IMG/VR virus record: IMGVR_UViG_3300035682_001576
Coordinates: 1-53,693 of that record
DNA: 53,693 nucleotides
DNA from: a virus
Taxonomy: Duplodnaviria > Caudoviricetes
Direction: 5' to 3' (one strand)
In this document: positions 1 to 53,693 of the stretch, in pieces
Layout: the number at the start of each line of letters is the position of its first letter
How positions within the stretch are numbered: position 1 is the stretch's first letter
Position numbers and translations under genes: made by a program
The notes under the pieces: model-generated
Databases searched by the model: none
What the model was told of the DNA's origin: nothing
What the model saw: the letters and a program-made list of their open reading frames with translations, nothing else

Positions 1-157
1 GTTCTAGAATTTCTGAATCTCTAACAGGATTATCGTCAATTCCCCAGTCAATATTAACTCGTTTAAACTTTTGTGATAGTTGTTCCGCCAACCATTGTTG
101 AATCATAGTCTTTCCGGATCCTGCAACTCCAGATATAGTGATTGTAATTTTTTTCAT
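1..157 (-). CDS. Partial P-loop NTPase/kinase (runs off the window's left edge)
   Basis: Manual translation MKKITITISGVAGSGKTMIQ... contains Walker A GxxGSGKT; its ATG overlaps the stop of ORF 154..408. Confidence 0.7.
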   Translation of the reverse strand, partial: MKKITITISGVAGSGKTMIQQWLAEQLSQKFKRVNIDWGIDDNPVRDSEILE

Positions 158-408
158 TCTTTAACTCCGAAACGTTTCTTCATTTCTGCAATAGCTTCAT
201 CACATCCGTGTACATATCCTCGTGAATAGTCACGGGCTGAGTCTGATATTCTAGCATCATACCATTCTTTAGCGCAGTTAATACAATCCCGAATAATCAG
301 CTCGGCGAACTTTTCTGTAAATTCTTTTGGGATATTTGCATCACTTTTATACACTGATTCATATTCATTGAATGCTTGTTCAGCAAGCTCTTGAATTCTT
401 TTGTTCAT
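154..408 (-). CDS. Small phage hypothetical protein (EKFAELI family)
   Basis: ORF track; paralogous to 405..641 (EKFAELI...C..C and FGVxE ends). Confidence 0.75.
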   Translation of the reverse strand: MNKRIQELAEQAFNEYESVYKSDANIPKEFTEKFAELIIRDCINCAKEWYDARISDSARDYSRGYVHGCDEAIAEMKKRFGVKE

Positions 409-641
409 TCTTCAACTCCGAAATGTTCTTTAATCTTATAACATAGTGCATAAGCCACACCTGCTTCCACTTTATCATCTTGCTCTTGAAACCAACGACC
501 GTCATCTCTACAAACATTGGCACATTCCTGAACAATCAACTCGGCAAATTTTTCCAGATTGAATTCGTTAGCAGCACCCAGCTCTCCGTCCCATGGTGGG
601 TTTGTAGACTGGTTCAATAGTTCTTTAAATTTCTCTTTCAT
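405..641 (-). CDS. Small phage hypothetical protein (EKFAELI family)
   Basis: ORF track, likely start MKEKF at 641; paralog of the previous ORF. Confidence 0.75.
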   Translation of the reverse strand: MKEKFKELLNQSTNPPWDGELGAANEFNLEKFAELIVQECANVCRDDGRWFQEQDDKVEAGVAYALCYKIKEHFGVEE

Positions 642-904
642 ATTCTTTTTCCACAAGCGTGTACTTTGTCTTTCAACAGACCACTACTGTATGCAGTTCT
701 CCAACCATGTGAAGTTTCTATCCACTTTAGATTTTCAAAATCACAAATTCTACACTTGACTGGTCTAGGTTCATTATGATTATAAAATGTCTGATTGGAA
801 CGCCGGCGACTTCGGCCACTGCTCCACTCACCCTGTTCCTAATCATCACGATATTCTTCACCAAAGAATTCATCACCGTTTAAATCACCAACAAACGGAA
901 ACAT
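638..904 (-). pseudogene. Putative zinc-binding small protein interrupted by an in-frame TAG at codon 22
   Basis: Manual translation MFPF...YRDD*EQGEW...VKCRICDFENLKW...GWR...VHACGKRI*; coupled to both neighbours (TAATG, ATGA). Confidence 0.55.
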
Positions 905-1095
905 TACCAAGCCTCTACACCGTTGACTTCGACCGTTATTGTGGCAGTATAATCTTTCACAAATGTTCCGCACGACAAGATCAATACTGATCCAATACCA
1001 CTTACACCTTCTTGTTTAAGAGTAAACTCTTCTATTCCAAGTTCAGTAACTATGTCTTTGATCTTTTTCAGATCGTCAATTGTTAGTCTAATCAT
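904..1095 (-). CDS. Hypothetical protein
   Basis: ORF track; fits the coupled minus-strand gene run. Confidence 0.65.
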   Translation of the reverse strand: MIRLTIDDLKKIKDIVTELGIEEFTLKQEGVSGIGSVLILSCGTFVKDYTATITVEVNGVEAW

Positions 1096-1124
1096 TCTTC
1101 AACTCCAAATTCATCTCGTTTCAA

Positions 1125-1295
1125 TTAGAGACGAGTTACAAACTTAAGACCTAAGGCCTTGTTACGAATAACACGAAGCTCAACACCGTACTTTTTGCAA
1201 GTGCGAATTGGAATGTCGGAATTATATTCAAACAGAAAGTGACTGCCCGGCTTTGCCTTGAGCAATTTCATTGTGGTATCGCCTACTTTAATCAT
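1125..1295 (-). CDS. Small hypothetical protein (56 aa, not in ORF track)
   Basis: MIKVGDTTMKLLKAKPGSHFLFEYNSDIPIRTCKKYGVELRVIRNKALGLKFVTRL, preceded by an AAAGGA SD. Confidence 0.55.
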   Translation of the reverse strand: MIKVGDTTMKLLKAKPGSHFLFEYNSDIPIRTCKKYGVELRVIRNKALGLKFVTRL

Positions 1296-1342
1296 AAAAA
1301 TATCCTTTTAGTGTTAATTTTGTCTATATTTGTTCGTTTATA

Positions 1343-2140
1343 TTACTTGCCAATCATCAAACCAGTCATATTGCTTGGAACAATAATGGTCTGAACTTTT
1401 CCGTTCTTAACTCCCTCAGAAATATTCAGTGCCGCTTGAGCGTTCATGTAAGCAATACTAGCAGAACTTTGATTTGTAAGTGCTGCCATACGGCGTGATT
1501 CTGCTTCGGCAGTTTTAACTTCAACTTCCTTTTGTAACAGTTCGTTCTTAGAACGTACCAATTCATTGGCACTAGCTACAACCGAATCTGCCGGAGTAAG
1601 AGCGCGAATAAGAACTTGACTTACTGTAATTGAACCAGCCAGATTTTCATCTGCCAATGTCTTGGCAATGATATCCTTCATATCTTGTTCCATTTGAGCA
1701 CGACTATCATTCATAGTCAATGCATCATACTTACGAGCGGCTTTGTATGCTGCATTTCGTGCGGCATTGAATATGTAGTTGTACATCAAGTAAGTATCGC
1801 CGTCATGGACAACGTGAAAACTACGATTCTTGCTCACATACAATTCACTAACTTGAGTGGGATTGATGTTATAGATAACAGTAACATCCATGTCTTTCAT
1901 AGTACTGTTATCTTGAGCCAAGGGAGTCATGTTGTCAATCTTAACCGATACATCACGAATTGGAAATGTAAGTACATCACCAATTAGTGTTTGATTAAAT
2001 GATCCCGGCAGCAATTCGCCTGGTTTTACCTGTTTGTCAAATCCAACACGTACACCGACTTCTCCGGTTTCAATACGAGTACATCCAACAGTGGTGGCAA
2101 TAAGAGCAGAAATAACTGCAAGTTTGAAAGTGCGATTCAT
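1343..2140 (-). CDS. SPFH/band-7 (prohibitin-like) lipoprotein
   Basis: Signal peptide with lipobox-like TVGC, then RIETGEVGVRV band-7 start and a C-terminal coiled coil; likely start MNRTFK. Confidence 0.85.
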   Translation of the reverse strand: MNRTFKLAVISALIATTVGCTRIETGEVGVRVGFDKQVKPGELLPGSFNQTLIGDVLTFPIRDVSVKIDNMTPLAQDNSTMKDMDVTVIYNINPTQVSELYVSKNRSFHVVHDGDTYLMYNYIFNAARNAAYKAARKYDALTMNDSRAQMEQDMKDIIAKTLADENLAGSITVSQVLIRALTPADSVVASANELVRSKNELLQKEVEVKTAEAESRRMAALTNQSSASIAYMNAQAALNISEGVKNGKVQTIIVPSNMTGLMIGK

Positions 2141-2148
2141 ATAATTCC

Positions 2149-2325
2149 TTAAAATAAAATAACAAAAGTGGTTAATACTACAATAGATAGCGCAGAACAT
2201 ACTGCGCTAATTGTTAAAAGTTTAGTCAATTTCCATGCTTTCTTTTTAGTAATTACTCTAATCCCGCCAATGCCGTAATAGAAAAAACAAAATAATACGG
2301 CAAAGGCTAATAATTATTTAATCAT
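2149..2325 (-). pseudogene. Small two-TM membrane protein with in-frame TAA at codon 4
   Basis: MIK*LLAFAVLFCFFYYGIGG...VVLTTFVILF*; its ATG overlaps the stop of the NAMPT-like gene. Confidence 0.45.
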
Positions 2326-3818
2326 TCTGCCGACACTCTGGCACGAATCGTTTCAATTGAATCATTGACAAGAATTTCACCATTTAGAAACACAGTCTTC
2401 AATTCACCGTTACGTTCACCTTCTACTGTAACACCATCAACTAAGATGTAATCACCTGATAGTGGGCTACGATGTACACATAACAAACCCTTGGCTGATT
2501 TCTTAGTACCAGAATCAGTTTTTGGATCTTTGAAAATCGCTACACCTTCACCATTAGTAACACGATGAGTAGCCTTCATGGCAAACCCAAGAGAGTCACG
2601 AGTGGCAAATTGATACGTGTACGAACCAATTCCAAATACAATGTTATCACTAGCGAAACCTTTAGCGGTCAATTTGACCAAGATAGCCTCACAACGTAAA
2701 ACTGTAATACTGTCACCGTAGATAAGACCAACACGTTGATTCAGTGTTTTGTAACCTTTGTCGTTAACTGTACCACCAAAGATTTCCCACAAACATTCAA
2801 CTGCCCCTTTGTGTTCAGGTGAACCCACTGGTGCATCAGGATCACCAGTAATAATTTTAACTGGATCACCCGAATCAGGACGAAACACAACTTTAGCCAA
2901 ACCAAGTGAATCTGGGACACGATTCAAAATATCGTCTTTAAGAATAGTGGCGTATGTAGTAATCACTTGGAAAAAGTCGTATGTATCTGATACAAGCGAA
3001 ACAACTCCACTTGGGTACTTACTCAAAATGTAGCGATACGTATCCAACTCAGCATCACGGCTTGAAGAACTCATTACGCTATGTTCTGAGGCAGGCACCG
3101 AACCACCAACAAAAGTTGATTTACCATTGTAGTAGTCGTTAATGTACTTTACTGCCGACAGTACATCAGTTCCAGTAAAACTTAGTAAGTGACCAGCGCC
3201 AGATTTGGCACCATCGGCAATACCTGACATTCCTCTCATAGAGAAGTCATGACCTTGCCATGTAACAAACTCTTTGCTTCCGCCAGTAAGATCAGCGTAT
3301 GAGTCGATAATTTTACGATATACACGAGCCATAGTGGCACTAGTTGAAGACTTCCACAATTCACTTGACAACCAAGTTTCTAGAAAGTTAGGCAACCAAA
3401 ATGCAGATGCAACTGTGTTAGTAACAGTTAATACTGGCACACCAATTGGTACTCGTGATCCTTCTGGCAGAGATTTAATTTCAAGTGGCAAATATCCAAT
3501 ACGATGTAATTCACGAATACGTTCGATATTGAAGCCGTTGGGTCCGACAAATGGAGCTACAAGTTCAAGAAACTCGGAACAAACTTCATCTTCTGGCAAA
3601 TCGAAAAATGTTTCTCGCCAAACTGCATTGAGTTCATGTAAGAAACCTTGTAAACCAAACCAAACAATTTTCTTGTCGGCTTTGTATTCATCAGGCACAT
3701 TGAAATGTGACATTGAACGTGGAGTAAAGTTTGAGTAAACTTTAGTAGTGCCTTCAGGGTACATTTCCCCGTGACCTAATTTGTAGGAATCCATTGAAGT
3801 AAGAGCGGTGATTTTCAT
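2322..3818 (-). CDS. nadV: Nicotinamide phosphoribosyltransferase-like (NadV/NAMPT; Namat of NARP1)
   Basis: Motifs DSYKxxH, HDFSMRG, ASEHSVM, VSDTYD, RPDSGDP, IYGDSIT, KDPKTDSGTKKSAKG. Confidence 0.93.
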   Translation of the reverse strand: MKITALTSMDSYKLGHGEMYPEGTTKVYSNFTPRSMSHFNVPDEYKADKKIVWFGLQGFLHELNAVWRETFFDLPEDEVCSEFLELVAPFVGPNGFNIERIRELHRIGYLPLEIKSLPEGSRVPIGVPVLTVTNTVASAFWLPNFLETWLSSELWKSSTSATMARVYRKIIDSYADLTGGSKEFVTWQGHDFSMRGMSGIADGAKSGAGHLLSFTGTDVLSAVKYINDYYNGKSTFVGGSVPASEHSVMSSSSRDAELDTYRYILSKYPSGVVSLVSDTYDFFQVITTYATILKDDILNRVPDSLGLAKVVFRPDSGDPVKIITGDPDAPVGSPEHKGAVECLWEIFGGTVNDKGYKTLNQRVGLIYGDSITVLRCEAILVKLTAKGFASDNIVFGIGSYTYQFATRDSLGFAMKATHRVTNGEGVAIFKDPKTDSGTKKSAKGLLCVHRSPLSGDYILVDGVTVEGERNGELKTVFLNGEILVNDSIETIRARVSAE

Positions 3819-3884
3819 TTTCTTTTCCTTTTCTTTAGTCTATGTAAATATTATATCAAAATACTGATTTATTGTCAAGTTTTA

Positions 3885-4697
3885 TCACATTGAGTGATTA
3901 AATGAGTCTAAATCAACGTTATTAATGTTGTTCATTGTGTGAATTTCATCAAAATCCTCAAGAAACACATCCAGACCTTTAGAGAAGATTCCGTGAGTAA
4001 CACACAGTACTAAGGTACCTTTAAACCCGCTATCACGAATTACTTTTGCCAATTCTATAAATGTTCGTCCACCGTCACAAATATCGTCAACGATAACAAC
4101 TCGTTCAAATCCAGAAAGTTTGGATCCATCAACTTCTGTCTTGACAATATGACCCGTAGCCACGTCGCGAATTTTCTTGGCTTCAACTACAGATTGACCA
4201 GTAGCCTCTGCCACTTTGTAAATTTTCTTGAGGGCGCCGGCATCAGGCGATACAATAACGGTTGTTTCTGATTTTGTCATGTCACGAATGGATTCAGCCC
4301 ACAAGTCGGCTTGTGTAACATTATGAAATACACCGGCTGGGAACATTGCGCCAGCTACATCACTGTGAATATCCCAAGTGGTAACTTTACTAAAATTACA
4401 CATTTTGATCATATCAATCGCAACTTGAAGTCCGAATGATTCGCCACTAGTCATAACACGATCTTGCCGACTAAATGGGAAATATGGAACAGACAGATTA
4501 ATGCCAATTTCTGGCCCATACATGTGTTTGAGTGCATTTACCGCCAACATCATATCCACCAAATCATCTGAACTCTTGAAATCCATACGCATTTGAATTG
4601 GCATACAATTTGTTTGCCCATCTGGTGTCAATTTTACTGAACGTTCCCCACCGGGAAATGTCCAGAATTTGTCGTCAAAACCTTGTACTGTGATCAT
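3885..4697 (-). CDS. prs: Ribose-phosphate pyrophosphokinase-like (Prs; Adps of NARP1)
   Basis: FPGGE, PYFPFSRQDR, DIHS, VSPDAGA, IVDDICDGGRTF, VTHGIFS motifs. Confidence 0.92.
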   Translation of the reverse strand: MITVQGFDDKFWTFPGGERSVKLTPDGQTNCMPIQMRMDFKSSDDLVDMMLAVNALKHMYGPEIGINLSVPYFPFSRQDRVMTSGESFGLQVAIDMIKMCNFSKVTTWDIHSDVAGAMFPAGVFHNVTQADLWAESIRDMTKSETTVIVSPDAGALKKIYKVAEATGQSVVEAKKIRDVATGHIVKTEVDGSKLSGFERVVIVDDICDGGRTFIELAKVIRDSGFKGTLVLCVTHGIFSKGLDVFLEDFDEIHTMNNINNVDLDSFNHSM

Positions 4698-4764
4698 AAT
4701 TTTCTCTTTTTTCAGTTTATAATATATTATACAGAATTATCAATTTAGTGTCAAGTGTTTTTTA

Positions 4765-5085
4765 TTAGAATGTATTCAATTTTGGATTAAATTCACGAAT
4801 CAATTCACGTTCACGACTATGAGCCGCTAAACGACCACGTACACTTTCAACAAATCCATAAGTAAAAGATTTTGATCCATGTTTACGAATTGATTCAGAT
4901 AATGCCCAACCCTTGTCTTCAGCCAAAGCACGTTGTACGTGTTTTTGAATACGGCGATGAAGTGTCTTTTTAATTCCGCCCACATTCTTAACAGTGATTC
5001 CGATATATTGATCACCTGTCACTATGTTATTAATAACATAGATTAAGTGAGTACAATCGTTTCTCCGTTTTCTTGTGACCGTCAT
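4765..5085 (-). CDS. Small GIY-YIG nuclease family protein
   Basis: LIYVI...YIGIT...R..KH...ERELI....P.LN pattern. Confidence 0.75.
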   Translation of the reverse strand: MTVTRKRRNDCTHLIYVINNIVTGDQYIGITVKNVGGIKKTLHRRIQKHVQRALAEDKGWALSESIRKHGSKSFTYGFVESVRGRLAAHSRERELIREFNPKLNTF

Positions 5086-5089
5086 ATTA

Positions 5090-5278
5090 TTAAAAGTCTC
5101 CGGCAAAGTAATCAACAGGCAATCCATACTTAGTACAAACCTCATCACGACTTAATACAACGCCGTCATGTTCAGACATCCAACGAATGGCTAATGGGCG
5201 AGTCATTAACCCCCACTCTATCAAATGAGCAATACTGTCTTCAAACATCTTAACAGCTTGAGTTTCTTTTGTAGTCAT
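5090..5278 (-). CDS. Hypothetical protein
   Basis: ORF track, AAGGAG SD. Confidence 0.65.
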   Translation of the reverse strand: MTTKETQAVKMFEDSIAHLIEWGLMTRPLAIRWMSEHDGVVLSRDEVCTKYGLPVDYFAGDF

Positions 5279-5281
5279 TGA

Positions 5282-5494
5282 CTACTCCTTAGTGTTAAAA
5301 GGATTTGTGACGTAACGAATGCCATTGCCATCATACAGACCACTTAAGTCCATCTTGGCATATATCTCTTGTAGTGGCCGACAGTATAGTAACAACTCAA
5401 TGTCAGTAATCAACCCAGTGTTGTACTGATTGATAACACTCAAGAGCTCTTTGTGAAGTACTTCAATGTGAGTGGGCTTTCTTACTTTAGTCAT
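5282..5494 (-). CDS. Hypothetical protein (tandem paralog A)
   Basis: Shares KELxSVxxQYxTGLxTDIELL...PFNTKE with the next ORF. Confidence 0.75.
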   Translation of the reverse strand: MTKVRKPTHIEVLHKELLSVINQYNTGLITDIELLLYCRPLQEIYAKMDLSGLYDGNGIRYVTNPFNTKE

Positions 5495-5497
5495 TGA

Positions 5498-5731
5498 CTA
5501 CTCCTTAGTGTTAAAGGGCGAGTAATTCTTAGGGTAACGTAACCCAGTGTTTGGGTCACACAACTCACTCAAATCAATTGAGGCATACAACTCTTTCAAC
5601 TTGTCACAACACTGAAGTAACTCAATGTCAGTAAGTAACCCAGTTGAGTACTGACTCACTACACTCATGAGCTCTTTATTAAGCTCTACGTTGTTGTACT
5701 GTTTCAAGTCCTTCTCCGTTTCATTAACCAT
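5498..5731 (-). CDS. Hypothetical protein (tandem paralog B)
   Basis: Paralog of 5282..5494; likely start MVNET, 6 nt after TATAAT. Confidence 0.7.
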   Translation of the reverse strand: MVNETEKDLKQYNNVELNKELMSVVSQYSTGLLTDIELLQCCDKLKELYASIDLSELCDPNTGLRYPKNYSPFNTKE

Positions 5732-5881
5732 ACATCTATTATAGGGTATATCTGATATAATGTCTACTAAAATCTTCTTAATGTTGCATAAAAACAACAC
5801 ATTTTATAGCGTTTTTGAGCGTTTTTTTAGCGTTTTTGATACTAGATGACATGAAATCAAAACAAATGGCTTAGGGAGCGG

Positions 5882-6106
5882 CTAAACCAGTCTGATAATC
5901 AAACCATGAGCGTAAATTAACATCATAACCACATTGACCGCTAAGATACTATACTCACGAATTCTTAGTGACCAAATGATCCAAAATACACTTCCAGCGT
6001 TTAGCAAATATATATTAAGTGGGTCAATTTTATAGCTAATAGCTAACGCTCCCAAGATGGTTAAAATCGTGGCAGTCCATTTTAAAAAGTTGTTTAATTT
6101 TATCAT
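5882..6106 (-). CDS. Small multi-TM membrane protein
   Basis: Three hydrophobic segments; ATG 6 nt after a TTGACA-N17-TATAAT promoter (6113-6141). Confidence 0.7.
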   Translation of the reverse strand: MIKLNNFLKWTATILTILGALAISYKIDPLNIYLLNAGSVFWIIWSLRIREYSILAVNVVMMLIYAHGLIIRLV

Positions 6107-6222
6107 AGACTGATTATATTATAAACTAGATTTATTGTCAAGTAAATTTAAGTGACAATATATTATAGTTATTTTTTATATCACTATCATAAGTAAATAA
6201 TAGTTCATTGATAAATAAAAAT

Positions 6223-6972
6223 ATGATTACTATACACGATTTATATACAGATCATTTATTATTATTATCGGCGAAACAATCTAATAAAAATTGGGCAGAA
6301 TCCGACTCAGAATCATTATATAAAGAAAATCTTAAAACACAATCGGAAGATTGGTATTATCGAACACATTCAATTACATATAAACACAACTCGAACAAAT
6401 ACAGATGTGCTGAATGGAATGATATAACTTGGAGTAATAGTTGGATTGTATTAGGATGTTCTAGTGTAGAAGGTATTGGTCTGGATGAATCTGACGTATT
6501 ATCTACCAGACTTTCTGAACTATTAGATAGTCCTGTAATAAATTTAGGTGTAGGCGGAACTGGAGCAGATGTTACATTGTTTAATAGTATACGATTAATT
6601 GATAAAAATATAAGACCAAAAGGAGTAATTATAATAAATGGCGATTTTACATTAACTCGGCTTTCATTATTTACATCGACAGGATCAATAGCCATTGGAA
6701 ATTGGAGTTTTGATAAAAAAATAAATCAAGGAAAATTTTCAAATTTGTATTCATTATGGACCAATGAAGCAGGACACGCAGAAACATATTCTTATATGTG
6801 TCTTAGAGGAGCAATTTCCATGTGGAAGACTGAAAACATACCAACATTTTATTTCAATATTGAACGAGATTTACCTAAAAAAAGTGACTTAGCAAGAGAT
6901 TTGTCACATTGGGGTAGAGAAACAATAAAATTGTGGGCAAAGTCTATTGTAAACACAATTATAATTCAGTAG
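6223..6972 (+). CDS. SGNH/GDSL-like hypothetical protein
   Basis: LGCSSVEGIG, INLGVGGTG, D..H motifs; paralog of 12114..12833. Confidence 0.6.
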   Translation: MITIHDLYTDHLLLLSAKQSNKNWAESDSESLYKENLKTQSEDWYYRTHSITYKHNSNKYRCAEWNDITWSNSWIVLGCSSVEGIGLDESDVLSTRLSELLDSPVINLGVGGTGADVTLFNSIRLIDKNIRPKGVIIINGDFTLTRLSLFTSTGSIAIGNWSFDKKINQGKFSNLYSLWTNEAGHAETYSYMCLRGAISMWKTENIPTFYFNIERDLPKKSDLARDLSHWGRETIKLWAKSIVNTIIIQ

Positions 6973-7001
6973 ATATTTTTAAATTGATCTATTATAAATA
7001 C

Positions 7002-7031
7002 AAAAAGCCCCAAACCGTTAGGAATGGGGCT
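7002..7031 (-). terminator. Rho-independent terminator
   Basis: AGCCCCA...TGGGGCT stem followed by a T run on the minus strand, just after ORF 7044..7535. Confidence 0.65.
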
Positions 7032-7043
7032 ATAAGTAATTCA

Positions 7044-7535
7044 TTAGGCTACCATTTGACGTTGATATTCGGTCAATGATTTGAATCTATCAGCCGCATA
7101 ACTGGCAGCAAATGCACGTGGTTTAACCAATGGTATAACTCCACACATGCCTTTGATATATCCCATAGCTTCGTTTACTACGATACTACTATTATGAAGT
7201 TCATTTGGATTAATATCTAAGTGAACTTCAATGTCATGTGCCACAACTTTACTCAATGTAAGATACAAATCCGCAATTTTATAAACTTCTGTCATTAGAC
7301 GCATACGTGGTTTATTAGATTGTTGATCATAGTCACGTTCTCTATTAACGGCACCAAAAATCTTACATCCGTTATTGCCATTAACGTGTACTACAACTGC
7401 GGTAATATAGTCGGCATACCAGACATTATTCAATTGAAATCGTTCACTATCACAACCAATATAAATCTTGGTGTCAGTGTCACAAGTTTCCAGAAATGCT
7501 ACTACTTCGTCTATATCTATTTGTTTCTTATACAT
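7044..7535 (-). CDS. RNase H-like YkuK/DUF458 family protein
   Basis: IYIGCDS...RLMTEV...EVHLDIN...KPxAFAASYAAD. Confidence 0.8.
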   Translation of the reverse strand: MYKKQIDIDEVVAFLETCDTDTKIYIGCDSERFQLNNVWYADYITAVVVHVNGNNGCKIFGAVNRERDYDQQSNKPRMRLMTEVYKIADLYLTLSKVVAHDIEVHLDINPNELHNSSIVVNEAMGYIKGMCGVIPLVKPRAFAASYAADRFKSLTEYQRQMVA

Positions 7536-7541
7536 GATACT

Positions 7542-7811
7542 CTACCTTTTATGTTTATTAAAACCTCTGTTCTTTTTCTGTGGACGATTAAGAGCTTTAA
7601 TTAAATAATCTCGTTTAACTAATCCACTTTCAATATCGGCAACCGCTTGTTGTGTTGGTGTCAATTGTTTTTTATATTCACCAAGAATATAAAGTCCTGA
7701 TTCTGAATATTTACTATAACGAATCTCTCTGATTTCTCTGGCTCGTGCTGCAGCCATTAATACTGTTTCATAAAGATTAATACTTGTACCAATTACTCTA
7801 TCGTGTTTCAT
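7542..7811 (-). CDS. rpoZ: RNA polymerase omega subunit (RpoZ)-like protein
   Basis: NLYETVLMAAARAREI and TPTQQAVADIESG resemble RpoZ NRFxLVLxAAxRARQL and KPTxxALxEIxxG. Confidence 0.65.
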   Translation of the reverse strand: MKHDRVIGTSINLYETVLMAAARAREIREIRYSKYSESGLYILGEYKKQLTPTQQAVADIESGLVKRDYLIKALNRPQKKNRGFNKHKR

Positions 7812-7823
7812 ATATTTCCTTTA

Positions 7824-8390
7824 TTAATTGTCTTCTAAATTATCTACTACAATCCAACCTAGTTTTAGTAAATCTTTTCTAATCTCGTCAGTAACTACAC
7901 TTTCTGGAACATACTCACGCTTATCTTCATCTAGTTCAGGTATATATCCATCTAAACCGTAACCATCTTCTTGACTACCAATGCCGCTACAGTACCAATC
8001 AATGTAATCACCCTCTTGTCTCATATTGGAAATGATTCCACCAGCACTACGCCAACTGGCTGACCAATAATTTTCTTTTAAGATTTGAATTACATCTTCT
8101 TTTATAAAATCATTATTACATATTGCGGCATAAAGATTTTGGGCATAGTTATCGCTATTTCTAACTTTTTTTAGAATCCAATCTGTGGTTCTTAAATCCC
8201 ATTCCATGTTATTCTTTTTCCAAGTTGGATCAGATTCATGTTCAAGATCAAGTTTATCCCAACTTTCATACCAATCTATCATACTTTTTACCGTTGGATC
8301 AGTCATACTTTTCCCTTTCTCTATAGCACGTTTAATATAATTATTTTTTTGAAATGTATTTCTGTTTGGACTTTTGCTAAGTTTAGTCAT
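7824..8390 (-). CDS. Conserved phage hypothetical protein
   Basis: ORF track; YAQNLYAAxCNN...WRSAGGIxxxxRxEGDYIDWYCSG. Confidence 0.75.
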   Translation of the reverse strand: MTKLSKSPNRNTFQKNNYIKRAIEKGKSMTDPTVKSMIDWYESWDKLDLEHESDPTWKKNNMEWDLRTTDWILKKVRNSDNYAQNLYAAICNNDFIKEDVIQILKENYWSASWRSAGGIISNMRQEGDYIDWYCSGIGSQEDGYGLDGYIPELDEDKREYVPESVVTDEIRKDLLKLGWIVVDNLEDN

Positions 8391-8448
8391 AATAAGTAAG
8401 TATACTCTAATTAATATAATATGTCAAATGTTATGGATAAATAATTTA

Positions 8449-9108
8449 ATGAAAACAATGTTAATAACAGGTACTAGTCGTGGAATTGGACTTGGTTGTG
8501 CCAAGAAATTTTCCAATACATATAATATAGTTGGTATTTCCAGAACTCCTGGTGAATTTGTAACTGATGTTGGTGATTTAACTGATAATGATTTTAGACT
8601 ATCTATAATAGAAAAATACAACCCAGACATATTTATCAACAATGCTGGTATAGGTGGATCATCAGTTAAACCTATTTTAGATACAAATTCTGTAGCTTCT
8701 ATAGATTTGCTCATCAACTTTTTTAAAAAAATGAAGTCTGGATCTGATATTATAAACATTAGTAGTTACTCAGGATGGCAACAAGGAAATGCCAATTGGT
8801 CATTGCCTTTAATAATTTATAGTGCCTCTAAACATGCACTAAGTGCCGCAAGTCAAATGTTGGCATCTAAACAAGAACAAATAAGAGTAATGACCTTAGA
8901 ACCTCAAGTTATTGAAACTAGAATGACCAATAGAGATTATCTAACAAATCCTGTAGATCAGAGTGTATACGATAATTTTGATGGAACACGAAAAGCACCA
9001 ATGAAAGTTGAGTATATAGTAGATGTTATTGAATGGATGATTTCACAACCTAGATGGGTAAATGTTCAGACACTTAGATTAACCAACAGTTACAAATATA
9101 ATATATAA
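8449..9108 (+). CDS. Short-chain dehydrogenase/reductase (SDR)
   Basis: TGTSRGIG, NNAG, NISS and YSASK catalytic motif. Confidence 0.9.
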   Translation: MKTMLITGTSRGIGLGCAKKFSNTYNIVGISRTPGEFVTDVGDLTDNDFRLSIIEKYNPDIFINNAGIGGSSVKPILDTNSVASIDLLINFFKKMKSGSDIINISSYSGWQQGNANWSLPLIIYSASKHALSAASQMLASKQEQIRVMTLEPQVIETRMTNRDYLTNPVDQSVYDNFDGTRKAPMKVEYIVDVIEWMISQPRWVNVQTLRLTNSYKYNI

Positions 9109-9112
9109 TGAT

Positions 9113-9646
9113 CTAATCTTTTATATTTCTATACTTTTGTAAATACTTATTTCTGTTTGAAAACTTTTTATTTCTACTACCCAATCCTTTGCTACCAAAT
9201 GTTTCTGTTTGAGTATGACAATTAGGACACAATAGTCTTAAATTATCTGGAAAATTATTATCACTATCTCCATCAATATGATCTAATTGTAGTGTTAGTG
9301 GTTTTTTATTCCATTCAGGACCCAAATTACATTCAGAACATTTTTCCTCGCGAGTTTCTTTCAGATATTTTTTTAAAGGTTTTACTTGATTATGAGTTAA
9401 TTCCCCACGTTCAATTTTTGGTATTGTTTCATTTACCCATTGATACTCACCCTGACATTTATTAGAACAATAAATATTTCGTTGATTCTTTTTTACAATA
9501 GATTCTTTTTTACAATGAATACAATCAAACATTTCTGATTTTGGCCAAACTCTGGAATTTGCGCAAGATCGTGAACAGAATTTTTTAATTCCCCATTTAC
9601 CTTGTTCATCAAATTCTATATTACATTTTGGACAATTTGTTGTCAT
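9113..9646 (-). CDS. HNH endonuclease with N-terminal zinc-ribbon repeats
   Basis: LQLDHIDGD..NN...NLRLLCPNCH; KFCSRSCANSR. Confidence 0.88.
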   Translation of the reverse strand: MTTNCPKCNIEFDEQGKWGIKKFCSRSCANSRVWPKSEMFDCIHCKKESIVKKNQRNIYCSNKCQGEYQWVNETIPKIERGELTHNQVKPLKKYLKETREEKCSECNLGPEWNKKPLTLQLDHIDGDSDNNFPDNLRLLCPNCHTQTETFGSKGLGSRNKKFSNRNKYLQKYRNIKD

Positions 9647-9658
9647 ATTTTTGTTAAA

Positions 9659-9734
9659 TGGTGGATCGTGTAGGGATCGAACCTACGACTTTTTCCGTGT
9701 AAGGGAAACGCTGCTACCGCTGAGCTAACGATCC
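9659..9734 (-). tRNA. tRNA-Val(UAC)
   Basis: Cloverleaf, loop CTTACAC, GTTCGATC T-loop, encoded CCA. Confidence 0.92.
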
Positions 9735-9739
9735 ATGTT

Positions 9740-9823
9740 TGGTGCGAGAGGAGGGATTTGAACCCTCAATCCCTAAGGCGGGAAATTTTAAGTCTCCAGT
9801 GTATACCGTTCCACCACTCTCGC
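9740..9823 (-). tRNA. tRNA-Leu(UAA)
   Basis: Loop CTTAAAA, long variable arm, CCA. Confidence 0.92.
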
Positions 9824-9831
9824 AATACTTT

Positions 9832-9972
9832 TTACTGCCGATCACCTGCATTACAAGTGACATTGTACATACTACCCTGATATAATGTTTTCTGCCAACA
9901 AACTTGACCACGTGGGCCCATTACACAGCCAGATAACATTACTATTAATATAACTAATAGTGCTGATTTCAT
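9832..9972 (-). CDS. Small lipoprotein (46 aa, not in ORF track)
   Basis: MKSALLVILIVMLSGC-VMGPRGQVCWQKTLYQGSMYNVTCNAGDRQ: basic N-terminus, hydrophobic core, LSGC lipobox. Confidence 0.7.
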   Translation of the reverse strand: MKSALLVILIVMLSGCVMGPRGQVCWQKTLYQGSMYNVTCNAGDRQ

Positions 9973-10008
9973 ATTAATTTATCTCAATTAAAACAACACA
10001 CAGAATTT

Positions 10009-10083
10009 TGGTCCGGCGTAGAGGAATCGAACCTCTATTAATAGCTTAGAAGGCTACTGTTCTATCCGTTGAACTAACGCCAG
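10009..10083 (-). tRNA. tRNA-Arg(UCU)
   Basis: Loop CTTCTAA, CCA. Confidence 0.9.
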
Positions 10084-10086
10084 TTT

Positions 10087-10162
10087 TGGTGCCTCCGGAG
10101 GGATTTGAACCCCCGACCAAGCGATTATGAGTCGCCTGCTCTCACCACTGAGCTACAGAGGC
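10087..10162 (-). tRNA. tRNA-Ile2(CAU), lysidine type
   Basis: Anticodon arm GGCGACTCATAATCGCTTGGTC matches the enterobacterial ileX-type arm. Confidence 0.8.
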
Positions 10163-10240
10163 ATTTCTATCAATCTTTCATTCTAAGATACTATTATACA
10201 ACAATAATGATTTATTGTCAAATATCATTGATCCGAATTT

Positions 10241-10720
10241 TTATACTACACCAACCAAATGTAGTCTATGTTGATCACTACAATTTATAAATGTATGAGC
10301 TTTAGTTGTATCAACACGCCATACAAATCCTGTTTTTAAATTTGTAAGTCGTCCAGTACGAAAAAGAAAATAACATTCTGAATTGGTTATTAACGGAATA
10401 TGAATTCTAGAAGTTTCATCTTTATGTATACTATAACATGCATATGGTCCGACCCACATTAATCTAGTTCTAAGTAGTTTGTATTTGTCAATTAATTCTT
10501 CAAATATAGTATCTTTAAAAAATGGATTTAAATTAGTATATGAAAGTTCTTCACCATTACTTTTTCCAACTGCACTAGTCCATGGATCTTCATTATCTTT
10601 ATATTGTAATCCTGTTTGTTTACCTTTATGACCGTAATCGGTCCATTGTATACTAGATTCTAATAAATTGTATGCATCTAATACTAGTTGATAGTTTATT
10701 GTTTCTAAAATTGTTATCAT
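10241..10720 (-). CDS. AspH-like Fe(II)/2OG oxygenase
   Basis: HKD...RIHIPLITN...HTFIN...R.HLV. Confidence 0.75.
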   Translation of the reverse strand: MITILETINYQLVLDAYNLLESSIQWTDYGHKGKQTGLQYKDNEDPWTSAVGKSNGEELSYTNLNPFFKDTIFEELIDKYKLLRTRLMWVGPYACYSIHKDETSRIHIPLITNSECYFLFRTGRLTNLKTGFVWRVDTTKAHTFINCSDQHRLHLVGVV

Positions 10721-10799
10721 AATATTAGTCTCGTGACAGTTAGTTATTCATATGTATTTAACTCTATATATATTTATAAATATATTATGGAGAAATTAT

Positions 10800-11531
10800 A
10801 TGAAGTGGGCACCTAACAACATTCAACCGTTGGCAATAATATCACATCAACGTTCCGGTAGTACATGGATTTGTGATTCAATTAATCATTATAAATCATA
10901 TGATGAATTTTTTAATCCTAATATAAATCTAATATTAGATCATAATTTAAATATAATAACTAAAGAATTCAATGCTCATGTTAAATTTAAAGAAAAAATA
11001 ATTGAAGAAAGAATAAATTGGTATTATAATATACTTAAAATTCCAAAACTTCATGTTATTAAATTGCAAGCCAATCAACACATGTATTATAATAATGATA
11101 TTTATAATATAATTAAAAATTATCAAATTGTGTTTCTAAAAAGAAAATCTTTTTACGATATTTTCTGGAGTTTTTTAATATCACGACATTTTAATTCTTG
11201 GGATTCAATAACTGATAAACAAAAACTATCAAATAGTATATCAATAACATATGATGAGATAGTATATACTGATCAATTTATAAACTCATTTGAAGATAAT
11301 TTTTGTACAATGCAAGATAAATTAGAAATTCAAAATCCTGAAATAATTTATTATGAAGATTTGGTTTCTTCAAATATATCTTGGATCACTAAAGATAGTA
11401 AATATGTCATTCAAAATAATAAACACAAATTAATTATTGAAAATAAAGAAGAAGTAATATTGTGGTGTCATAAATTATTTGATAAAAACAAATCAATTGG
11501 TTTAATTAATTCATTGAATATCTCAAACTGA
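10800..11531 (+). CDS. Sulfotransferase-like protein (Stf0-type fold)
   Basis: HQRSGSTW PAPS-loop-like motif, LKRK...S, YYEDL. Confidence 0.6.
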   Translation: MKWAPNNIQPLAIISHQRSGSTWICDSINHYKSYDEFFNPNINLILDHNLNIITKEFNAHVKFKEKIIEERINWYYNILKIPKLHVIKLQANQHMYYNNDIYNIIKNYQIVFLKRKSFYDIFWSFLISRHFNSWDSITDKQKLSNSISITYDEIVYTDQFINSFEDNFCTMQDKLEIQNPEIIYYEDLVSSNISWITKDSKYVIQNNKHKLIIENKEEVILWCHKLFDKNKSIGLINSLNISN

Positions 11532-12117
11532 TTCCTAACTTTTCACCGTTCATTTTAGATGTACAATGTATTTTTTTATTATTAAAGATTATCATACTTC
11601 CTGGCTCAAACAAATATGCAGTTCCTGATAACTCTAATAATCCATGTTTTGGATAATGAGATAGATATTGATTATATAAAGTTTCATCTATTGATTTTCC
11701 TGTTTTATTTGTTATAGGATACTCACGAGGATAACCTTTTACACCTATATTTGTTGAAAAATACATTACATTATGTTGCATACACCAAGTAACGCTATCT
11801 TGTTCCCACTCTTGATCAAATATAATTAAACTAGCCTGTGATCCAGTGTACATTAGTGGTATTACCACATTGATAGTATTGTTATGATATGTTTTATAAT
11901 CTGTATGTGGTAAATATGGAGCAGAGTGTTTATAAAAATTTCCACTTTTGTAAACTAGTTGTTTATCTAATATTCGTTCTATAATAGGAGTAAACAATTC
12001 AAGACTACTACCGGGTCCAGCCTTGTTCATTAAGGTTGTATCATACAAGATTCTACTATTATAATCATTGATGGAATCATTGATTATCTCTTGAGAGACT
12101 ACATTATGATATATCAT
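11506..12117 (-). CDS. Fe(II)/2OG oxygenase-like
   Basis: PHTD...G.MIIF....IH......K.GIS. Confidence 0.65.
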   Translation of the reverse strand: MIYHNVVSQEIINDSINDYNSRILYDTTLMNKAGPGSSLELFTPIIERILDKQLVYKSGNFYKHSAPYLPHTDYKTYHNNTINVVIPLMYTGSQASLIIFDQEWEQDSVTWCMQHNVMYFSTNIGVKGYPREYPITNKTGKSIDETLYNQYLSHYPKHGLLELSGTAYLFEPGSMIIFNNKKIHCTSKMNGEKLGISLRYSMN

Positions 12118-12833
12118 ATTATATTATGTAACATTTTTGAAATTATTTCTGCTAGATTTTGATGAGATTTTTCTCCCATATGTCTACCGTCAGATCCAAA
12201 ATCTATATTTTCAATACTACTAGCATTTGGAAAAATTTTATTAAAATCACCGTATTTAAATTCAGTGAAATTTATTTTGTGTAAATTTAAAAACTCAATA
12301 AGTTCTAGTCTAGAATTAATACTTAGTTGACTGAATTTATCTATATTACTAAGATAAATTGATTGAAATTCATACTCTTTTTTCCATAAATTATGTCTAA
12401 AATTTTTGTCAATTGTCCATGGACCTAGATGATATAATTCTTGATCTTTTATATAATACATTCTAGAATCTGGACAACTCCATTGTACTATAACATGTTT
12501 TGGTTTAATACGAAAGTTGAGAATCCATTCTTGAATATTTTTACTAATAAAATCACACCCACTGCCACCAATACTAATATTATATACTGGCATTTCTAAT
12601 AAATCTTGTAATATACTACTATATGTTTTCTCAAGAGACACAGATTCCCCTTGACTTTGACTGCATCCACACACTAACACGTAATCGGAAGTAATAGATT
12701 CTGTTGAAATGGTTCTATGATATTCGCTGTTCATTTCTGAACGATGAATTCCATTGAAACTCTCTATCTTTTCATATCTAGAGTCTCCGTAGCAATAGTT
12801 ATATTTTTTACTACCCATTATTTTTGTTATCAT
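12114..12833 (-). CDS. SGNH/GDSL-like hypothetical protein
   Basis: GCSQSQGE, NISIGGSG, QWS...R, DGRHMG. Confidence 0.6.
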   Translation of the reverse strand: MITKIMGSKKYNYCYGDSRYEKIESFNGIHRSEMNSEYHRTISTESITSDYVLVCGCSQSQGESVSLEKTYSSILQDLLEMPVYNISIGGSGCDFISKNIQEWILNFRIKPKHVIVQWSCPDSRMYYIKDQELYHLGPWTIDKNFRHNLWKKEYEFQSIYLSNIDKFSQLSINSRLELIEFLNLHKINFTEFKYGDFNKIFPNASSIENIDFGSDGRHMGEKSHQNLAEIISKMLHNII

Positions 12834-13306
12834 ATTTTTTGATCCTGACAATATTTTTTTACAGTGTCGTAATCATAATTGTTAAATCCCATACTTAATA
12901 GATATCTAACATTGTTACCATTTCTAACCGCATGTTTCTTACGTGTGTTTAATAAGTAATATCTGTCTGATTCATACTTTAACTCAGTAACATTTTCAAT
13001 GACTTCTTCGTTATCAGTCTGATCACCATAATAGCAATTACTATCTAGTCCAGTTAGTAACAAATTAATAGCACATTGTCTACGTTCATCAGTATGAAAT
13101 CTATAAAATGTATTTGGATTCATTTTAAAAACAATAGCACTCCCATTAAATTTAAATTTAATTTTTAATAATGTTGTATCTAATAAATTGTTGGGAATTT
13201 TAAGTATGTCAAATCCGTTACTAGAAAACCATTGATCACTAGACTCAACATAATTGAGTATATTTGATTTAACTGTACTAACAGTGTTTAATGGATAGTA
13301 ATTCAT
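12830..13306 (-). CDS. Fe(II)/2OG oxygenase-like (DSBH fold)
   Basis: FHTD...INLLL...HAVRN....R.LLS. Confidence 0.65.
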   Translation of the reverse strand: MNYYPLNTVSTVKSNILNYVESSDQWFSSNGFDILKIPNNLLDTTLLKIKFKFNGSAIVFKMNPNTFYRFHTDERRQCAINLLLTGLDSNCYYGDQTDNEEVIENVTELKYESDRYYLLNTRKKHAVRNGNNVRYLLSMGFNNYDYDTVKKYCQDQKI

Positions 13307-13866
13307 TCTATAATATGATTAAAATATTCTTTGGGATTAAAAGTATTTACATCTTCTGGATCAAAGCATAAACTTATAATTGTTCTGAACTGTCCTTCTT
13401 GTTGTCCTTTAACTCCATGCCATGCTGGATTTACATGTATCAAATGCCATCTTTTTTCTTCAATTTGATGTTCTTCTATTACTGTAATTTTATCATCCAA
13501 GTACCAACTAGTAATAGGTTTAGAACCACCTAGTGTTAAGATATAATTAAAAGCATATTTTCGTGCATAATCTATATGTATAGGATGTACTCCTTTTCCT
13601 TGACTATGCTCAATATATTTGTTAATATGTAACATCATTTTATTTATTAATTCTGGATGTTGAGATTCTGGATCTATAATAGGTATAATATTTTTTATAA
13701 TCCAATTTTTAACTATAGGTGGCAAATAAGTTAAACTATGACTAATTCCTTCTTTTTTGTTTAATTCTAATAGTCTATTATCAGTCCAACTTAATGGAAT
13801 TAAGTTCAAACATCGTTGTTCAAATTCCACAGGTAGATTTGGCAAGTTTACATAAGTGAAATTCAT
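13303..13866 (-). CDS. Fe(II)/2OG oxygenase-like
   Basis: IHID...FNYI...WHGV......R.IIS. Confidence 0.6.
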   Translation of the reverse strand: MNFTYVNLPNLPVEFEQRCLNLIPLSWTDNRLLELNKKEGISHSLTYLPPIVKNWIIKNIIPIIDPESQHPELINKMMLHINKYIEHSQGKGVHPIHIDYARKYAFNYILTLGGSKPITSWYLDDKITVIEEHQIEEKRWHLIHVNPAWHGVKGQQEGQFRTIISLCFDPEDVNTFNPKEYFNHIIE

Positions 13867-14387
13867 GATAATATATTATTCAATCTTTCAAAGTTATTAT
13901 CTAAAAATCTAATACTAATACAATGTCTTGGATTAATATCGTTATTGACAATTCTATGTGGAATATCTACTCTAACTAAAAAAGCATCTTTGGAGTTATG
14001 TTTTGATAAAAATTTACATTCGGACTCTTTTAATTTCATATAAGATGTAGTTCCTGAAGAAACAAATTTGTCTAATTCAGTATTATTCAGTCTAGTAAAC
14101 CATTCCATTTCCCATTTTGTATTATTATTTATTACTAAATTAACCGCTCCTATGCCATTACTACTGTCATGACCATCAATATGTATTTGAAACTTCTGCA
14201 TAGGATTAGATGAGAATAACTGAACTTCTCTAACCTCACAATTTAATGATTGTAATAAGTTTAATGTTTCGTTAGATAATACTTGATCAGGAGAATATCT
14301 TTGTATTCTGTATTTTTCTACAAGTTCTGATATTTTAAACTTAGAACTCAAAGATATAGGTAAACTTAATGGTTTGAATACTAACAT
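13863..14387 (-). CDS. Fe(II)/2OG oxygenase-like
   Basis: IHID...NLV...PHRIVN....R.CISIRF. Confidence 0.65.
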   Translation of the reverse strand: MLVFKPLSLPISLSSKFKISELVEKYRIQRYSPDQVLSNETLNLLQSLNCEVREVQLFSSNPMQKFQIHIDGHDSSNGIGAVNLVINNNTKWEMEWFTRLNNTELDKFVSSGTTSYMKLKESECKFLSKHNSKDAFLVRVDIPHRIVNNDINPRHCISIRFLDNNFERLNNILS

Positions 14388-14392
14388 TAATA

Positions 14393-15409
14393 TTACACCC
14401 AAGAAAATAACTTTTGTGACAATCCAACAGTATTCCAACGAATATCACTTTTTATTGCCCATGTTCTAAATACAGATAAAAATGCATCTGAATTTGCACC
14501 AGTAGAAAACGGTATAGATTGCCAATTATCAGTACATTCTATTATTCGTTGTGGGAATTTTAACATATTACAATGATCTGGATATACAATAGGAAAACCA
14601 TTAAATGAATATTTTTTACTCCAATATTCGTTTGCTGTATGATAGTTTTGAAATGTAAATGGAGTTATAGAATAGTTGATAGACAAGTTAGTATGTTGTG
14701 TCAATACTGTTATATTATTCAATAGTTCTGTCCAACTTGCACCTCTTCTGAACCATTCGTAAGTATCTTCAAATCCATCAACACTCACACTACATTTAAT
14801 TTCGCGCCATCCTTCCCATAAGTCAATACGAGGTTTGACTAATCCGTTTGTGATGTACTGTATTTCACAATGACTACGATCAACATGTTTTAATCTATCA
14901 AGTAGTTTCCAATGATCTGGGTCTAAGAACGGTTCTCCACCACTAAATTTAAGTACAGTGATATTTGGTAATAATTCTATTAGTTCTTCAACAAATTTAT
15001 TAGTAATTTCAAATGCTACTTTAACATGTGGAGTTATATTTAATACTTTTGCCCAAGTACTACTACGATCAGGCCCACAATGAGCACATGCCAATTGACA
15101 TTTGTTGCTCATTTTAAATTGTAGAACTTTTAATTCTCTAGTATCACTAATAAACTTAGTTGACGTTCGCATACTAGGTTGATTGTTAACTTCAAGTTGT
15201 TCGCATCTACCACAATAATTTTTAGTTTTTTCAGAATATCCGTCTATGAGATTATTTCGCAAATCTAATAGACGATGATGATTAAAAGCATTTTTAATAC
15301 CATCATCTATAGAAATAATTTTGGCCAGATCAGATGTTTCTAAACAGCAAGGACGTGTCCATCCGTCTGTTTCAATACTCATCATATTTTCTACCCATGC
15401 ACACTTCAT
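14393..15409 (-). CDS. Radical SAM protein with N-terminal SPASM/twitch-like Cys cluster
   Basis: CQLACAHC (CxxxCxxC), GGEP, N-terminal C...G..RPCC...C..C. Confidence 0.88.
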   Translation of the reverse strand: MKCAWVENMMSIETDGWTRPCCLETSDLAKIISIDDGIKNAFNHHRLLDLRNNLIDGYSEKTKNYCGRCEQLEVNNQPSMRTSTKFISDTRELKVLQFKMSNKCQLACAHCGPDRSSTWAKVLNITPHVKVAFEITNKFVEELIELLPNITVLKFSGGEPFLDPDHWKLLDRLKHVDRSHCEIQYITNGLVKPRIDLWEGWREIKCSVSVDGFEDTYEWFRRGASWTELLNNITVLTQHTNLSINYSITPFTFQNYHTANEYWSKKYSFNGFPIVYPDHCNMLKFPQRIIECTDNWQSIPFSTGANSDAFLSVFRTWAIKSDIRWNTVGLSQKLFSWV

Positions 15410-15490
15410 ATCAGATTTCTCTCAGTAATATTCATTTTCTAGTGATATTTATCTATTTTTAGATTAGAATATTATGATATAATCATTGAT

Positions 15491-16063
15491 TTAAATCAAA
15501 CCTTCATCTGTCAATACTTTGACTGTTTCATCAGCCAATGGAATTTCTGTTTTGATATTCAATTCCAGAATCTCATCATTGAGTTTCTGTTTTTCTTTTT
15601 TCAAATACAAAATTTCACTTTTGATCTTACTCAATCGTAATGATGTAATCACTGAGGTTTGTACTGTGTCTGGATTACCATAGATATTTCTACGTTGACT
15701 TTGATCACCTTCTTTGATTTTTGCCAAACGACCATTGATAACATCAATACTATCTACTGGTGATAAACTAGCAAATTCTGACAATTGAACGATACGTTTG
15801 TCAATAAATGCGGCTTTAGACAATGCCAAATCAACCCCACTAGCACTATTAGCTGCACCAACCAATCCACGAATGTTATATAATGATAACAATAATAGAT
15901 TACGGCGCTGATCATTTTCCCACAATGTTTCACTAGCCTGATTCAACATTGTTTCAGCGTCTTGAAACTCATTCAATTGAATTGAAGTTTCAATTTTAAT
16001 TTCACGAATTGCCTCCAAAATACGATTCTGAATAGCACTTGCCTTACGTAATGAAATGTTCAT
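15491..16063 (-). CDS. Coiled-coil hypothetical protein
   Basis: Likely start MNISLRKAS after an AAGGA SD. Confidence 0.75.
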   Translation of the reverse strand: MNISLRKASAIQNRILEAIREIKIETSIQLNEFQDAETMLNQASETLWENDQRRNLLLLSLYNIRGLVGAANSASGVDLALSKAAFIDKRIVQLSEFASLSPVDSIDVINGRLAKIKEGDQSQRRNIYGNPDTVQTSVITSLRLSKIKSEILYLKKEKQKLNDEILELNIKTEIPLADETVKVLTDEGLI

Positions 16064-16369
16064 ATTATTCCTTGATTTTAATTTAAAATGATTAACGAGT
16101 AATAAAAGGTCAAGTAATAGACCGGACAATAAACAATAGAAGATGTACATAGACTATCTTCAATACAATTGTCAAAATACAAATAAGCAGAAGACTTTAT
16201 ATTCATGATCAGCAATATACAAAATGTTTTGGATCACAACACAAAGTACGAATTATCAAGATGTGTCGTTAATTAGTCTTGCGACCAAGTAACTATCAAT
16301 CTACTCTCATCTACCTTTTACTTACACGGTTGATTGATAACATTTTAAGTTATCTTATCAACAAAACTT

Positions 16370-16450
16370 TGGCTCCGCGATTAGGAATCGAACCTAACTA
16401 GCTTTCGCACAGATTAACAGTCTGCTGCCACACCTTGCGGCTCTCACGGA
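16370..16450 (-). tRNA. tRNA-Asn(GUU) with enlarged variable loop
   Basis: Loop CTGTTAA, variable region GCGAAAGCTAG, GCCA end. Confidence 0.8.
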
Positions 16451-16451
16451 A

Positions 16452-16988
16452 TTAAACTTTTACTACATCTTGCCATCTTACGACTAAACTTCTATCGTAA
16501 TTCTGCGTTCTATTCTTTCTTCTATTTTCCATTGCTGGAAGATATTGTAAATTGTCTTCGTGATGTTTACCACCCTCGCTAATAGCTATAACGTGATCAA
16601 CTTCATACCCTGTCGGACAACTTTCGTAAATCATTCTGATCAATTTTCTATCAGCATCGTGTGGTGTTGCGTCATACTTTCTTGATCTGTATGCCTGAAC
16701 TCCTTCGACTCGTTTCGCCTTTAGTTCTTGATCAGTATATTCTTTTCTGCCAACTTTATCATAATATTCTATGCTTCGTTGACGTTTTATTTCTTTCTGT
16801 TCATCTGTATGTTTCCATCCAGATACTCCTAGTTGTGGATGTCCATGCTCTTCATGATGAAGAGCGACTTTCTTGGAACGACTTTCATTTTGTTCCTTAG
16901 TCCACGTTCTGGAATTTCCGCATTTTTTAGAGCAGAATTTTCCGTTCATCGTGTGTTCAACATTACATTTTGGACAAACTTTTATCAT
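16452..16988 (-). CDS. HNH endonuclease
   Basis: YEVDHVIA...GG.HH..NLQYL...ENRRK; paralog of 32807..33313. Confidence 0.85.
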   Translation of the reverse strand: MIKVCPKCNVEHTMNGKFCSKKCGNSRTWTKEQNESRSKKVALHHEEHGHPQLGVSGWKHTDEQKEIKRQRSIEYYDKVGRKEYTDQELKAKRVEGVQAYRSRKYDATPHDADRKLIRMIYESCPTGYEVDHVIAISEGGKHHEDNLQYLPAMENRRKNRTQNYDRSLVVRWQDVVKV

Positions 16989-16997
16989 TTATATTTT

Positions 16998-17071
16998 TGG
17001 TGCCCCCACACAGAATCGAACTGCAAACTGCGGATTACAAAACCACCGTTATACCATTTAACTATGGGGGC
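16998..17071 (-). tRNA. tRNA-Thr(UGU)
   Basis: Loop TTTGTAA, acceptor GCCCCCA/TGGGGGC, CCA. Confidence 0.85.
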
Positions 17072-17078
17072 AAAACTT

Positions 17079-17285
17079 TTATTCGGTTACTTCAGTACTA
17101 ACAACTTTTTCAACATAGTCTTTACGACTAGTTACAATACGAATCTGATTAAGAATCTTTGCCTTAATTTTCTTCTTACCTTCTTTCTCAACCATAGTAG
17201 TAAGTTGACTTACTGTTAATCCACCTAAACGTGGTTTACCAGTTTTGGTTTTGTTTGGATCTCGTTTTTGATTACGTTGTGCCAT
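17079..17285 (-). CDS. Small basic hypothetical protein
   Basis: ORF track, AGGAG SD. Confidence 0.65.
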   Translation of the reverse strand: MAQRNQKRDPNKTKTGKPRLGGLTVSQLTTMVEKEGKKKIKAKILNQIRIVTSRKDYVEKVVSTEVTE

Positions 17286-17286
17286 T

Positions 17287-17442
17287 TTACTTCTCCTGAG
17301 ATAATTCGTTAGTAACTCGTTGTGGTATAGTTTCGTCAGTAAGAGGCAACGTTAATTCAGACAATGTTTTGCTCAACTCTGATCTTTTTTTTCTTATTTC
17401 TTCGTCTCTTCTTAATAGTTCTAATGGTGTTGGATTGCCCAT
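17287..17442 (-). CDS. Hypothetical protein
   Basis: ORF track, likely start MGNPTP. Confidence 0.55.
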   Translation of the reverse strand: MGNPTPLELLRRDEEIRKKRSELSKTLSELTLPLTDETIPQRVTNELSQEK

Positions 17443-17452
17443 TTTACTTCCT

Positions 17453-17710
17453 TTAAATAAGTCCTGATAAAACTCGCCAATGAGCATTGGCAAAATCTAA
17501 AATATCAGTGGCTAAAATTTCACCACTATTCCAATCCCATAATTCTAGTATTTCATCGTCTGTTAAATTTTTAACTGTTGGATTTAAACTTGCATTATCT
17601 TGTAATACTAAACTGGCAAACTTTCTAGCAATTTCCCACGATTTTTCATCAGTGGATCCACCTGCCTCAATCATTAATTGTTTTAAACGATCTTCAGTTA
17701 TTACAGCCAT
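17453..17710 (-). CDS. Hypothetical protein
   Basis: Likely start MAVITED; the longer ORF-track version overlaps tRNA-Gly. Confidence 0.6.
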   Translation of the reverse strand: MAVITEDRLKQLMIEAGGSTDEKSWEIARKFASLVLQDNASLNPTVKNLTDDEILELWDWNSGEILATDILDFANAHWRVLSGLI

Positions 17711-17728
17711 TTTACTTCCTATAAAATT

Positions 17729-17802
17729 TGGAGCAGGGTAAGAGAATCGAACTCTCAGCATTAGCTTGGAAGGCTAAGGTATTACCACTATACGAACCCT
17801 GC
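17729..17802 (-). tRNA. tRNA-Gly(UCC)
   Basis: Loop CTTCCAA, TCCA end. Confidence 0.92.
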
Positions 17803-17850
17803 ATTTGTTACTACTATTTACTATCTATCATTATAGACTATAAAAAAACT

Positions 17851-17938
17851 TGGCGGGCAGTATTGGATTCGAACCAATGCACCCCTTTCGGAATGACAGA
17901 TTAGCAATCTGTTGCCTTAACCACTCGGCCAACTGCCC
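17851..17938 (-). tRNA. tRNA-Ser(GCU)
   Basis: Loop TTGCTAA, long variable arm, GCCA. Confidence 0.92.
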
Positions 17939-18004
17939 AACTTACTCTCTACTATTTAACTATTATACATTGACTCTGATTTAAAGTCAATGTATTTCGG
18001 ACGA

Positions 18005-18613
18005 CTACATTTCTCTTTTAAAATTGCCATTACGAAAACCAACAGTACCACCCTCATATTCAATTCTCATGATAACATCATCAAATGAAATTGGGGCATA
18101 TTCAGTTTGTTCTACACATACACAATGATAACGAGTATCAATCTCAGTACTATACAAGATTTCTCCTGTTCTGGCATCAACACCACGAGCCTTACGAACT
18201 CGTTTTTCATGTAAATGACCATGAATATTGGTACCAAATCTACCAAGACTATCTGGGTGAATAGGTATATGACTAAGAATCATACCATCCAGTATGTGAT
18301 AACCACGTACATCTCTAAAGTATTTGGAATAATCCTTTAACTTATAGATATCATGATTACCTCTAATCAATACTTTATCACCATTAAGTCTGGGCATAAC
18401 TGCATCTAATGCCTTTTTATTAATAACAATATCACCCAAAAAATAAACTTTATCTCGTGGGCTAACAGTGGCATTAAATCTTTCTATCAAATACTCATCC
18501 ATTTCTGCTGCATCTTCAAACGGTCTCAATTTAGTCACGCCATCTGCTCTGAAAAATTGGCAAATACCTGCGTGACTAAAATGAGGGTCTGAATATAAAA
18601 ATGCCGTGGGCAT
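18005..18613 (-). CDS. Calcineurin-like metallophosphoesterase
   Basis: SDPH, LGD, GNHD, SHIP, HGHLH motifs. Confidence 0.9.
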   Translation of the reverse strand: MPTAFLYSDPHFSHAGICQFFRADGVTKLRPFEDAAEMDEYLIERFNATVSPRDKVYFLGDIVINKKALDAVMPRLNGDKVLIRGNHDIYKLKDYSKYFRDVRGYHILDGMILSHIPIHPDSLGRFGTNIHGHLHEKRVRKARGVDARTGEILYSTEIDTRYHCVCVEQTEYAPISFDDVIMRIEYEGGTVGFRNGNFKREM

Positions 18614-18623
18614 AATTTTCTCC

Positions 18624-19811
18624 TTACCCTTTAATACACATTACCTGTTTTAGAGTATGTACAATCTCAACTAAATCAGTTTGTGCAGCCATAACTTGAT
18701 CAATGTCTTTATAAGCGCCTGGAATTTCATCCAATACACCATCATCTTTACGACATTCAACACCCATAGTTTGTACTGATAAGTCCTCTAAGCTGAATAA
18801 CTTTCGAGCCCCATTACGTGAATGTTTACGACCAGCACCATGACTACATGAACAATATGAATCTTCGTTACCCTTACCTTGTACAATGAATGATTTAGCA
18901 CCCATAGAACCAGGAATGATACCCATTTGACCAGCTTTTGCAGATACAGCACCCTTACGAGTAATCCACATATCTTGACCAAAATGATTTTCAAAGTTAG
19001 TAAAGTTATGATGAGCATTTACAATTTCACCAAGAGTTTTCATCTTAGGAAACATATGAAGCAGATTTTGTAGTACAATTTGCATCATAGTATCACGATT
19101 AAGCATTGCATAATCCTGTGCCCATTGCATAGCTTCAATATACATATTGAATTCAGCCGTACCTTCATCTAACCATGCCAAATCTGAATCTACCAATTTA
19201 CGTTGTTCACGTATAGCAATTTCTTTAGCCATGTTAATAGCTACAGTACCGATTTGGTTACCAATTCCACGACTACCAGAATGTAACATAACCCAAACAC
19301 GGTTTTCGCTATCTAAACAAAGTTCAATAAAGTGATTTCCTCCACCCAAAGTACCAATTTGATTGGCAATTTTGTATGGATCAGCACGACCTAGTTTGTC
19401 TCGCAATGTCAACTTTTCCCAACGTTGAAACATTTTAGTTTCAGCTTGACGTAACTTATCTGCAGCTGCACCTTTAACTTTAATTGAACTACGGCTATGT
19501 TCATTGAATCCAACTGGAACACCACGTTCAATAGAGTTACGTAATGAAAACAATGACTCTGGTAAATCTTCGGCAGTTAAGTTAGTCATTACTGCACACA
19601 TTCCACAACCAATATCTACACCAACTGCGGCTGGTATAATAGCACCACGAGTTGGTATAACTGATCCAACAGTAGCACCCTTACCCATATGAACGTCTGG
19701 CATTACTGCCATATGTCCAGCCAAGATTGGCAATTCTGATATATTACGAATTTGATCTAGAGCGGCACGTTCTACTTCCATATCGCCGATCCACATTTTA
19801 ACGTTTTCCAT
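18624..19811 (-). CDS. rtcB: RtcB RNA ligase (tRNA repair)
   Basis: MPDVHMG, GVDIGCGM, GTLGGGNHFIE, LHSGSRG, HHN, RKGA, PGSMG, SHGAGR, DEIPGAYK; likely start MENVK. Confidence 0.96.
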   Translation of the reverse strand: MENVKMWIGDMEVERAALDQIRNISELPILAGHMAVMPDVHMGKGATVGSVIPTRGAIIPAAVGVDIGCGMCAVMTNLTAEDLPESLFSLRNSIERGVPVGFNEHSRSSIKVKGAAADKLRQAETKMFQRWEKLTLRDKLGRADPYKIANQIGTLGGGNHFIELCLDSENRVWVMLHSGSRGIGNQIGTVAINMAKEIAIREQRKLVDSDLAWLDEGTAEFNMYIEAMQWAQDYAMLNRDTMMQIVLQNLLHMFPKMKTLGEIVNAHHNFTNFENHFGQDMWITRKGAVSAKAGQMGIIPGSMGAKSFIVQGKGNEDSYCSCSHGAGRKHSRNGARKLFSLEDLSVQTMGVECRKDDGVLDEIPGAYKDIDQVMAAQTDLVEIVHTLKQVMCIKG

Positions 19812-19827
19812 TTTACTTCCTTTTATT

Positions 19828-19922
19828 TGGTAGTAGCGTAGAGATTCGAACTCTACCGTTGCAGCCCATCTGACCACTCTCCAGGACTTATAAGATCCCG
19901 CCGCACACCAGTGCTCGCTACC
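19828..19922 (-). tRNA. Non-canonical tRNA(UAU) with long variable arm and tetraloop D-arm
   Basis: Acceptor GGTAGCG/CGCTACT-ACCA; D-arm GCAC-TGGT-GTGC; loop CTTATAA; about 25-nt variable region; T-loop TTCGAAT. Confidence 0.75.
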
Positions 19923-19927
19923 ATTAA

Positions 19928-20317
19928 TTATTTAATTTTTGCAAAATTGACACTTTCAGAATAGTATCCGTTACTTTCACCTAACCAGCGAATGTCAACG
20001 TAACCTTTTCTAGTTGCCAATTTATAAAAAGTCCATGTGTAAGATTCTGCATATTTGTCTTCAGTCCAACCCTCAGGATTTTCACCCGATACTTCTTCTG
20101 CCAACAAAATTTCAGAATCTAACAAATCATCTAAATCACCAACAATAGATTCAACATATACATTTTCACAACAATCTTGTGAATGATACATTAAATACGA
20201 ACTACCATCTGATGTTTCAATAGAGATAGTGTCATCTGTTTGTGTTACTTTTGTGATTACTTGACCTTTTAGTGTTTCAAATGCTACTTGTTTGTTCCAT
20301 AAATCCCATAAATTCAT
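19928..20317 (-). CDS. Conserved phage hypothetical protein
   Basis: YHxQDCCExV...W.FYKL.T.KG.V.IRW.GESNGYYSE. Confidence 0.8.
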   Translation of the reverse strand: MNLWDLWNKQVAFETLKGQVITKVTQTDDTISIETSDGSSYLMYHSQDCCENVYVESIVGDLDDLLDSEILLAEEVSGENPEGWTEDKYAESYTWTFYKLATRKGYVDIRWLGESNGYYSESVNFAKIK

Positions 20318-20346
20318 ATTCTTTCTCCTTTGATAATTTTGATAGT

Positions 20347-20421
20347 TGGTTGACCACTACGGTATCGAACCGTATTCTTTCGGGTAAGAGCCGAATGCTT
20401 CACCATTAAAGCTTGTGATCA
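20347..20421 (-). tRNA. tRNA-Lys(CUU)
   Basis: Loop CTCTTAC, CCA. Confidence 0.85.
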
Positions 20422-20433
20422 ATTATTGAATAG

Positions 20434-20518
20434 TGGTGGAGATTACTGGGATCGAACCAGTCGTGCGCAAGCGCGGCGGATTTACAGTCCACTGCATCAC
20501 CATTGATGCTTCATCTCC
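20434..20518 (-). tRNA. tRNA-Tyr(GUA)
   Basis: Loop CTGTAAA, long variable arm. Confidence 0.92.
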
Positions 20519-20526
20519 GAAATGAA

Positions 20527-20697
20527 TTTGTAAGTAGTTCCACCTCTCACTATTGGAACCATTTGAGTCTTTGAATCAAGGGCGCCTGACTTTCAAGGGT
20601 ACGTTACTAGGGAGATACTTGTTTGCTACTAGGCTAATTAGGCCCAACTCACCTTTATCTTGCGGAACAGGCTTTCTCTCTTGCTAACACTTACAAA
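20527..20697 (-). ncRNA. Putative structured ncRNA between tRNA-Asp and tRNA-Tyr
   Basis: Closing stem TTTGTAAGT/ACTTACAAA, inner GTTCCA/TGGAAC hairpin, raised GC, no ORF. Confidence 0.5.
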
Positions 20698-20700
20698 ACT

Positions 20701-20775
20701 TGGCGACTCGTGGGAGAATCGAACTCCCATAACAGGATAGACAATCCCGTGTAATAACCATTATACTAACGAGCC
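20701..20775 (-). tRNA. tRNA-Asp(GUC)
   Basis: Loop TTGTCTA, GCCA. Confidence 0.9.
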
Positions 20776-20781
20776 ATAATT

Positions 20782-20856
20782 TGGTACAGCTAAGGAGAAT
20801 CGAACTCCTCTTACCGCCGTGAAAGGGCAGTGTCCTAACCGATAGACGATAGCTGT
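20782..20856 (-). tRNA. tRNA-Glu(UUC)
   Basis: Loop CTTTCAC, CCA. Confidence 0.9.
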
Positions 20857-20865
20857 ATGTAATAC

Positions 20866-21060
20866 TTAACTTGTTTTTGCTTCTTTACGAGCGTTTTTCT
20901 CTGCAGTGATTTCATTACGGCGTAATTTAATCAACTTGGCTAGTTCACCTAATGCCTTACGGGCACGAGTACCAGCGGCCGAATTTCCACCTGCAAACTT
21001 TGTATCTTCTGTTTGCCATGCTTCGACTTGCTCGTTAATTTGTTTAATAGTTGTTGACAT
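20866..21060 (-). CDS. Histone H1-like (Hc1-type) small basic protein
   Basis: KF..GNxAAGTRARKAL.EL.KL....R.EI motif. Confidence 0.7.
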   Translation of the reverse strand: MSTTIKQINEQVEAWQTEDTKFAGGNSAAGTRARKALGELAKLIKLRRNEITAEKNARKEAKTS

Positions 21061-21150
21061 TTTATTTTCCTTTTGTGAATGTATATTTAATACAACGTAT
21101 TATCTCACAAAATTAATTTAATGTCAACAGAATTTGGATATATTAATATT

Positions 21151-21852
21151 TTATGGTGTCCAACGAATAGATAAATCAGAGTATTTTTCTGCTGATTGTA
21201 CTATCAAATCTTTTACTGAAGAAGATATCTTATCTGATTTCATTTCGGTAATTATTAATACTGCCAATCTTATGGAATTAGGTCTATCAACATTTACAGT
21301 ATGTATCGATCTAACATTATTAAGATAAAATCCATTATGAGATTTTAAAATTTTAGCTGAATATGTTATATCTTGTACTTTGGGAGTAATACCATTTTCT
21401 GGTATTTTACCCAATTCTTCCCTAGATTGATATTTTTTCTTGGTTGGTTTAATTAATAAAAAATCTCTATCAATTTCATCATTTTCAAGATACAATCTTA
21501 ATCCAATTTCATCAGGGTCGGCATGCCAATAGGTTGAACCAACATAATGTGATTTCATTGGAAGTAATATTGCGGCCATTAATTCTGATTCTTGTAATGA
21601 AAATGCAGAATAAAAATATTCTGCCAATTCTGGAAAATTTTTATCAAAATCTTCCAACCAATTTCCATTTTTTCTGGCATAAACAATATCCCAAGGATAG
21701 ATATCGTCTATTGTAATTTTGCTACCATCAATACGATTCTGTATTGTTTGAATTTGATTTTTTTTACACCATTCATTTAGTTTTAATCTGTCAAATACAG
21801 GGACAGGTTTAACATCAATTGGAGTATAAAGAATATCTAAAATATCAGTCAT
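21151..21852 (-). CDS. Fe(II)/2OG oxygenase-like
   Basis: WHAD...LNN..SIH.V......R. Confidence 0.5.
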   Translation of the reverse strand: MTDILDILYTPIDVKPVPVFDRLKLNEWCKKNQIQTIQNRIDGSKITIDDIYPWDIVYARKNGNWLEDFDKNFPELAEYFYSAFSLQESELMAAILLPMKSHYVGSTYWHADPDEIGLRLYLENDEIDRDFLLIKPTKKKYQSREELGKIPENGITPKVQDITYSAKILKSHNGFYLNNVRSIHTVNVDRPNSIRLAVLIITEMKSDKISSSVKDLIVQSAEKYSDLSIRWTP

Positions 21853-21872
21853 GAACTGTTACCTTTAAAATT

Positions 21873-22202
21873 TTATGTAATAGCGTATTTCTTTTCTAGA
21901 ACATTTCCTAATACTCGTGAAAATGAAGGGCGATTTAATAAAAATGTACGACCCAAGATATCACCACGTTTAACGTTTTCACTATCTTGTTTCACTATAT
22001 AACTACAGAATTTTTTACCTTTTTGCACTTTAAGTAATGGTTCACGAGCAGTAATTTTTACATTATTCTGATCTTGTTTAACAATATCATCGTCCCATTG
22101 AGCACTTTGATAACTTTGAGTTTCTATGGTTTTCTTGATATAATTCAAGTAACTATCAACTGCATTTCGTAATTCTATATCTGTGCGAAGTTCATTTGTC
22201 AT
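21873..22202 (-). CDS. Hypothetical protein
   Basis: ORF track, GGAG SD. Confidence 0.65.
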   Translation of the reverse strand: MTNELRTDIELRNAVDSYLNYIKKTIETQSYQSAQWDDDIVKQDQNNVKITAREPLLKVQKGKKFCSYIVKQDSENVKRGDILGRTFLLNRPSFSRVLGNVLEKKYAIT

Positions 22203-22766
22203 AGTAGTATCTCCTATTATTATTTAGTCATGTAACAATCACATAGACTTAATTAGTAATGTGATATACCATATTGAAACACACTTATCAGCGAATGAAA
22301 CGACTTACGATAAATGTACTTCAATATGGTTCCGAGATTTCGATCCAGTCACGGTTCTTCAGCCTCAGATTCACAACCACTGAGAGACCACTGTATTGCA
22401 CGATGACTAGTCGGCCACGATGGTAGTCCTGTATTGTTGTTACTTACCATATTGAAATACACTTACACTCCCTACGCATCCGACAACAATGCCACGCATC
22501 CAAGGCAAAATGTACTTCAATATGGCGTCTTATCGTCTGATCCTGTGGCAGCTGGTCAAAGCGACACATTCACCTATTGTAGACTTCTAGCGACTCTGTT
22601 TGGGGTCCACTGTGACTAGCAGCGACCTCCCGCCCGATCTACTATACTAACCATATTGAAACACTCTGTCATTTCAGACTATACACCCTTGCCAGATGTC
22701 AACCATAATAGGTTCCTGTCAATTCAGGTACTGTAAAACTTCTTTCATAAAGTTTTGTGCTTCAAT

Positions 22767-22868
22767 ATGGCATATCCAATAACACTCGGAATTGAACCGA
22801 AAAGACCGTAGTACAGTCTGCGACCACGCTAAATTGTTGCAACAACCTTTGTGTTAATGTGTTGATAG
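22767..22868 (-). ncRNA. tRNA-mimic RNA (extra hairpin, D-like arm, arm, T-arm)
   Basis: TAACAC/GTGTTA stem, GCG-TGGT-CGC, AGACTG/CGGTCT, TCGG-TTCAATT-CCGA; ends GCCA. Confidence 0.55.
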
Positions 22869-23051
22869 TGTCCGAGATTCCGAGCCTCGATGTACCACTT
22901 CGTGTCAGTCCCATATATGACCCACTAACAACTGATATAACCATATTGAAATACACTCTACAGGAATCGAACCTGTCAACATTGATCCATTACGGGGCAA
23001 TGCTATGTCCACCACTCAGCGTGCGCTACGCCTTGAATGTACTTCAATATG

Positions 23052-23318
23052 ATTGCTCATATCGATCTTAACGATCTCCCACTGCTTACAACTGCTTCCC
23101 AATTTCCCGTCAATCTGCACCTGTGGTCAGGCAAAGATCCTCATCGGCCCAATTTTCTAGAATTGGTGATCCTTGGGAAAGGACTGTATGGCCTAAACCT
23201 GCCATACCTCAGGCTATTAAATTTCTGGCCGGTGTTTCACGAGGTTATCTACCGGCCCCACCTCGACTTTACGGCGATTTTTCAGTCACGTGCCTTACTG
23301 GTCGCTATCTTATGTACT
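23052..23318 (-). ncRNA. Putative pseudoknotted ncRNA
   Basis: H-type pseudoknot at 23227-23265 (CGAGGT/ACCTCG interleaved with GGCCGGT/ACCGGCC) plus several hairpins. Confidence 0.55.
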
Positions 23319-23402
23319 TGGTGTGTGATGTAGGGATCGAACCTACCCGCCCTAAGGCCACTGGGTTACAACCAGCTAGAACGCCATTGTTCCATACCAC
23401 AC
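23319..23402 (-). tRNA. tRNA-Tyr(GUA), second divergent copy
   Basis: Loop TTGTAAC, variable arm GCC-TTAG-GGC, CCA. Confidence 0.8.
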
Positions 23403-23415
23403 ATTAAACTTTTAC

Positions 23416-23490
23416 TGGGGTGACTACTGAGTACCGACCTCAGGCTAACTCCTTCACAGGGAGGGGTGCTTCCATTACACTATAGCCACC
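23416..23490 (-). tRNA. tRNA-His(GUG) with atypical T-loop
   Basis: G-1/C73, loop CTGTGAA, T-loop GTCGGTA. Confidence 0.8.
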
Positions 23491-23705
23491 ATTGTTATTA
23501 GTTGTATTGTTTCGTTATAGACAACAATAACCCTATTGTCGTTTGCTTTTATCGCCCAAACATTATACAAGGACACTGGCCAGTGTTGATCTTGATTTCG
23601 TTTGGCACAACTGTATATTCGATGCCTGCAGGACAGAGCGAAAATCGCCAGTGCATTAATCTGGTGAACACAGATTTTTTCCAAAACAATACAACTAATA
23701 ACAAT
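23491..23705 (-). ncRNA. Putative ncRNA closed by a perfect 22-bp stem
   Basis: ATTGTTATTAGTTGTATTGTTT (23491-23512) is the exact reverse complement of 23684-23705. Confidence 0.55.
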
Positions 23706-23706
23706 A

Positions 23707-23950
23707 AGTGCTTTCTCCCTGCGGCGGTAACTATAGCATAGAGAAGTTGACTAACTATGCCTTCCATCCGCTCCCACAGGGAGAACTCTCGTGTTGCAAA
23801 CGCCGGTTAGGTTAGACCGCAGCTTTCGCTGAAGCAGATTCTTCACCCTTTGTTACCAAAGGCAGACCCTTGCTTGAACCACCCGTAGCCATCACAGCTA
23901 CTTCATCGTCTGGGCTCAGACTAGGCGCTGATTAGGCACCGTGCTCGTTA
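23707..23950 (-). ncRNA. Putative large GC-rich structured ncRNA
   Basis: 12-bp TTCTCCCTGTGG/CCGCAGGGAGAA helix, CAGC-GAAA-GCTG, GTAGC/GCTAC, CCTTT/AAAGG and GCATAG/CTATGC hairpins. Confidence 0.6.
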
Positions 23951-24098
23951 CTACATCATTATAAAACACATTACAGCTTGTGGCCTTTCTACCATAATAC
24001 TCGGTTCGGCAATGTGTTTTATAATGAAGACTTCAGTAGTGTCTCCCGACAGGACTACGTTTCCCAACGTAAAGAAGTCAACGTACTTCTATTGTGAT

Positions 24099-24210
24099 TT
24101 ACACAATATTTTTATGTCTTCTGCACCGATCTGTCGAACCCGTATTTCCTCAATACGGTAGAAGAGGTTGCTAGTCTTCTAAAGGGCAAAGACATAAAAA
24201 TATTATGTAA
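24099..24210 (-). ncRNA. Putative ncRNA closed by a ~22-bp stem
   Basis: TTACATAATATTTTTATGTCTT pairs with AAGACATAAAAATATTGTGTAA (one G-U). Confidence 0.5.
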
Positions 24211-24340
24211 CACAATATTGAAATACACTGAATGTAGCGATGATCGTTACCTCGGCTGAACCAGCCACTCTAGAAGTGCTGTAGTTCTCGTTCAGGCTCA
24301 ACTACTAACGGCTTACAATGTACTTCAATATTGCGTCTAA

Positions 24341-24401
24341 TTTTTAAAGAACGATTTACTTACTGAACTTCTATTATAACTGATTACTGATTTATCGTCA
24401 A
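24341..24401 (-). promoter_or_regulatory. sigma70 promoter (TTGACG-N17-TATAAT) plus boxA-like CGTTCTTTAAAAA
   Basis: -35 at 24396-24401, -10 at 24373-24378, boxA-like at 24341-24353. Confidence 0.75.
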
Positions 24402-24701
24402 GTCTTTTTTTTATATTCTACACAATATTGAAACATACTTACTAAGGGAGGACAGAAATTCTAGCTCGGCTCGTTTTCCAAGATATCGAAATCATTCTCA
24501 TTACTCTCGCCTGTTATGTCCGCCATATACCGATCCAACCCATACGGAATCCGTGGCTGGCGTTATAGTCCATGTTTCGTATGAGCAACATCTGCGACCA
24601 GACATGGGAATCATACTAACCTAACGGAAGCGATAACCTTAGTGTACTTACACAGGCATGACCCATGTACTCACAAAAATATGCTTCAATATTGCGTCTA
24701 A

Positions 24702-24764
24702 TTTTTAAAGAACGTTTACTACTTACTATACAACTATTATAACTGAATACTGATTTATTGTCAA
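24702..24764 (-). promoter_or_regulatory. sigma70 promoter (TTGACA-N17-TATAAT) plus boxA-like CGTTCTTTAAAAA
   Basis: -35 at 24759-24764, -10 at 24736-24741, boxA-like at 24702-24714; duplicate of the previous leader. Confidence 0.8.
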
Positions 24765-24769
24765 GCTTT

Positions 24770-24961
24770 TTATTCGCCGTCAATATCAATACCGAGTTCA
24801 ATCATATAGGCATCAAGAGCATCAGAATAATAATCTTCTGCCATTACTCTCATGATCAAACTACGATCAAACTTCATGCCGTGAATAACAACGGGACCTT
24901 CGGCATCTAATTTATCACAAAATTTCTCTTCTGCACATGCCATCTGATTTAGTAAATTCAT
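24770..24961 (-). CDS. Small acidic early protein
   Basis: ORF track, AAGGA SD, own promoter. Confidence 0.65.
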   Translation of the reverse strand: MNLLNQMACAEEKFCDKLDAEGPVVIHGMKFDRSLIMRVMAEDYYSDALDAYMIELGIDIDGE

Positions 24962-25096
24962 TTTTACTTCCTTTTCTCTAGTGTATGTGTATATTTTACA
25001 CTAAAATTGAATTATCGTCAAGTTATTTTGTTGTATTTTTACAACATTATTAATCATGATTTTATCTTATAATGACTTAATATTATAAATATATAT

Positions 25097-25696
25097 ATGA
25101 AATTTAATGGAAATATAAACACTTTATCAACTATTACTAATAGTGATGTTTTATCACTATTACAAATTAAACTTAATAATTATGATTGGGATCATGATCC
25201 ATGTTTATTATACAACAAAGAAAAAGATGTAGCATTTAATGATAGTTACTGTATTCAATTTACTCCAAGTTCATTGATGTGTCATATTCGTTCAACTTAT
25301 AAACAAAATTATACAGAATCCACATTAGAACTTACTAAACTTGGAGATATAATTTCATCAGAAATTCATCAATTGTTCCCAGATCATTACCATCTTAAAA
25401 GTCATTTTGTTGCTATTATCCCACATGGAAAACAAATACGACATACTGATGAATCATTTTATCATAGATATTCCAAAAGATTAGTTGTTCCTATTATTAC
25501 CACTAATTTATCATATACAAATTTTGATAATGATATATATACACTTGAAGTCGGTACAATTTATGAAATGAATAATCGTGTGCCACATTGGAGCGAAAAT
25601 AATGATGATGAGATTAGAGTATTTCTATTCATGGATTTAATTTCTCCAATAAATTTACAAATTATAAAAAATCATTATAAATATTATCATGAGTAA
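25097..25696 (+). CDS. AspH-like Fe(II)/2OG oxygenase
   Basis: RHTD...R...PIIT...EMNNRVPH..EN....RV.L. Confidence 0.75.
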   Translation: MKFNGNINTLSTITNSDVLSLLQIKLNNYDWDHDPCLLYNKEKDVAFNDSYCIQFTPSSLMCHIRSTYKQNYTESTLELTKLGDIISSEIHQLFPDHYHLKSHFVAIIPHGKQIRHTDESFYHRYSKRLVVPIITTNLSYTNFDNDIYTLEVGTIYEMNNRVPHWSENNDDEIRVFLFMDLISPINLQIIKNHYKYYHE

Positions 25697-25961
25697 AGAA
25701 AGAATTCCAACTAACATGAGACGTATTGTAATTGAACGTGATGGATTACGTTGTGTATATTGTGATATAGATTTACTTAAAAATGAAATACATTTAGATC
25801 ATGTAATACCAGAATCCAAAGGTGGGCCAACTTCAATTAGTAATTTACAAGTTACTTGTGGTAAATGTAATCTTGAAAAAGGTATTTTAACCGAAAGTGA
25901 ATTTGAAAATAAACTACGTACACGAGCATTAAACATCTTGAATAGATTAGGTTTCAAATAA
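25689..25961 (+). CDS. Small HNH endonuclease
   Basis: RDG.RCVYC...LDHVIPESKGG....NLQVTC.KCN..K. Confidence 0.88.
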   Translation: MSKERIPTNMRRIVIERDGLRCVYCDIDLLKNEIHLDHVIPESKGGPTSISNLQVTCGKCNLEKGILTESEFENKLRTRALNILNRLGFK

Positions 25962-25963
25962 TA

Positions 25964-26191
25964 TCAAATTCTACGCTTTTTCCAAGTGTAATCTTCACCA
26001 TTTGGAAGTTTACCATCTTCTATACTATCCACTCCCATTTTGCCAACTTGATTTGGATTCTCTCCTACCATGGCCACATAACTACGACCTACAGTACGCA
26101 TATTATTGACTCGTGTTAGTGCCTCTATCATTTCTAAATAATCTTCACTACGTGCTTGACCGTCTTCTTCAGTCCAATATACTTTATACAT
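25964..26191 (-). CDS. Conserved phage hypothetical protein
   Basis: ENPN.VGK.GVD...GKLP.G..Y.WKKRR. Confidence 0.75.
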   Translation of the reverse strand: MYKVYWTEEDGQARSEDYLEMIEALTRVNNMRTVGRSYVAMVGENPNQVGKMGVDSIEDGKLPNGEDYTWKKRRI

Positions 26192-26212
26192 TTCTTCTCT
26201 TTTCGCATTATA

Positions 26213-26809
26213 TTAATTATTGTATATCAACACCGCGTCATCAGCAGTTCTTTCTTTAAGTTCATATCCATTATTAATATATAGTTCTATAGTGTCATCA
26301 ATGATCTTAAGATCCGTTAATCCATTGCATTCAAATCTTATTTTTTTAGGATAATTACTTGTTGGTCTAGATTTTAAATAGTTCAACAAATGTCTTAAAA
26401 TAAAACAATCACTACCTTCGGTATCTATTTTTAAGTAATCAACTGATTCTACTGTATTATCTATGAATAATTGAGAGATAGGAATCTGTAATACGTTTTT
26501 TTCTATAGACACTAAGTGTTTATATTTTGTGTGTTGATAATGATAATACCCTACTTTATTGCATCCCTTGATCTTGTTGGTTAATTGATTTTGATAAATT
26601 ACATTGTCAGGAATATAATAAACATCAACGTAACTCTGAGAATTATCTGCACTAATAGCACAATTTATTTTCTTAACATTCTTTGGACTTGGTAAGTTAT
26701 CTAAATAAAATTTTAAAGGTTCTACAGAAATTCCCACAGTATCATCGTTGGAACCTTGAATCAATGTATCGTAATCACTAGTTCCAATTTCTATAAAATT
26801 ATAATGCAT
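26213..26809 (-). CDS. FkbM-family methyltransferase
   Basis: FIEIG...SVEP...NCAIS...LKIDTEGSD...I.FE. Confidence 0.8.
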   Translation of the reverse strand: MHYNFIEIGTSDYDTLIQGSNDDTVGISVEPLKFYLDNLPSPKNVKKINCAISADNSQSYVDVYYIPDNVIYQNQLTNKIKGCNKVGYYHYQHTKYKHLVSIEKNVLQIPISQLFIDNTVESVDYLKIDTEGSDCFILRHLLNYLKSRPTSNYPKKIRFECNGLTDLKIIDDTIELYINNGYELKERTADDAVLIYNN

Positions 26810-26872
26810 ATTTTTATCCTATATAATATAGTATATTATTTATCTGTACAAACTGTTATAGCCATTATTTAT

Positions 26873-26948
26873 TGGTGCTAACTGTTGGAATCGAACCAAC
26901 TTCAACGGTTCTTCAAACCGCCGCTATGACCACATCAGCTAAGTCAGC
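26873..26948 (-). tRNA. tRNA-Phe(GAA)
   Basis: Loop TTGAAGA, CCA. Confidence 0.88.
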
Positions 26949-26952
26949 ATGT

Positions 26953-27050
26953 TACCATATTGAAATACACTCTTATCATTATCCCAGCGTCCGGATACGG
27001 TTTAACAGGACCCAACGTCAGAGGTCAGGTGAATGTACTTCAATATGGTA
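26953..27050 (-). repeat. Stem-bracketed RNA cassette (dispersed copy) overlapping the CCA of tRNA-Val
   Basis: TACCATATTGAAGTACATTC ... GAGTGTATTTCAATATGGTA. Confidence 0.8.
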
Positions 27051-27119
27051 GGTTCTAAAAGAATCGAACTTTTGTCTACTGGATGTCGACCAGTAATTCT
27101 CCCATTGAACTAAGAACCT
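27046..27119 (-). tRNA. tRNA-Val(GAC) with C33
   Basis: Loop TCGACAT, acceptor AGGTTCT/AGAACCT-ACCA. Confidence 0.8.
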
Positions 27120-27171
27120 AATTTGCATAGAACTTGTCACATTATACGCCCTATGCAAGGGCGAGCTACTT

Positions 27172-27489
27172 TCAATACCAATAAGGCAAGTGTGGTTTTG
27201 TTTCAATTACAACATCTTCCGCTTTACCATGCATATAATTGTGTATCAATCTTTTTGAACGAGCACGATATGGCGCTTGTGAACATTCACGGCGAAACCA
27301 AGCGGGCCCATTCCAATGCATGATAAATTTGCCTGAGCGGCGCTCGGCGATTTGTTTTTTACCTTCTTTACTCTTTGGATTCAGATAGAATTTATAATGA
27401 GTGTAATGATATTCATCCATTCTTACCCATTCATAAAGTTTATCTTTGATCATATACTCATCGTGTCTAAAACGATATGTTCTACTCAT
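27172..27489 (-). CDS. Basic hypothetical protein
   Basis: MSRTYR...P.WFRR...; AAGGAG SD. Confidence 0.7.
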   Translation of the reverse strand: MSRTYRFRHDEYMIKDKLYEWVRMDEYHYTHYKFYLNPKSKEGKKQIAERRSGKFIMHWNGPAWFRRECSQAPYRARSKRLIHNYMHGKAEDVVIETKPHLPYWY

Positions 27490-27510
27490 GTATTTCTCCT
27501 TATACGTAAC

Positions 27511-27552
27511 CTAACGCATTCGGAAAAAATACCTTTCTATAAATTTAAACAT
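27511..27552 (-). CDS. Putative 13-aa leader peptide MFKFIERYFFRMR
   Basis: AGGAG SD; stop codon lies in a hairpin next to the downstream SD. Confidence 0.4.
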   Translation of the reverse strand: MFKFIERYFFRMR

Positions 27553-27567
27553 AACTACTCCTAAAAT

Positions 27568-27657
27568 TGGAGGGAAAGGTGAGATTCGAACTCACGGAGC
27601 GTTTCCACTCGACAGTTTTCAAGACTGTTGCAATAAACCGGACTCTGCCACTGACCC
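27568..27657 (-). tRNA. tRNA-Ser(UGA), two acceptor-stem mismatches
   Basis: Loop CTTGAAA, long variable arm; acceptor GGGTCAG/CTTTCCC. Confidence 0.75.
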
Positions 27658-27658
27658 A

Positions 27659-28195
27659 TTACTTACTCAAATATTTTTCAATATCTTCCATTACTAATTG
27701 AAACCCACGTTTATTAAATCTATGTGTTTCACCATCAACAATAGTAATCAAACTTGGTTTAACTTCTGTAATTAATTCACTATGATCAATAACTTCATCA
27801 TATTTGGAAAGAAAATATCTAACCATTGTTTCTGGGGGAATTATTTTTTCATATTTGTTGGCAATTTCTGATTCTACTTTTAATTCAACCAAAGTTTTAC
27901 TTGGTTCAAAACATGGATTTGCCAACCACATTTCGGCATGATATATGTCTGCTAGTTTTTTGGCATACCATGCACCCAAACTAGTACCGACAAAAACTAC
28001 TTTTCTGTATTTGTGAACACCATCAATAAGTGTAGAATCAAGTTTTATACATAATTCTTTAATTGAATGTTCGGGATCACGATGATCAATATTCCATGAT
28101 AAAACTATATCATTTGGGAATGCTGCCCCTAATTGTCTTACTTTATCAGAATTGGCATTAGAGCCAAAACCATGGAAATAAACTATTAAATTCAT
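27659..28195 (-). CDS. YqiA/YcfP-like alpha/beta hydrolase (esterase)
   Basis: HGFGS, GTSLG, NP, DEVID, HRF. Confidence 0.85.
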   Translation of the reverse strand: MNLIVYFHGFGSNANSDKVRQLGAAFPNDIVLSWNIDHRDPEHSIKELCIKLDSTLIDGVHKYRKVVFVGTSLGAWYAKKLADIYHAEMWLANPCFEPSKTLVELKVESEIANKYEKIIPPETMVRYFLSKYDEVIDHSELITEVKPSLITIVDGETHRFNKRGFQLVMEDIEKYLSK

Positions 28196-28280
28196 GTGAT
28201 CTCCTATCTACATAACTAGTGTATCATAGATAGTAATTATTGTCAAGTATTTTTTTGTTGCATTTTTACAACACTAAGAC

Positions 28281-28838
28281 TTACTTGGGATATCCCAAAC
28301 CAATTTTGCGATGTGAATATCCGCCAATATCACGATGATAATGATCTGGGGATTCTGGATCTAACTGTATTTTCTTACCAGTCAAGTTTTTAATTCGTTC
28401 TGGTTTAATAAGAGGAAAATCTTTCTTTCTAAGAATATGTTCTATTGCCCCAGAAAATTCTCCCCATGATCTTTGCATTTTCTTATCATCATCAATTATT
28501 TTCATCAAATCTGATTTGCCTTCTTTTGTACCATTAGTGGCAACAGCAATAGATTTTCTTCCATGATTTAATTTGTATATTAAAGTAGCAGTTATTACAC
28601 CATTACGCTCAACCATTTTGATTGCTGAATTAGAGATATCATTATTAATGGATTTTAATTCTTCATCTTTATCTGATATTCCCCCATAACCATTAATATC
28701 TTTATACGAGTTTTGTAACATTGTAATGAGTTGATCACGATATTTCTCACGATATTTTTCATCTTTGGGATTTATTCCAACACTAATAAATCGTTCATTG
28801 AGAACGTTTTCTTTTAGAATTTCATTGATTGCGACCAT
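28281..28838 (-). CDS. Hypothetical protein
   Basis: ORF track; likely start 5 nt after GATAAATA. Confidence 0.7.
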   Translation of the reverse strand: MVAINEILKENVLNERFISVGINPKDEKYREKYRDQLITMLQNSYKDINGYGGISDKDEELKSINNDISNSAIKMVERNGVITATLIYKLNHGRKSIAVATNGTKEGKSDLMKIIDDDKKMQRSWGEFSGAIEHILRKKDFPLIKPERIKNLTGKKIQLDPESPDHYHRDIGGYSHRKIGLGYPK

Positions 28839-28863
28839 AAATCTATTTATCACAAAACTATAA

Positions 28864-28941
28864 TGGACGTGCCGGTCAGATTCGAACTGACGGTTTTAGG
28901 GATTTGCAGTCCCTTGCATTGGGCCACTCTGCCACAGCACG
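28864..28941 (-). tRNA. tRNA-Cys(GCA)
   Basis: Loop CTGCAAA, U73-CCA. Confidence 0.92.
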
Positions 28942-28950
28942 ATATTACTT

Positions 28951-29028
28951 TGGTACCCTGTCTCAGATTTGAACTGAGAGAATTTCTCCTTTTGAGAGAG
29001 ATGACTTTGCCAATTTGTCCAACAGGGC
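28951..29028 (-). tRNA. tRNA-Leu(CAA) with short variable loop
   Basis: Loop CTCAAAA; only about 6 nt of variable region. Confidence 0.82.
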
Positions 29029-29036
29029 ATAATATT

Positions 29037-29111
29037 TGGTACTCGGTATTGGTAACGATCCAATATCTGCGCCTTATCAAGACGCTGCTAATCCATTTCA
29101 GCTAACCGAGC
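29037..29111 (-). tRNA. tRNA-Ile(GAU) with atypical T-loop
   Basis: Loop TTGATAA; T-loop ATCGTTA. Confidence 0.82.
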
Positions 29112-29120
29112 ATTAAAACT

Positions 29121-29197
29121 TGGAACCCATGGAGGAAGTCGAATCCCCAACCTTTTCGTTCGTAGCGAAGTGCTCTAATCCATTGAGCTACACGGGT
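29121..29197 (-). tRNA. tRNA-Arg(ACG)
   Basis: Loop CTACGAA. Confidence 0.88.
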
Positions 29198-29204
29198 ATA
29201 ATTA

Positions 29205-29281
29205 TGGTAGTGAAGAGTGGATTCGAACCACCGACCTTGTGAATATGAGTCACCTGCTCTAACCATCTGAGCTACATCACC
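29205..29281 (-). tRNA. tRNA-Met(CAU), elongator type (Ile2 not excluded)
   Basis: Loop CTCATAT, CCA. Confidence 0.8.
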
Positions 29282-29882
29282 ATTTTACTGTTCTTGGTAA
29301 ATCATTAATGATAATTTTAATTTCTTCCCAGTTTAGTATCCAATCTGAATACTTTCCAGGATTTTTAATTGGCATTTTTACTATGTCTAATTCTACTTCA
29401 TATCCAAGAATCTTGGGTATATTATTAATATCGTTACAAAATTCCGAATAATCAATTATTATTGTATTTTTTTGTAATTTATTATCGATAGTTTTAAAGA
29501 ATTGTACTACACGATTATAGTGATGAAAAAAATCATTTATATTCAGTATAAATGGTTTAATGATTATATTTGGTATATTATAATGTTTGAATATATGCCA
29601 ATGTCCTATATGAGGTTGAATACAAAAACTTAAAGCCGATTCAACCATATCACGAGTACTTAAGATACACTGTGTATCTTCTAAGATTAGATCAAGATCA
29701 TCTATTATATGTGTATGAACCAAATCTAGATATTTCATTGGCAAATGATTATTAATACCTGCATGATGAAACTTAAGATTATTATTATAAATATTCTGTA
29801 ATGATGCACAAATTAATCTACTACCTGTTCGTCCAGGACTTATTACTATCCAACTATCAGTATTATTAGGATATCTTTTCAT
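29277..29882 (-). CDS. Sulfotransferase-like protein
   Basis: SPGRTGS, RD..E...S, IDYSEF; start uncertain. Confidence 0.55.
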   Translation of the reverse strand: MKRYPNNTDSWIVISPGRTGSRLICASLQNIYNNNLKFHHAGINNHLPMKYLDLVHTHIIDDLDLILEDTQCILSTRDMVESALSFCIQPHIGHWHIFKHYNIPNIIIKPFILNINDFFHHYNRVVQFFKTIDNKLQKNTIIIDYSEFCNDINNIPKILGYEVELDIVKMPIKNPGKYSDWILNWEEIKIIINDLPRTVKW

Positions 29883-29890
29883 ATCTTGTA

Positions 29891-30013
29891 TTGTCATATT
29901 GAAACACACTATACAGGACTTGAACCTGTTGACCTACAAGACCACTAGGATCCGGCTATGACCACTCATATCAGCGACCGCGATGATCGCCTTGATGTAT
30001 TTCAATATGACAA
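29891..30013 (-). repeat. Stem-bracketed cassette with tRNA-mimic payload
   Basis: TTGTCATATTGAAATACAT ... GTGTGTTTCAATATGACAA enclosing TATGA-GTGG-TCATA and ACAGG-TTCAAGT-CCTGT. Confidence 0.75.
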
Positions 30014-30208
30014 CTGGTAGGGGCACAGAGACTTGAACTCTGATTTATCGGTTAAAAGCCGATTACTTTCGCCACTTAAGTTATACCCCCGTTGTTTTTC
30101 CTGCTTTCGTACAGCCTTGTTAGACTTACGATGACTACCTGCCCCTGTCTTTTTTAGTACCAAACAAACGAAGGGATTACGTTTGGGTACGGTCAGTTTT
30201 GACTTCAT
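30002..30208 (-). CDS. Small basic ArfA-like ORF reading through tRNA-Lys
   Basis: AAGGAG SD; MKSKLTVPKRNPF...KKTGAGSHRKSNK...; no stop before the tRNA 5' end at 30090. Confidence 0.55.
   Translation of the reverse strand: MKSKLTVPKRNPFVCLVLKKTGAGSHRKSNKAVRKQEKQRGYNLSGESNRLLTDKSEFKSLCPYQLSY
30015..30090 (-). tRNA. tRNA-Lys(UUU)
   Basis: Loop CTTTTAA, CCA. Confidence 0.9.
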
Positions 30209-30212
30209 TTTA

Positions 30213-30341
30213 CTACTCCTTTTCAATTTTACGACCGCTTTTGCGTGACTTCACGCCAACGGTAAACTTGACTTTCTTACCACGGCCTGCTTGAGTAACA
30301 CGGCAGTCGTGATAGCAACGCTTAGATCCATAAGCTCTCAT
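30213..30341 (-). CDS. Small basic protein (42 aa, not in ORF track)
   Basis: MRAYGSKRCYHDCRVTQAGRGKKVKFTVGVKSRKSGRKIEKE with AAGGAG SD, behind promoter 30369-30397. Confidence 0.6.
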   Translation of the reverse strand: MRAYGSKRCYHDCRVTQAGRGKKVKFTVGVKSRKSGRKIEKE

Positions 30342-30429
30342 TAATTACTCCTTTGATTCAATATAATAATTATACAATAATTATGATTTATTGTCAATTA
30401 TTTATGTGTTGTATTTTTACAACAGTATT

Positions 30430-30504
30430 TGGCGGGCACCCTAGGACTCGAACCTAGATGAATGGATTTGGAGTCCATAATCTTGCCAATTAGATGAAGC
30501 ACCC
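30430..30504 (-). tRNA. tRNA-Trp(CCA)
   Basis: Loop CTCCAAA, GCCA. Confidence 0.9.
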
Positions 30505-30519
30505 ATATGACCTATAAAC

Positions 30520-30603
30520 TGGTGCCCCAAGAGAGATTTGAACTCTCACACCTTTCGGTACTGGCTTCTAAGACCAGCGTGTCTGCCGTTCCACCATCGG
30601 GGC
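30520..30603 (-). tRNA. tRNA-Leu(UAG)
   Basis: Loop CTTAGAA, variable arm. Confidence 0.92.
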
Positions 30604-30615
30604 ATATTTAAAACT

Positions 30616-30690
30616 TGGAGCAGGATATCGGGTTCGAACCGATGACATTTTCGTTGGCAACGAAACATTCTACCACTGAATTAATCCTGC
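30616..30690 (-). tRNA. tRNA-Gly(GCC)
   Basis: Loop TTGCCAA. Confidence 0.92.
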
Positions 30691-30697
30691 TTAAAAC

Positions 30698-30773
30698 TGG
30701 TCTGAGTACAAGGATTTGAACCTTGGACGCCTGGTCCCAAACCAGGTATGTTACCAGACTACACTATACTCAG
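30698..30773 (-). tRNA. tRNA-Pro(UGG)
   Basis: Loop TTTGGGA, C1-G72. Confidence 0.92.
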
Positions 30774-30779
30774 ATGAAA

Positions 30780-32153
30780 CTACTTAACCACCCACCAACA
30801 AGCGCCAATAAATCCCACTTTAGTAAGTAATTCATTTACTGATCGTCTGACAGGTAAATGTGGATAATCATGTCCACTAATTATACCACCCTTTTTTACT
30901 TTTGGTAACCATGATATAATATCTTGTTTAACACTATCATAATCATGTGCCGCATCAATAAATACAAAATCCAAACTATTATCTAAATATGTTTCTGCAG
31001 CCTCAATACTAGACATTCTTTTAGCATTATAGTAACCTTCAACTGGTTTCATGTTTGAAATAAACACTTCATACAATTGATTATTAACTACATCCGAATC
31101 CTCAAATGATTGACCCTGTTGATGTTCTTCACTACCCTGCCAAGTATCTACACAATCAAATGTGATTGATTTGCCACTGTTGACAATTTCAACCGCCATG
31201 TAACTACTACTACGACCTTTATAACTTCCAATTTCTACAAAATGAGCGGGACCAGAAAACTTCTCTAACATCTTTCTGAGAAAAATAAAATCATGATCAT
31301 TAAAAAATCCATCAATCTTTTTATAAAAATGTGGAATATGTTTAACAACACAATTTTTATCAAATGCCAATAGAAAATCTTTTGGTAATGTATTCTTATC
31401 AAACTTGATAAATTGATTGTCTAATCTTCCAAATAAATCTTTACCCTGTTCAATAGCAGATTGAATATTTTCAATACTATTATATTGTTCTGTATTATAT
31501 TCCTGATGAGCAAAACTATTTAATTTAGTTTTAATATGTTCTACATCACCCCAATAACTTAAATGCCAACCACCATTTGAAATTCCAGATAGTGTATTTC
31601 TATTTGATCTAAACCATTGCGGACCGCGTTGTTTCATATTTTTAACAGTAGTAACAACTGATCCAGACCATGAATTAACTTGTTTCTGATTAAAGTTATA
31701 ATAAAACATATCTTGAATCAGTGAAAGTGCATATTCTTCATTTACTACATAGTTTAATTGTCTGACACTTTCTTTAATGGCAGTAATATTTGGTATTTCA
31801 TCTACATCACTAATAATAACAATATCATCATCTTTAAATAATTTAATCGCCTGAGAAATATGATTACGTTGAGCATTTTCAACCGCCCATTGTGGTGAAA
31901 ATGATTCAGTACGTTGAGATTTTATATTCCAATTATACTGACTAGCATCAATTGATAATGGAAAATATAATATTTTTTTGGAATATTTTCTATATCTGTC
32001 AATGTTATTGGCATAATTTAATGATTTAGATTTTCCACTGTGGGTGATATCACTTTCAACTATAACAAAATAGTCTACAGTATCATATAGATATTTCAAT
32101 CTACCTTCTAGAATATCATACTCATTGAAAAACATAAAACAATCTATTATCAT
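30780..32153 (-). CDS. GT17-like glycosyltransferase fused to a class I SAM methyltransferase
   Basis: N-terminal DCFMFFNE..ILE.RL, QRN, SDVDEIP, GWHLS; C-terminal VEIGSYKGRS, FIDAAHDY, GGIISGHDY. Confidence 0.85.
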   Translation of the reverse strand: MIIDCFMFFNEYDILEGRLKYLYDTVDYFVIVESDITHSGKSKSLNYANNIDRYRKYSKKILYFPLSIDASQYNWNIKSQRTESFSPQWAVENAQRNHISQAIKLFKDDDIVIISDVDEIPNITAIKESVRQLNYVVNEEYALSLIQDMFYYNFNQKQVNSWSGSVVTTVKNMKQRGPQWFRSNRNTLSGISNGGWHLSYWGDVEHIKTKLNSFAHQEYNTEQYNSIENIQSAIEQGKDLFGRLDNQFIKFDKNTLPKDFLLAFDKNCVVKHIPHFYKKIDGFFNDHDFIFLRKMLEKFSGPAHFVEIGSYKGRSSSYMAVEIVNSGKSITFDCVDTWQGSEEHQQGQSFEDSDVVNNQLYEVFISNMKPVEGYYNAKRMSSIEAAETYLDNSLDFVFIDAAHDYDSVKQDIISWLPKVKKGGIISGHDYPHLPVRRSVNELLTKVGFIGACWWVVK

Positions 32154-32170
32154 ATAATTATCTTTAATTA

Positions 32171-32249
32171 TGGAAGCGGAGGCAGGATTCGCACCTACGA
32201 TCTCTAGCTTATGAGACTAGCGGGGACGACTAGACTCCCCTACTCCGCG
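32171..32249 (-). tRNA. Initiator-like tRNA-Met(CAU), divergent
   Basis: C1 mismatch, CGCGGAG acceptor, loop CTCATAA; lacks the three G-C anticodon-stem pairs; T-loop TGCGAAT. Confidence 0.7.
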
Positions 32250-32268
32250 TCAGAACTACTATTTACTC

Positions 32269-32297
32269 AGTATAACATTGTTAAAATTAAATGTCAA
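32269..32297 (-). promoter_or_regulatory. Internal sigma70 promoter TTGACA-N17-TATACT
   Basis: Read directly upstream of the initiator-like tRNA. Confidence 0.65.
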
Positions 32298-32303
32298 TTG
32301 ATT

Positions 32304-32378
32304 TGGTGCTCTTACACAGAATCGAACTGAGATTTCTGACATACCAAGTCAGTGTTATAACCATTAAACTATAAGAGC
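32304..32378 (-). tRNA. tRNA-Thr(GGU)
   Basis: Loop TTGGTAT. Confidence 0.88.
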
Positions 32379-32385
32379 AAATATT

Positions 32386-32463
32386 TGGCATCCCCCCAAG
32401 GATTTGAACTTGGACCGCTCGGCTCCAGACCGACTACGCTACCAGATTACGCCATACGGAGAT
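32386..32463 (-). tRNA. Atypical or pseudo tRNA (UGG-centred loop with C33)
   Basis: 6-bp acceptor ATCTCC/GGGGAT, loop TCTGGAG, 8-nt T-loop, GCCA end. Confidence 0.5.
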
Positions 32464-32470
32464 AAAAACT

Positions 32471-32559
32471 TGGTGGACGAAGGTAGGACTCGAACCTACT
32501 ACAAAGCTACGAAGGCAGCATAACTCATGCTACGAGCCGTTTCCTAACGGCGTTCGCCC
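32471..32559 (-). ncRNA. tRNA-like RNA with G3-U70/A73 (Ala identity) and no canonical anticodon loop
   Basis: GGGCGAA/TTCGTCC-ACCA; 6-bp D-stem GCCGTT-AGGA-AACGGC; arm GTAGCAT-GAGTT-ATGCTGC; T-arm GTAGG-TTCGAGT-CCTAC. Confidence 0.7.
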
Positions 32560-32567
32560 ATAAAACT

Positions 32568-32642
32568 TGGTACTGCATACGGGTTACGATCCCGTCTGGT
32601 CACCTTGAAAGGGTGATGACCTCACCAGAAGTCCAATGCAGC
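32568..32642 (-). tRNA. tRNA-Glu(UUC), second copy with atypical T-loop
   Basis: Loop CTTTCAA; T-loop ATCGTAA. Confidence 0.82.
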
Positions 32643-32724
32643 ATTGATCTGTGCCTTACTCCTTAAGTCACTTCCACTACTTTTATAAGTAGGGCGAGTT
32701 AGGCTAATCCATTATGGGCGAATT

Positions 32725-32801
32725 TGGCAGGGATAGTTGGATTCGAACCAACGATACTGATTTCAAAGACCAGTGCCTTAGACCAACTAGGCGATATCCC
32801 A
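32725..32801 (-). tRNA. tRNA-Gln(UUG)
   Basis: Loop CTTTGAA, GCCA. Confidence 0.9.
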
Positions 32802-32806
32802 ACAAA

Positions 32807-33313
32807 CTATAAAATATCTTTCCATCTGATTACTAACGATTCGTTGTAAACAGACCTCTTACCTTTTCTTGCATTTTCTCTACGAGGAAGATATTGTAAA
32901 TTGTCTTGATGATGTAATCCACCGTTGGCTAATGCAACAATATGATCAACTTGATAACCATCAGGAGTTGACTCGTATATTAATTTAATCAATACTAAAT
33001 CTGCATCTGGAGATATAGCGTTTTTCTTTTTTGCTCTGTAAGCATTAACTTTTGCCTTGTTCCCAGATTTCTTATGCTCTTCGGATACTCTTCCTCTTAG
33101 ATCCCAATATAATTTTTTCTTTTCTGATAACATGTCTAAGACATCTTGTTGAAAGGTTTTTCCTTTGAACCCGCTAACTTTACCTTTGTTGGCAATACTT
33201 TTTTTAAGTTTACTATCTTCTGTAAATTTTCTACTATTAGCACATGATCTTGAACAAAATTTCCCAGATCCAAAAGATCCATCGTGATCTACATTGCATT
33301 TAATACATAACAT
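32807..33313 (-). CDS. HNH endonuclease
   Basis: YQVDHIVA..GG.HH..NLQYL...EN.RK; N-terminal KFCSRSCANSR. Confidence 0.85.
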   Translation of the reverse strand: MLCIKCNVDHDGSFGSGKFCSRSCANSRKFTEDSKLKKSIANKGKVSGFKGKTFQQDVLDMLSEKKKLYWDLRGRVSEEHKKSGNKAKVNAYRAKKKNAISPDADLVLIKLIYESTPDGYQVDHIVALANGGLHHQDNLQYLPRRENARKGKRSVYNESLVIRWKDIL

Positions 33314-33368
33314 AAGTTATTCTCCCAACTGTATTTATACAATCGAACCTACGTTATAAATTACTTTT

Positions 33369-33446
33369 TGGCTGTCCGGTTTGGAATCGAACCAAACTTT
33401 ATACTGATTAACAGTCAGTCGCATACACCTTGCTTGCTCCCGGACA
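33369..33446 (-). tRNA. tRNA-Asn(GUU)
   Basis: Loop CTGTTAA, GCCA. Confidence 0.85.
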
Positions 33447-33453
33447 ATAAATT

Positions 33454-33528
33454 TGGTGGACCGTAAGGGAATCGAACCCTTGCCTCATGCTTGCAAAGCA
33501 CATGTGCTACCATTATCACTAACAGCCC
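33454..33528 (-). tRNA. tRNA-Ala(UGC)
   Basis: Loop TTTGCAA, G3-U70. Confidence 0.92.
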
Positions 33529-33534
33529 ATATTA

Positions 33535-33617
33535 ACAATTTATTGAACACACTATACAATTAAACCGTTGCAATGCCATTGCTGATTCAGGTTCGTGTAA
33601 TGCGCTCAATAAATTGT
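33535..33617 (-). repeat. Stem-bracketed cassette, divergent covarying copy
   Basis: ACAATTTATTGAGCGCATT ... AGTGTGTTCAATAAATTGT. Confidence 0.7.
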
Positions 33618-33747
33618 AGTGGCTGTCCCACTACTGTCCATCTTACTTTTGCCGTTACCGCCAGCAATTTCAACTCCGGAACCCCGCCCATTTAGTGTTT
33701 TATTATAGTGATTCACACGGCTCTCGTTGCCTACATTCACTTACTAC

Positions 33748-33782
33748 AAAAACAAAAAACCTCAGACTTTTGATCTGAGGTT
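33748..33782 (-). terminator. Intrinsic terminator (attenuator)
   Basis: AACCTCAGA-TCAAAAG-TCTGAGGTT followed by TTTTGTTTTT. Confidence 0.85.
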
Positions 33783-33810
33783 CTTAGAATTTTGGTGTTA
33801 GATTATCAAA

Positions 33811-34005
33811 TTACGATACACTACACCCTTCTAGAACCTCAGTACTGCCGCGATCTTTCCCACAAATTTCTGTGGCCGGATTACTGGCTGTATTCTGATT
33901 ATGTTGTTCTGATGCCAATACATAAAAACTGGGCCAATAACCTTCCGCGGATGTTCTAAACATCTCTAAAGTTGGTATTGAGCGAATGAGTTTTGTATTC
34001 ATCAT
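33811..34005 (-). CDS. Putative attenuator leader peptide (64 aa, all 20 amino acids)
   Basis: Leaderless start 6 nt after TATAAT; its last codons carry the antiterminator strand CTGAGGTTCTAGAA. Confidence 0.75.
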   Translation of the reverse strand: MMNTKLIRSIPTLEMFRTSAEGYWPSFYVLASEQHNQNTASNPATEICGKDRGSTEVLEGCSVS

Positions 34006-34011
34006 GTTAGT

Positions 34012-34040
34012 ATTATATAGTAAGTTAAATTAATTGTCAA
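34012..34040 (-). promoter_or_regulatory. sigma70 promoter TTGACA-N17-TATAAT at the head of the tRNA array
   Basis: -35 at 34035-34040, -10 at 34012-34017. Confidence 0.85.
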
Positions 34041-34215
34041 GCTATTTTTACTTCTTTGTATAGTTATTTATCCAATCGACAAAATAACTGTATATTATGT
34101 ACATATTTAGCTTGTTTTATCATATCTAAAAAATTATCAGACTTATTCATATCGTACCAATATAAAAATAGCAATGGCTACGATTAGAATAACAAAATCA
34201 AAAACAGTAAACATA

Positions 34216-34734
34216 TTATTTTTGTTCAAATTCAACTAGTGTAAATGACCCACCAGTTTCAGCAATCTTTAATGAAAATTCTGCCAACATACCCATGATC
34301 TTAACTTTATTACCACCAGCTAATCCCATACCAATCATAGGAAATCCAAATCTGGATATTGGGTATTCATGTGCCAACTTTTGTAAGATCAGTTTAAAAC
34401 TATCGTACTCAAATACGTCATTGAACACTTGACCGTTTACGCCAGATCCATTGAAGTTGTATTGAGTGTATGCATTAATAATAACAAACGTACTCTCATC
34501 TGAATTGAAACTTGATGGAGGCATGAAACTTGACAAGGCCATAGTGTAGTTTCCAAGCTTGTTGTAGTCGCCCTGTTTCGTAGAAAGATCAGCCATGTAT
34601 GCCTGTGGATATCGTTCACGAATCTCACGTGCAATACCACTACCCATTGTACAGTGACAATTACAACCTTGTACGATAATATCAAACTCGCCGGCTTCCG
34701 CCATATCAATTAAATTGCCTTTTACTATATTCAT
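34216..34734 (-). CDS. Macrodomain protein (ADP-ribose binding/hydrolase, T4 Tk.4-like)
   Basis: KGNLI, QGCNC..TMGSGIA, NAYTQ, FPMIGMGLAGG. Confidence 0.88.
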   Translation of the reverse strand: MNIVKGNLIDMAEAGEFDIIVQGCNCHCTMGSGIAREIRERYPQAYMADLSTKQGDYNKLGNYTMALSSFMPPSSFNSDESTFVIINAYTQYNFNGSGVNGQVFNDVFEYDSFKLILQKLAHEYPISRFGFPMIGMGLAGGNKVKIMGMLAEFSLKIAETGGSFTLVEFEQK

Positions 34735-34753
34735 TTTTTTCTCAATATAAAAA

Positions 34754-34784
34754 TAAAAGTCTCTTAAAAATCAAGAGACTTTTA
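34754..34784. terminator. Bidirectional terminator-like hairpin
   Basis: TAAAAGTCTCTT/AAGAGACTTTTA inverted repeat after rIIB. Confidence 0.55.
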
Positions 34785-34809
34785 TACTACAAAGTTTCTT
34801 GATTTATTA

Positions 34810-35586
34810 CTATACTTGAACTTCGCCCCAACCATCTACAGATTGATAGTCATTGGCATTTTCCTGTACTGAACTAGTAAAAGCATCTTCAGGATTTACA
34901 CCCAATTCACCTACTACTTCATAACGACAAGTACGACCTTTACTATCATTGTAGTCACTTGGAATACTAACAACGTCACGAGGATTGACTTTGACAATCA
35001 TGGTACGTTCACCACCAAAACTTCGCAAATACTCTTGACTACAAAAATGTAATCCAGTTGAACATGTACGATCTTTGTCATCGTCAACATGATTACGTTC
35101 CATTTCACATACTTTACCTACTGAATTGTCAAACGTACCACTATGAACATCCATATAGTTCTCACGAACTTTCTTGTATGCCAAGAATTGACCGTCAGGA
35201 GTAATTGGAAGATTGTTCTTTTCCAAGAACCGATACAACTCATCAACCGCACGCTTACTTGGGTTAGTCATGAGATTTTCCATAAACAGAACCAATGGTT
35301 CAATTGGAAATCCCTCTTGTAACATACTGATCATACGTGTAGTAAGTGCATTGTGCATTTCACGACCACGCCAGAACAATGTTTCGCCCTGAATCTCAAT
35401 ATTACCTTGACCATAATTTAATACGACCTTCTTTGGTTCAATGATATCTTGAACTGTTACCCAATCACCAGACTTGATGGCATCCAATACCTTTTGATAG
35501 GTAATGTGAGTTTTACTGATTGTATGTGGTTGATTGTTGATAACCACAACGATGTTATTGCCTTGAATTAGAAATGGAAAACTCAT
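34810..35586 (-). CDS. rIIB: RIIB-like protein
   Basis: NPS...ELY.FL....LPIT.DG.FLAYK.V...CSTGLHFCS...VKVNPRDVVSIP.DYN..KGRTCRYEVV. Confidence 0.9.
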   Translation of the reverse strand: MSFPFLIQGNNIVVVINNQPHTISKTHITYQKVLDAIKSGDWVTVQDIIEPKKVVLNYGQGNIEIQGETLFWRGREMHNALTTRMISMLQEGFPIEPLVLFMENLMTNPSKRAVDELYRFLEKNNLPITPDGQFLAYKKVRENYMDVHSGTFDNSVGKVCEMERNHVDDDKDRTCSTGLHFCSQEYLRSFGGERTMIVKVNPRDVVSIPSDYNDSKGRTCRYEVVGELGVNPEDAFTSSVQENANDYQSVDGWGEVQV

Positions 35587-35587
35587 T

Positions 35588-35788
35588 TTAAATATCCTTT
35601 TGTTTGCTTAAATTAAATAATTCTGTTAAATAAAAATTCATTGAAACTTCATTTTCTTCAGTGAACTCATTTTGACATTCACATCTGATAGTATAATACA
35701 TATTGATAATGCGGTTGCTATGATCAACGCCTACCCGCACACTCTTGCGAACTAATCTCTTAAAAATCCAACGTTCAAATTTGTTCAT
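35588..35788 (-). CDS. Hypothetical protein between rIIA and rIIB
   Basis: ORF track, coupled to neighbours. Confidence 0.6.
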   Translation of the reverse strand: MNKFERWIFKRLVRKSVRVGVDHSNRIINMYYTIRCECQNEFTEENEVSMNFYLTELFNLSKQKDI

Positions 35789-37998
35789 GTTTGATTGTCT
35801 ACTAGGTTAATATACTCTGCAATTTCTTTATGTTTATTATAATTATCACCATATGTAGAGATCAACTTTAACATAGGATAATTATTATATACTTTTTTAC
35901 ATTCTGAATCTAATTCAGTTGCAATTTTATGAATCTTTACTTCAACTTCTGGATTAAATCTTTTTAATAATCTGATTAATGAATGAGTATATTCAACTTT
36001 TTTAATGTCTTTATACTGTGTCACTAGTGTTTTGTATTTACTATTACTATTAGTAATATCAGAAATAATAGTACTATTATACTTTAAAAATTCATACTCG
36101 TCAAGCTTTGACTTGACCAAACTTGTAATTGTACTTTGGTCCAAATTTGTCAATACTGATTGAATATGACTTTCCAAATTAACCCAATTTGGTTGAGATT
36201 TAATAAATTCCAAATCATGTTTACGAACACCATAAACATCAATATAATTAAATTGAAGTAATTTACTTGATTTAAGTAATTCGGCAATTTCTTGTGCCGA
36301 CATATGATGTTCAAGAGTGGGAATCATTTCAAACCCACGAAGTTCAAAATAGTAATATGTTTTGGATTTATCAAAGTCATTTGATTTACCTGCATCACGC
36401 CATCGTAAAGTTCCACCATCATTACGTTTGTAATAAGTAGTCCCTTCATCTTTACGTTGTAGTTTCATAATTGTTACGTTACCACCACGTACATTAAGTG
36501 CACGAGGTTTTTCCAACAAGTTTGACACTTGAACAATTTTACTTGGATTATAAATCTTCTTGAAAAACTCCTTAGTGTTCATCTCCTTGGTTTTATCTTC
36601 AGGAATCAATAGATGAACATGTTGACCGTTTGTGTTTGATACGGGTGATTTAAATGTACGATAATGATATTTTGTTCGCTCAATTGGACCAACTTTAATA
36701 TCACCAATAACAAATACAGATTCAGAATCAGAAGAAACTGAATGTTCATATTCAGTGCGAACAATTCGTGTAGGATCATTAACATCTTTAATATATACAG
36801 AACTTGGTTTTTGTTCAACCATTTGAACTGTACGATTAATATCTTTACGATATGATTTAAGTTTAATGTTATAATCTTTGGCTAATTTCTCCATTGACAA
36901 TTTAAAAACTGTCGCTTGAAGACCCCAATTTTGAACTTGAATTAATGGGAATTTAGTCGTTTTGATATAATCACTTACAGATTTAGTCCACAATTTACTA
37001 CGAGATTTGTCCATTAAAAATGCCGAACGATCCCATAAATTGTCAATCTTATCAGCCTCAGTTGCCACATACACTGTCAATTGATCACTGATTTGTTGTA
37101 ATTTACGCTTGATGGCATTAATAGTTTGTGGGATATATGACAAACCTTCACGACTAGCCTGAAAATCCAATTCACCAATTTCAAATTCAATATGTAAACC
37201 ACATGAAAGCAATGATGCCAAATCACCCAATACAGTTGATGCGTTTGGAACTTGAATTGGATAAGCAATATTACCCATAATTGCTAAACAACTATAAGTT
37301 CCGAACTTACTACGTTCATTGACTTCATGAACTCCGAGAATAATATCACGAGTTTTGAATTCAATTTCACTAATTTTAAAATCACTACTACCACTAACTA
37401 CTGGTTGAAGTTTAAAATGACTATAAACATGAGCAGCTTCTTCTTTGAATTTGCTGTAATCATAACGATCATTAACAGAGAATTTAACTTCTACGCCATT
37501 TGGTTCTTTAGTAGATTCTTCCATCATTTTGGCAATACTGGGAACACCCTCGCCATTAATAAATGCCGAATAGATACCCTTAGTGCCATTCTGAATTGCA
37601 GTTACAGTAAAGTTATCAGTATAACTAAATGGACTTTTACTACCCAAACCTAAGGCGCCAATATACGCATTGCTATCAGTCTTTGTACTTTCAAAGTATG
37701 TAGTATAAATATTGACCACTTGATCATAACTTAAACCCACGCCATAGTCACGAATAGCAAACCATGGTTCCATAGCATTGGGAAGATGTACATCAAATGG
37801 AGTTGTATTGCGATTAGCCGCAACATGACTATCTACTGCATTACATGACAATTCACGAATGATGGCACGAATTTTGTTAGAGTACAATCCACTGGATAGA
37901 ATACTAAACGCTTTGGCACTATTACGAATACGAAATTCGCCAACCTCGCCCACATTGGACAAAATAGCTTCATGTTGAGGTGCTGAACTTAATTTCAT
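35785..37998 (-). CDS. rIIA: RIIA-like protein (GHKL ATPase N-domain)
   Basis: LYSNKIRAIIRELSCNAVDSH, IRDYGVGL, STK...IGALGLGSKSPFSY; adjacent to rIIB. Confidence 0.92.
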   Translation of the reverse strand: MKLSSAPQHEAILSNVGEVGEFRIRNSAKAFSILSSGLYSNKIRAIIRELSCNAVDSHVAANRNTTPFDVHLPNAMEPWFAIRDYGVGLSYDQVVNIYTTYFESTKTDSNAYIGALGLGSKSPFSYTDNFTVTAIQNGTKGIYSAFINGEGVPSIAKMMEESTKEPNGVEVKFSVNDRYDYSKFKEEAAHVYSHFKLQPVVSGSSDFKISEIEFKTRDIILGVHEVNERSKFGTYSCLAIMGNIAYPIQVPNASTVLGDLASLLSCGLHIEFEIGELDFQASREGLSYIPQTINAIKRKLQQISDQLTVYVATEADKIDNLWDRSAFLMDKSRSKLWTKSVSDYIKTTKFPLIQVQNWGLQATVFKLSMEKLAKDYNIKLKSYRKDINRTVQMVEQKPSSVYIKDVNDPTRIVRTEYEHSVSSDSESVFVIGDIKVGPIERTKYHYRTFKSPVSNTNGQHVHLLIPEDKTKEMNTKEFFKKIYNPSKIVQVSNLLEKPRALNVRGGNVTIMKLQRKDEGTTYYKRNDGGTLRWRDAGKSNDFDKSKTYYYFELRGFEMIPTLEHHMSAQEIAELLKSSKLLQFNYIDVYGVRKHDLEFIKSQPNWVNLESHIQSVLTNLDQSTITSLVKSKLDEYEFLKYNSTIISDITNSNSKYKTLVTQYKDIKKVEYTHSLIRLLKRFNPEVEVKIHKIATELDSECKKVYNNYPMLKLISTYGDNYNKHKEIAEYINLVDNQT

Positions 37999-38009
37999 TT
38001 AATTATTCC

Positions 38010-38303
38010 TTAGTTATGCCATGTGCGATGACGTTCTGCCACCCATTCATGACCATCATAATCTTCAATATACCAATTTACATCATTGGGAATTTCCACG
38101 ATTTTCAAATTAGCAAAAGAACCGTTTGCCATTCCACCCATTTCTTCTACAACCTGAATCAACGCATCATCATCACGAGGAATATCGCGATCATAAAATT
38201 CATCAGCCTTAGTCATTGTCAAATCAGCCAGTTCTAGATAACGAGCAATAGCCGCATCTGACAAACAAAAACCACCATGACAAGCATTAATTACTACTTT
38301 CAT
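38010..38303 (-). CDS. Conserved phage hypothetical protein
   Basis: MKVVINxCxGGF.LS...RDD..LIQVVEE...LKIVEIP....YI..YDG.E. Confidence 0.8.
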   Translation of the reverse strand: MKVVINACHGGFCLSDAAIARYLELADLTMTKADEFYDRDIPRDDDALIQVVEEMGGMANGSFANLKIVEIPNDVNWYIEDYDGHEWVAERHRTWHN

Positions 38304-38305
38304 AA

Positions 38306-38710
38306 TTACTCCAAAATGTAAGGTTTGTTCCAAAGACCAACATTGACATCCACATACCAACCCACATCAAAATAATCGGTCATAATGTCGCTATTGTTAT
38401 GATTACCCATATTCATAACAGTAAAAACTTCTTTCAAAAATGATTTTGCATTTCCAGAAAAATGATCATGATACCAGTATGGATTAACTGACAAACATGT
38501 AGAGCGCATCATTTTATCACCAAGATATTCTGGACGCTTAGAGCGAATATCCTCAAAGTTTTTGATAAAATCAATTTTGCCGGATTTGATGTTCAAGACC
38601 AGTGTAGAGTGATTACGAACAGCCAAGCTACCTTTAACGCCATACTTTTTAAGAATGGATTTGAGTTCTGGGGCAATTTTCGCTTTACGCTCTTGATTCA
38701 TATAAGCCAT
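38306..38710 (-). CDS. Early hypothetical protein
   Basis: ...SDIMTDYFDVGWY...; own promoter and SD. Confidence 0.8.
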   Translation of the reverse strand: MAYMNQERKAKIAPELKSILKKYGVKGSLAVRNHSTLVLNIKSGKIDFIKNFEDIRSKRPEYLGDKMMRSTCLSVNPYWYHDHFSGNAKSFLKEVFTVMNMGNHNNSDIMTDYFDVGWYVDVNVGLWNKPYILE

Positions 38711-38798
38711 TTTATTTCCTTTTCTCAGTGTATAGATGTATTATATCAGATAATGAAATTATTGTCAAACTCGAAGTGTTGTATTTTTACAACACATT

Positions 38799-39047
38799 TT
38801 ATTCCGCGATCAACTCAAGTGCTGGATCAATGATATCATAGGCTCCGTTGTCATCCGCGAAACCTTGTTCGGCCGCAAAATCAACACTGCTACTTTGAAA
38901 CATTTCATCGGCAAGAGTAACGCCGTTTTCCTGTAGAATATCAACCAGCTGTTTGCTGTCACTTGCCACGCCTACCAAAACTTGATTGATAGAAACTGTT
39001 ATCTGACCATCTTTTGCATCAAAAAATACAAATCTTGATTTAGACAT
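38799..39047 (-). CDS. Early hypothetical protein
   Basis: ORF track; own promoter and SD. Confidence 0.7.
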   Translation of the reverse strand: MSKSRFVFFDAKDGQITVSINQVLVGVASDSKQLVDILQENGVTLADEMFQSSSVDFAAEQGFADDNGAYDIIDPALELIAE

Positions 39048-39107
39048 GTTTTCTTTCCTTTGTTTCTCTAGTTTAAGTATGTATTTTACAGTAAAACCGA
39101 TTTAATG

Positions 39108-39422
39108 TCAAGCTACAACTTTACTATTGGCAACTTCCAATAATTGACCCGCATATTTGCAGATTCTAGGGACGCCTTTAGCGTTTGGTTTCAACCAATA
39201 TGACAATTGCTTTTCTGTCAGATACCCACGAGCCGCAAAGAATTTAGCCATGGAAGTTCCCATAAAAGCATCAGCCGGAGTAAAGCCTTCGCCATTACGA
39301 TTTACTGTAGATTCGGAACTTTGTTCGCCAAGAGTTTGACGATTAAACAGAGCAATTAAAGCACGACCCACTGCCTTGTTATTGGTAGTAAGTAAAGTAA
39401 CGATTTGTTCTTTAGTAATCAT
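39108..39422 (-). CDS. Early hypothetical protein
   Basis: RQT..EQ....T...NG.GF...DA...S motif; own promoter. Confidence 0.75.
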   Translation of the reverse strand: MITKEQIVTLLTTNNKAVGRALIALFNRQTLGEQSSESTVNRNGEGFTPADAFMGTSMAKFFAARGYLTEKQLSYWLKPNAKGVPRICKYAGQLLEVANSKVVA

Positions 39423-39504
39423 GTTTTTTCCGTTTTCTCAGTGTATACAAGTATTATACAGAAATATTGATTTATTGTCAATAAAAAGTGTTGTAAAAAT
39501 ACAA

Positions 39505-39726
39505 CTAAGCCACTTCACGATTTAGATCACAAACACGGGTAATTTGAGAATGTTCCAAAATCACTGAATCCCGCTCAGCCCCATAAACGTTGATTGAGGA
39601 ATCAAGTTTAATATGATGATGAACACGTCCGCCATAAGCTACACGACTAAGTGTAACTTTACCACTAACGGGAAAGTCACCCATATAAGTACCGAACACT
39701 TGCATTCCTTCAAGATGCCAACTCAT
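39505..39726 (-). CDS. Early hypothetical protein
   Basis: ORF track; own promoter and SD. Confidence 0.7.
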   Translation of the reverse strand: MSWHLEGMQVFGTYMGDFPVSGKVTLSRVAYGGRVHHHIKLDSSINVYGAERDSVILEHSQITRVCDLNREVA

Positions 39727-39802
39727 ATTTTTGTCCTTTTCTCTAGTTTAAGTATCTATTATACATGAAAATGGATTTACTGTCAATTAATTTGTTGTAT
39801 TT

Positions 39803-39931
39803 TTACAACGATTTAAGTTGTGATAGTTTGACGATTTCACGAGTTCCATCAGGTTTTCTAATAGAAATCACGCCATTGTTGTCAACAATAACACGAACCA
39901 AACGTCCAGAAACTTTGTCAATTGCAAACAT
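39803..39931 (-). CDS. Small early protein (42 aa, not in ORF track)
   Basis: MFAIDKVSGRLVRVIVDNNGVISIRKPDGTREIVKLSQLKSL, with AGGA SD and a promoter cassette. Confidence 0.6.
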   Translation of the reverse strand: MFAIDKVSGRLVRVIVDNNGVISIRKPDGTREIVKLSQLKSL

Positions 39932-40022
39932 ATTTTTATCCTGTTTTCTAGTTTATGTATCTATTATACAGAAATATGAATTTGTTGTCAACTAATTTGT
40001 TGTATTTTTACAACATTTAGTA

Positions 40023-40955
40023 TCAGAGATTTTTTATCTTTTTTGTCTCAAGATCACTAAGACTCCAACACTGATTTGTTACACATAATACAGGTTCAGT
40101 GGTGATTTCAAAATCGGTATATATTGACCCAACTTTTCTTCTCTGAGCACACATACTATCAAACATATTTCCATTCCAACCAATATCTAGATGTTTAGTT
40201 TGATTATAGCATGTCCATCCAGTAAAATCATTATCTTGTGAAGTTAATAATTCAGCCGGACTTGTTGAATGTATTTTAACATTATCTTTATTATAAAATC
40301 CAATTGTTTTAAATGTTGATATTTCAATATTATCATTGATCCACGTAAGTTGATCTTTGGTATAAGTTGATAATAGTTTTGAAGTTTTGGATCCAAAATT
40401 TTCTACTAATGGTTTAATATTTACTGATATATTGTTGTTTAGTAATTCATGGTATGATGTCACACAGTCGGCCCATCTATCAGGAATCATGGTTAAATTA
40501 ACCGATCCATTCTTTTTTTTATCATGATAAATTAATTTTGCGGTTTTTAAAAATCTATCTAAATTAGCAAATTCAGTATGAAATGTCAAAGTTACTGCAT
40601 GTAGATTATCTATAATTCTTTCCCAGAACGGGTATGGTCTAGATCCGTTTGATATTACACTAAGTTGTATATTACTGGGAACTTCATTGACTATTCTTTC
40701 AAACTCTGGATGAAAAGTTGGTTCTCCACCAGTAAATTTAATATGAGTTTCCATTGGCATCTTAGATAATTTGTCAATTGTTCTTTGAATCACATCAATT
40801 GGTTGATATTTAACTGATCCATCATGAAACATACTAGGACAATAACTACAATGATAAGTACATATATTGCCCAAAGACCAATAAACATAGAATCTTTGTC
40901 TATTTTTATTTTCAATATAGTATACTGATTCATCATTTAGTTTAAAAGTTGACAT
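40023..40955 (-). CDS. Radical SAM protein
   Basis: CTYHCSYC, TGGEPT, SNG, C-terminal Cys cluster. Confidence 0.88.
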   Translation of the reverse strand: MSTFKLNDESVYYIENKNRQRFYVYWSLGNICTYHCSYCPSMFHDGSVKYQPIDVIQRTIDKLSKMPMETHIKFTGGEPTFHPEFERIVNEVPSNIQLSVISNGSRPYPFWERIIDNLHAVTLTFHTEFANLDRFLKTAKLIYHDKKKNGSVNLTMIPDRWADCVTSYHELLNNNISVNIKPLVENFGSKTSKLLSTYTKDQLTWINDNIEISTFKTIGFYNKDNVKIHSTSPAELLTSQDNDFTGWTCYNQTKHLDIGWNGNMFDSMCAQRRKVGSIYTDFEITTEPVLCVTNQCWSLSDLETKKIKNL

Positions 40956-41061
40956 TTAGGATCCTTATTAATATATATTTATCATTACAAATAACGTAAC
41001 TATTTTTGTTGTATTATAATGACAGTATAAATAGTATTATAAAATCACTGTAGGGAATATT

Positions 41062-41679
41062 TTGACTAATTTACATCATAAACTGCTTGGCACTCTTCCG
41101 ATTGAGATAGTTGAAAAATTAAAATCAATGATTCTCAAACATCATGATGATCAAACTACAAAAAAATTTCAAAGAATTGAATTTGATGAAGAAATTTTAA
41201 ATTATCTCAAGACTTTAATAGTCTCTGATATGATAGTTCAAAAAAGTATAGATGGGAAAATGCATATTCAAAAAGTATTCTATAGTGAATCTGATTTTGT
41301 TTATCCTATTCATAAAGATGGAGTTAAATGTCGTAGTGCGTTAAACATTGTTTTACAGTGTAATGATGATGATTGGACTAGATGGTATGATGATACTACT
41401 GTTTTATCAGAAACTGAAACTCAAACAAAATTTTCTACTAGCGGATTTTCATCTCGTGATACTTCTTTATCTGTTAATGTCATTGAAAATTTGAAATTTG
41501 TTGAAGAATTTAAAAGTAAAGTCGGAGATGTTTATCTAATTGACGTAGATACTTTTCACACTTGGAAATGTTCTGGTCCAAATTCTCGTATAGTAATTCA
41601 GACTAAGTTTGCAGGATTTCCAACATTTGATCAACTATGTCATAAAATTTCGTTTGATAATATTATAATTAAACAGTAA
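41062..41679 (+). CDS. Fe(II)/2OG oxygenase-like
   Basis: IHKDG..C.SALNI...DVDTFH..KC.G...RI.IQTKF; close paralog of 44872..45489. Confidence 0.65.
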   Translation: MTNLHHKLLGTLPIEIVEKLKSMILKHHDDQTTKKFQRIEFDEEILNYLKTLIVSDMIVQKSIDGKMHIQKVFYSESDFVYPIHKDGVKCRSALNIVLQCNDDDWTRWYDDTTVLSETETQTKFSTSGFSSRDTSLSVNVIENLKFVEEFKSKVGDVYLIDVDTFHTWKCSGPNSRIVIQTKFAGFPTFDQLCHKISFDNIIIKQ

Positions 41680-41794
41680 GTAATACATTGTAATTTTCCA
41701 ATGATTTTTAATATATGATAAATATATATACAATGTATTGTATATAATATACAATGTATTGTATATAAATACTTTTGTTAATAATGAGGATAAT

Positions 41795-42112
41795 ATGTAT
41801 CATACTGTAACTGTCACAATCAAACGACCAAATATATATTCTAATTTTTGGTATGAATCTGAGTATTATCAATCGATCAGATTAGAAGTTTTAACATTGT
41901 TTAATAAAGCTGTTGATAATCAACAAATCTTAGATTTTTATCAAAATGAATCATCTGATCAATTGGTATTTACTAGATTTACTATATTCAAAGATGAAGA
42001 ATCTAAAATCACATTTATGAATGAATTTGATAAAAAATTTACCGAGTACGATATAAATCGTCAGACTTATTGTTCAGATAATGAACATAATTTAACAATA
42101 ACTGAAGAGTAA
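41795..42112 (+). CDS. Hypothetical protein
   Basis: Likely start MYHTV after a GAGG SD. Confidence 0.65.
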   Translation: MYHTVTVTIKRPNIYSNFWYESEYYQSIRLEVLTLFNKAVDNQQILDFYQNESSDQLVFTRFTIFKDEESKITFMNEFDKKFTEYDINRQTYCSDNEHNLTITEE

Positions 42113-42114
42113 TA

Positions 42115-42885
42115 TTGTTGAATAATGTGTTTTCCGTTTCAAAAAAATCACTTATATTATATCAAATATTAGCACACTGTGCATTCATTATAATGTTATT
42201 GTACGGGACTGTCATTGAATGGTCTATTGCATTAGGAATTTATATATTGATAAGCACAGTTGGCGGAACCGTTATCTATCATAGACTATTATCACATAAA
42301 TCATTTAATTCTCCAAAGTGGTTTGAATACATAGGTACAATATTGGCCACCATTGGTGGAAACGGAAGCGGCATTACTTGGGCTGCTATTCACAGAGAAC
42401 ATCATCGTTATACTGATCAGAAAAAAGACCCACACTCTCCTAAATATCATGGATACTTTAAGGTTCAATTTTTGTCAATGTTAGATAAACCTAACATAAG
42501 ATACGTTCCAGATTTACTAAGATCAAAATTTCATACGTGGATGCATCAATATTATTGGATAGTTAACATTGTTTATGTAATTACAATAATGTTATTTGAT
42601 CCGTTTGCTATAATTTATGCTTATTTTGTTCCTACTCTTATGGTATGGCATGCGGGAAGTTTGATCAATACATTAAATCATTCAATTGGTTACAGTAATT
42701 ATAAAGTTAACAATGATAGTACTAATAATATTATAACTGGTTACTTAGTAGGAGGTGAAGGGTGGCATAATAATCATCATGCCGAACCTGCCAACCCTAA
42801 TTTTGGCAGACGCTGGTGGGAGTTTGATTTAGGATATTTAATTATTAAACTAGTAGATCAAAAATCACTTGAGTTAAAATCTTGA
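42115..42885 (+). CDS. Membrane fatty-acyl (delta-9-type) desaturase
   Basis: His boxes HRLLSH, HREHH, HNNHH; DPHSP; WWEFD. Confidence 0.92.
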   Translation: MLNNVFSVSKKSLILYQILAHCAFIIMLLYGTVIEWSIALGIYILISTVGGTVIYHRLLSHKSFNSPKWFEYIGTILATIGGNGSGITWAAIHREHHRYTDQKKDPHSPKYHGYFKVQFLSMLDKPNIRYVPDLLRSKFHTWMHQYYWIVNIVYVITIMLFDPFAIIYAYFVPTLMVWHAGSLINTLNHSIGYSNYKVNNDSTNNIITGYLVGGEGWHNNHHAEPANPNFGRRWWEFDLGYLIIKLVDQKSLELKS

Positions 42886-43623
42886 TTTCTTTTTAAAGGG
42901 AATCAAATCATCTAATCCATTGACCCCTATTACTAAATGAACTCTATCTGAGTTGCCTTTATTAATAGCAAAATGTTCAAATCCCACATTTATATAATAT
43001 AGATGACCATCTGATGGAATATGAAAATATTCAAAATCAGATTTTGGATTTTTTCTAATGGCAATATAACATTCATCATTAGTTTCCAGTGCTAAATGAT
43101 ATCTAACTCCATATCCTACATTGTTATCAATATGTGGTTTAATATCAGCGCCTGATTTCAATCTAGCAAATCTTGCACGAGTTACTTTGTTTTTGAAACT
43201 ACTTAATATCTGTTTAGTATACTCAAGATCATCAATGAACGATCTAAATTTTCCGTAATTCTTTTCATTTTGTTCAGCAACGATTTCTAATACATCTTTT
43301 TTGTATCTACCGTATTTTTGATTGAGACTTTTATCGGCAATTTCTTCTACAGTTTGTTCTGAAATTCCAACATATGTTTCTTTGTCAAATTCAGTCAGTA
43401 CTATTTGATTATAACTACTGAATGATCCATCCGGGTCGGCAAATTTTGCAAGAAGATGCTCTCTGTTCTTTATTAGAGATTCATAATACTTTGTTTCCGG
43501 ATTAATATCCAGCCAATTATTTCTAGTTTCTAACACCGACAGTTCTCTTTTGAGCAAGTTCAAATCTATCTTCATCGGCATTTTTTGAAACAGTGGAAAA
43601 TCTTTTCTGTCTAGTTTGTTCAT
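42874..43623 (-). CDS. AspH-like Fe(II)/2OG oxygenase
   Basis: RARFA.L.....IKPHID...RYH..L.TN...H...N.G...RVHLV. Confidence 0.78.
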   Translation of the reverse strand: MNKLDRKDFPLFQKMPMKIDLNLLKRELSVLETRNNWLDINPETKYYESLIKNREHLLAKFADPDGSFSSYNQIVLTEFDKETYVGISEQTVEEIADKSLNQKYGRYKKDVLEIVAEQNEKNYGKFRSFIDDLEYTKQILSSFKNKVTRARFARLKSGADIKPHIDNNVGYGVRYHLALETNDECYIAIRKNPKSDFEYFHIPSDGHLYYINVGFEHFAINKGNSDRVHLVIGVNGLDDLIPFKKKSRF

Positions 43624-44252
43624 GATTTAAATAATCCGCTTTTTGCATGGCTTTTAAGTTCTTCAAAACTAATTCCAAAATTTACTATTAAATGAACTCT
43701 GGCTAATGTTGAGTTATTAATAACCCCATGAAGTACATTTGTATTTATAGCATAACATTTGCCTGATTCAAAATAATATCTATCTATCTTTTTAGTATCT
43801 AAATTATGTCCCAACATGATATTGTCACTATTGGTTATGATGGGCCAATGAACTCGTGTGATATTTTCCGTATAATCATCAGTATGTAATGCTATCTTTT
43901 TACCAGGATCTATTTTGGCAAATCTAGCTCTATGAGGCAAAAATTTAAATCTATCAAATAATTCTTTTATATAATCATGAACATGATGTGTATGATTGGT
44001 CATTAATTGCCAATTGATATCAGACTCTTTTTTATTTCTCGTTCTACTTATATCTTGATAAATCTTTAAACTGTCCAGTTCTGGAGAGTCGCTTTTTTCA
44101 AAACTGGTTAACCCAATACCATAAAATCCTTGATATTTTTCATCAAATTGAGTATATGATGACCAAGTCTCACTATTTAAGTAACTAATACATTGTGAAA
44201 TATCAATAGAACTATTTGAAATTTCAAAACAAAATTTTTCATTAAGACTCAT
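43620..44252 (-). CDS. AspH-like Fe(II)/2OG oxygenase
   Basis: RARFA.I.PG..I.LHTD...RVHWPIITN...HGVIN....RVHLI. Confidence 0.78.
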   Translation of the reverse strand: MSLNEKFCFEISNSSIDISQCISYLNSETWSSYTQFDEKYQGFYGIGLTSFEKSDSPELDSLKIYQDISRTRNKKESDINWQLMTNHTHHVHDYIKELFDRFKFLPHRARFAKIDPGKKIALHTDDYTENITRVHWPIITNSDNIMLGHNLDTKKIDRYYFESGKCYAINTNVLHGVINNSTLARVHLIVNFGISFEELKSHAKSGLFKS

Positions 44253-44850
44253 AAAAATCGTATCCTTGAGTTCTCTTGTCGTGAGGTAAAGTATATCTAA
44301 TTACCACTCGTTTTAACTCACTGATGGTATTACCCAACAACATGTTATGAGTGTTAAAAGATGACTGAATTCCAGATTCAATCACCTCTTCCACAGTCAC
44401 CACGTAATCTTTATATTTTGTCCATAATGAACTAAAACCTAAATTTTTTCTTTTTTTGTTTTTAATCGGCCAATGATCTTCTGCTCTAACATAATAAAAA
44501 GTATAATATCCTTTTGATTCCATATCATCTACTACATGATTTAATAAATCTATAACACCACTGTTTTTTAAAGTAAAATACGTGAGACATCCTCTAAGAA
44601 CAAAGAAATTTGAAATGGTATAATACGGCAATGATTTCCATGGAGTAGATGTCAAAAAAGATAATAATTTATCATCAACAAAATAACCAAAAATCACACT
44701 ATTGAATTTAATTAAATTGTCAATCTTTTTTAATGAATGATTTGAAATATCCGAATCTTGTCTCATAAGAGACACACTGTTGGAAATGATGTTTAACATC
44801 TGAGTTCTATCTGATTCAGAATCTAAATTTAGTTGTCTAATATCATTCAT
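44242..44850 (-). CDS. GNAT-like hypothetical protein
   Basis: IFGYFVDDKL.S...FYY pattern; similar to 47478..48068. Confidence 0.45.
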   Translation of the reverse strand: MNDIRQLNLDSESDRTQMLNIISNSVSLMRQDSDISNHSLKKIDNLIKFNSVIFGYFVDDKLLSFLTSTPWKSLPYYTISNFFVLRGCLTYFTLKNSGVIDLLNHVVDDMESKGYYTFYYVRAEDHWPIKNKKRKNLGFSSLWTKYKDYVVTVEEVIESGIQSSFNTHNMLLGNTISELKRVVIRYTLPHDKRTQGYDFYES

Positions 44851-44871
44851 TGATTCAATCTCTTTAACTAA

Positions 44872-45489
44872 TTATTTATTCACATATTCAGTAGACATTA
44901 AGTTTTTAAAACTAGTTTGAGTTAGAGATTTATTTATAGTATGAAAATCAGGAAATCCATCAAATTTAGTTTGAATTATAATTCTTGGTTCAGAACCTAT
45001 ACACTTAAAACTATGAAATGTATCTACATCAAGAGTATATACGTCTCCAATTTCAGTATGTAATTCTTCTATATATTGAATATTTTCATAGTTATATATT
45101 TTTAAATTTCTGGATCTAGATTCAACTGTTTCTATTTCTACGTTTAGACTATTAATAACATCATCATCGTACCAACGAACCCAATCTGAATCATTACAAC
45201 TGATTGCTATATTTAATGCACTTTTACACATTGTTCCGTCGCGATGAATTCTGAATCCATGACCTGAGTCACTGTAAAAAGCTTTTTGTATATATCTATT
45301 ATTTTCAGAATCGTATTGAATTTTTAATTCTGTATTATCAAATATTGAATTGAAATAATTATTCAAATTTTTGTCAAACTGAATCCATTGATATGGATTA
45401 TTTGTTTTTTTCAATTGTAATAATTGATTTTTAAAATTGTCAATAATATTCATTGGCAACTTACCTAGTTTGTTATAATATTTTGACAT
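44872..45489 (-). CDS. Fe(II)/2OG oxygenase-like
   Basis: IHRDG..CKSALNI...DVDTFHSFKC. Confidence 0.65.
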   Translation of the reverse strand: MSKYYNKLGKLPMNIIDNFKNQLLQLKKTNNPYQWIQFDKNLNNYFNSIFDNTELKIQYDSENNRYIQKAFYSDSGHGFRIHRDGTMCKSALNIAISCNDSDWVRWYDDDVINSLNVEIETVESRSRNLKIYNYENIQYIEELHTEIGDVYTLDVDTFHSFKCIGSEPRIIIQTKFDGFPDFHTINKSLTQTSFKNLMSTEYVNK

Positions 45490-45549
45490 TGAACAATTTG
45501 ATTGATTAATGATATTTATGATTTAAATTAACTCTAGATAAATATTAAT

Positions 45550-46104
45550 ATGATTATTAATTCTGAATTCTATTGGAAACACATTGACATTGATGATTAC
45601 GACAATGTAATAGACGAAATTCGATACTGCATCTCAGACGAACTTAAAAGTACTGTATATAGAAATGGATTTGATATATATAAAAATAAAAGTAAATTTC
45701 AAGAACGATGTGGTCTTTTTATGAATTGGATGTCTAAACATTCATTAAAGATAAGAAAAATTGCCGTAATTAAATTTCCACCTAATAGAATTCAGAATAT
45801 ACACAGAGATAGTCTAGAAGATTTAACTAATACGTATGGATTAAATTTAAATTTATACAATTGTGAAAATAGCTATACTAGAATGTTTGAATTAATTAAT
45901 AAAAATTATGTTCCAGTAACATCGTATACACCATCCGGTCTACCATTTATACCGTATCCTGATTCTCAATGTCGAGAAGTGACTAGATATAATTTAGCTA
46001 AACCAGTATTGTTAGATTTAAATAAACTTCATTCAGTGGTTAATAATACAAATGATACAAGAATAAGTATATCAATCAGATTTACCACTCAACCAGATTT
46101 ATGA
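45550..46104 (+). CDS. Fe(II)/2OG oxygenase-like
   Basis: IHRD...LN...LHSVVN....RISISIRF. Confidence 0.65.
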   Translation: MIINSEFYWKHIDIDDYDNVIDEIRYCISDELKSTVYRNGFDIYKNKSKFQERCGLFMNWMSKHSLKIRKIAVIKFPPNRIQNIHRDSLEDLTNTYGLNLNLYNCENSYTRMFELINKNYVPVTSYTPSGLPFIPYPDSQCREVTRYNLAKPVLLDLNKLHSVVNNTNDTRISISIRFTTQPDL

Positions 46105-46109
46105 TTCAA

Positions 46110-46661
46110 TTAAGATAAATCAGTTATATAATCTTTAAATATTATAAGAGATTCTGCCATAGTTACTCTTTTAAAAGTAAATTTATGTATAGGTACTAAA
46201 CTTACACATAATCTATCCTCGGTTACATCAATAATATTATGTGGAATTCCAACTTGTACAATTGTAGGATTGTAAACTTTAGTTCGTTCTATTTCTTTAA
46301 CTTCATTGAAAGTGTAAATAATACTCTTAGTATTAGTAGATGTGGTATTTACTGGTTTGTCTTTTTTGTCAAGAATTTCATACCAACACATCTGAGATTC
46401 TCCACTTCCATATATCCAATTTAGTTTGATATAATCTCCACCTAAAGAGTCAACATGAATTCCTCCACTATGACCGGCGGCTTTAAAAAATGTCTCAGCA
46501 AAAGTTATTTTTAAATTTAACGAATCAAAAAATGATAATAGTTCTTTGTTTAGAAATTCATAATGATTCAATGTATGAATCATACTTTTTGGTATATCAT
46601 CAATTGATTTTTCATCTTTAAAAAGAGAAATATTTAAATTCAAAAAGCAAAAGTTTTTCAT
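46110..46661 (-). CDS. Fe(II)/2OG oxygenase-like
   Basis: IHVD...KLNWIY...IPHNI.....RLCVS. Confidence 0.65.
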   Translation of the reverse strand: MKNFCFLNLNISLFKDEKSIDDIPKSMIHTLNHYEFLNKELLSFFDSLNLKITFAETFFKAAGHSGGIHVDSLGGDYIKLNWIYGSGESQMCWYEILDKKDKPVNTTSTNTKSIIYTFNEVKEIERTKVYNPTIVQVGIPHNIIDVTEDRLCVSLVPIHKFTFKRVTMAESLIIFKDYITDLS

Positions 46662-46662
46662 A

Positions 46663-47481
46663 TTAATATTTATCATTTAAAAATGGTAAAAATATTCTGG
46701 CCGGATCCCATTCCCACCAATGACCACTCACACCAGTTCCAAAATCATATGATTTTGGATCATAATGATGATTGTTATGCCAGCCCTGACCCCAACCTAG
46801 ATAGCCCAATAATATATTATTATGACTATTATCTTTTGTATCAAAGTTTCTATATCCAATTAATCCTTTATCATGTCCAAATACATTAATTAAATTGTCT
46901 TGTGTCACACCAATAAATGTTACTAACCAAAATGCACATAAAGCCAATCTCCAATCAAATAATGCCACTATTAGTGGTACACCCCAACAAACTCGTAATA
47001 TATTTTTATGAAACCATATATGATTAGACTTACGTAATAAATCAACAGCATACTTTAGATTAACTGAATCCGTCATTTCTGTTCGTTTAGACTGCCAACC
47101 AATAAATGCATGATATTTTCCATATATTACTGGACTGTGTAGATCCTGTACTTGATCGCTAAATCTGTGATGATAACCTCTATGTACGGCAACCCAGAAT
47201 ATGCTGGCACCTTGACCAGCAAATGAAGCAAAAAATAAAATAATATTTTCTTTCCATCTTGGTAAATCATGAGTTTTATGACTGAATATTCTGTGATAAC
47301 CAACAGCAATGCCCAGACCACATACCAACATCCACATTATTAATGTTGACCATAGATAATATAGTGGAATAATTCCAATAGTCAATAATATTATTGTCAA
47401 AAGTCCTAATATTATTGCCGGTACAAATTGAAACCAAAATGTTTTTGAAATTGTTGTTAAGAATTTAGAGAGTTTTTTCAT
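46663..47481 (-). CDS. Membrane fatty-acyl desaturase
   Basis: His boxes HRIFSH, HRGYHH, HNNHH; WWEWD. Confidence 0.92.
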   Translation of the reverse strand: MKKLSKFLTTISKTFWFQFVPAIILGLLTIILLTIGIIPLYYLWSTLIMWMLVCGLGIAVGYHRIFSHKTHDLPRWKENIILFFASFAGQGASIFWVAVHRGYHHRFSDQVQDLHSPVIYGKYHAFIGWQSKRTEMTDSVNLKYAVDLLRKSNHIWFHKNILRVCWGVPLIVALFDWRLALCAFWLVTFIGVTQDNLINVFGHDKGLIGYRNFDTKDNSHNNILLGYLGWGQGWHNNHHYDPKSYDFGTGVSGHWWEWDPARIFLPFLNDKY

Positions 47482-48068
47482 ATATTTCCACCTACTGGCA
47501 ATTGTGTTCTATATTCTTGTTTTAAATAACTACAGCGAACTATAGAATCTTCTGGTAATAATAGTCTATGATATAATAATTCCCAATGATTAGTATAGTA
47601 ACTTTTACATCTTGCTGGAACAATACATTCATCAAAATAACCATATCGTTCATTATTATATTCACTATAGCTGAATTTTCTAAGTAATTTAGTATGTTTT
47701 TGATTAACCAATGTATAAAATTTTAATCGGCCATTGGCTTCATTATAACTTATAATTTTATCTAAAATTGATTTTAACAATTGATTATTACCGCTACTTC
47801 TACACATTGTATAATACCAAGCTGGCTCTTCTACGCTCTCATAGAATGACACTGTAGCAGTAACAACGTCATCTTCTATATAACCATAGGCATGAAAATT
47901 CTTAAGATCACTTAGATAATTTGCACAGAATCTATCATAAATCAACTGATTTAATCCTTCGTCAGCCATCATAAATGAGTCTAAATTATCTACACCCATA
48001 TATTTTTTGTGAGTAAATAATTTTTTAATTAATTCGGTATGTGTACTATCTAGTTTAACTACTGACAT
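47478..48068 (-). CDS. GNAT-like hypothetical protein
   Basis: AYGYIEDD.V.A...FYTL pattern; similar to 44242..44850. Confidence 0.45.
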   Translation of the reverse strand: MSVVKLDSTHTELIKKLFTHKKYMGVDNLDSFMMADEGLNQLIYDRFCANYLSDLKNFHAYGYIEDDVVTATVSFYESVEEPAWYYTMCRSSGNNQLLKSILDKIISYNEANGRLKFYTLVNQKHTKLLRKFSYSEYNNERYGYFDECIVPARCKSYYTNHWELLYHRLLLPEDSIVRCSYLKQEYRTQLPVGGNI

Positions 48069-48069
48069 A

Positions 48070-48987
48070 TTATTTTCCAAATAATTGTTGTTGTAAATCA
48101 GTGATGAATATTCCATCTAAACTGTTTTCCAATCGTTTGACATGACTCTTATACAATACATTATAAGTTTCTACATTGAATCCCATAAGTTTTTCATATC
48201 CATGTGTTTTTTTCTTGTCAATAATTGATGGCATCATACTTTGTAAAATATCATTTTTTGAACTAACACTAGACATTTTATAATTATGTTTATCATTTAT
48301 TAATCGTTGAATATTAGGATGTTCTAAATAATATCCCATCATTTCTGGTGTATAACTAAACCATTCATTGACCAATGGTATATTGTATTTTAAACTAAAT
48401 CGCATGGCACTGGCATCTTCATTCTCACGAAAGCAATAATACCATTGACTGCCATTGATATCAACATGCCGTCTGAGCATCATTTCACCACCCATAATAG
48501 CCGGATGACCTAATTTTAAAATATTATGATATACAGTTAAATATGCCATTTGTCTGCATTGAATGATTTCACTAAATTCATATGCTTGACCACTGTTGTA
48601 GAACTCTTTAACATCAAATTCAATGACTTCAAGTTTAATGTCTAATTCTCTGGTAATAGTCTCAGCTATCTTTAAATCTTCAATGTTATAATCGTTTTTG
48701 AATTTAATAAATATTGATCGTGGTGTAATACCAACATGTTTAAAAGCTCTGAGTACAATCTCACTATCTGTTCCCCCACTAAACATTACAACTAAATCAG
48801 ATCCAAAATCATCATATATTAAATTAGCTGTTCTATATTGTTCATTAAGCCAAGAACTTTTTTTATAATAATCATGATCTATTGAACCACAAGACACTGA
48901 AAACTTTTCATATGGATTTAATCTGATTCCATATAATCTATCATCAATATTATATTTCAAATGATTGTCAAGTGTAAAATTATACAT
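48070..48987 (-). CDS. PP-loop (N-type ATP pyrophosphatase / asparagine-synthetase-like) protein
   Basis: VMFSGGTDSE adenylation loop. Confidence 0.7.
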   Translation of the reverse strand: MYNFTLDNHLKYNIDDRLYGIRLNPYEKFSVSCGSIDHDYYKKSSWLNEQYRTANLIYDDFGSDLVVMFSGGTDSEIVLRAFKHVGITPRSIFIKFKNDYNIEDLKIAETITRELDIKLEVIEFDVKEFYNSGQAYEFSEIIQCRQMAYLTVYHNILKLGHPAIMGGEMMLRRHVDINGSQWYYCFRENEDASAMRFSLKYNIPLVNEWFSYTPEMMGYYLEHPNIQRLINDKHNYKMSSVSSKNDILQSMMPSIIDKKKTHGYEKLMGFNVETYNVLYKSHVKRLENSLDGIFITDLQQQLFGK

Positions 48988-49220
48988 TACATTAAATTAA
49001 TCAAGTCTCTGACAGTTGTAGGTGATTTAAGAGCATCTGGAAATTCCACATTAAACGCTTCTTCATATTCAACTTGAAGTTCAATAATATCCAAAGAATC
49101 CAGACCTATATTATATAGATTGTCATCAATTGATACTTTAAAATTTTTATCAAATAATTTAGATAATGATGTATGTAAAAACTCTAATTTTTCTGATTCA
49201 GTTGTTGGTTTGTTTGTCAT
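48987..49220 (-). CDS. acpP: Acyl carrier protein
   Basis: IGLDSLDIIEL..E.EE.F phosphopantetheine motif; TVRDLI; acidic, 77 aa. Confidence 0.88.
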   Translation of the reverse strand: MTNKPTTESEKLEFLHTSLSKLFDKNFKVSIDDNLYNIGLDSLDIIELQVEYEEAFNVEFPDALKSPTTVRDLINLM

Positions 49221-49752
49221 ATTCTGCTGTCCATTGTTCGGTATAATATATTGTATGTTTGCCAATTGGTTTAAAACGTTTATAAATATCTGGCCAATCA
49301 TTGAACAATACTGTTCGTTTATTCTGACTAACTCTCTCAAAGTATTTATAAATGGAATAATTATGATCATTGACAGTGACCCAAAGTTTGGAATAATTAA
49401 TAGATTCTTGAATCATCTTAGGTAATATGGTATTGCCAATAATATATTGTGCTCTAAACTTGGGAGTAATATACATTCTAGTTAATAACAATGCCACACT
49501 TGAATCTAAATCATATTCATTCCATCCTGCACTACACACATACTTATCGCTATCATCAGTGATCACGAAATATTTACCATGACCACGATGATAACGACCT
49601 TGATCTAAAATATAAAATAAATTACCAGAAATATTACTGTAATCTGGATGATAATTTTTGATAATATTTACATCATTGATATCTAACAGACCATGTTTAA
49701 GAATGTCAATTACTGTTTGATTACTTAGATCGTGTATTTCGTGTATTTTCAT
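49198..49752 (-). CDS. GNAT-family acyltransferase-like
   Basis: SAGWN...LTRMYI.PKFR motif-A-like segment. Confidence 0.55.
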   Translation of the reverse strand: MKIHEIHDLSNQTVIDILKHGLLDINDVNIIKNYHPDYSNISGNLFYILDQGRYHRGHGKYFVITDDSDKYVCSAGWNEYDLDSSVALLLTRMYITPKFRAQYIIGNTILPKMIQESINYSKLWVTVNDHNYSIYKYFERVSQNKRTVLFNDWPDIYKRFKPIGKHTIYYTEQWTAEYDKQTNN

Positions 49753-49760
49753 TATTAGAT

Positions 49761-50417
49761 TTATTTAGTTTTAGAATAGAATACATGATTTCCTATTTTT
49801 AATTTTTCATAATATGGCCAACGTGGGTTAACTTTATTATTGTGAAAAAATAAAATATTATTTGGAATATCATTTTTCCATTCATCATTATCTAATACTC
49901 TACGAGCAATCTCTTTTGCTTGAACATATATTGGATTGTCTATATGCGGCTCTTTTTTACGCTGACAAACCCAACTAAACTGGCAATGAGTTGTTGATTG
50001 TTCAGTGTTGGGATTCCAACGAGTGGTCATTTGATATATGACTTTACATGGATTACTTGCAAAACCGTGTAATACACGATTCATGACTACTCTGGCAACC
50101 GCAACTTGACCCATATATGATTCACCACCAGCCTCATGATAGATGTTAACAGCCATACATTTTATTTGCTCTTTACGAGTTAATGCAATTACTTGTTCTT
50201 CATATGTAATTGTTGGTAATTTAACTGGCTGAATCATTTCTACAATTTCTATTGTTGATTCTTCTATTTTGTGTATTTCTACTGCTATGGGATATGTTTT
50301 AACATATGGTCCAATTAAATCATTATTATTATTGTTTGTCAGTGACCAAAGTATGAATACTAATATCGGTATGATCGTACATAATATGATTGGTTTTATT
50401 TTGCTTCTACTAAGCAT
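49761..50417 (-). CDS. SleB/CwlJ-like cell wall hydrolase (Hydrolase_2) with N-terminal TM
   Basis: CMA.NIYHEA.GE...GQ.AVA.VVMNRV...QFSW...IGNH.FY. Confidence 0.88.
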   Translation of the reverse strand: MLSRSKIKPIILCTIIPILVFILWSLTNNNNNDLIGPYVKTYPIAVEIHKIEESTIEIVEMIQPVKLPTITYEEQVIALTRKEQIKCMAVNIYHEAGGESYMGQVAVARVVMNRVLHGFASNPCKVIYQMTTRWNPNTEQSTTHCQFSWVCQRKKEPHIDNPIYVQAKEIARRVLDNDEWKNDIPNNILFFHNNKVNPRWPYYEKLKIGNHVFYSKTK

Positions 50418-50507
50418 ATTATTCTCCTTTCGTTATTACGGGCAAATATAGAACACTATTCTATCCATACCCTATTGGGTATGGGATTTGTTTAATAGTC
50501 TATATAT

Positions 50508-53078
50508 TTACAGATTCCAACAGTCACAATTACAGATTGTAACATCGGCAATTGCTTCATCAACTGTTGAGCTTGCCGAGTCTGGCGGTGGCAAGGGTGG
50601 GATAGGTCCGGGTAAATAAGGATTTTCACTAAATGTTGTAAACGGCCCAGGACCTGGAAATGTAACTACATTAGTTAAATCATTATTTGGATTTGCTTGT
50701 GGTGGTGGTGGTTGTTTATTACCTGTTCTATCAGGTGGTTGACAACTCGGTGGTGCTTCTATTGATATTTCTATGTAGGGATATCCAACACCTGGATTTG
50801 CTACAAATAAACTACTGATGGAACCATCCTCTTCGATTACTGGAATTAATTGTCCTCCGTATCCATATGGATATATATAAACCTGTGGTGGATTAGCAAT
50901 ATCATAACCAATACTTCCATTTGTCATGGTTACTGTATTAATTGATCCATTTTGGTTTGTAGATGCCACTGCACTAGCAGCACAATTGTCTATTGCACCA
51001 GGAACACTATTATCTGGAGGTATACCCGCCCAGTTAAGTCTTTCTGCATTTCTGGCTTCTCTCATGGCAGCTATAATACTTTGACCACCAAGATTAGCAA
51101 CATTGCTAATTCGTTCTAATGTTTGAGCACTTTCGCCCTGACCATTATCTTTTCCATATGCCTCTAAAGTCTTGACAAATGTTGAAAAATTCAATTGTTG
51201 ACTACTGGCACTTAGATCAGTAGTTATTGGAACACTATAAGGAATTGCACGTTGTTCAATAAACAATTGATTTCCAATTTGATCCCAATAATAATTAAGT
51301 TGTTTACATTGTCCAGTATTACTTATATATATGTTAGAGATTGCACTTTCAATCTGACCAATCAATGCCACAATTTGTCCATCTAATACTGGATCAAACG
51401 GACTTGGTAATGGGTCTGGTGGTGGATCAGGTATTGGAGTAACTGGAGTTAAACTTAAAGTGTAAAGATTCTTATATAGAATTTGTAATGCAGTAGTAGG
51501 CAATTTAGATATTATAGATTCTACACCCGATAACCATTGATCATAGGGATATCCAGCAGCACAGCCAAAGAAATCACATTGACGATATGTCCCTGTATTA
51601 CCACTACCTAATGCAATATTAGTCAACATAGTATTAGCAGCAGGAATATTGGTTGCCGTACCAGTAACATTGTTTATTTCACCTAAACCTTTATTAGTTA
51701 ATTCTAAATCTACTACCGATAATGCCAATTTCTGAACATCAATTTGCATGATATTTTTAACTTGTTGCATTGTAGTTGAAAATGCACCACAAGCAGTAGC
51801 AATATCTGGTGGAATTACAGCAGCTAAATCAGTGGCTAATTGACCACCTAATGATTGTACTTGTGGATTTACTCCACTATCTGTATATATAAAATAATAT
51901 GTCTTACTGGTTGGTGTATCTGCTCTATATTGAGGTACAGTTAAACTAAGATAACTAGTTGGGAATAATTTCTTTGGATCTAATAGATCAGCAAGTGTGG
52001 TTAAATTATTTAATTTACAATTTAATTGTAATGTAATACCATTACTGGCACTATATAAATCAGGACCACTAACTAATTTAAATGCTTCATAAATTTTCTT
52101 TTCTTGAATTGGTGTAGGAACATATGCTGGATTAAATATCTTACCTAATTCTTGAGCATCTAATCCAGCATATTGAAGTGCCATACCAACTGCTGGTGTC
52201 AATGCACTATACTTTTGCATAGTTAATAACAATACACTTGGTGTTCCAAATCTATGTATATTAGACAAATCAATTACTTTACCAGTATTGATTAAATCAT
52301 TACCCCATAATCTAAATGCCTGTGTAACACCTGATAAATCATTAGTAGTCAAATCATTGATGTTACTAAAGTTACCAGCCATGAATTTTTTACTTTCATC
52401 TAAACTTGATATTTGACCATTTTGTTGTTGACGATAACTATCACTTTGACTAAATGCATTGACAATATCATTATATTGATTAAAGTTACCATTCCACAAT
52501 TCATAATAGGCTTGACGAGCCAATACTGATACAAATCCACGACTAAAGTATTCATCATAATCAGTCATAGTAATAGTATCGGCAGGTAGATACGCTGCTT
52601 TATATGTATCAGTAGTTTTCTGCCAACTATTTTTTCCTGGCCAACCAGTTATATAAGCATAATTACCGTATCCATTAAATATATAACTATATTGCCCACT
52701 ATTAGGATAATTCTTTGGTGGATAACTATCACTACTTAATGTAACGCCAGTCCAACTACCATAACCAGGATAACTTGGTTTAAATGTTGTAGGTATACTA
52801 TTACCTAATGCTGAACAAACTGTACTTCCAAGTTTAAGTAACAATCTCCATGTACTAACATTGATTTGACCAATATTAGCCATGTTATAAATGTTTGGTA
52901 GACTATTAGTTAAAAATTGTAATACATTGTTAGATGTTACTGAACCTTGAGTATAATTAGTTGGAGTCCAAACACCTTGCAAGGCACTAGCAACTGGATT
53001 AATAGTAAATCCACGATCTGCAGATATTTCAGATAATACGTTTATCTGTAGTGGTGTATAATTGCCGTCTAAACTCAT
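50508..53078 (-). CDS. Large putative virion (baseplate/tail) protein
   Basis: 856 aa, N/S/T/Q-rich, G.GY beta repeats, Pro-rich linkers; follows PAAR. Confidence 0.6.
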   Translation of the reverse strand: MSLDGNYTPLQINVLSEISADRGFTINPVASALQGVWTPTNYTQGSVTSNNVLQFLTNSLPNIYNMANIGQINVSTWRLLLKLGSTVCSALGNSIPTTFKPSYPGYGSWTGVTLSSDSYPPKNYPNSGQYSYIFNGYGNYAYITGWPGKNSWQKTTDTYKAAYLPADTITMTDYDEYFSRGFVSVLARQAYYELWNGNFNQYNDIVNAFSQSDSYRQQQNGQISSLDESKKFMAGNFSNINDLTTNDLSGVTQAFRLWGNDLINTGKVIDLSNIHRFGTPSVLLLTMQKYSALTPAVGMALQYAGLDAQELGKIFNPAYVPTPIQEKKIYEAFKLVSGPDLYSASNGITLQLNCKLNNLTTLADLLDPKKLFPTSYLSLTVPQYRADTPTSKTYYFIYTDSGVNPQVQSLGGQLATDLAAVIPPDIATACGAFSTTMQQVKNIMQIDVQKLALSVVDLELTNKGLGEINNVTGTATNIPAANTMLTNIALGSGNTGTYRQCDFFGCAAGYPYDQWLSGVESIISKLPTTALQILYKNLYTLSLTPVTPIPDPPPDPLPSPFDPVLDGQIVALIGQIESAISNIYISNTGQCKQLNYYWDQIGNQLFIEQRAIPYSVPITTDLSASSQQLNFSTFVKTLEAYGKDNGQGESAQTLERISNVANLGGQSIIAAMREARNAERLNWAGIPPDNSVPGAIDNCAASAVASTNQNGSINTVTMTNGSIGYDIANPPQVYIYPYGYGGQLIPVIEEDGSISSLFVANPGVGYPYIEISIEAPPSCQPPDRTGNKQPPPPQANPNNDLTNVVTFPGPGPFTTFSENPYLPGPIPPLPPPDSASSTVDEAIADVTICNCDCWNL

Positions 53079-53359
53079 GGTACTTGAACCGTCCCACTAC
53101 CTTGTACTATTTTATGACCACAACTTGTTTGACTTCCTACTCTTACAACTGGAAGCCCATCACAGATTACAGTAGAACTTCCGTCTACTGTAACGCTTGA
53201 TTGATGTGGTGGATGACGTTTTTTTTGCCAAGGAGAATGAGGTGTGACTTTACTAACATGTAGTGCTACTGGTTTGCCATCGCAAATAACAGTAGATGAT
53301 CCTCTCATCAACTGTCCACCTACACTATTCTTATCACCCTTTCTACTTAATGCTGGCAT
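53075..53359 (-). CDS. PAAR-repeat spike-tip protein (gp5.4-like)
   Basis: MPALSRKGD...GS.TV..DG.PV repeated, CGH.I..GS.TV. Confidence 0.88.
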   Translation of the reverse strand: MPALSRKGDKNSVGGQLMRGSSTVICDGKPVALHVSKVTPHSPWQKKRHPPHQSSVTVDGSSTVICDGLPVVRVGSQTSCGHKIVQGSGTVQVP

Positions 53360-53379
53360 ATTATCATCCTCTCTAGTAT

Positions 53380-53670
53380 TTATACTAGCGAAATACTGGT
53401 TGTTGACTGAATATATTGATCAGCAAATTGTTTATCAGTGGCTTCTGCTACTGTTACCGTAGTTTTCAACAATTTAATATCTTTTTCTGGACTAACTGTA
53501 AACAAGTATGGCATCAAACCTGGACCCTTAGGACCCATGCCAATCACTTGTGGATGTGAAAGTTTGTAATATGTCGGTGTTTCTTCTGACAATCTAGCAA
53601 CAATTTCTTCACCACTGGTTAACTTCAATGTAATTACTTCACCTGCTGATACGCCTTTATCTATTAACAT
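53380..53670 (-). CDS. Conserved T4-like phage hypothetical protein (Sm-like fold likely)
   Basis: TLKL.SGEEIVARL...P...L.PY...Y...T. Confidence 0.7.
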   Translation of the reverse strand: MLIDKGVSAGEVITLKLTSGEEIVARLSEETPTYYKLSHPQVIGMGPKGPGLMPYLFTVSPEKDIKLLKTTVTVAEATDKQFADQYIQSTTSISLV

Positions 53671-53693
53671 TATTGTCCTTTAATATTAGTGTT

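Follow-up and report, generated by a model that had tools for sequence, protein, structure and literature searches.

The tRNA arrays of many uncultured phages hold a previously undescribed family of RNA cassettes, in which the same closing helix, formed by two distant arms that often abut tRNA ends, brackets diverse non-coding payloads. We analysed a window of 53,693 nucleotides (IMGVR_UViG_3300035682_001576), which is a piece of a lake T4-like phage genome with 32 tRNAs and carries ten such cassettes (Table 1). Quite possibly, though by no means surely, the helices serve as stems for processing and stabilisation within the polycistronic transcripts of tRNA arrays, where a host double-strand-specific RNase would probably cut them to free diverse stable small RNAs.

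Table 1 Cassettes, promoter-like sites and other bracketed RNAs in the window (R1, covariance model of the closing helix; I numbers, inverted-repeat scan)
Feature	Coordinates	Strand	Helix and search result	Payload and context
Cassette 1	22268..22330	-	canonical helix; R1 60.5 bits, E 9.5e-12; I6	27 nt, single long hairpin
Cassette 2	22446..22526	-	canonical helix; R1 62.7 bits	class 6 (alignment), common to loci L015 and L079
Cassette 3	22650..22771	-	canonical helix GAAGCAC/GUGUUUC; R1 33.6 bits	84 nt, multi-hairpin fold; 98% identical copy in L027
Cassette 4	22940..23053	-	R1 52.7 bits	tRNA-like, class 0
Cassette 5	23955..24028	-	divergent helix, 17 bp, 100% complementary (repeat scan); R1 26.3 bits, E 9e-4; I12	
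Cassette 6	24212..24334	-	R1 50.0 bits	promoter-like site ~40 nt upstream
Cassette 7	24421..24696	-	arms by pattern and I2; fold	240 nt; downstream of the 12/12 promoter-like site
Cassette 8	26954..27049	-	R1 55.6 bits; helix positions 1-3 are the CCA of tRNA-Val	between tRNA-Val (27046-27119) and tRNA-Phe (26873-26948)
Cassette 9	29893..30011	-	R1 44.3 bits	tRNA-like, class 0 subgroup; starts 4 nt after tRNA-Lys
Cassette 10	33537..33615	-	divergent helix; R1 29.7 bits (minus) vs 9.6 (plus); I5	
Promoter-like site, sigma-70 type	24736..24764	-	12/12	leader ahead of cassette 7
Promoter-like site, sigma-70 type	24373..24401	-	11/12	same leader ahead of cassette 6
Bracketed RNA	23491..23705	-	different closing helix, 22-24 bp, 100% complementary; I3	internal covariation
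Bracketed RNA	24103..24206	-	third helix sequence; weak R1 match, 10.8 bits; I1	

All ten arm pairs of the original prediction are present where it had put them on the minus strand, eight of them canonical and two divergent. The arm pattern CCATATTGAARYRC, with at most two mismatches allowed, matches the window 21 times, compared with 3.76 expected and with none of 100 shuffles reaching 21, and eight convergent pairs, made up of 16 of the matches, lie at the predicted sites. The same ten arm pairs were found by an inverted-repeat scan, which is separate from the pattern (I2, I5, I6, I7, I9, I11, I12, I13, I16). A covariance model of the closing helix had been proposed as a check; such a model, R1, built from 30 cassettes (2 of them from the window), finds nine of the ten window cassettes on the minus strand with E ≤ 9e-4, and each of the nine scores lower on the plus strand. 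Cassette 7 is too long for R1, and its arms were recovered by the pattern and the repeat scan. The closing helix is present in the minimum-energy fold of all ten cassettes, and the outer-helix changes in the divergent cassettes 5 and 10 are compensated.

The closing helix spans ~19 bp, R-CCAUAUUGAAGUACAUU pairing with AGUGUAUUUCAAUAUGG-U, so that the arms originally described hold and the true helix is one pair longer outward (R at -1, U at +1). For strand control, orientation was taken from the tRNAs only, in 93 non-identical cassettes from 45 sources; each position from -1 to 18 is paired in 79-93 of 93 cells, which corresponds to an uninterrupted double-stranded RNA of about two turns, formed from distant flanks. 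The mismatches resolve as G.U on one strand, as had been claimed, with 1395 Watson-Crick, 163 G.U, 11 A.C and 12 other cells at positions 1-17. Of 46 tRNA-bearing sources, 44 have their tRNAs on the strand that the G.U pairs indicate, and only L025 and L118 do not. The arms also vary and still pair: 96.8% of cells are paired in the A1 alignment vs 91.2% after shuffling, nine pairs are changed on both sides, the covariation score is matched by none of 500 shuffles, and slid registers pair at 30-49%. When only the ends were used to detect arms, 12 of 182 cells at the seven middle positions were unpaired vs 38.6 ± 3.3 with shuffled partners (minimum 23 in 1000). The ends of the helix are conserved, being nearly invariant (C C A U A, and A C A U U with A G U G U), and its middle covaries; G.U is commonest at position 11 (51/93) and U.G at position 16 (71/93). 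Because of the G.U excess, the covariation and the zero target-site duplications, we conclude that the arms form an RNA helix, in the minus (tRNA-sense) strand as predicted, rather than a MITE or a DNA palindrome.

The family was searched by a 15-mer scan of viral contigs, which returned at least 111 loci in a sample that the seed skews to canonical sequence. Among the loci listed there are at least 120 convergent arm pairs in at least 57 sources (the window and 56 others), and at E ≤ 0.01 R1 matches 100 of the 111 loci listed, with 250 matches when both strands are counted. Further arm-pair loci lie almost all within tRNA arrays, and in a genome-wide scan the arms are concentrated in one region per genome in five of five carrier genomes. 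The CCA of the upstream tRNA is common to the helix in 23 of 115 cassettes and the GG of the downstream tRNA in 10 of 115; for 82 of the 115, the 15 nt on each flank are free of predicted tRNAs, and the four tandem cassettes at 22268-23053 follow one another without an intervening ARAGORN tRNA.

Payload lengths across the family are 21-236 nt. As predicted, they are GC-richer than their surroundings (0.37-0.56 vs 0.33 for the window) and non-coding, with an ATG frame of at least 25 codons in only 2 of 103 family payloads; the inverted arm pairs and uneven payload lengths agree with the claim that this is not CRISPR geometry. That the interiors are mostly unrelated holds for the family, which has ~70 payload classes in 115 cassettes, and fails for cassettes 4 and 9, which are paralogues of one tRNA-like class. 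The classes share no motif but the tRNA T-loop, found in 18 of 115 payloads, while the closing stem is found in all cassettes; the central claim of one conserved module around diverse non-coding interiors is supported by the shared covarying helix. Several classes persist across loci, and classes 0 and 3 show compensatory changes in internal stems. In the class 0 payload of cassette 4, alignment and alifold place a T-arm directly before the 3' arm, with a D-loop-like stretch, and the loop of the class 0 middle hairpin varies from 4 to 13 nt. The cassettes were rejected as tRNAs themselves, since ARAGORN calls none in any cassette and the class 0 middle loop is inconstant in size, where a cloverleaf has a 7-nt anticodon loop. 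In the payload check against Rfam the cassettes match no family, and one payload (L072 2619-2713) scores 31.4 bits against Rfam tRNA; the Rfam Y RNA families gave no hit at gathering score or E ≤ 5, and none at E ≤ 1 in six loci.

Between close relatives the payload can differ while the arms are identical, as expected of the modular design that had been proposed. Between the window (24213-24333) and L099 the flanks and arms are ~99% identical and the payloads unrelated (A2 alignment), and the payload is swapped in 6 of 26 same-flank pairs. Since the payloads of near-identical phages can be unrelated although the arms around them are identical, the arms also serve as points of exchange. The cassette 7 payload has identity 1.0 with that of the same relative, and an indel between L015 and L009 is bounded by 3' arms. 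In metagenome contigs, arms are joined across differing interiors.

The leader that follows both promoter-like sites is kept in many loci, and cassettes 6 and 7 lie directly after these sites with no adjoining tRNA. Mismatch-free bracket helices of at least 15 bp number 231 in the sense orientation (74 of other sequence), 89 in antisense and 5 in shuffles. The presence of other-sequence bracket helices in the same arrays favours an enzyme that reads structure over a sequence-specific loading handle. No RNase III or dsRBD gene was found in five other carrier genomes (three ≥90% complete, two of them complete), and such an enzyme, if involved, would have to come from the host. TROVE/Ro60 (PF05731) was likewise found in none of the five genomes and not in the window, the positive controls being detected. 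No tested protein is both universal and specific to carriers in the five genomes: PF04308 occurs in four and is missing from one complete genome, and phrog_547, present in all five, is a phosphoesterase common among phages, whose gene in one genome is distant from the cassettes. The window encodes RtcB (18624-19877, PF01139, E 3.4e-125) next to a metallophosphoesterase inside the tRNA array; RtcB was found in none of the five other carrier genomes and, among the family flanks, only in the near-identical relative L099. Three HNH endonuclease ORFs also lie in the array. One RNA-library run covers part of the region with three short contigs; the contig 22464-22606 is an adapter-flanked insert, a single fragment, which crosses a 5' arm uncut and may be DNA carry-over or precursor.

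If the helices are processing and stabilising stems, the cassettes would be transcribed together with the tRNAs from the minus-strand sigma-70-type promoter-like sites, and the closing helix would play the part of the bracketing stems of 16S and 23S rRNA. The helix would, we infer, be cleaved by a double-strand-specific endoribonuclease from the host, RNase III being the likeliest; some 19 bp is near the lower length limit of bacterial RNase III substrates. From this cut the payload would emerge as a stable small RNA capped by the stem, and adjacent tRNAs, which often contribute their CCA end or first GG to the helix base, would also be separated. A review describes E. coli RNase III as participating in T4 tRNA maturation and as cutting the stems of rRNA operons (PMC4810235). 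The conservation of the helix ends and of G.U at positions 11 and 16 exceeds the needs of a structure-reading RNase III, and a sequence-specific partner could be involved. The payloads are diverse structured RNAs, some mimicking tRNA like rnaC of the T4 tRNA cluster, and a role in the interaction of phage and host is probable. In the DNA, the arms, being identical, act as short homologies at which recombination swaps, adds and deletes payloads among related phages.

The near-invariant ends and preferred G.U and U.G positions would also suit a sequence-specific handle, in which, by the logic of Y RNAs, a dedicated protein sits on the helix, the payload is an effector or adaptor, and cleavage is unneeded; payloads with T and D elements resemble bacterial YrlA, whose closing stem is described as binding Ro60 (PMC4201824). 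We consider such a ribonucleoprotein conceivable but rather unlikely, since the carrier genomes and the window lack TROVE/Ro60, no Rfam Y RNA matches, the tested proteins, PF04308 and phrog_547 included, are never both universal and specific, the helix middle varies freely with compensation, and other helix sequences bracket RNAs likewise in the same arrays. It is unlikely, too, that the helices only separate and mature neighbouring tRNAs around functionless, evolutionarily free filler. The inclusion of CCA and GG in the helix, the free replacement of payloads between close relatives and the many classes with no common motif except the T-loop fit this idea, yet classes 0 and 3 are kept across loci with compensated internal stems, two cassettes directly follow promoter-like sites without a neighbouring tRNA, no ARAGORN tRNA lies between the four tandem cassettes, and most of the 115 have no predicted tRNA nearby.

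A DNA-level element (MITE ends, attC-like single-stranded DNA hairpin sites or homing-endonuclease targets), to which the RNA helix would be incidental, is improbable. Arms do bound payload swaps and block indels, metagenome contigs link them across different interiors, HNH ORFs lie in the array, and one source notes that sequence alone cannot separate single-stranded DNA hairpins from RNA (PMC5737381). Against this stand the G.U to A.C ratio of 163:11 on the tRNA-sense strand, target-site duplications at or below chance (3-mers in 1 of 103 vs 1.4 expected, ≥4-mers in 0 of 103), payloads with internal covariation and tRNA motifs, and arms that occur only in tRNA arrays and in the orientation of the tRNAs. 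A MITE was rejected because the copies, contrary to a MITE family, share no interior (70 classes in 115 cassettes) and show no target-site duplication (103 tested), and an integron attC because the 19-bp helix has no bulges or extrahelical bases. We see very little chance that nuclease cleavage of both arms followed by RtcB ligation yields a circular payload and a spliced flank, as in archaeal bulge-helix-bulge processing. RtcB and the adjoining metallophosphoesterase do lie within the tRNA array of the window, but RtcB is absent from the five other carriers, two of them complete, its only occurrence in the flanks is in L099, and none of the RNA-library contigs is back-joined, although contigs are unable to reveal such joins; the bulge-helix-bulge motif itself (two 3-nt bulges around a 4-bp helix, with RtcB) was rejected on this absence and on the bulge-free helix.

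Annotations of phage tRNA arrays usually show tRNAs and empty gaps, and phages may use the arrays against tRNA-targeting defences. In the arrays described here, what looks empty is occupied by a large family of structured RNAs that share one portable helix and, between close relatives, turn over their payloads fast. A role of the helix as a processing stem, if true, would give a simple rule for dismantling long phage tRNA-array transcripts and may help to account for the stable RNAs rnaC and rnaD of T4. Should the payloads be effectors, they would be an RNA-level counterpart to protein anti-defence islands, with the helix as a natural scaffold for stable small-RNA expression. From the unrelated same-site payloads of near-identical phages, the payload structure and the location in tRNA arrays, one may speculate, with considerable doubt, on an 'RNA integron', a universal helix scaffold that expresses a fast-turning library of small effector RNAs and shuffles it between co-infecting phages. 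Its cargo would be tRNA mimics, decoys for tRNA-cutting or RNA-sensing defences, or antitoxin-like RNAs, and co-infecting phages would swap these counter-defence RNAs by recombination at the arms.

Among known systems, the RNase III stems of rRNA are similar in that flanks form a long-range helix of about two turns enclosing a structured stable RNA, in a polycistronic transcript that also holds tRNAs, where cutting would free the neighbours; unlike in rRNA, one and the same helix sequence recurs in many phages and encloses dozens of unrelated small payloads, and its cleavage is putative. T4 rnaC and rnaD (species 1 and 2) are likewise non-tRNA stable RNAs in a T4-type tRNA cluster, and rnaC has a T-arm directly before the 3' end and paired termini, as in class 0 payloads, but T4 has just two such RNAs and these seem to lack the common 19-bp helix. 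We know of no function for either. The Y RNAs YrlA and YrlB, bound by Ro60/Rsr, are described as having a closing stem formed by their ends and a variable tRNA-mimicking module, several paralogues per genome, and members in phages (PMC4201824). The phage cassettes, in contrast, come without a TROVE gene or an Rfam match, and their class 0 T-arm stacks on the closing helix, whereas in YrlA, as described there, the T and D arms are separated by an acceptor-like stem-loop that is closed. PeSLs, promoter/stem-loop motifs of T4-type phages, are described as mediating modular shuffling and as short regulatory repeats lying where sequence has been inserted, deleted or replaced (PMC4122927, PMC2839356); in both systems conserved short repeats mark break points between close relatives, but PeSLs, as reported, are a promoter and a terminator-like hairpin flanking protein ORFs, and here a split RNA helix surrounds a non-coding payload. 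Integron attC sites and gene cassettes share the arrays of inverted repeats around a variable centre and the service to cassette exchange; attC works as single-stranded DNA with extrahelical bases, an unpaired spacer and an integrase, whereas the phage helix is perfect, biased to the RNA sense and placed among tRNAs. Correia elements carry target duplications and are MITEs with a conserved core, unlike the phage cassettes with their unrelated interiors and no duplications. Like the cassettes, these elements of Neisseria (CREE/nemis) are short and bounded by inverted repeats, and they are described as transcribed and as bound or cut by RNase III (PMC2649163).

The window, 53,693 bases long, corresponds to an entire IMG/VR virus record, with a completeness of 18% according to CheckV. 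All of its 32 tRNA genes are minus-strand and span 9.6-33.5 kb. It also encodes an rIIA-like protein whose top matches are T4-type phages, while a run search located the stretch 22200-24800 in 23 lake-water metagenome DNA runs. From the completeness, the tRNAs, the rIIA-like matches and the lake runs, it follows that the window is a piece of a large freshwater T4-like phage, with the cassettes, non-coding modules closed by a helix around a variable interior (the payload), lying within its tRNA array. A small basic ORF in this array (30005-30208, minus strand) reads through tRNA-Lys (30015-30090) with no stop codon ahead of the tRNA, so that tRNA excision would leave a stop-less message. Its product matches neither Pfam nor PDB, and it may have some likeness to ribosome-rescue factors.

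Protein-coding and tRNA-like features of the window outside the cassettes
Feature	Position	Strand	Remark
RtcB RNA ligase (E 3.4e-125) and adjacent metallophosphoesterase (phrog_547)	18005-19877	minus	inside the tRNA array
PF04308 (YkuK/DUF458, RNase H-like) protein	7044-7535	minus	recurs in the flanks of 15 cassette loci
HNH endonuclease-like ORFs (n = 3)	9113-9646, 16452-16988, 32807-33313	minus	among the tRNAs
Nicotinamide phosphoribosyltransferase-like, two radical SAM and weak QueC-like genes	2322-3818, 14393-15409, 40023-40955, 48070-48987	minus	
Rfam tRNA matches without an ARAGORN call	23419-23489, 20437-20518	minus	43.3 and 36 bits

The original prediction placed ten copies of one conserved helix at 22268-33617. 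The arm pattern matches the window 21 times, compared with 3.8 matches expected by chance and with none of 100 shuffles reaching 21, and 16 of these matches combine into eight convergent pairs, located where predicted. An independent inverted-repeat scan returned the same eight pairs and two divergent ones, 23956-24027 and 33535-33617. R1, a covariance model of the helix alone, was derived from 30 short cassettes, including two of the window. It recovers nine of the ten copies on the minus strand with E <= 9e-4 and always gives the plus strand a lower score, while the 240-nt interior of cassette 24421-24696 lies beyond the span of R1, its arms having been found by the pattern and the repeat scan. 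The closing helix forms in the predicted folds of all ten. The ten arm pairs are thus confirmed in position and strand, eight as canonical copies and the two divergent ones as variants of the helix, which is real and reaches one pair further outward than first described, to about 19 bp. The interiors are, as expected, GC-richer than the genome (0.37-0.56, against 0.33 for the window overall) and non-coding, since an ATG frame of at least 25 codons occurs in just 2 of 103 payloads of the whole family. R1 also gives a weak plus-strand match at 7188-7235, inside the PF04308 gene (21.7 bits, E 0.01), which is probably due to chance.

The family extends well beyond the window. A scan of IMG/VR with one 15-mer of the 5' arm yielded at least 111 loci, and convergent arms spaced 40-400 nt apart make up 120 pairs in the window and 56 of the loci listed; 115 of these pairs were retained for cassette counts. 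The proposed covariance-model search recovered the family in other phage loci: 100 of the 111 loci listed have R1 matches with E <= 0.01, which total 250 over both strands and include diverged copies missed by the arm pattern. Searches over the full length of five other cassette-bearing phage genomes (carrier genomes) show the arms clustered in a single region of each genome, with 0-1 matches to a reversed control pattern. A two-arm pattern limited to gaps of 45-75 nt, with larger payloads outside its range, was found in three contigs, all from freshwater MAGs, among 185,579 bacterial and archaeal species genomes. No match to 22200-24800 was obtained by blastn against 50,697 phage records, a search for which 17-nt arms are too short. 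The cultured Stenotrophomonas phage DLP_6, which is the record best matching the PF04308 protein of the window and has a comparable tRNA array, contains no R1 match and no inverted repeat of at least 14 nt. The proposed Rfam comparison (a gathering scan of the window, an E-value scan of 22000-34000 and six further loci) returned tRNAs as sole matches, and no family matches any cassette. Among the cassette-bearing loci, L013 carries a GOLLD RNA truncated at the end of the locus (1-180, minus strand; 71.7 bits), in which a tRNA is embedded, and L064 a permuted tmRNA of betaproteobacterial type (8258-8602, minus strand).

To distinguish RNA from a DNA palindrome, we considered the mismatches between the arms. 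The strand that reads them as G.U is the tRNA strand in 44 of 46 sources with tRNAs, the exceptions being L025 and L118. When the strand was set by the tRNAs alone, and these two loci, tRNA-less sources and identical copies were dropped, helix positions 1-17 of 93 cassettes from 45 sources comprised 1395 Watson-Crick, 163 G.U, 11 A.C and 12 other cells. This argues against a DNA palindrome, which would yield G.T and A.C equally. In A1, the alignment used for the covariation test, 96.8% of cells are paired compared with 91.2% after shuffling, nine pairs change on both sides, slid registers pair at 30-49%, and none of 500 shuffles equals the observed covariation score. As much of the sequence is predetermined by the 15-mer seed, the arms were also detected by their conserved ends only; at the seven free middle positions 12 of 182 cells are then unpaired, compared with 38.6 +/- 3.3 for shuffled partners (minimum 23 in 1000), with full compensation in variants such as UUCUAGC/GCUAGAA. 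No target-site duplications, which would suggest MITE ends, occur at the cassette ends. The claim of an RNA helix is therefore upheld by the G.U excess and the covarying middle. On sequence alone a hairpin of single-strand DNA on the same strand would look alike, but RNA is the more probable reading, because the cassettes are oriented with the tRNAs, promoter-like sites are present and payloads contain tRNA motifs.

The helix consensus is R-CCAUAUUGAAGUACAUU ... AGUGUAUUUCAAUAUGG-U. Both ends of the helix (positions 1-5 and 13-17) hardly vary, and its middle part covaries. An upstream tRNA supplies helix positions 1-3 with its CCA in 23 of 115 cassettes, among them 26954-27049, which lies between tRNA-Val and tRNA-Phe, and a downstream tRNA begins at the last GG in 10 of 115. 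Near-perfect sigma-70-type promoter-like sites lie about 40 nt upstream of cassettes 24212-24334 and 24421-24696, whose common leader is conserved across many loci. The four tandem cassettes are separated by non-coding spacers of 116-171 nt (22331-22446, 22526-22650 and 22771-22941, minus strand), partly conserved elsewhere, in which neither ARAGORN nor Rfam finds a tRNA; one contains a T-arm-like hairpin (22801-22785).

The payloads of the 115 cassettes, of 21-236 nt, fall into 70 classes, with a T-loop, present in 18 of 115, as the sole shared motif. They are mostly unrelated, as predicted, with the exception in the window of 22942-23051 and 29891-30013, which are paralogues and belong to the largest class (12 members). 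In this class, a T-arm directly precedes the 3' arm and is accompanied by a D-loop-like stretch and a hairpin in the middle. The stem of this hairpin covaries and its loop ranges from 4 to 13 nt, so that it is not an anticodon arm. The T-arm is placed as in T4 rnaC, a stable RNA of the T4 tRNA cluster for which we know of no function. ARAGORN called no tRNA in any payload, and the Rfam tRNA model gives one payload of L072 a score of 31.4 bits.

The modular design is most evident from the close relative L099, which is about 99% identical to the window over promoter, leader, both arms and downstream flank, while the enclosed payload at 24213-24333 (83 nt) cannot be aligned with its counterpart (50 nt). 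In 26 cross-locus pairs with both 60-nt flanks at least 85% identical, the payloads are unrelated in 6, 82% identical in 1 and at least 95% identical in 19, and L015 differs from L009 by a two-cassette block bounded by 3' arms. These payload swaps and the block indel show that the arms are break points of recombination. Metagenome contigs also join arms over other interiors, although mapping of relatives could create such joints as well. A passage of PMC4122927 assigns PeSL motifs the same break-point role, for ORFs, in T4-type phages.

Bracket helices of quite other sequence and similar length occur in the same arrays, for example at 23491-23705 (22-24 bp) and 24103-24206, both on the minus strand. 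In carrier loci, the tRNA-sense strand has 231 mismatch-free bracket helices (74 non-canonical) and the antisense strand 89 (48 non-canonical), while shuffled sequences contain 5, canonical or not. A sequence-specific partner of the helix would be in line with its conserved ends and with two positions at which G.U outnumbers every other pair (G.U at position 11 in 51 of 93 cassettes, U.G at position 16 in 71 of 93), but we consider it unlikely, since the covarying middle and the many helix sequences point to a partner that reads structure.

Our tentative proposal is that the helix is a stem for processing and stabilisation, which a host double-strand RNase would cut; here we infer the cleavage, the enzyme, the stability of the product and the function of the payload alike. 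The proposal draws on the evidence for structure reading, on a geometry that matches the RNase III stems around rRNAs, and on the participation of E. coli RNase III in T4 tRNA maturation, noted in a passage of a review (PMC4810235). In addition, genes for RNase III and for dsRBD proteins are absent from all five carrier genomes, so the enzyme would be that of the host. In the one RNA-library run, 5% of the sampled words occur; its three short contigs have no usable ends, and the parts of the region that it leaves uncovered are uninformative. An adapter-flanked 143-nt insert identical to window 22464-22606 was present in this run, as a single fragment that ends one base before a 3' arm.

Among candidate partner proteins, Ro60 (TROVE) is found in none of the five carrier genomes nor in the window, and RtcB, which the window encodes, is absent from all five. 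The PF04308 protein is present in four of the five and phrog_547 in all five; the former also occurs in many cultured phages, counted irrespective of their cassette status. None of TROVE, RtcB, RNase III, dsRBD, PF04308 and phrog_547 is both universal and specific in the five carrier genomes.

Other structured elements accompany the cassettes. A non-coding RNA about 460 nt long (23474-23936, minus strand) is conserved in L009, L064 and L065 with 83-87% identity, and of the 142 pairs in its consensus fold, 17 show compensatory change. It has no Rfam match, and its 3' half is enclosed by the different, 22-24 bp helix of bracket 23491-23705. A further recurring helix type of other sequence, in which about 20 bp enclose a loop of about 58 nt, is seen in L011, L013, L030, L035 and L040.

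Neither Rfam nor the literature searched yielded an account of phage tRNA arrays in which a single portable RNA helix encloses dozens of exchangeable payloads, and the sections of PMC5737381 and PMC10690425 available to us contain no description of the cassette helix family. The latter, a 2023 catalogue, lists in its supplements 8,495 unnamed IMG/VR RNA candidates, which may include single cassettes. The single parts of the design resemble known systems. The cassettes resemble rRNA processing stems and the T4 RNAs rnaC and rnaD, and exchange at their arms is like PeSL-type shuffling. Their modular logic is like that of the Y RNAs, as outlined in part of PMC4201824, and they also resemble the RNase III-cut Correia repeats treated in a portion of PMC2649163.

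What the first reader, a model, noticed from the sequence alone, without database searches (positions are those of the whole stretch)
33748..34040. Candidate pan-tRNA-depletion attenuator: an all-20-amino-acid leader peptide controlling the phage tRNA array
Seen in the sequence: a perfect TTGACA-N17-TATAAT promoter puts +1 on or next to the ATG of a 64-codon ORF. By manual count the ORF uses all 20 amino acids and 38 different sense codons. Its four Leu codons are all different (CTC, TTA, TTG, CTA), its three Pro codons are all different, and it uses GC-rich codons (CGC, GCG, CCC, CCG, GGG, TCG) that are unusual in this AT-rich genome. Its last codons (CTGAGGTTCTAGAA-G-GGTGTAG-..TATCG) can pair with the downstream TGATA..CTAACACC..TTCTAAGAACCTCAG, forming a long hairpin with the TAA stop in the apical loop. 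That hairpin sequesters the 5' strand of the terminator AACCTCAGA/TCTGAGGTT-T-tract, so the two folds are mutually exclusive. Directly downstream starts a tRNA set covering all 20 amino acids. Established knowledge: trp/his-type attenuators use this logic but sense one amino acid through codon runs. Inference: a ribosome that finishes the peptide blocks the antiterminator and transcription stops. A stall at any codon (tRNA cleaved by a host anticodon nuclease, starvation, ribosome damage) frees the antiterminator and switches on replacement tRNAs. This would be a general translation-integrity sensor; I know of no description of one in phages. Caveat: internal promoters at 32269-32297 and 30369-30397 mean it may govern only the first block.
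Basis: partly seen in the sequence, partly recalled or inferred. Interest (0 to 1): 0.93.

Follow-up and report, generated by a model that had tools for sequence, protein, structure and literature searches.

The report
Translation-sensing switch before phage tRNA genes
In an uncultured freshwater phage, a small conserved reading frame ends inside an RNA hairpin that competes with a transcription stop signal just ahead of a block of tRNA genes, a layout that could raise tRNA output when protein synthesis falters, though nothing has been tested at the bench.

Summary
A 12/12 sigma-70 promoter (34040..34012) puts +1 on the ATG of a 64-codon ORF (34005..33811). The ORF's last 10 codons form the 5' arm of a long hairpin with the stop codon in its loop. 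The hairpin's 3' arm is also the 5' arm of the strongest intrinsic terminator in the window (33785..33755). The two folds are nearly equal in energy (-31.0 vs -29.1 kcal/mol).

Only this terminator, 1 of 11, has such a competitor. A relative about 12% diverged has 4 differences in 114 nt of the switch against 41 in 265 nt beside it, and all four are structure-neutral.

The ORF is a small protein family (61-74 aa, down to about 44% identity), with relaxed peptide constraint (omega 0.57) and no predicted fold. All 29 known members keep all 20 amino acids, with a single His that changes position. A tree-aware simulation gives this in 0.3-1.8% of runs.

Codon diversity is explained by base composition alone. 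Internal promoters limit any control to five tRNA genes.

Verdict: a probable ribosome-dependent attenuator. The "pan-tRNA sensor" reading is possible but unproven.

The parts
34012..34040 (-). Sigma-70-type promoter, TTGACA-17-TATAAT
   Evidence: A 12 of 12 match. It is kept in L001 and L021-L023. The diverged relative has TTGACA-17-TACAAT.
33811..34005 (-). 64-codon leader ORF. Its ATG is at the predicted +1, with no Shine-Dalgarno sequence.
   Evidence: Homologs of 61-74 aa appear. The ORF is open in the nucleotide-found relative. Omega is 0.57.
33775..33842 (-). Long hairpin (antiterminator). The 5' arm is codons 55-64, the TAA stop (33811-33813) lies in the apical loop, and the 3' arm ends in AACCTCAG.
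   Evidence: It is the minimum-energy fold, and -29.4 kcal/mol on its own. The last 12 codons show 0 changes against the diverged relative.
33745..33785 (-). Intrinsic terminator: 13-pair stem, 5-nt loop, T6-G-T5 tract. Its 5' arm is shared with the long hairpin.
   Evidence: It is -15.8 kcal/mol alone, and it forms when the RNA is masked through the stop codon.
33529..33744 (-). Conserved, structured spacer that read-through transcripts would carry. About 60 invariant bases are followed by three hairpins (about 33680-33637, 33634-33616 and 33615-33537).
   Evidence: Alignment. Of 45 predicted pairs, 12 have two-sided changes.
32304..33528 (-). First tRNA block: Ala-TGC, Asn-GTT, an HNH endonuclease ORF (32807-33313), Gln-TTG, Glu-TTC and Thr-GGT. 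The next strong promoter lies at 32297..32269.

Best explanation
This is a ribosome-dependent transcription attenuator at the head of the phage's tRNA region.

Proposed mechanism:
1. Host RNA polymerase starts at the A of the ATG, giving a leaderless mRNA.
2. If a ribosome translates the 64-codon frame and keeps pace with the polymerase, it occupies codons 55-64 and the stop codon. These are the 5' arm and the loop of the long hairpin.
3. The shared middle arm is then free to pair with the downstream arm. The terminator forms and a roughly 250-nt transcript is released.
4. If no ribosome is loaded, or the ribosome lags or stalls anywhere in about the first 50 codons, the long hairpin forms first. 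It sequesters the terminator's 5' arm.
5. Polymerase then reads on through a conserved structured spacer into tRNA-Ala, Asn, Gln, Glu and Thr.

What is shown: the anatomy, its non-randomness, its conservation, and the maintenance of the ORF. What is inferred: the start site, translation itself, the direction of the switch, and what is sensed. The most likely signal is overall elongation progress, including tRNA supply.
For: Anatomy and energetics:
- The promoter is a 12/12 match and the ATG lies 6 nt after the -10.
- The antiterminator state is -31.0 kcal/mol and the terminator state -29.1. Masking the RNA through the stop codon gives the terminator.
- The competitor pairing is reached by 0 of 2000 shuffles. 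Only 1 of 11 terminators in the window has one.

Conservation in the roughly 88%-identical relative seen in run X1:
- It has 4 differences in 114 nt of the switch against 41 in 265 nt beside it (Fisher p 0.0005).
- The four are a G-C to G-U change, a loop base, the closing G.U pair of the apical stem, and one A dropped from an internal loop (read).
- The last 12 codons have 0 changes where about 6 were expected.
- G60R (GGG to AGG, at the bulged base) recurs in L023, P0007, P0018, P0021 and P0023.

The ORF:
- It is open, with the same start and stop, in all 29 sequences, and indels are in frame.
- Omega is 0.57, against 0.05 for the neighbouring macro-domain gene.
- AlphaFold2 gives pLDDT 49.8 and no secondary structure.
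- All 29 of 29 members hold 20 amino-acid kinds and one His, at three or more alignment columns. Simulations reach this in 17 of 4000, 8 of 3000 and 53 of 3000 runs.
- The ORF's codons call on 28 of the phage's 29 anticodon kinds. Only 71 of 8868 windows do as well.

Context:
- The spacer after the terminator covaries (12 of 45 pairs), so it is transcribed from upstream.
- A second promoter-N6-ATG gene at 6141..5882, plainly a membrane protein, shows that leaderless layout is used in this phage.
- A leaderless leader peptide of an attenuator has a precedent (PMC5784534, passages read).
Against: - There is no transcript-end, ribosome or reporter data. The RNA-library contig cannot show transcription.
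- DNA of the distant family members (P0002-P0010, P0025, P0026, P0029, P0030) could not be fetched. So conservation of the switch is shown only to about 12% divergence, and there are no two-sided compensatory changes in the switch itself.
- Up to 5 differences of the X1 contig are not listed.
- The motif GYWPSFYVL is kept through synonymous changes, including TTG to CTA. Distant members share it too. So the peptide may have a job of its own.
- At 64 codons with no codon runs, the leader is far longer than known leader peptides.
- The window's other promoter-leaderless-ORF-terminator cassette (6141..5867) suggests such units can be ordinary small genes.
- Most tRNA genes have their own strong promoters. 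A 10/12 promoter-like site (33640..33613) lies between the terminator and tRNA-Ala.
- The high codon diversity is what the base composition gives.
- The simulation null is simple, and the test was run after seeing the property in the window.
Confidence: 0.45

Rival explanations
1. It is an ordinary small early gene: a stand-alone cassette of promoter, leaderless ORF and terminator. The peptide has its own function, for example host take-over. The long hairpin merely tunes terminator leakiness constitutively or stabilises the 3' end of the mRNA. Nothing is sensed.
For: - A twin cassette exists at 6141..5867, with promoter-N6-ATG, a 74-aa membrane-like ORF and a terminator.
- The family keeps motifs (GYWPS, NPAT, ICGK) down to 44% identity, and keeps VL by synonymous changes.
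- Strong promoters elsewhere feed most tRNA genes.
Against: - The twin cassette and 9 other terminators have no competitor hairpin.
- The switch, not the peptide, is the most conserved part.
- Omega is 0.57 and no fold is predicted.
- The stop codon sits exactly in the loop.
- The spacer after the terminator is a covarying RNA that needs read-through.
- Retention of all 20 amino-acid kinds is not expected for an ordinary small protein.
Confidence: 0.27
2. It is an attenuator, but one that senses a specific signal. A conserved nascent-peptide motif (TS..GYWPSFYVL) arrests the ribosome in response to a small molecule or cell state, as TnaC or SecM-type arrest peptides do (recalled). The arrest lets the antiterminator form. 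General tRNA supply is not the signal.
For: - The motif is kept at the amino-acid level through synonymous changes, and is shared with members of 44% identity.
- It lies at codons 18-30, so a ribosome arrested just after it would leave the hairpin's 5' arm (from codon 55) free (geometry read).
Against: - There is no similarity to any known arrest peptide. Pfam and PHROGs give nothing.
- It does not explain why every member keeps all 20 amino acids, or the moving His.
Confidence: 0.13
3. It is a non-coding or dual-function structured RNA of about 250 nt, and the ORF is incidental. The long hairpin would be a processing site (for example RNase III) or a stability element of a tRNA-precursor-linked RNA, like the stable RNAs in the T4 tRNA cluster (recalled).
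For: - There is no Shine-Dalgarno sequence, and the layout resembles the promoters that drive tRNAs directly.
- The whole transcript folds with z -4.5.
- GC is 41% against 33% for the genome, and GC3 is 33% against 20% in genes.
- Close relatives show 3/3/3 changes at codon positions 1/2/3 (counted by eye).
Against: - The ORF is open in 29 of 29 sequences, with in-frame indels, down to 44% identity.
- The predicted 5' helix (AAUACA/UGUAUU) loses 3 of 6 pairs without compensation in the diverged relative.
- Rfam gives no match even at E up to 10.
Confidence: 0.1

Closest known systems
Leader-peptide transcription attenuators of amino-acid operons (trpL, hisL, ilvL type)
   Same: A translated leader ORF comes first. 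An antiterminator hairpin and an intrinsic terminator share one arm. A ribosome that reaches the stop codon favours the terminator, and a stalled one favours read-through. A leaderless leader (ilvB leader of C. diphtheriae) is on record (PMC5784534, passages read).
   Different: The leader has 64 codons rather than about 14-32. It has no run of one amino acid's codons and no evident 1:2 pause or anti-antiterminator hairpin, so an untranslated RNA would read through rather than terminate. The genes downstream are tRNAs, not biosynthetic genes. The element is phage-borne.
Translation-stress-sensing leader ORFs (vmlR-type ribosome-mediated attenuation; the toiL uORF of topAI)
   Same: A leader ORF reports general trouble of the ribosome rather than one amino acid, and switches on downstream genes (PMC9226507 and PMC12121999, search-listing abstracts only).
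   Different: Those leaders are short. They respond to antibiotics at specific codons and control resistance or toxin-antitoxin genes. toiL works through Rho. Here the leader is long, the output is tRNA genes, and the context is a phage.
T-box riboswitches
   Same: They are terminator/antiterminator switches that respond to tRNA status (recalled).
   Different: T-boxes bind uncharged tRNA directly and have no ORF. No T-box or other Rfam match was found at E up to 10.
The window's own promoter-N6-ATG cassette at 6141..5867
   Same: It has a 12/12 promoter, an ATG 6 nt after the -10, a small ORF (74 aa), and a terminator at the stop codon.
   Different: It has no competitor hairpin (z -0.4). Its product is clearly hydrophobic and membrane-like. 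No tRNA genes follow directly.

Membership tests
Classical leader-peptide attenuator (trp/his type) | Mutually exclusive antiterminator and intrinsic terminator sharing an arm | tested here: met
Classical leader-peptide attenuator (trp/his type) | Short leader ORF with clustered regulatory codons of the cognate amino acid | tested here: not met
   The ORF has 64 codons and all 20 amino acids. The commonest residue, Ser, occurs 8 times and is scattered. The only adjacent repeat is MM at the start.
Classical leader-peptide attenuator (trp/his type) | Stop codon placed so that a terminating ribosome blocks the antiterminator | tested here: met
   The stop lies in the apical loop. Masking through the stop gives the terminator fold.
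Classical leader-peptide attenuator (trp/his type) | Read-through responds to translation of the leader | not testable with these tools
   This needs reporters, Term-seq or Ribo-seq.
Leaderless mRNA | Transcript 5' end at, or within a few bases of, the start codon | not testable with these tools
   It is only predicted from the -10 to ATG spacing of 6 nt, which is conserved in all DNA relatives. The contigs cannot show RNA ends.
Intrinsic (Rho-independent) terminator | G+C-containing stem-loop followed by a U-tract | tested here: met
   13 pairs, a 5-nt loop and a T6GT5 tract. It is the top-ranked terminator-like site in each of the four scans that cover the window.
Known RNA families (Rfam 15, including T-box and leader families) | Covariance-model match | tested here: not met
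   At E up to 10, only tRNA-Ala and three chance-level hits were found in 33430-34060.
Known protein families (Pfam-A, PHROGs) | Profile match of the 64-aa product | tested here: not met
   No families matched in PHROGs or Pfam. The ESM Atlas gave no usable hit.

The most novel reading that the evidence does not exclude
The leader is a whole-decoding-system sensor. It is a long leaderless ORF kept by selection to contain every amino acid (29 of 29 members, with the lone His relocating when lost) and to call on nearly all of the phage's anticodons. A shortage or cleavage of any tRNA, or any slowing of elongation, would then make the lead ribosome lose its race with RNA polymerase and open transcription into replacement tRNA genes. 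This would be a phage-encoded feedback loop between translation health and tRNA supply.
Probability: 0.2. Interest if true: 0.9.

Novelty: new variant of a known kind. Interest (0 to 1): 0.7.

Why it matters
Phage tRNA genes are now seen as counter-measures to host tRNA-cleaving defences and to decay of host translation (PMC10264068, abstract plus a term search; PMC11555353 and PMC11464382, search-listing abstracts only). How their expression is controlled is hardly addressed. PMC10264068 holds none of the words attenuat-, terminator, promoter or leader, and my four paper searches turned up no attenuator in front of phage tRNA genes.

A ribosome-coupled switch at the head of a tRNA array would be the first such control element. 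If the all-20-amino-acid property is selected, it would also be a new design principle: an attenuator that integrates the whole decoding system rather than one amino acid. The element is compact (about 300 nt) and can be tested directly with reporters in laboratory strains.

Tried and rejected
Searches for DNA of more distant relatives, all without useful result:
- Viral contigs gave only one contig, 95% identical.
- Metagenome contigs gave four contigs of 95-100% identity.
- Genome contigs gave none.
- GenBank phages by blastn and tblastn gave only tRNA-Ala and chance hits.
- As a result, the switch could not be tested for compensatory changes in P0002-P0010, P0025, P0026, P0029 or P0030, and their downstream genes are unknown.

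Context in relatives: loci holding relatives of the upstream macro-domain gene (18 loci, 48-59% identity) have no tRNA array after it (0 to 1 tRNA each) and no homolog of the ORF. They say nothing about the architecture.

Sequencing runs: two runs held small shares. Both are kept as contigs, which cannot show RNA ends, strand or level. The RNA-library contig that crosses both the promoter and the terminator could be DNA carry-over, so I draw no conclusion on expression or read-through from it.

Protein and RNA look-ups:
- The structure prediction had low confidence, so no fold search was made.
- The ESM Atlas, Pfam, PHROGs and Rfam gave nothing.

Rejected ideas:
- The plus-strand 55-aa ORF 33792..33959. 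It has a TTG start inside the hairpin, no promoter, and all neighbouring genes are on the minus strand.
- A conserved 5' RNA domain pairing the start codon. Three of 6 pairs are broken in the diverged relative.
- A tRNA-like reading of 33690-33610. Neither ARAGORN nor Rfam calls one.
- Lack of a Shine-Dalgarno sequence as an argument against translation. Only 18 of 49 long minus-strand ORFs have a strict 4-mer SD.

One search timed out and was rerun.

Full report
WHAT IS THERE. The finding lies on the minus strand. Reading 34240 to 33440 gives, in order:
- A TTGACA-17-TATAAT promoter at 34040..34012, a 12 of 12 match.
- Six bases, then ATGATG at 34005.
- A 64-codon ORF ending in TAA at 33813-33811.
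- A long imperfect hairpin spanning 33842..33775, with that TAA in its apical loop.
- A 13-pair stem with a T6-G-T5 tract at 33785..33745. This is the top-ranked terminator-like site in each of the four scans that cover the window.

The 3' arm of the long hairpin and the 5' arm of the terminator are the same bases (AAGAACCTCAG). The 5' arm of the hairpin and the 3' arm of the terminator are therefore a direct repeat (CTGAGGTT). After 226 nt of spacer come tRNA-Ala, tRNA-Asn, an HNH endonuclease ORF, tRNA-Gln, tRNA-Glu and tRNA-Thr. The next strong promoter follows at 32297..32269. Upstream lie rIIA-like, rIIB-like and macro-domain phosphatase genes. The window is the whole assembly held. It is a 33% GC phage contig whose close relatives come from freshwater and marine metagenomes. 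It has no close relative among GenBank phages.

IS IT MORE THAN CHANCE?
- The 121-nt switch folds at -35.3 kcal/mol, against -21.5 +/- 3.2 for shuffles (z -4.29; 0 of 200 reach it).
- The terminator's 5' arm pairs with upstream sequence at -19.8 kcal/mol, against -8.4 +/- 2.1 (0 of 2000 shuffles). Two of 1012 genomic segments reach that value. I take them to be the ones that hold the site itself, but I did not check.
- I ran the same test on all 11 minus-strand terminator-like sites of the window. Only this one has a competitor (z -5.7, 0 of 500). The other ten lie between z -1.5 and +0.7.
- The two states are nearly equal in energy. With the full hairpin the RNA is at -31.0 kcal/mol. With the terminator forced and the inner part of the hairpin kept, it is at -29.1. 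When the RNA is masked from the 5' end through the stop codon, with 0 to 15 further bases, the terminator forms at -19.1.
- The hairpin's 3' arm is made before the terminator's 3' arm. An untranslated transcript should therefore fold into the hairpin first and read through. That last step is inference.

THE CODON CLAIMS. The manual counts are right: 20 amino-acid kinds, 38 codon kinds, four different Leu codons and three different Pro codons.
- 852 of 8868 (9.6%) 64-codon windows of the phage's own long ORFs hold all 20 amino acids.
- 85 of 8868 (1.0%) hold 38 or more codon kinds. But 1351 of 2000 stop-free shuffles of the ORF's own bases also do. Codon diversity follows from the ORF being 41% GC (GC3 33%) in a genome whose genes have GC3 of 20%.
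- The ORF's codons call on 28 of the 29 anticodon kinds I took. One of those 29, a 101-nt "tRNA-Ile TAT", is a doubtful ARAGORN call. Only 71 of 8868 windows (0.8%) do as well.
- Relatives score 26 to 29.

IS THE ORF REAL?
- The protein search found six clusters of 61-64 aa at 67-97% identity.
- An exhaustive profile search added two representatives of 68 and 73 aa at about 44% identity.
- Their relatives added two more.
- Cluster look-up gave 24 sequences in all for the first six clusters. Nine of the 24 members of the closest cluster were not listed.
- All sequences start at the same Met-Asn and end at the same place. Indels are whole codons.
- These were found as predicted proteins, so broken copies would have been missed.
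- One relative was found by nucleotides instead: a 465-nt contig in run X1, about 88% identical. It also has the ORF open (63 aa), with the same start and stop.

Between that relative and the window there are 8 synonymous and 18 non-synonymous changes. This gives omega 0.57, which is not distinguishable from 1 (binomial p 0.17). The macro-domain gene next door has omega 0.05 between the window and L001. AlphaFold2 on the 7-row alignment gives pLDDT 49.8, pTM 0.11 and no secondary structure. Pfam, PHROGs and the ESM Atlas give nothing.

One stretch is under peptide-level selection. In the X1 relative, Val29 and Leu30 of the GYWPSFYVL motif are kept by three synonymous changes, including TTG to CTA (read). 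These changes break 3 of 6 pairs of the 5' helix that the single-sequence fold had proposed. The ORF body is therefore not a conserved RNA structure. It is a translated frame with one conserved peptide motif and otherwise loose constraint.

THE SWITCH IS THE MOST CONSERVED PART.
- In the X1 relative there are 3 substitutions and 1 deletion in 33736-33849 (114 nt: hairpin, terminator and the bases just after). There are 41 differences in 33850-34114 (265 nt). Fisher p is 0.0005.
- Caveat: 38 of that contig's 43 substitutions are listed. The other 5 are probably near its ends, but I cannot place them.
- The four differences are as follows. C33795 to U turns a G-C pair into G-U. U33810 to G lies in the apical loop. 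U33808 to A opens the closing G.U pair of the apical stem. One A is dropped from the AAAA internal loop.
- The last 12 codons have no change where about 6.3 were expected (Poisson p 0.002).
- In the five close DNA relatives, the only changes in the switch are two bases of the terminator loop and the bulged G of the hairpin.
- That bulge change turns Gly60 into Arg, a radical change for a protein. It recurs in L023, P0007, P0018, P0021 and P0023.
- The promoter, its 17-nt spacing and the ACTAAC-ATGATG junction are kept in all of them. The X1 relative has TACAAT as its -10.

READ-THROUGH MATTERS. The 226-nt spacer is not junk. Its first 60 or so bases are invariant in six sequences. The rest forms three hairpins, with 12 of 45 predicted pairs showing two-sided compensatory changes. 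One example is TTGCTG/CGGCAA against ACACGG/CCGTGT around an unchanged GCGGTAA loop. No site with 4 or more matches in each hexamer lies between the terminator and the first hairpin. So this RNA must be made by polymerases that pass the terminator. A 10/12 site (TGGACA-16-TACAAT, 33640..33613) could feed tRNA-Ala independently, but it lies after the first covarying hairpin.

LEADERLESS LAYOUT. Eleven 12/12 promoters lie on the minus strand.
- Seven have a 25-33-nt leader with a purine-rich Shine-Dalgarno sequence before the ATG.
- One drives a tRNA directly.
- One has no ORF after it.
- Two have the ATG 6 nt after the -10: the candidate, and 6141..6113.

The ORF after 6141..6113 (5882..6106, 74 aa) is plainly a membrane protein and ends at a terminator. 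This cuts both ways. Leaderless genes seem to be in use here, which makes translation of the candidate credible. But promoter-ORF-terminator cassettes can also be ordinary genes. The twin cassette has no antiterminator.

THE ALL-20 PROPERTY IN RELATIVES.
- All 28 database proteins, one of them identical to the window's, and the X1 relative hold all 20 amino acids in 61-74 residues (29 of 29).
- Each has exactly one His. It sits at column 36 in the window's group, at the R52 position in P0002, the P0003 group and the X1 relative (where the column-36 His is substituted in P0002 and its codon deleted in the others), and at position 8 in P0005/P0008.
- I evolved the window's peptide along the maximum-likelihood tree of 19 sequences. 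Site rates were proportional to observed variability, invariant columns were frozen, and real gaps were imposed. P0029 and P0030 were not in the tree.
- All 18 other tips kept 20 kinds in 17 of 4000 runs. A repeat gave 8 of 3000. With branch lengths halved it was 53 of 3000. At scale 1 the simulation reproduces the real numbers of differences.
- The null is simple, and a moving His could have other causes. Still, this is more than phylogenetic inertia.

MECHANISM AND ODDS. My best reading (0.45) is a ribosome-dependent attenuator. Full translation brings the ribosome onto the hairpin's 5' arm and stop codon, the terminator forms, and a roughly 250-nt RNA results. A ribosome that is absent, late, or stalled within about the first 50 codons leaves the hairpin intact, and polymerase enters the spacer and five tRNA genes. 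With 64 mixed codons and no codon run, the natural variable is the ribosome's progress relative to polymerase, which depends on every tRNA used. I give the specific "pan-tRNA sensor" version 0.2.

The rivals are:
- An ordinary small gene with a constitutively leaky terminator (0.27).
- An attenuator driven by arrest at the conserved peptide motif (0.13).
- A non-coding or processing element (0.1).

Any control reaches only the first block, because the other blocks have their own 11-12/12 promoters.

COMPARISON AND NOVELTY. It works like a trp/his-type attenuator in its switch and stop-codon geometry. It fails that family's defining features of a short leader with cognate codon runs, and it lacks a 1:2-type hairpin. 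It resembles translation-stress leaders (vmlR, toiL; listing abstracts only) in sensing the ribosome's state in general. A leaderless leader peptide has a precedent (PMC5784534, passages read). Four literature searches and a term search in PMC10264068 found no attenuator before phage tRNA genes. Supplementary files were not consulted. I rate it a new variant of a known kind. It is interesting because it is compact, conserved and directly testable.

Noticed in passing
window 22300-24760 (minus strand): A 2.4-kb stretch of 41-49% GC in a 33% GC genome, with no minus-strand ORF above 72 aa. Two strong promoters (24764..24736, 12/12; 24401..24373, 11/12) have nearly identical downstream text. Rfam finds only tRNAs at its lower end. 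It may hold unknown structured RNAs upstream of tRNA-His and tRNA-Tyr.
   Followed up: partly
window 23419-23489 and 20437-20518 (minus strand): A tRNA-His (anticodon GTG) and a second tRNA-Tyr (GTA, long variable arm) are called by Rfam but missed by ARAGORN. Conversely, five ARAGORN calls do not reach Rfam's threshold: 16370-16450, 19828-19928 (101 nt, 'Ile-TAT'), 23319-23402, 32568-32642 and 33369-33446.
   Followed up: partly
window 32807-33313; L001 3398-4024: Homing-endonuclease traffic in the tRNA region. The window has an HNH ORF between tRNA-Asn and tRNA-Gln that L001 lacks. L001 has a 208-aa ORF on the opposite strand, whose N-terminus looks GIY-YIG-like by eye (not tested). It is inserted right after GGGCGG (window about 33684) and replaces about 130 nt of the spacer.
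   Followed up: partly
window 33529-33700 (minus strand): The spacer before tRNA-Ala holds three hairpins with compensatory changes (12 of 45 pairs). One has an unchanged GCGGTAA loop, and a long stem directly abuts the tRNA. They may be processing or protein-binding sites.
   Followed up: partly
window 5867-6141 (minus strand): A second apparently leaderless cassette: a 12/12 promoter, an ATG 6 nt after the -10, a 74-aa membrane-like ORF, and a terminator overlapping its stop codon. The 188-aa ORF at 8390 also starts 8 nt after an 11/12 promoter's -10.
   Followed up: partly
window 3850-39991 (minus strand): Eleven 12/12 sigma-70 promoters, all on the minus strand. Many share an ATAAATC-like start of the spacer, and in several a Shine-Dalgarno leader (several with an ACTGAGAAAAGGA-like sequence) follows the -10. 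This looks like a dense early-promoter array.
   Followed up: no
window 34143-34235; L001 2756-2917: Between the macro-domain gene and the promoter, the window has a 30-aa hydrophobic ORF. L001 instead has a 108-nt insertion with a different 53-aa ORF.
   Followed up: no
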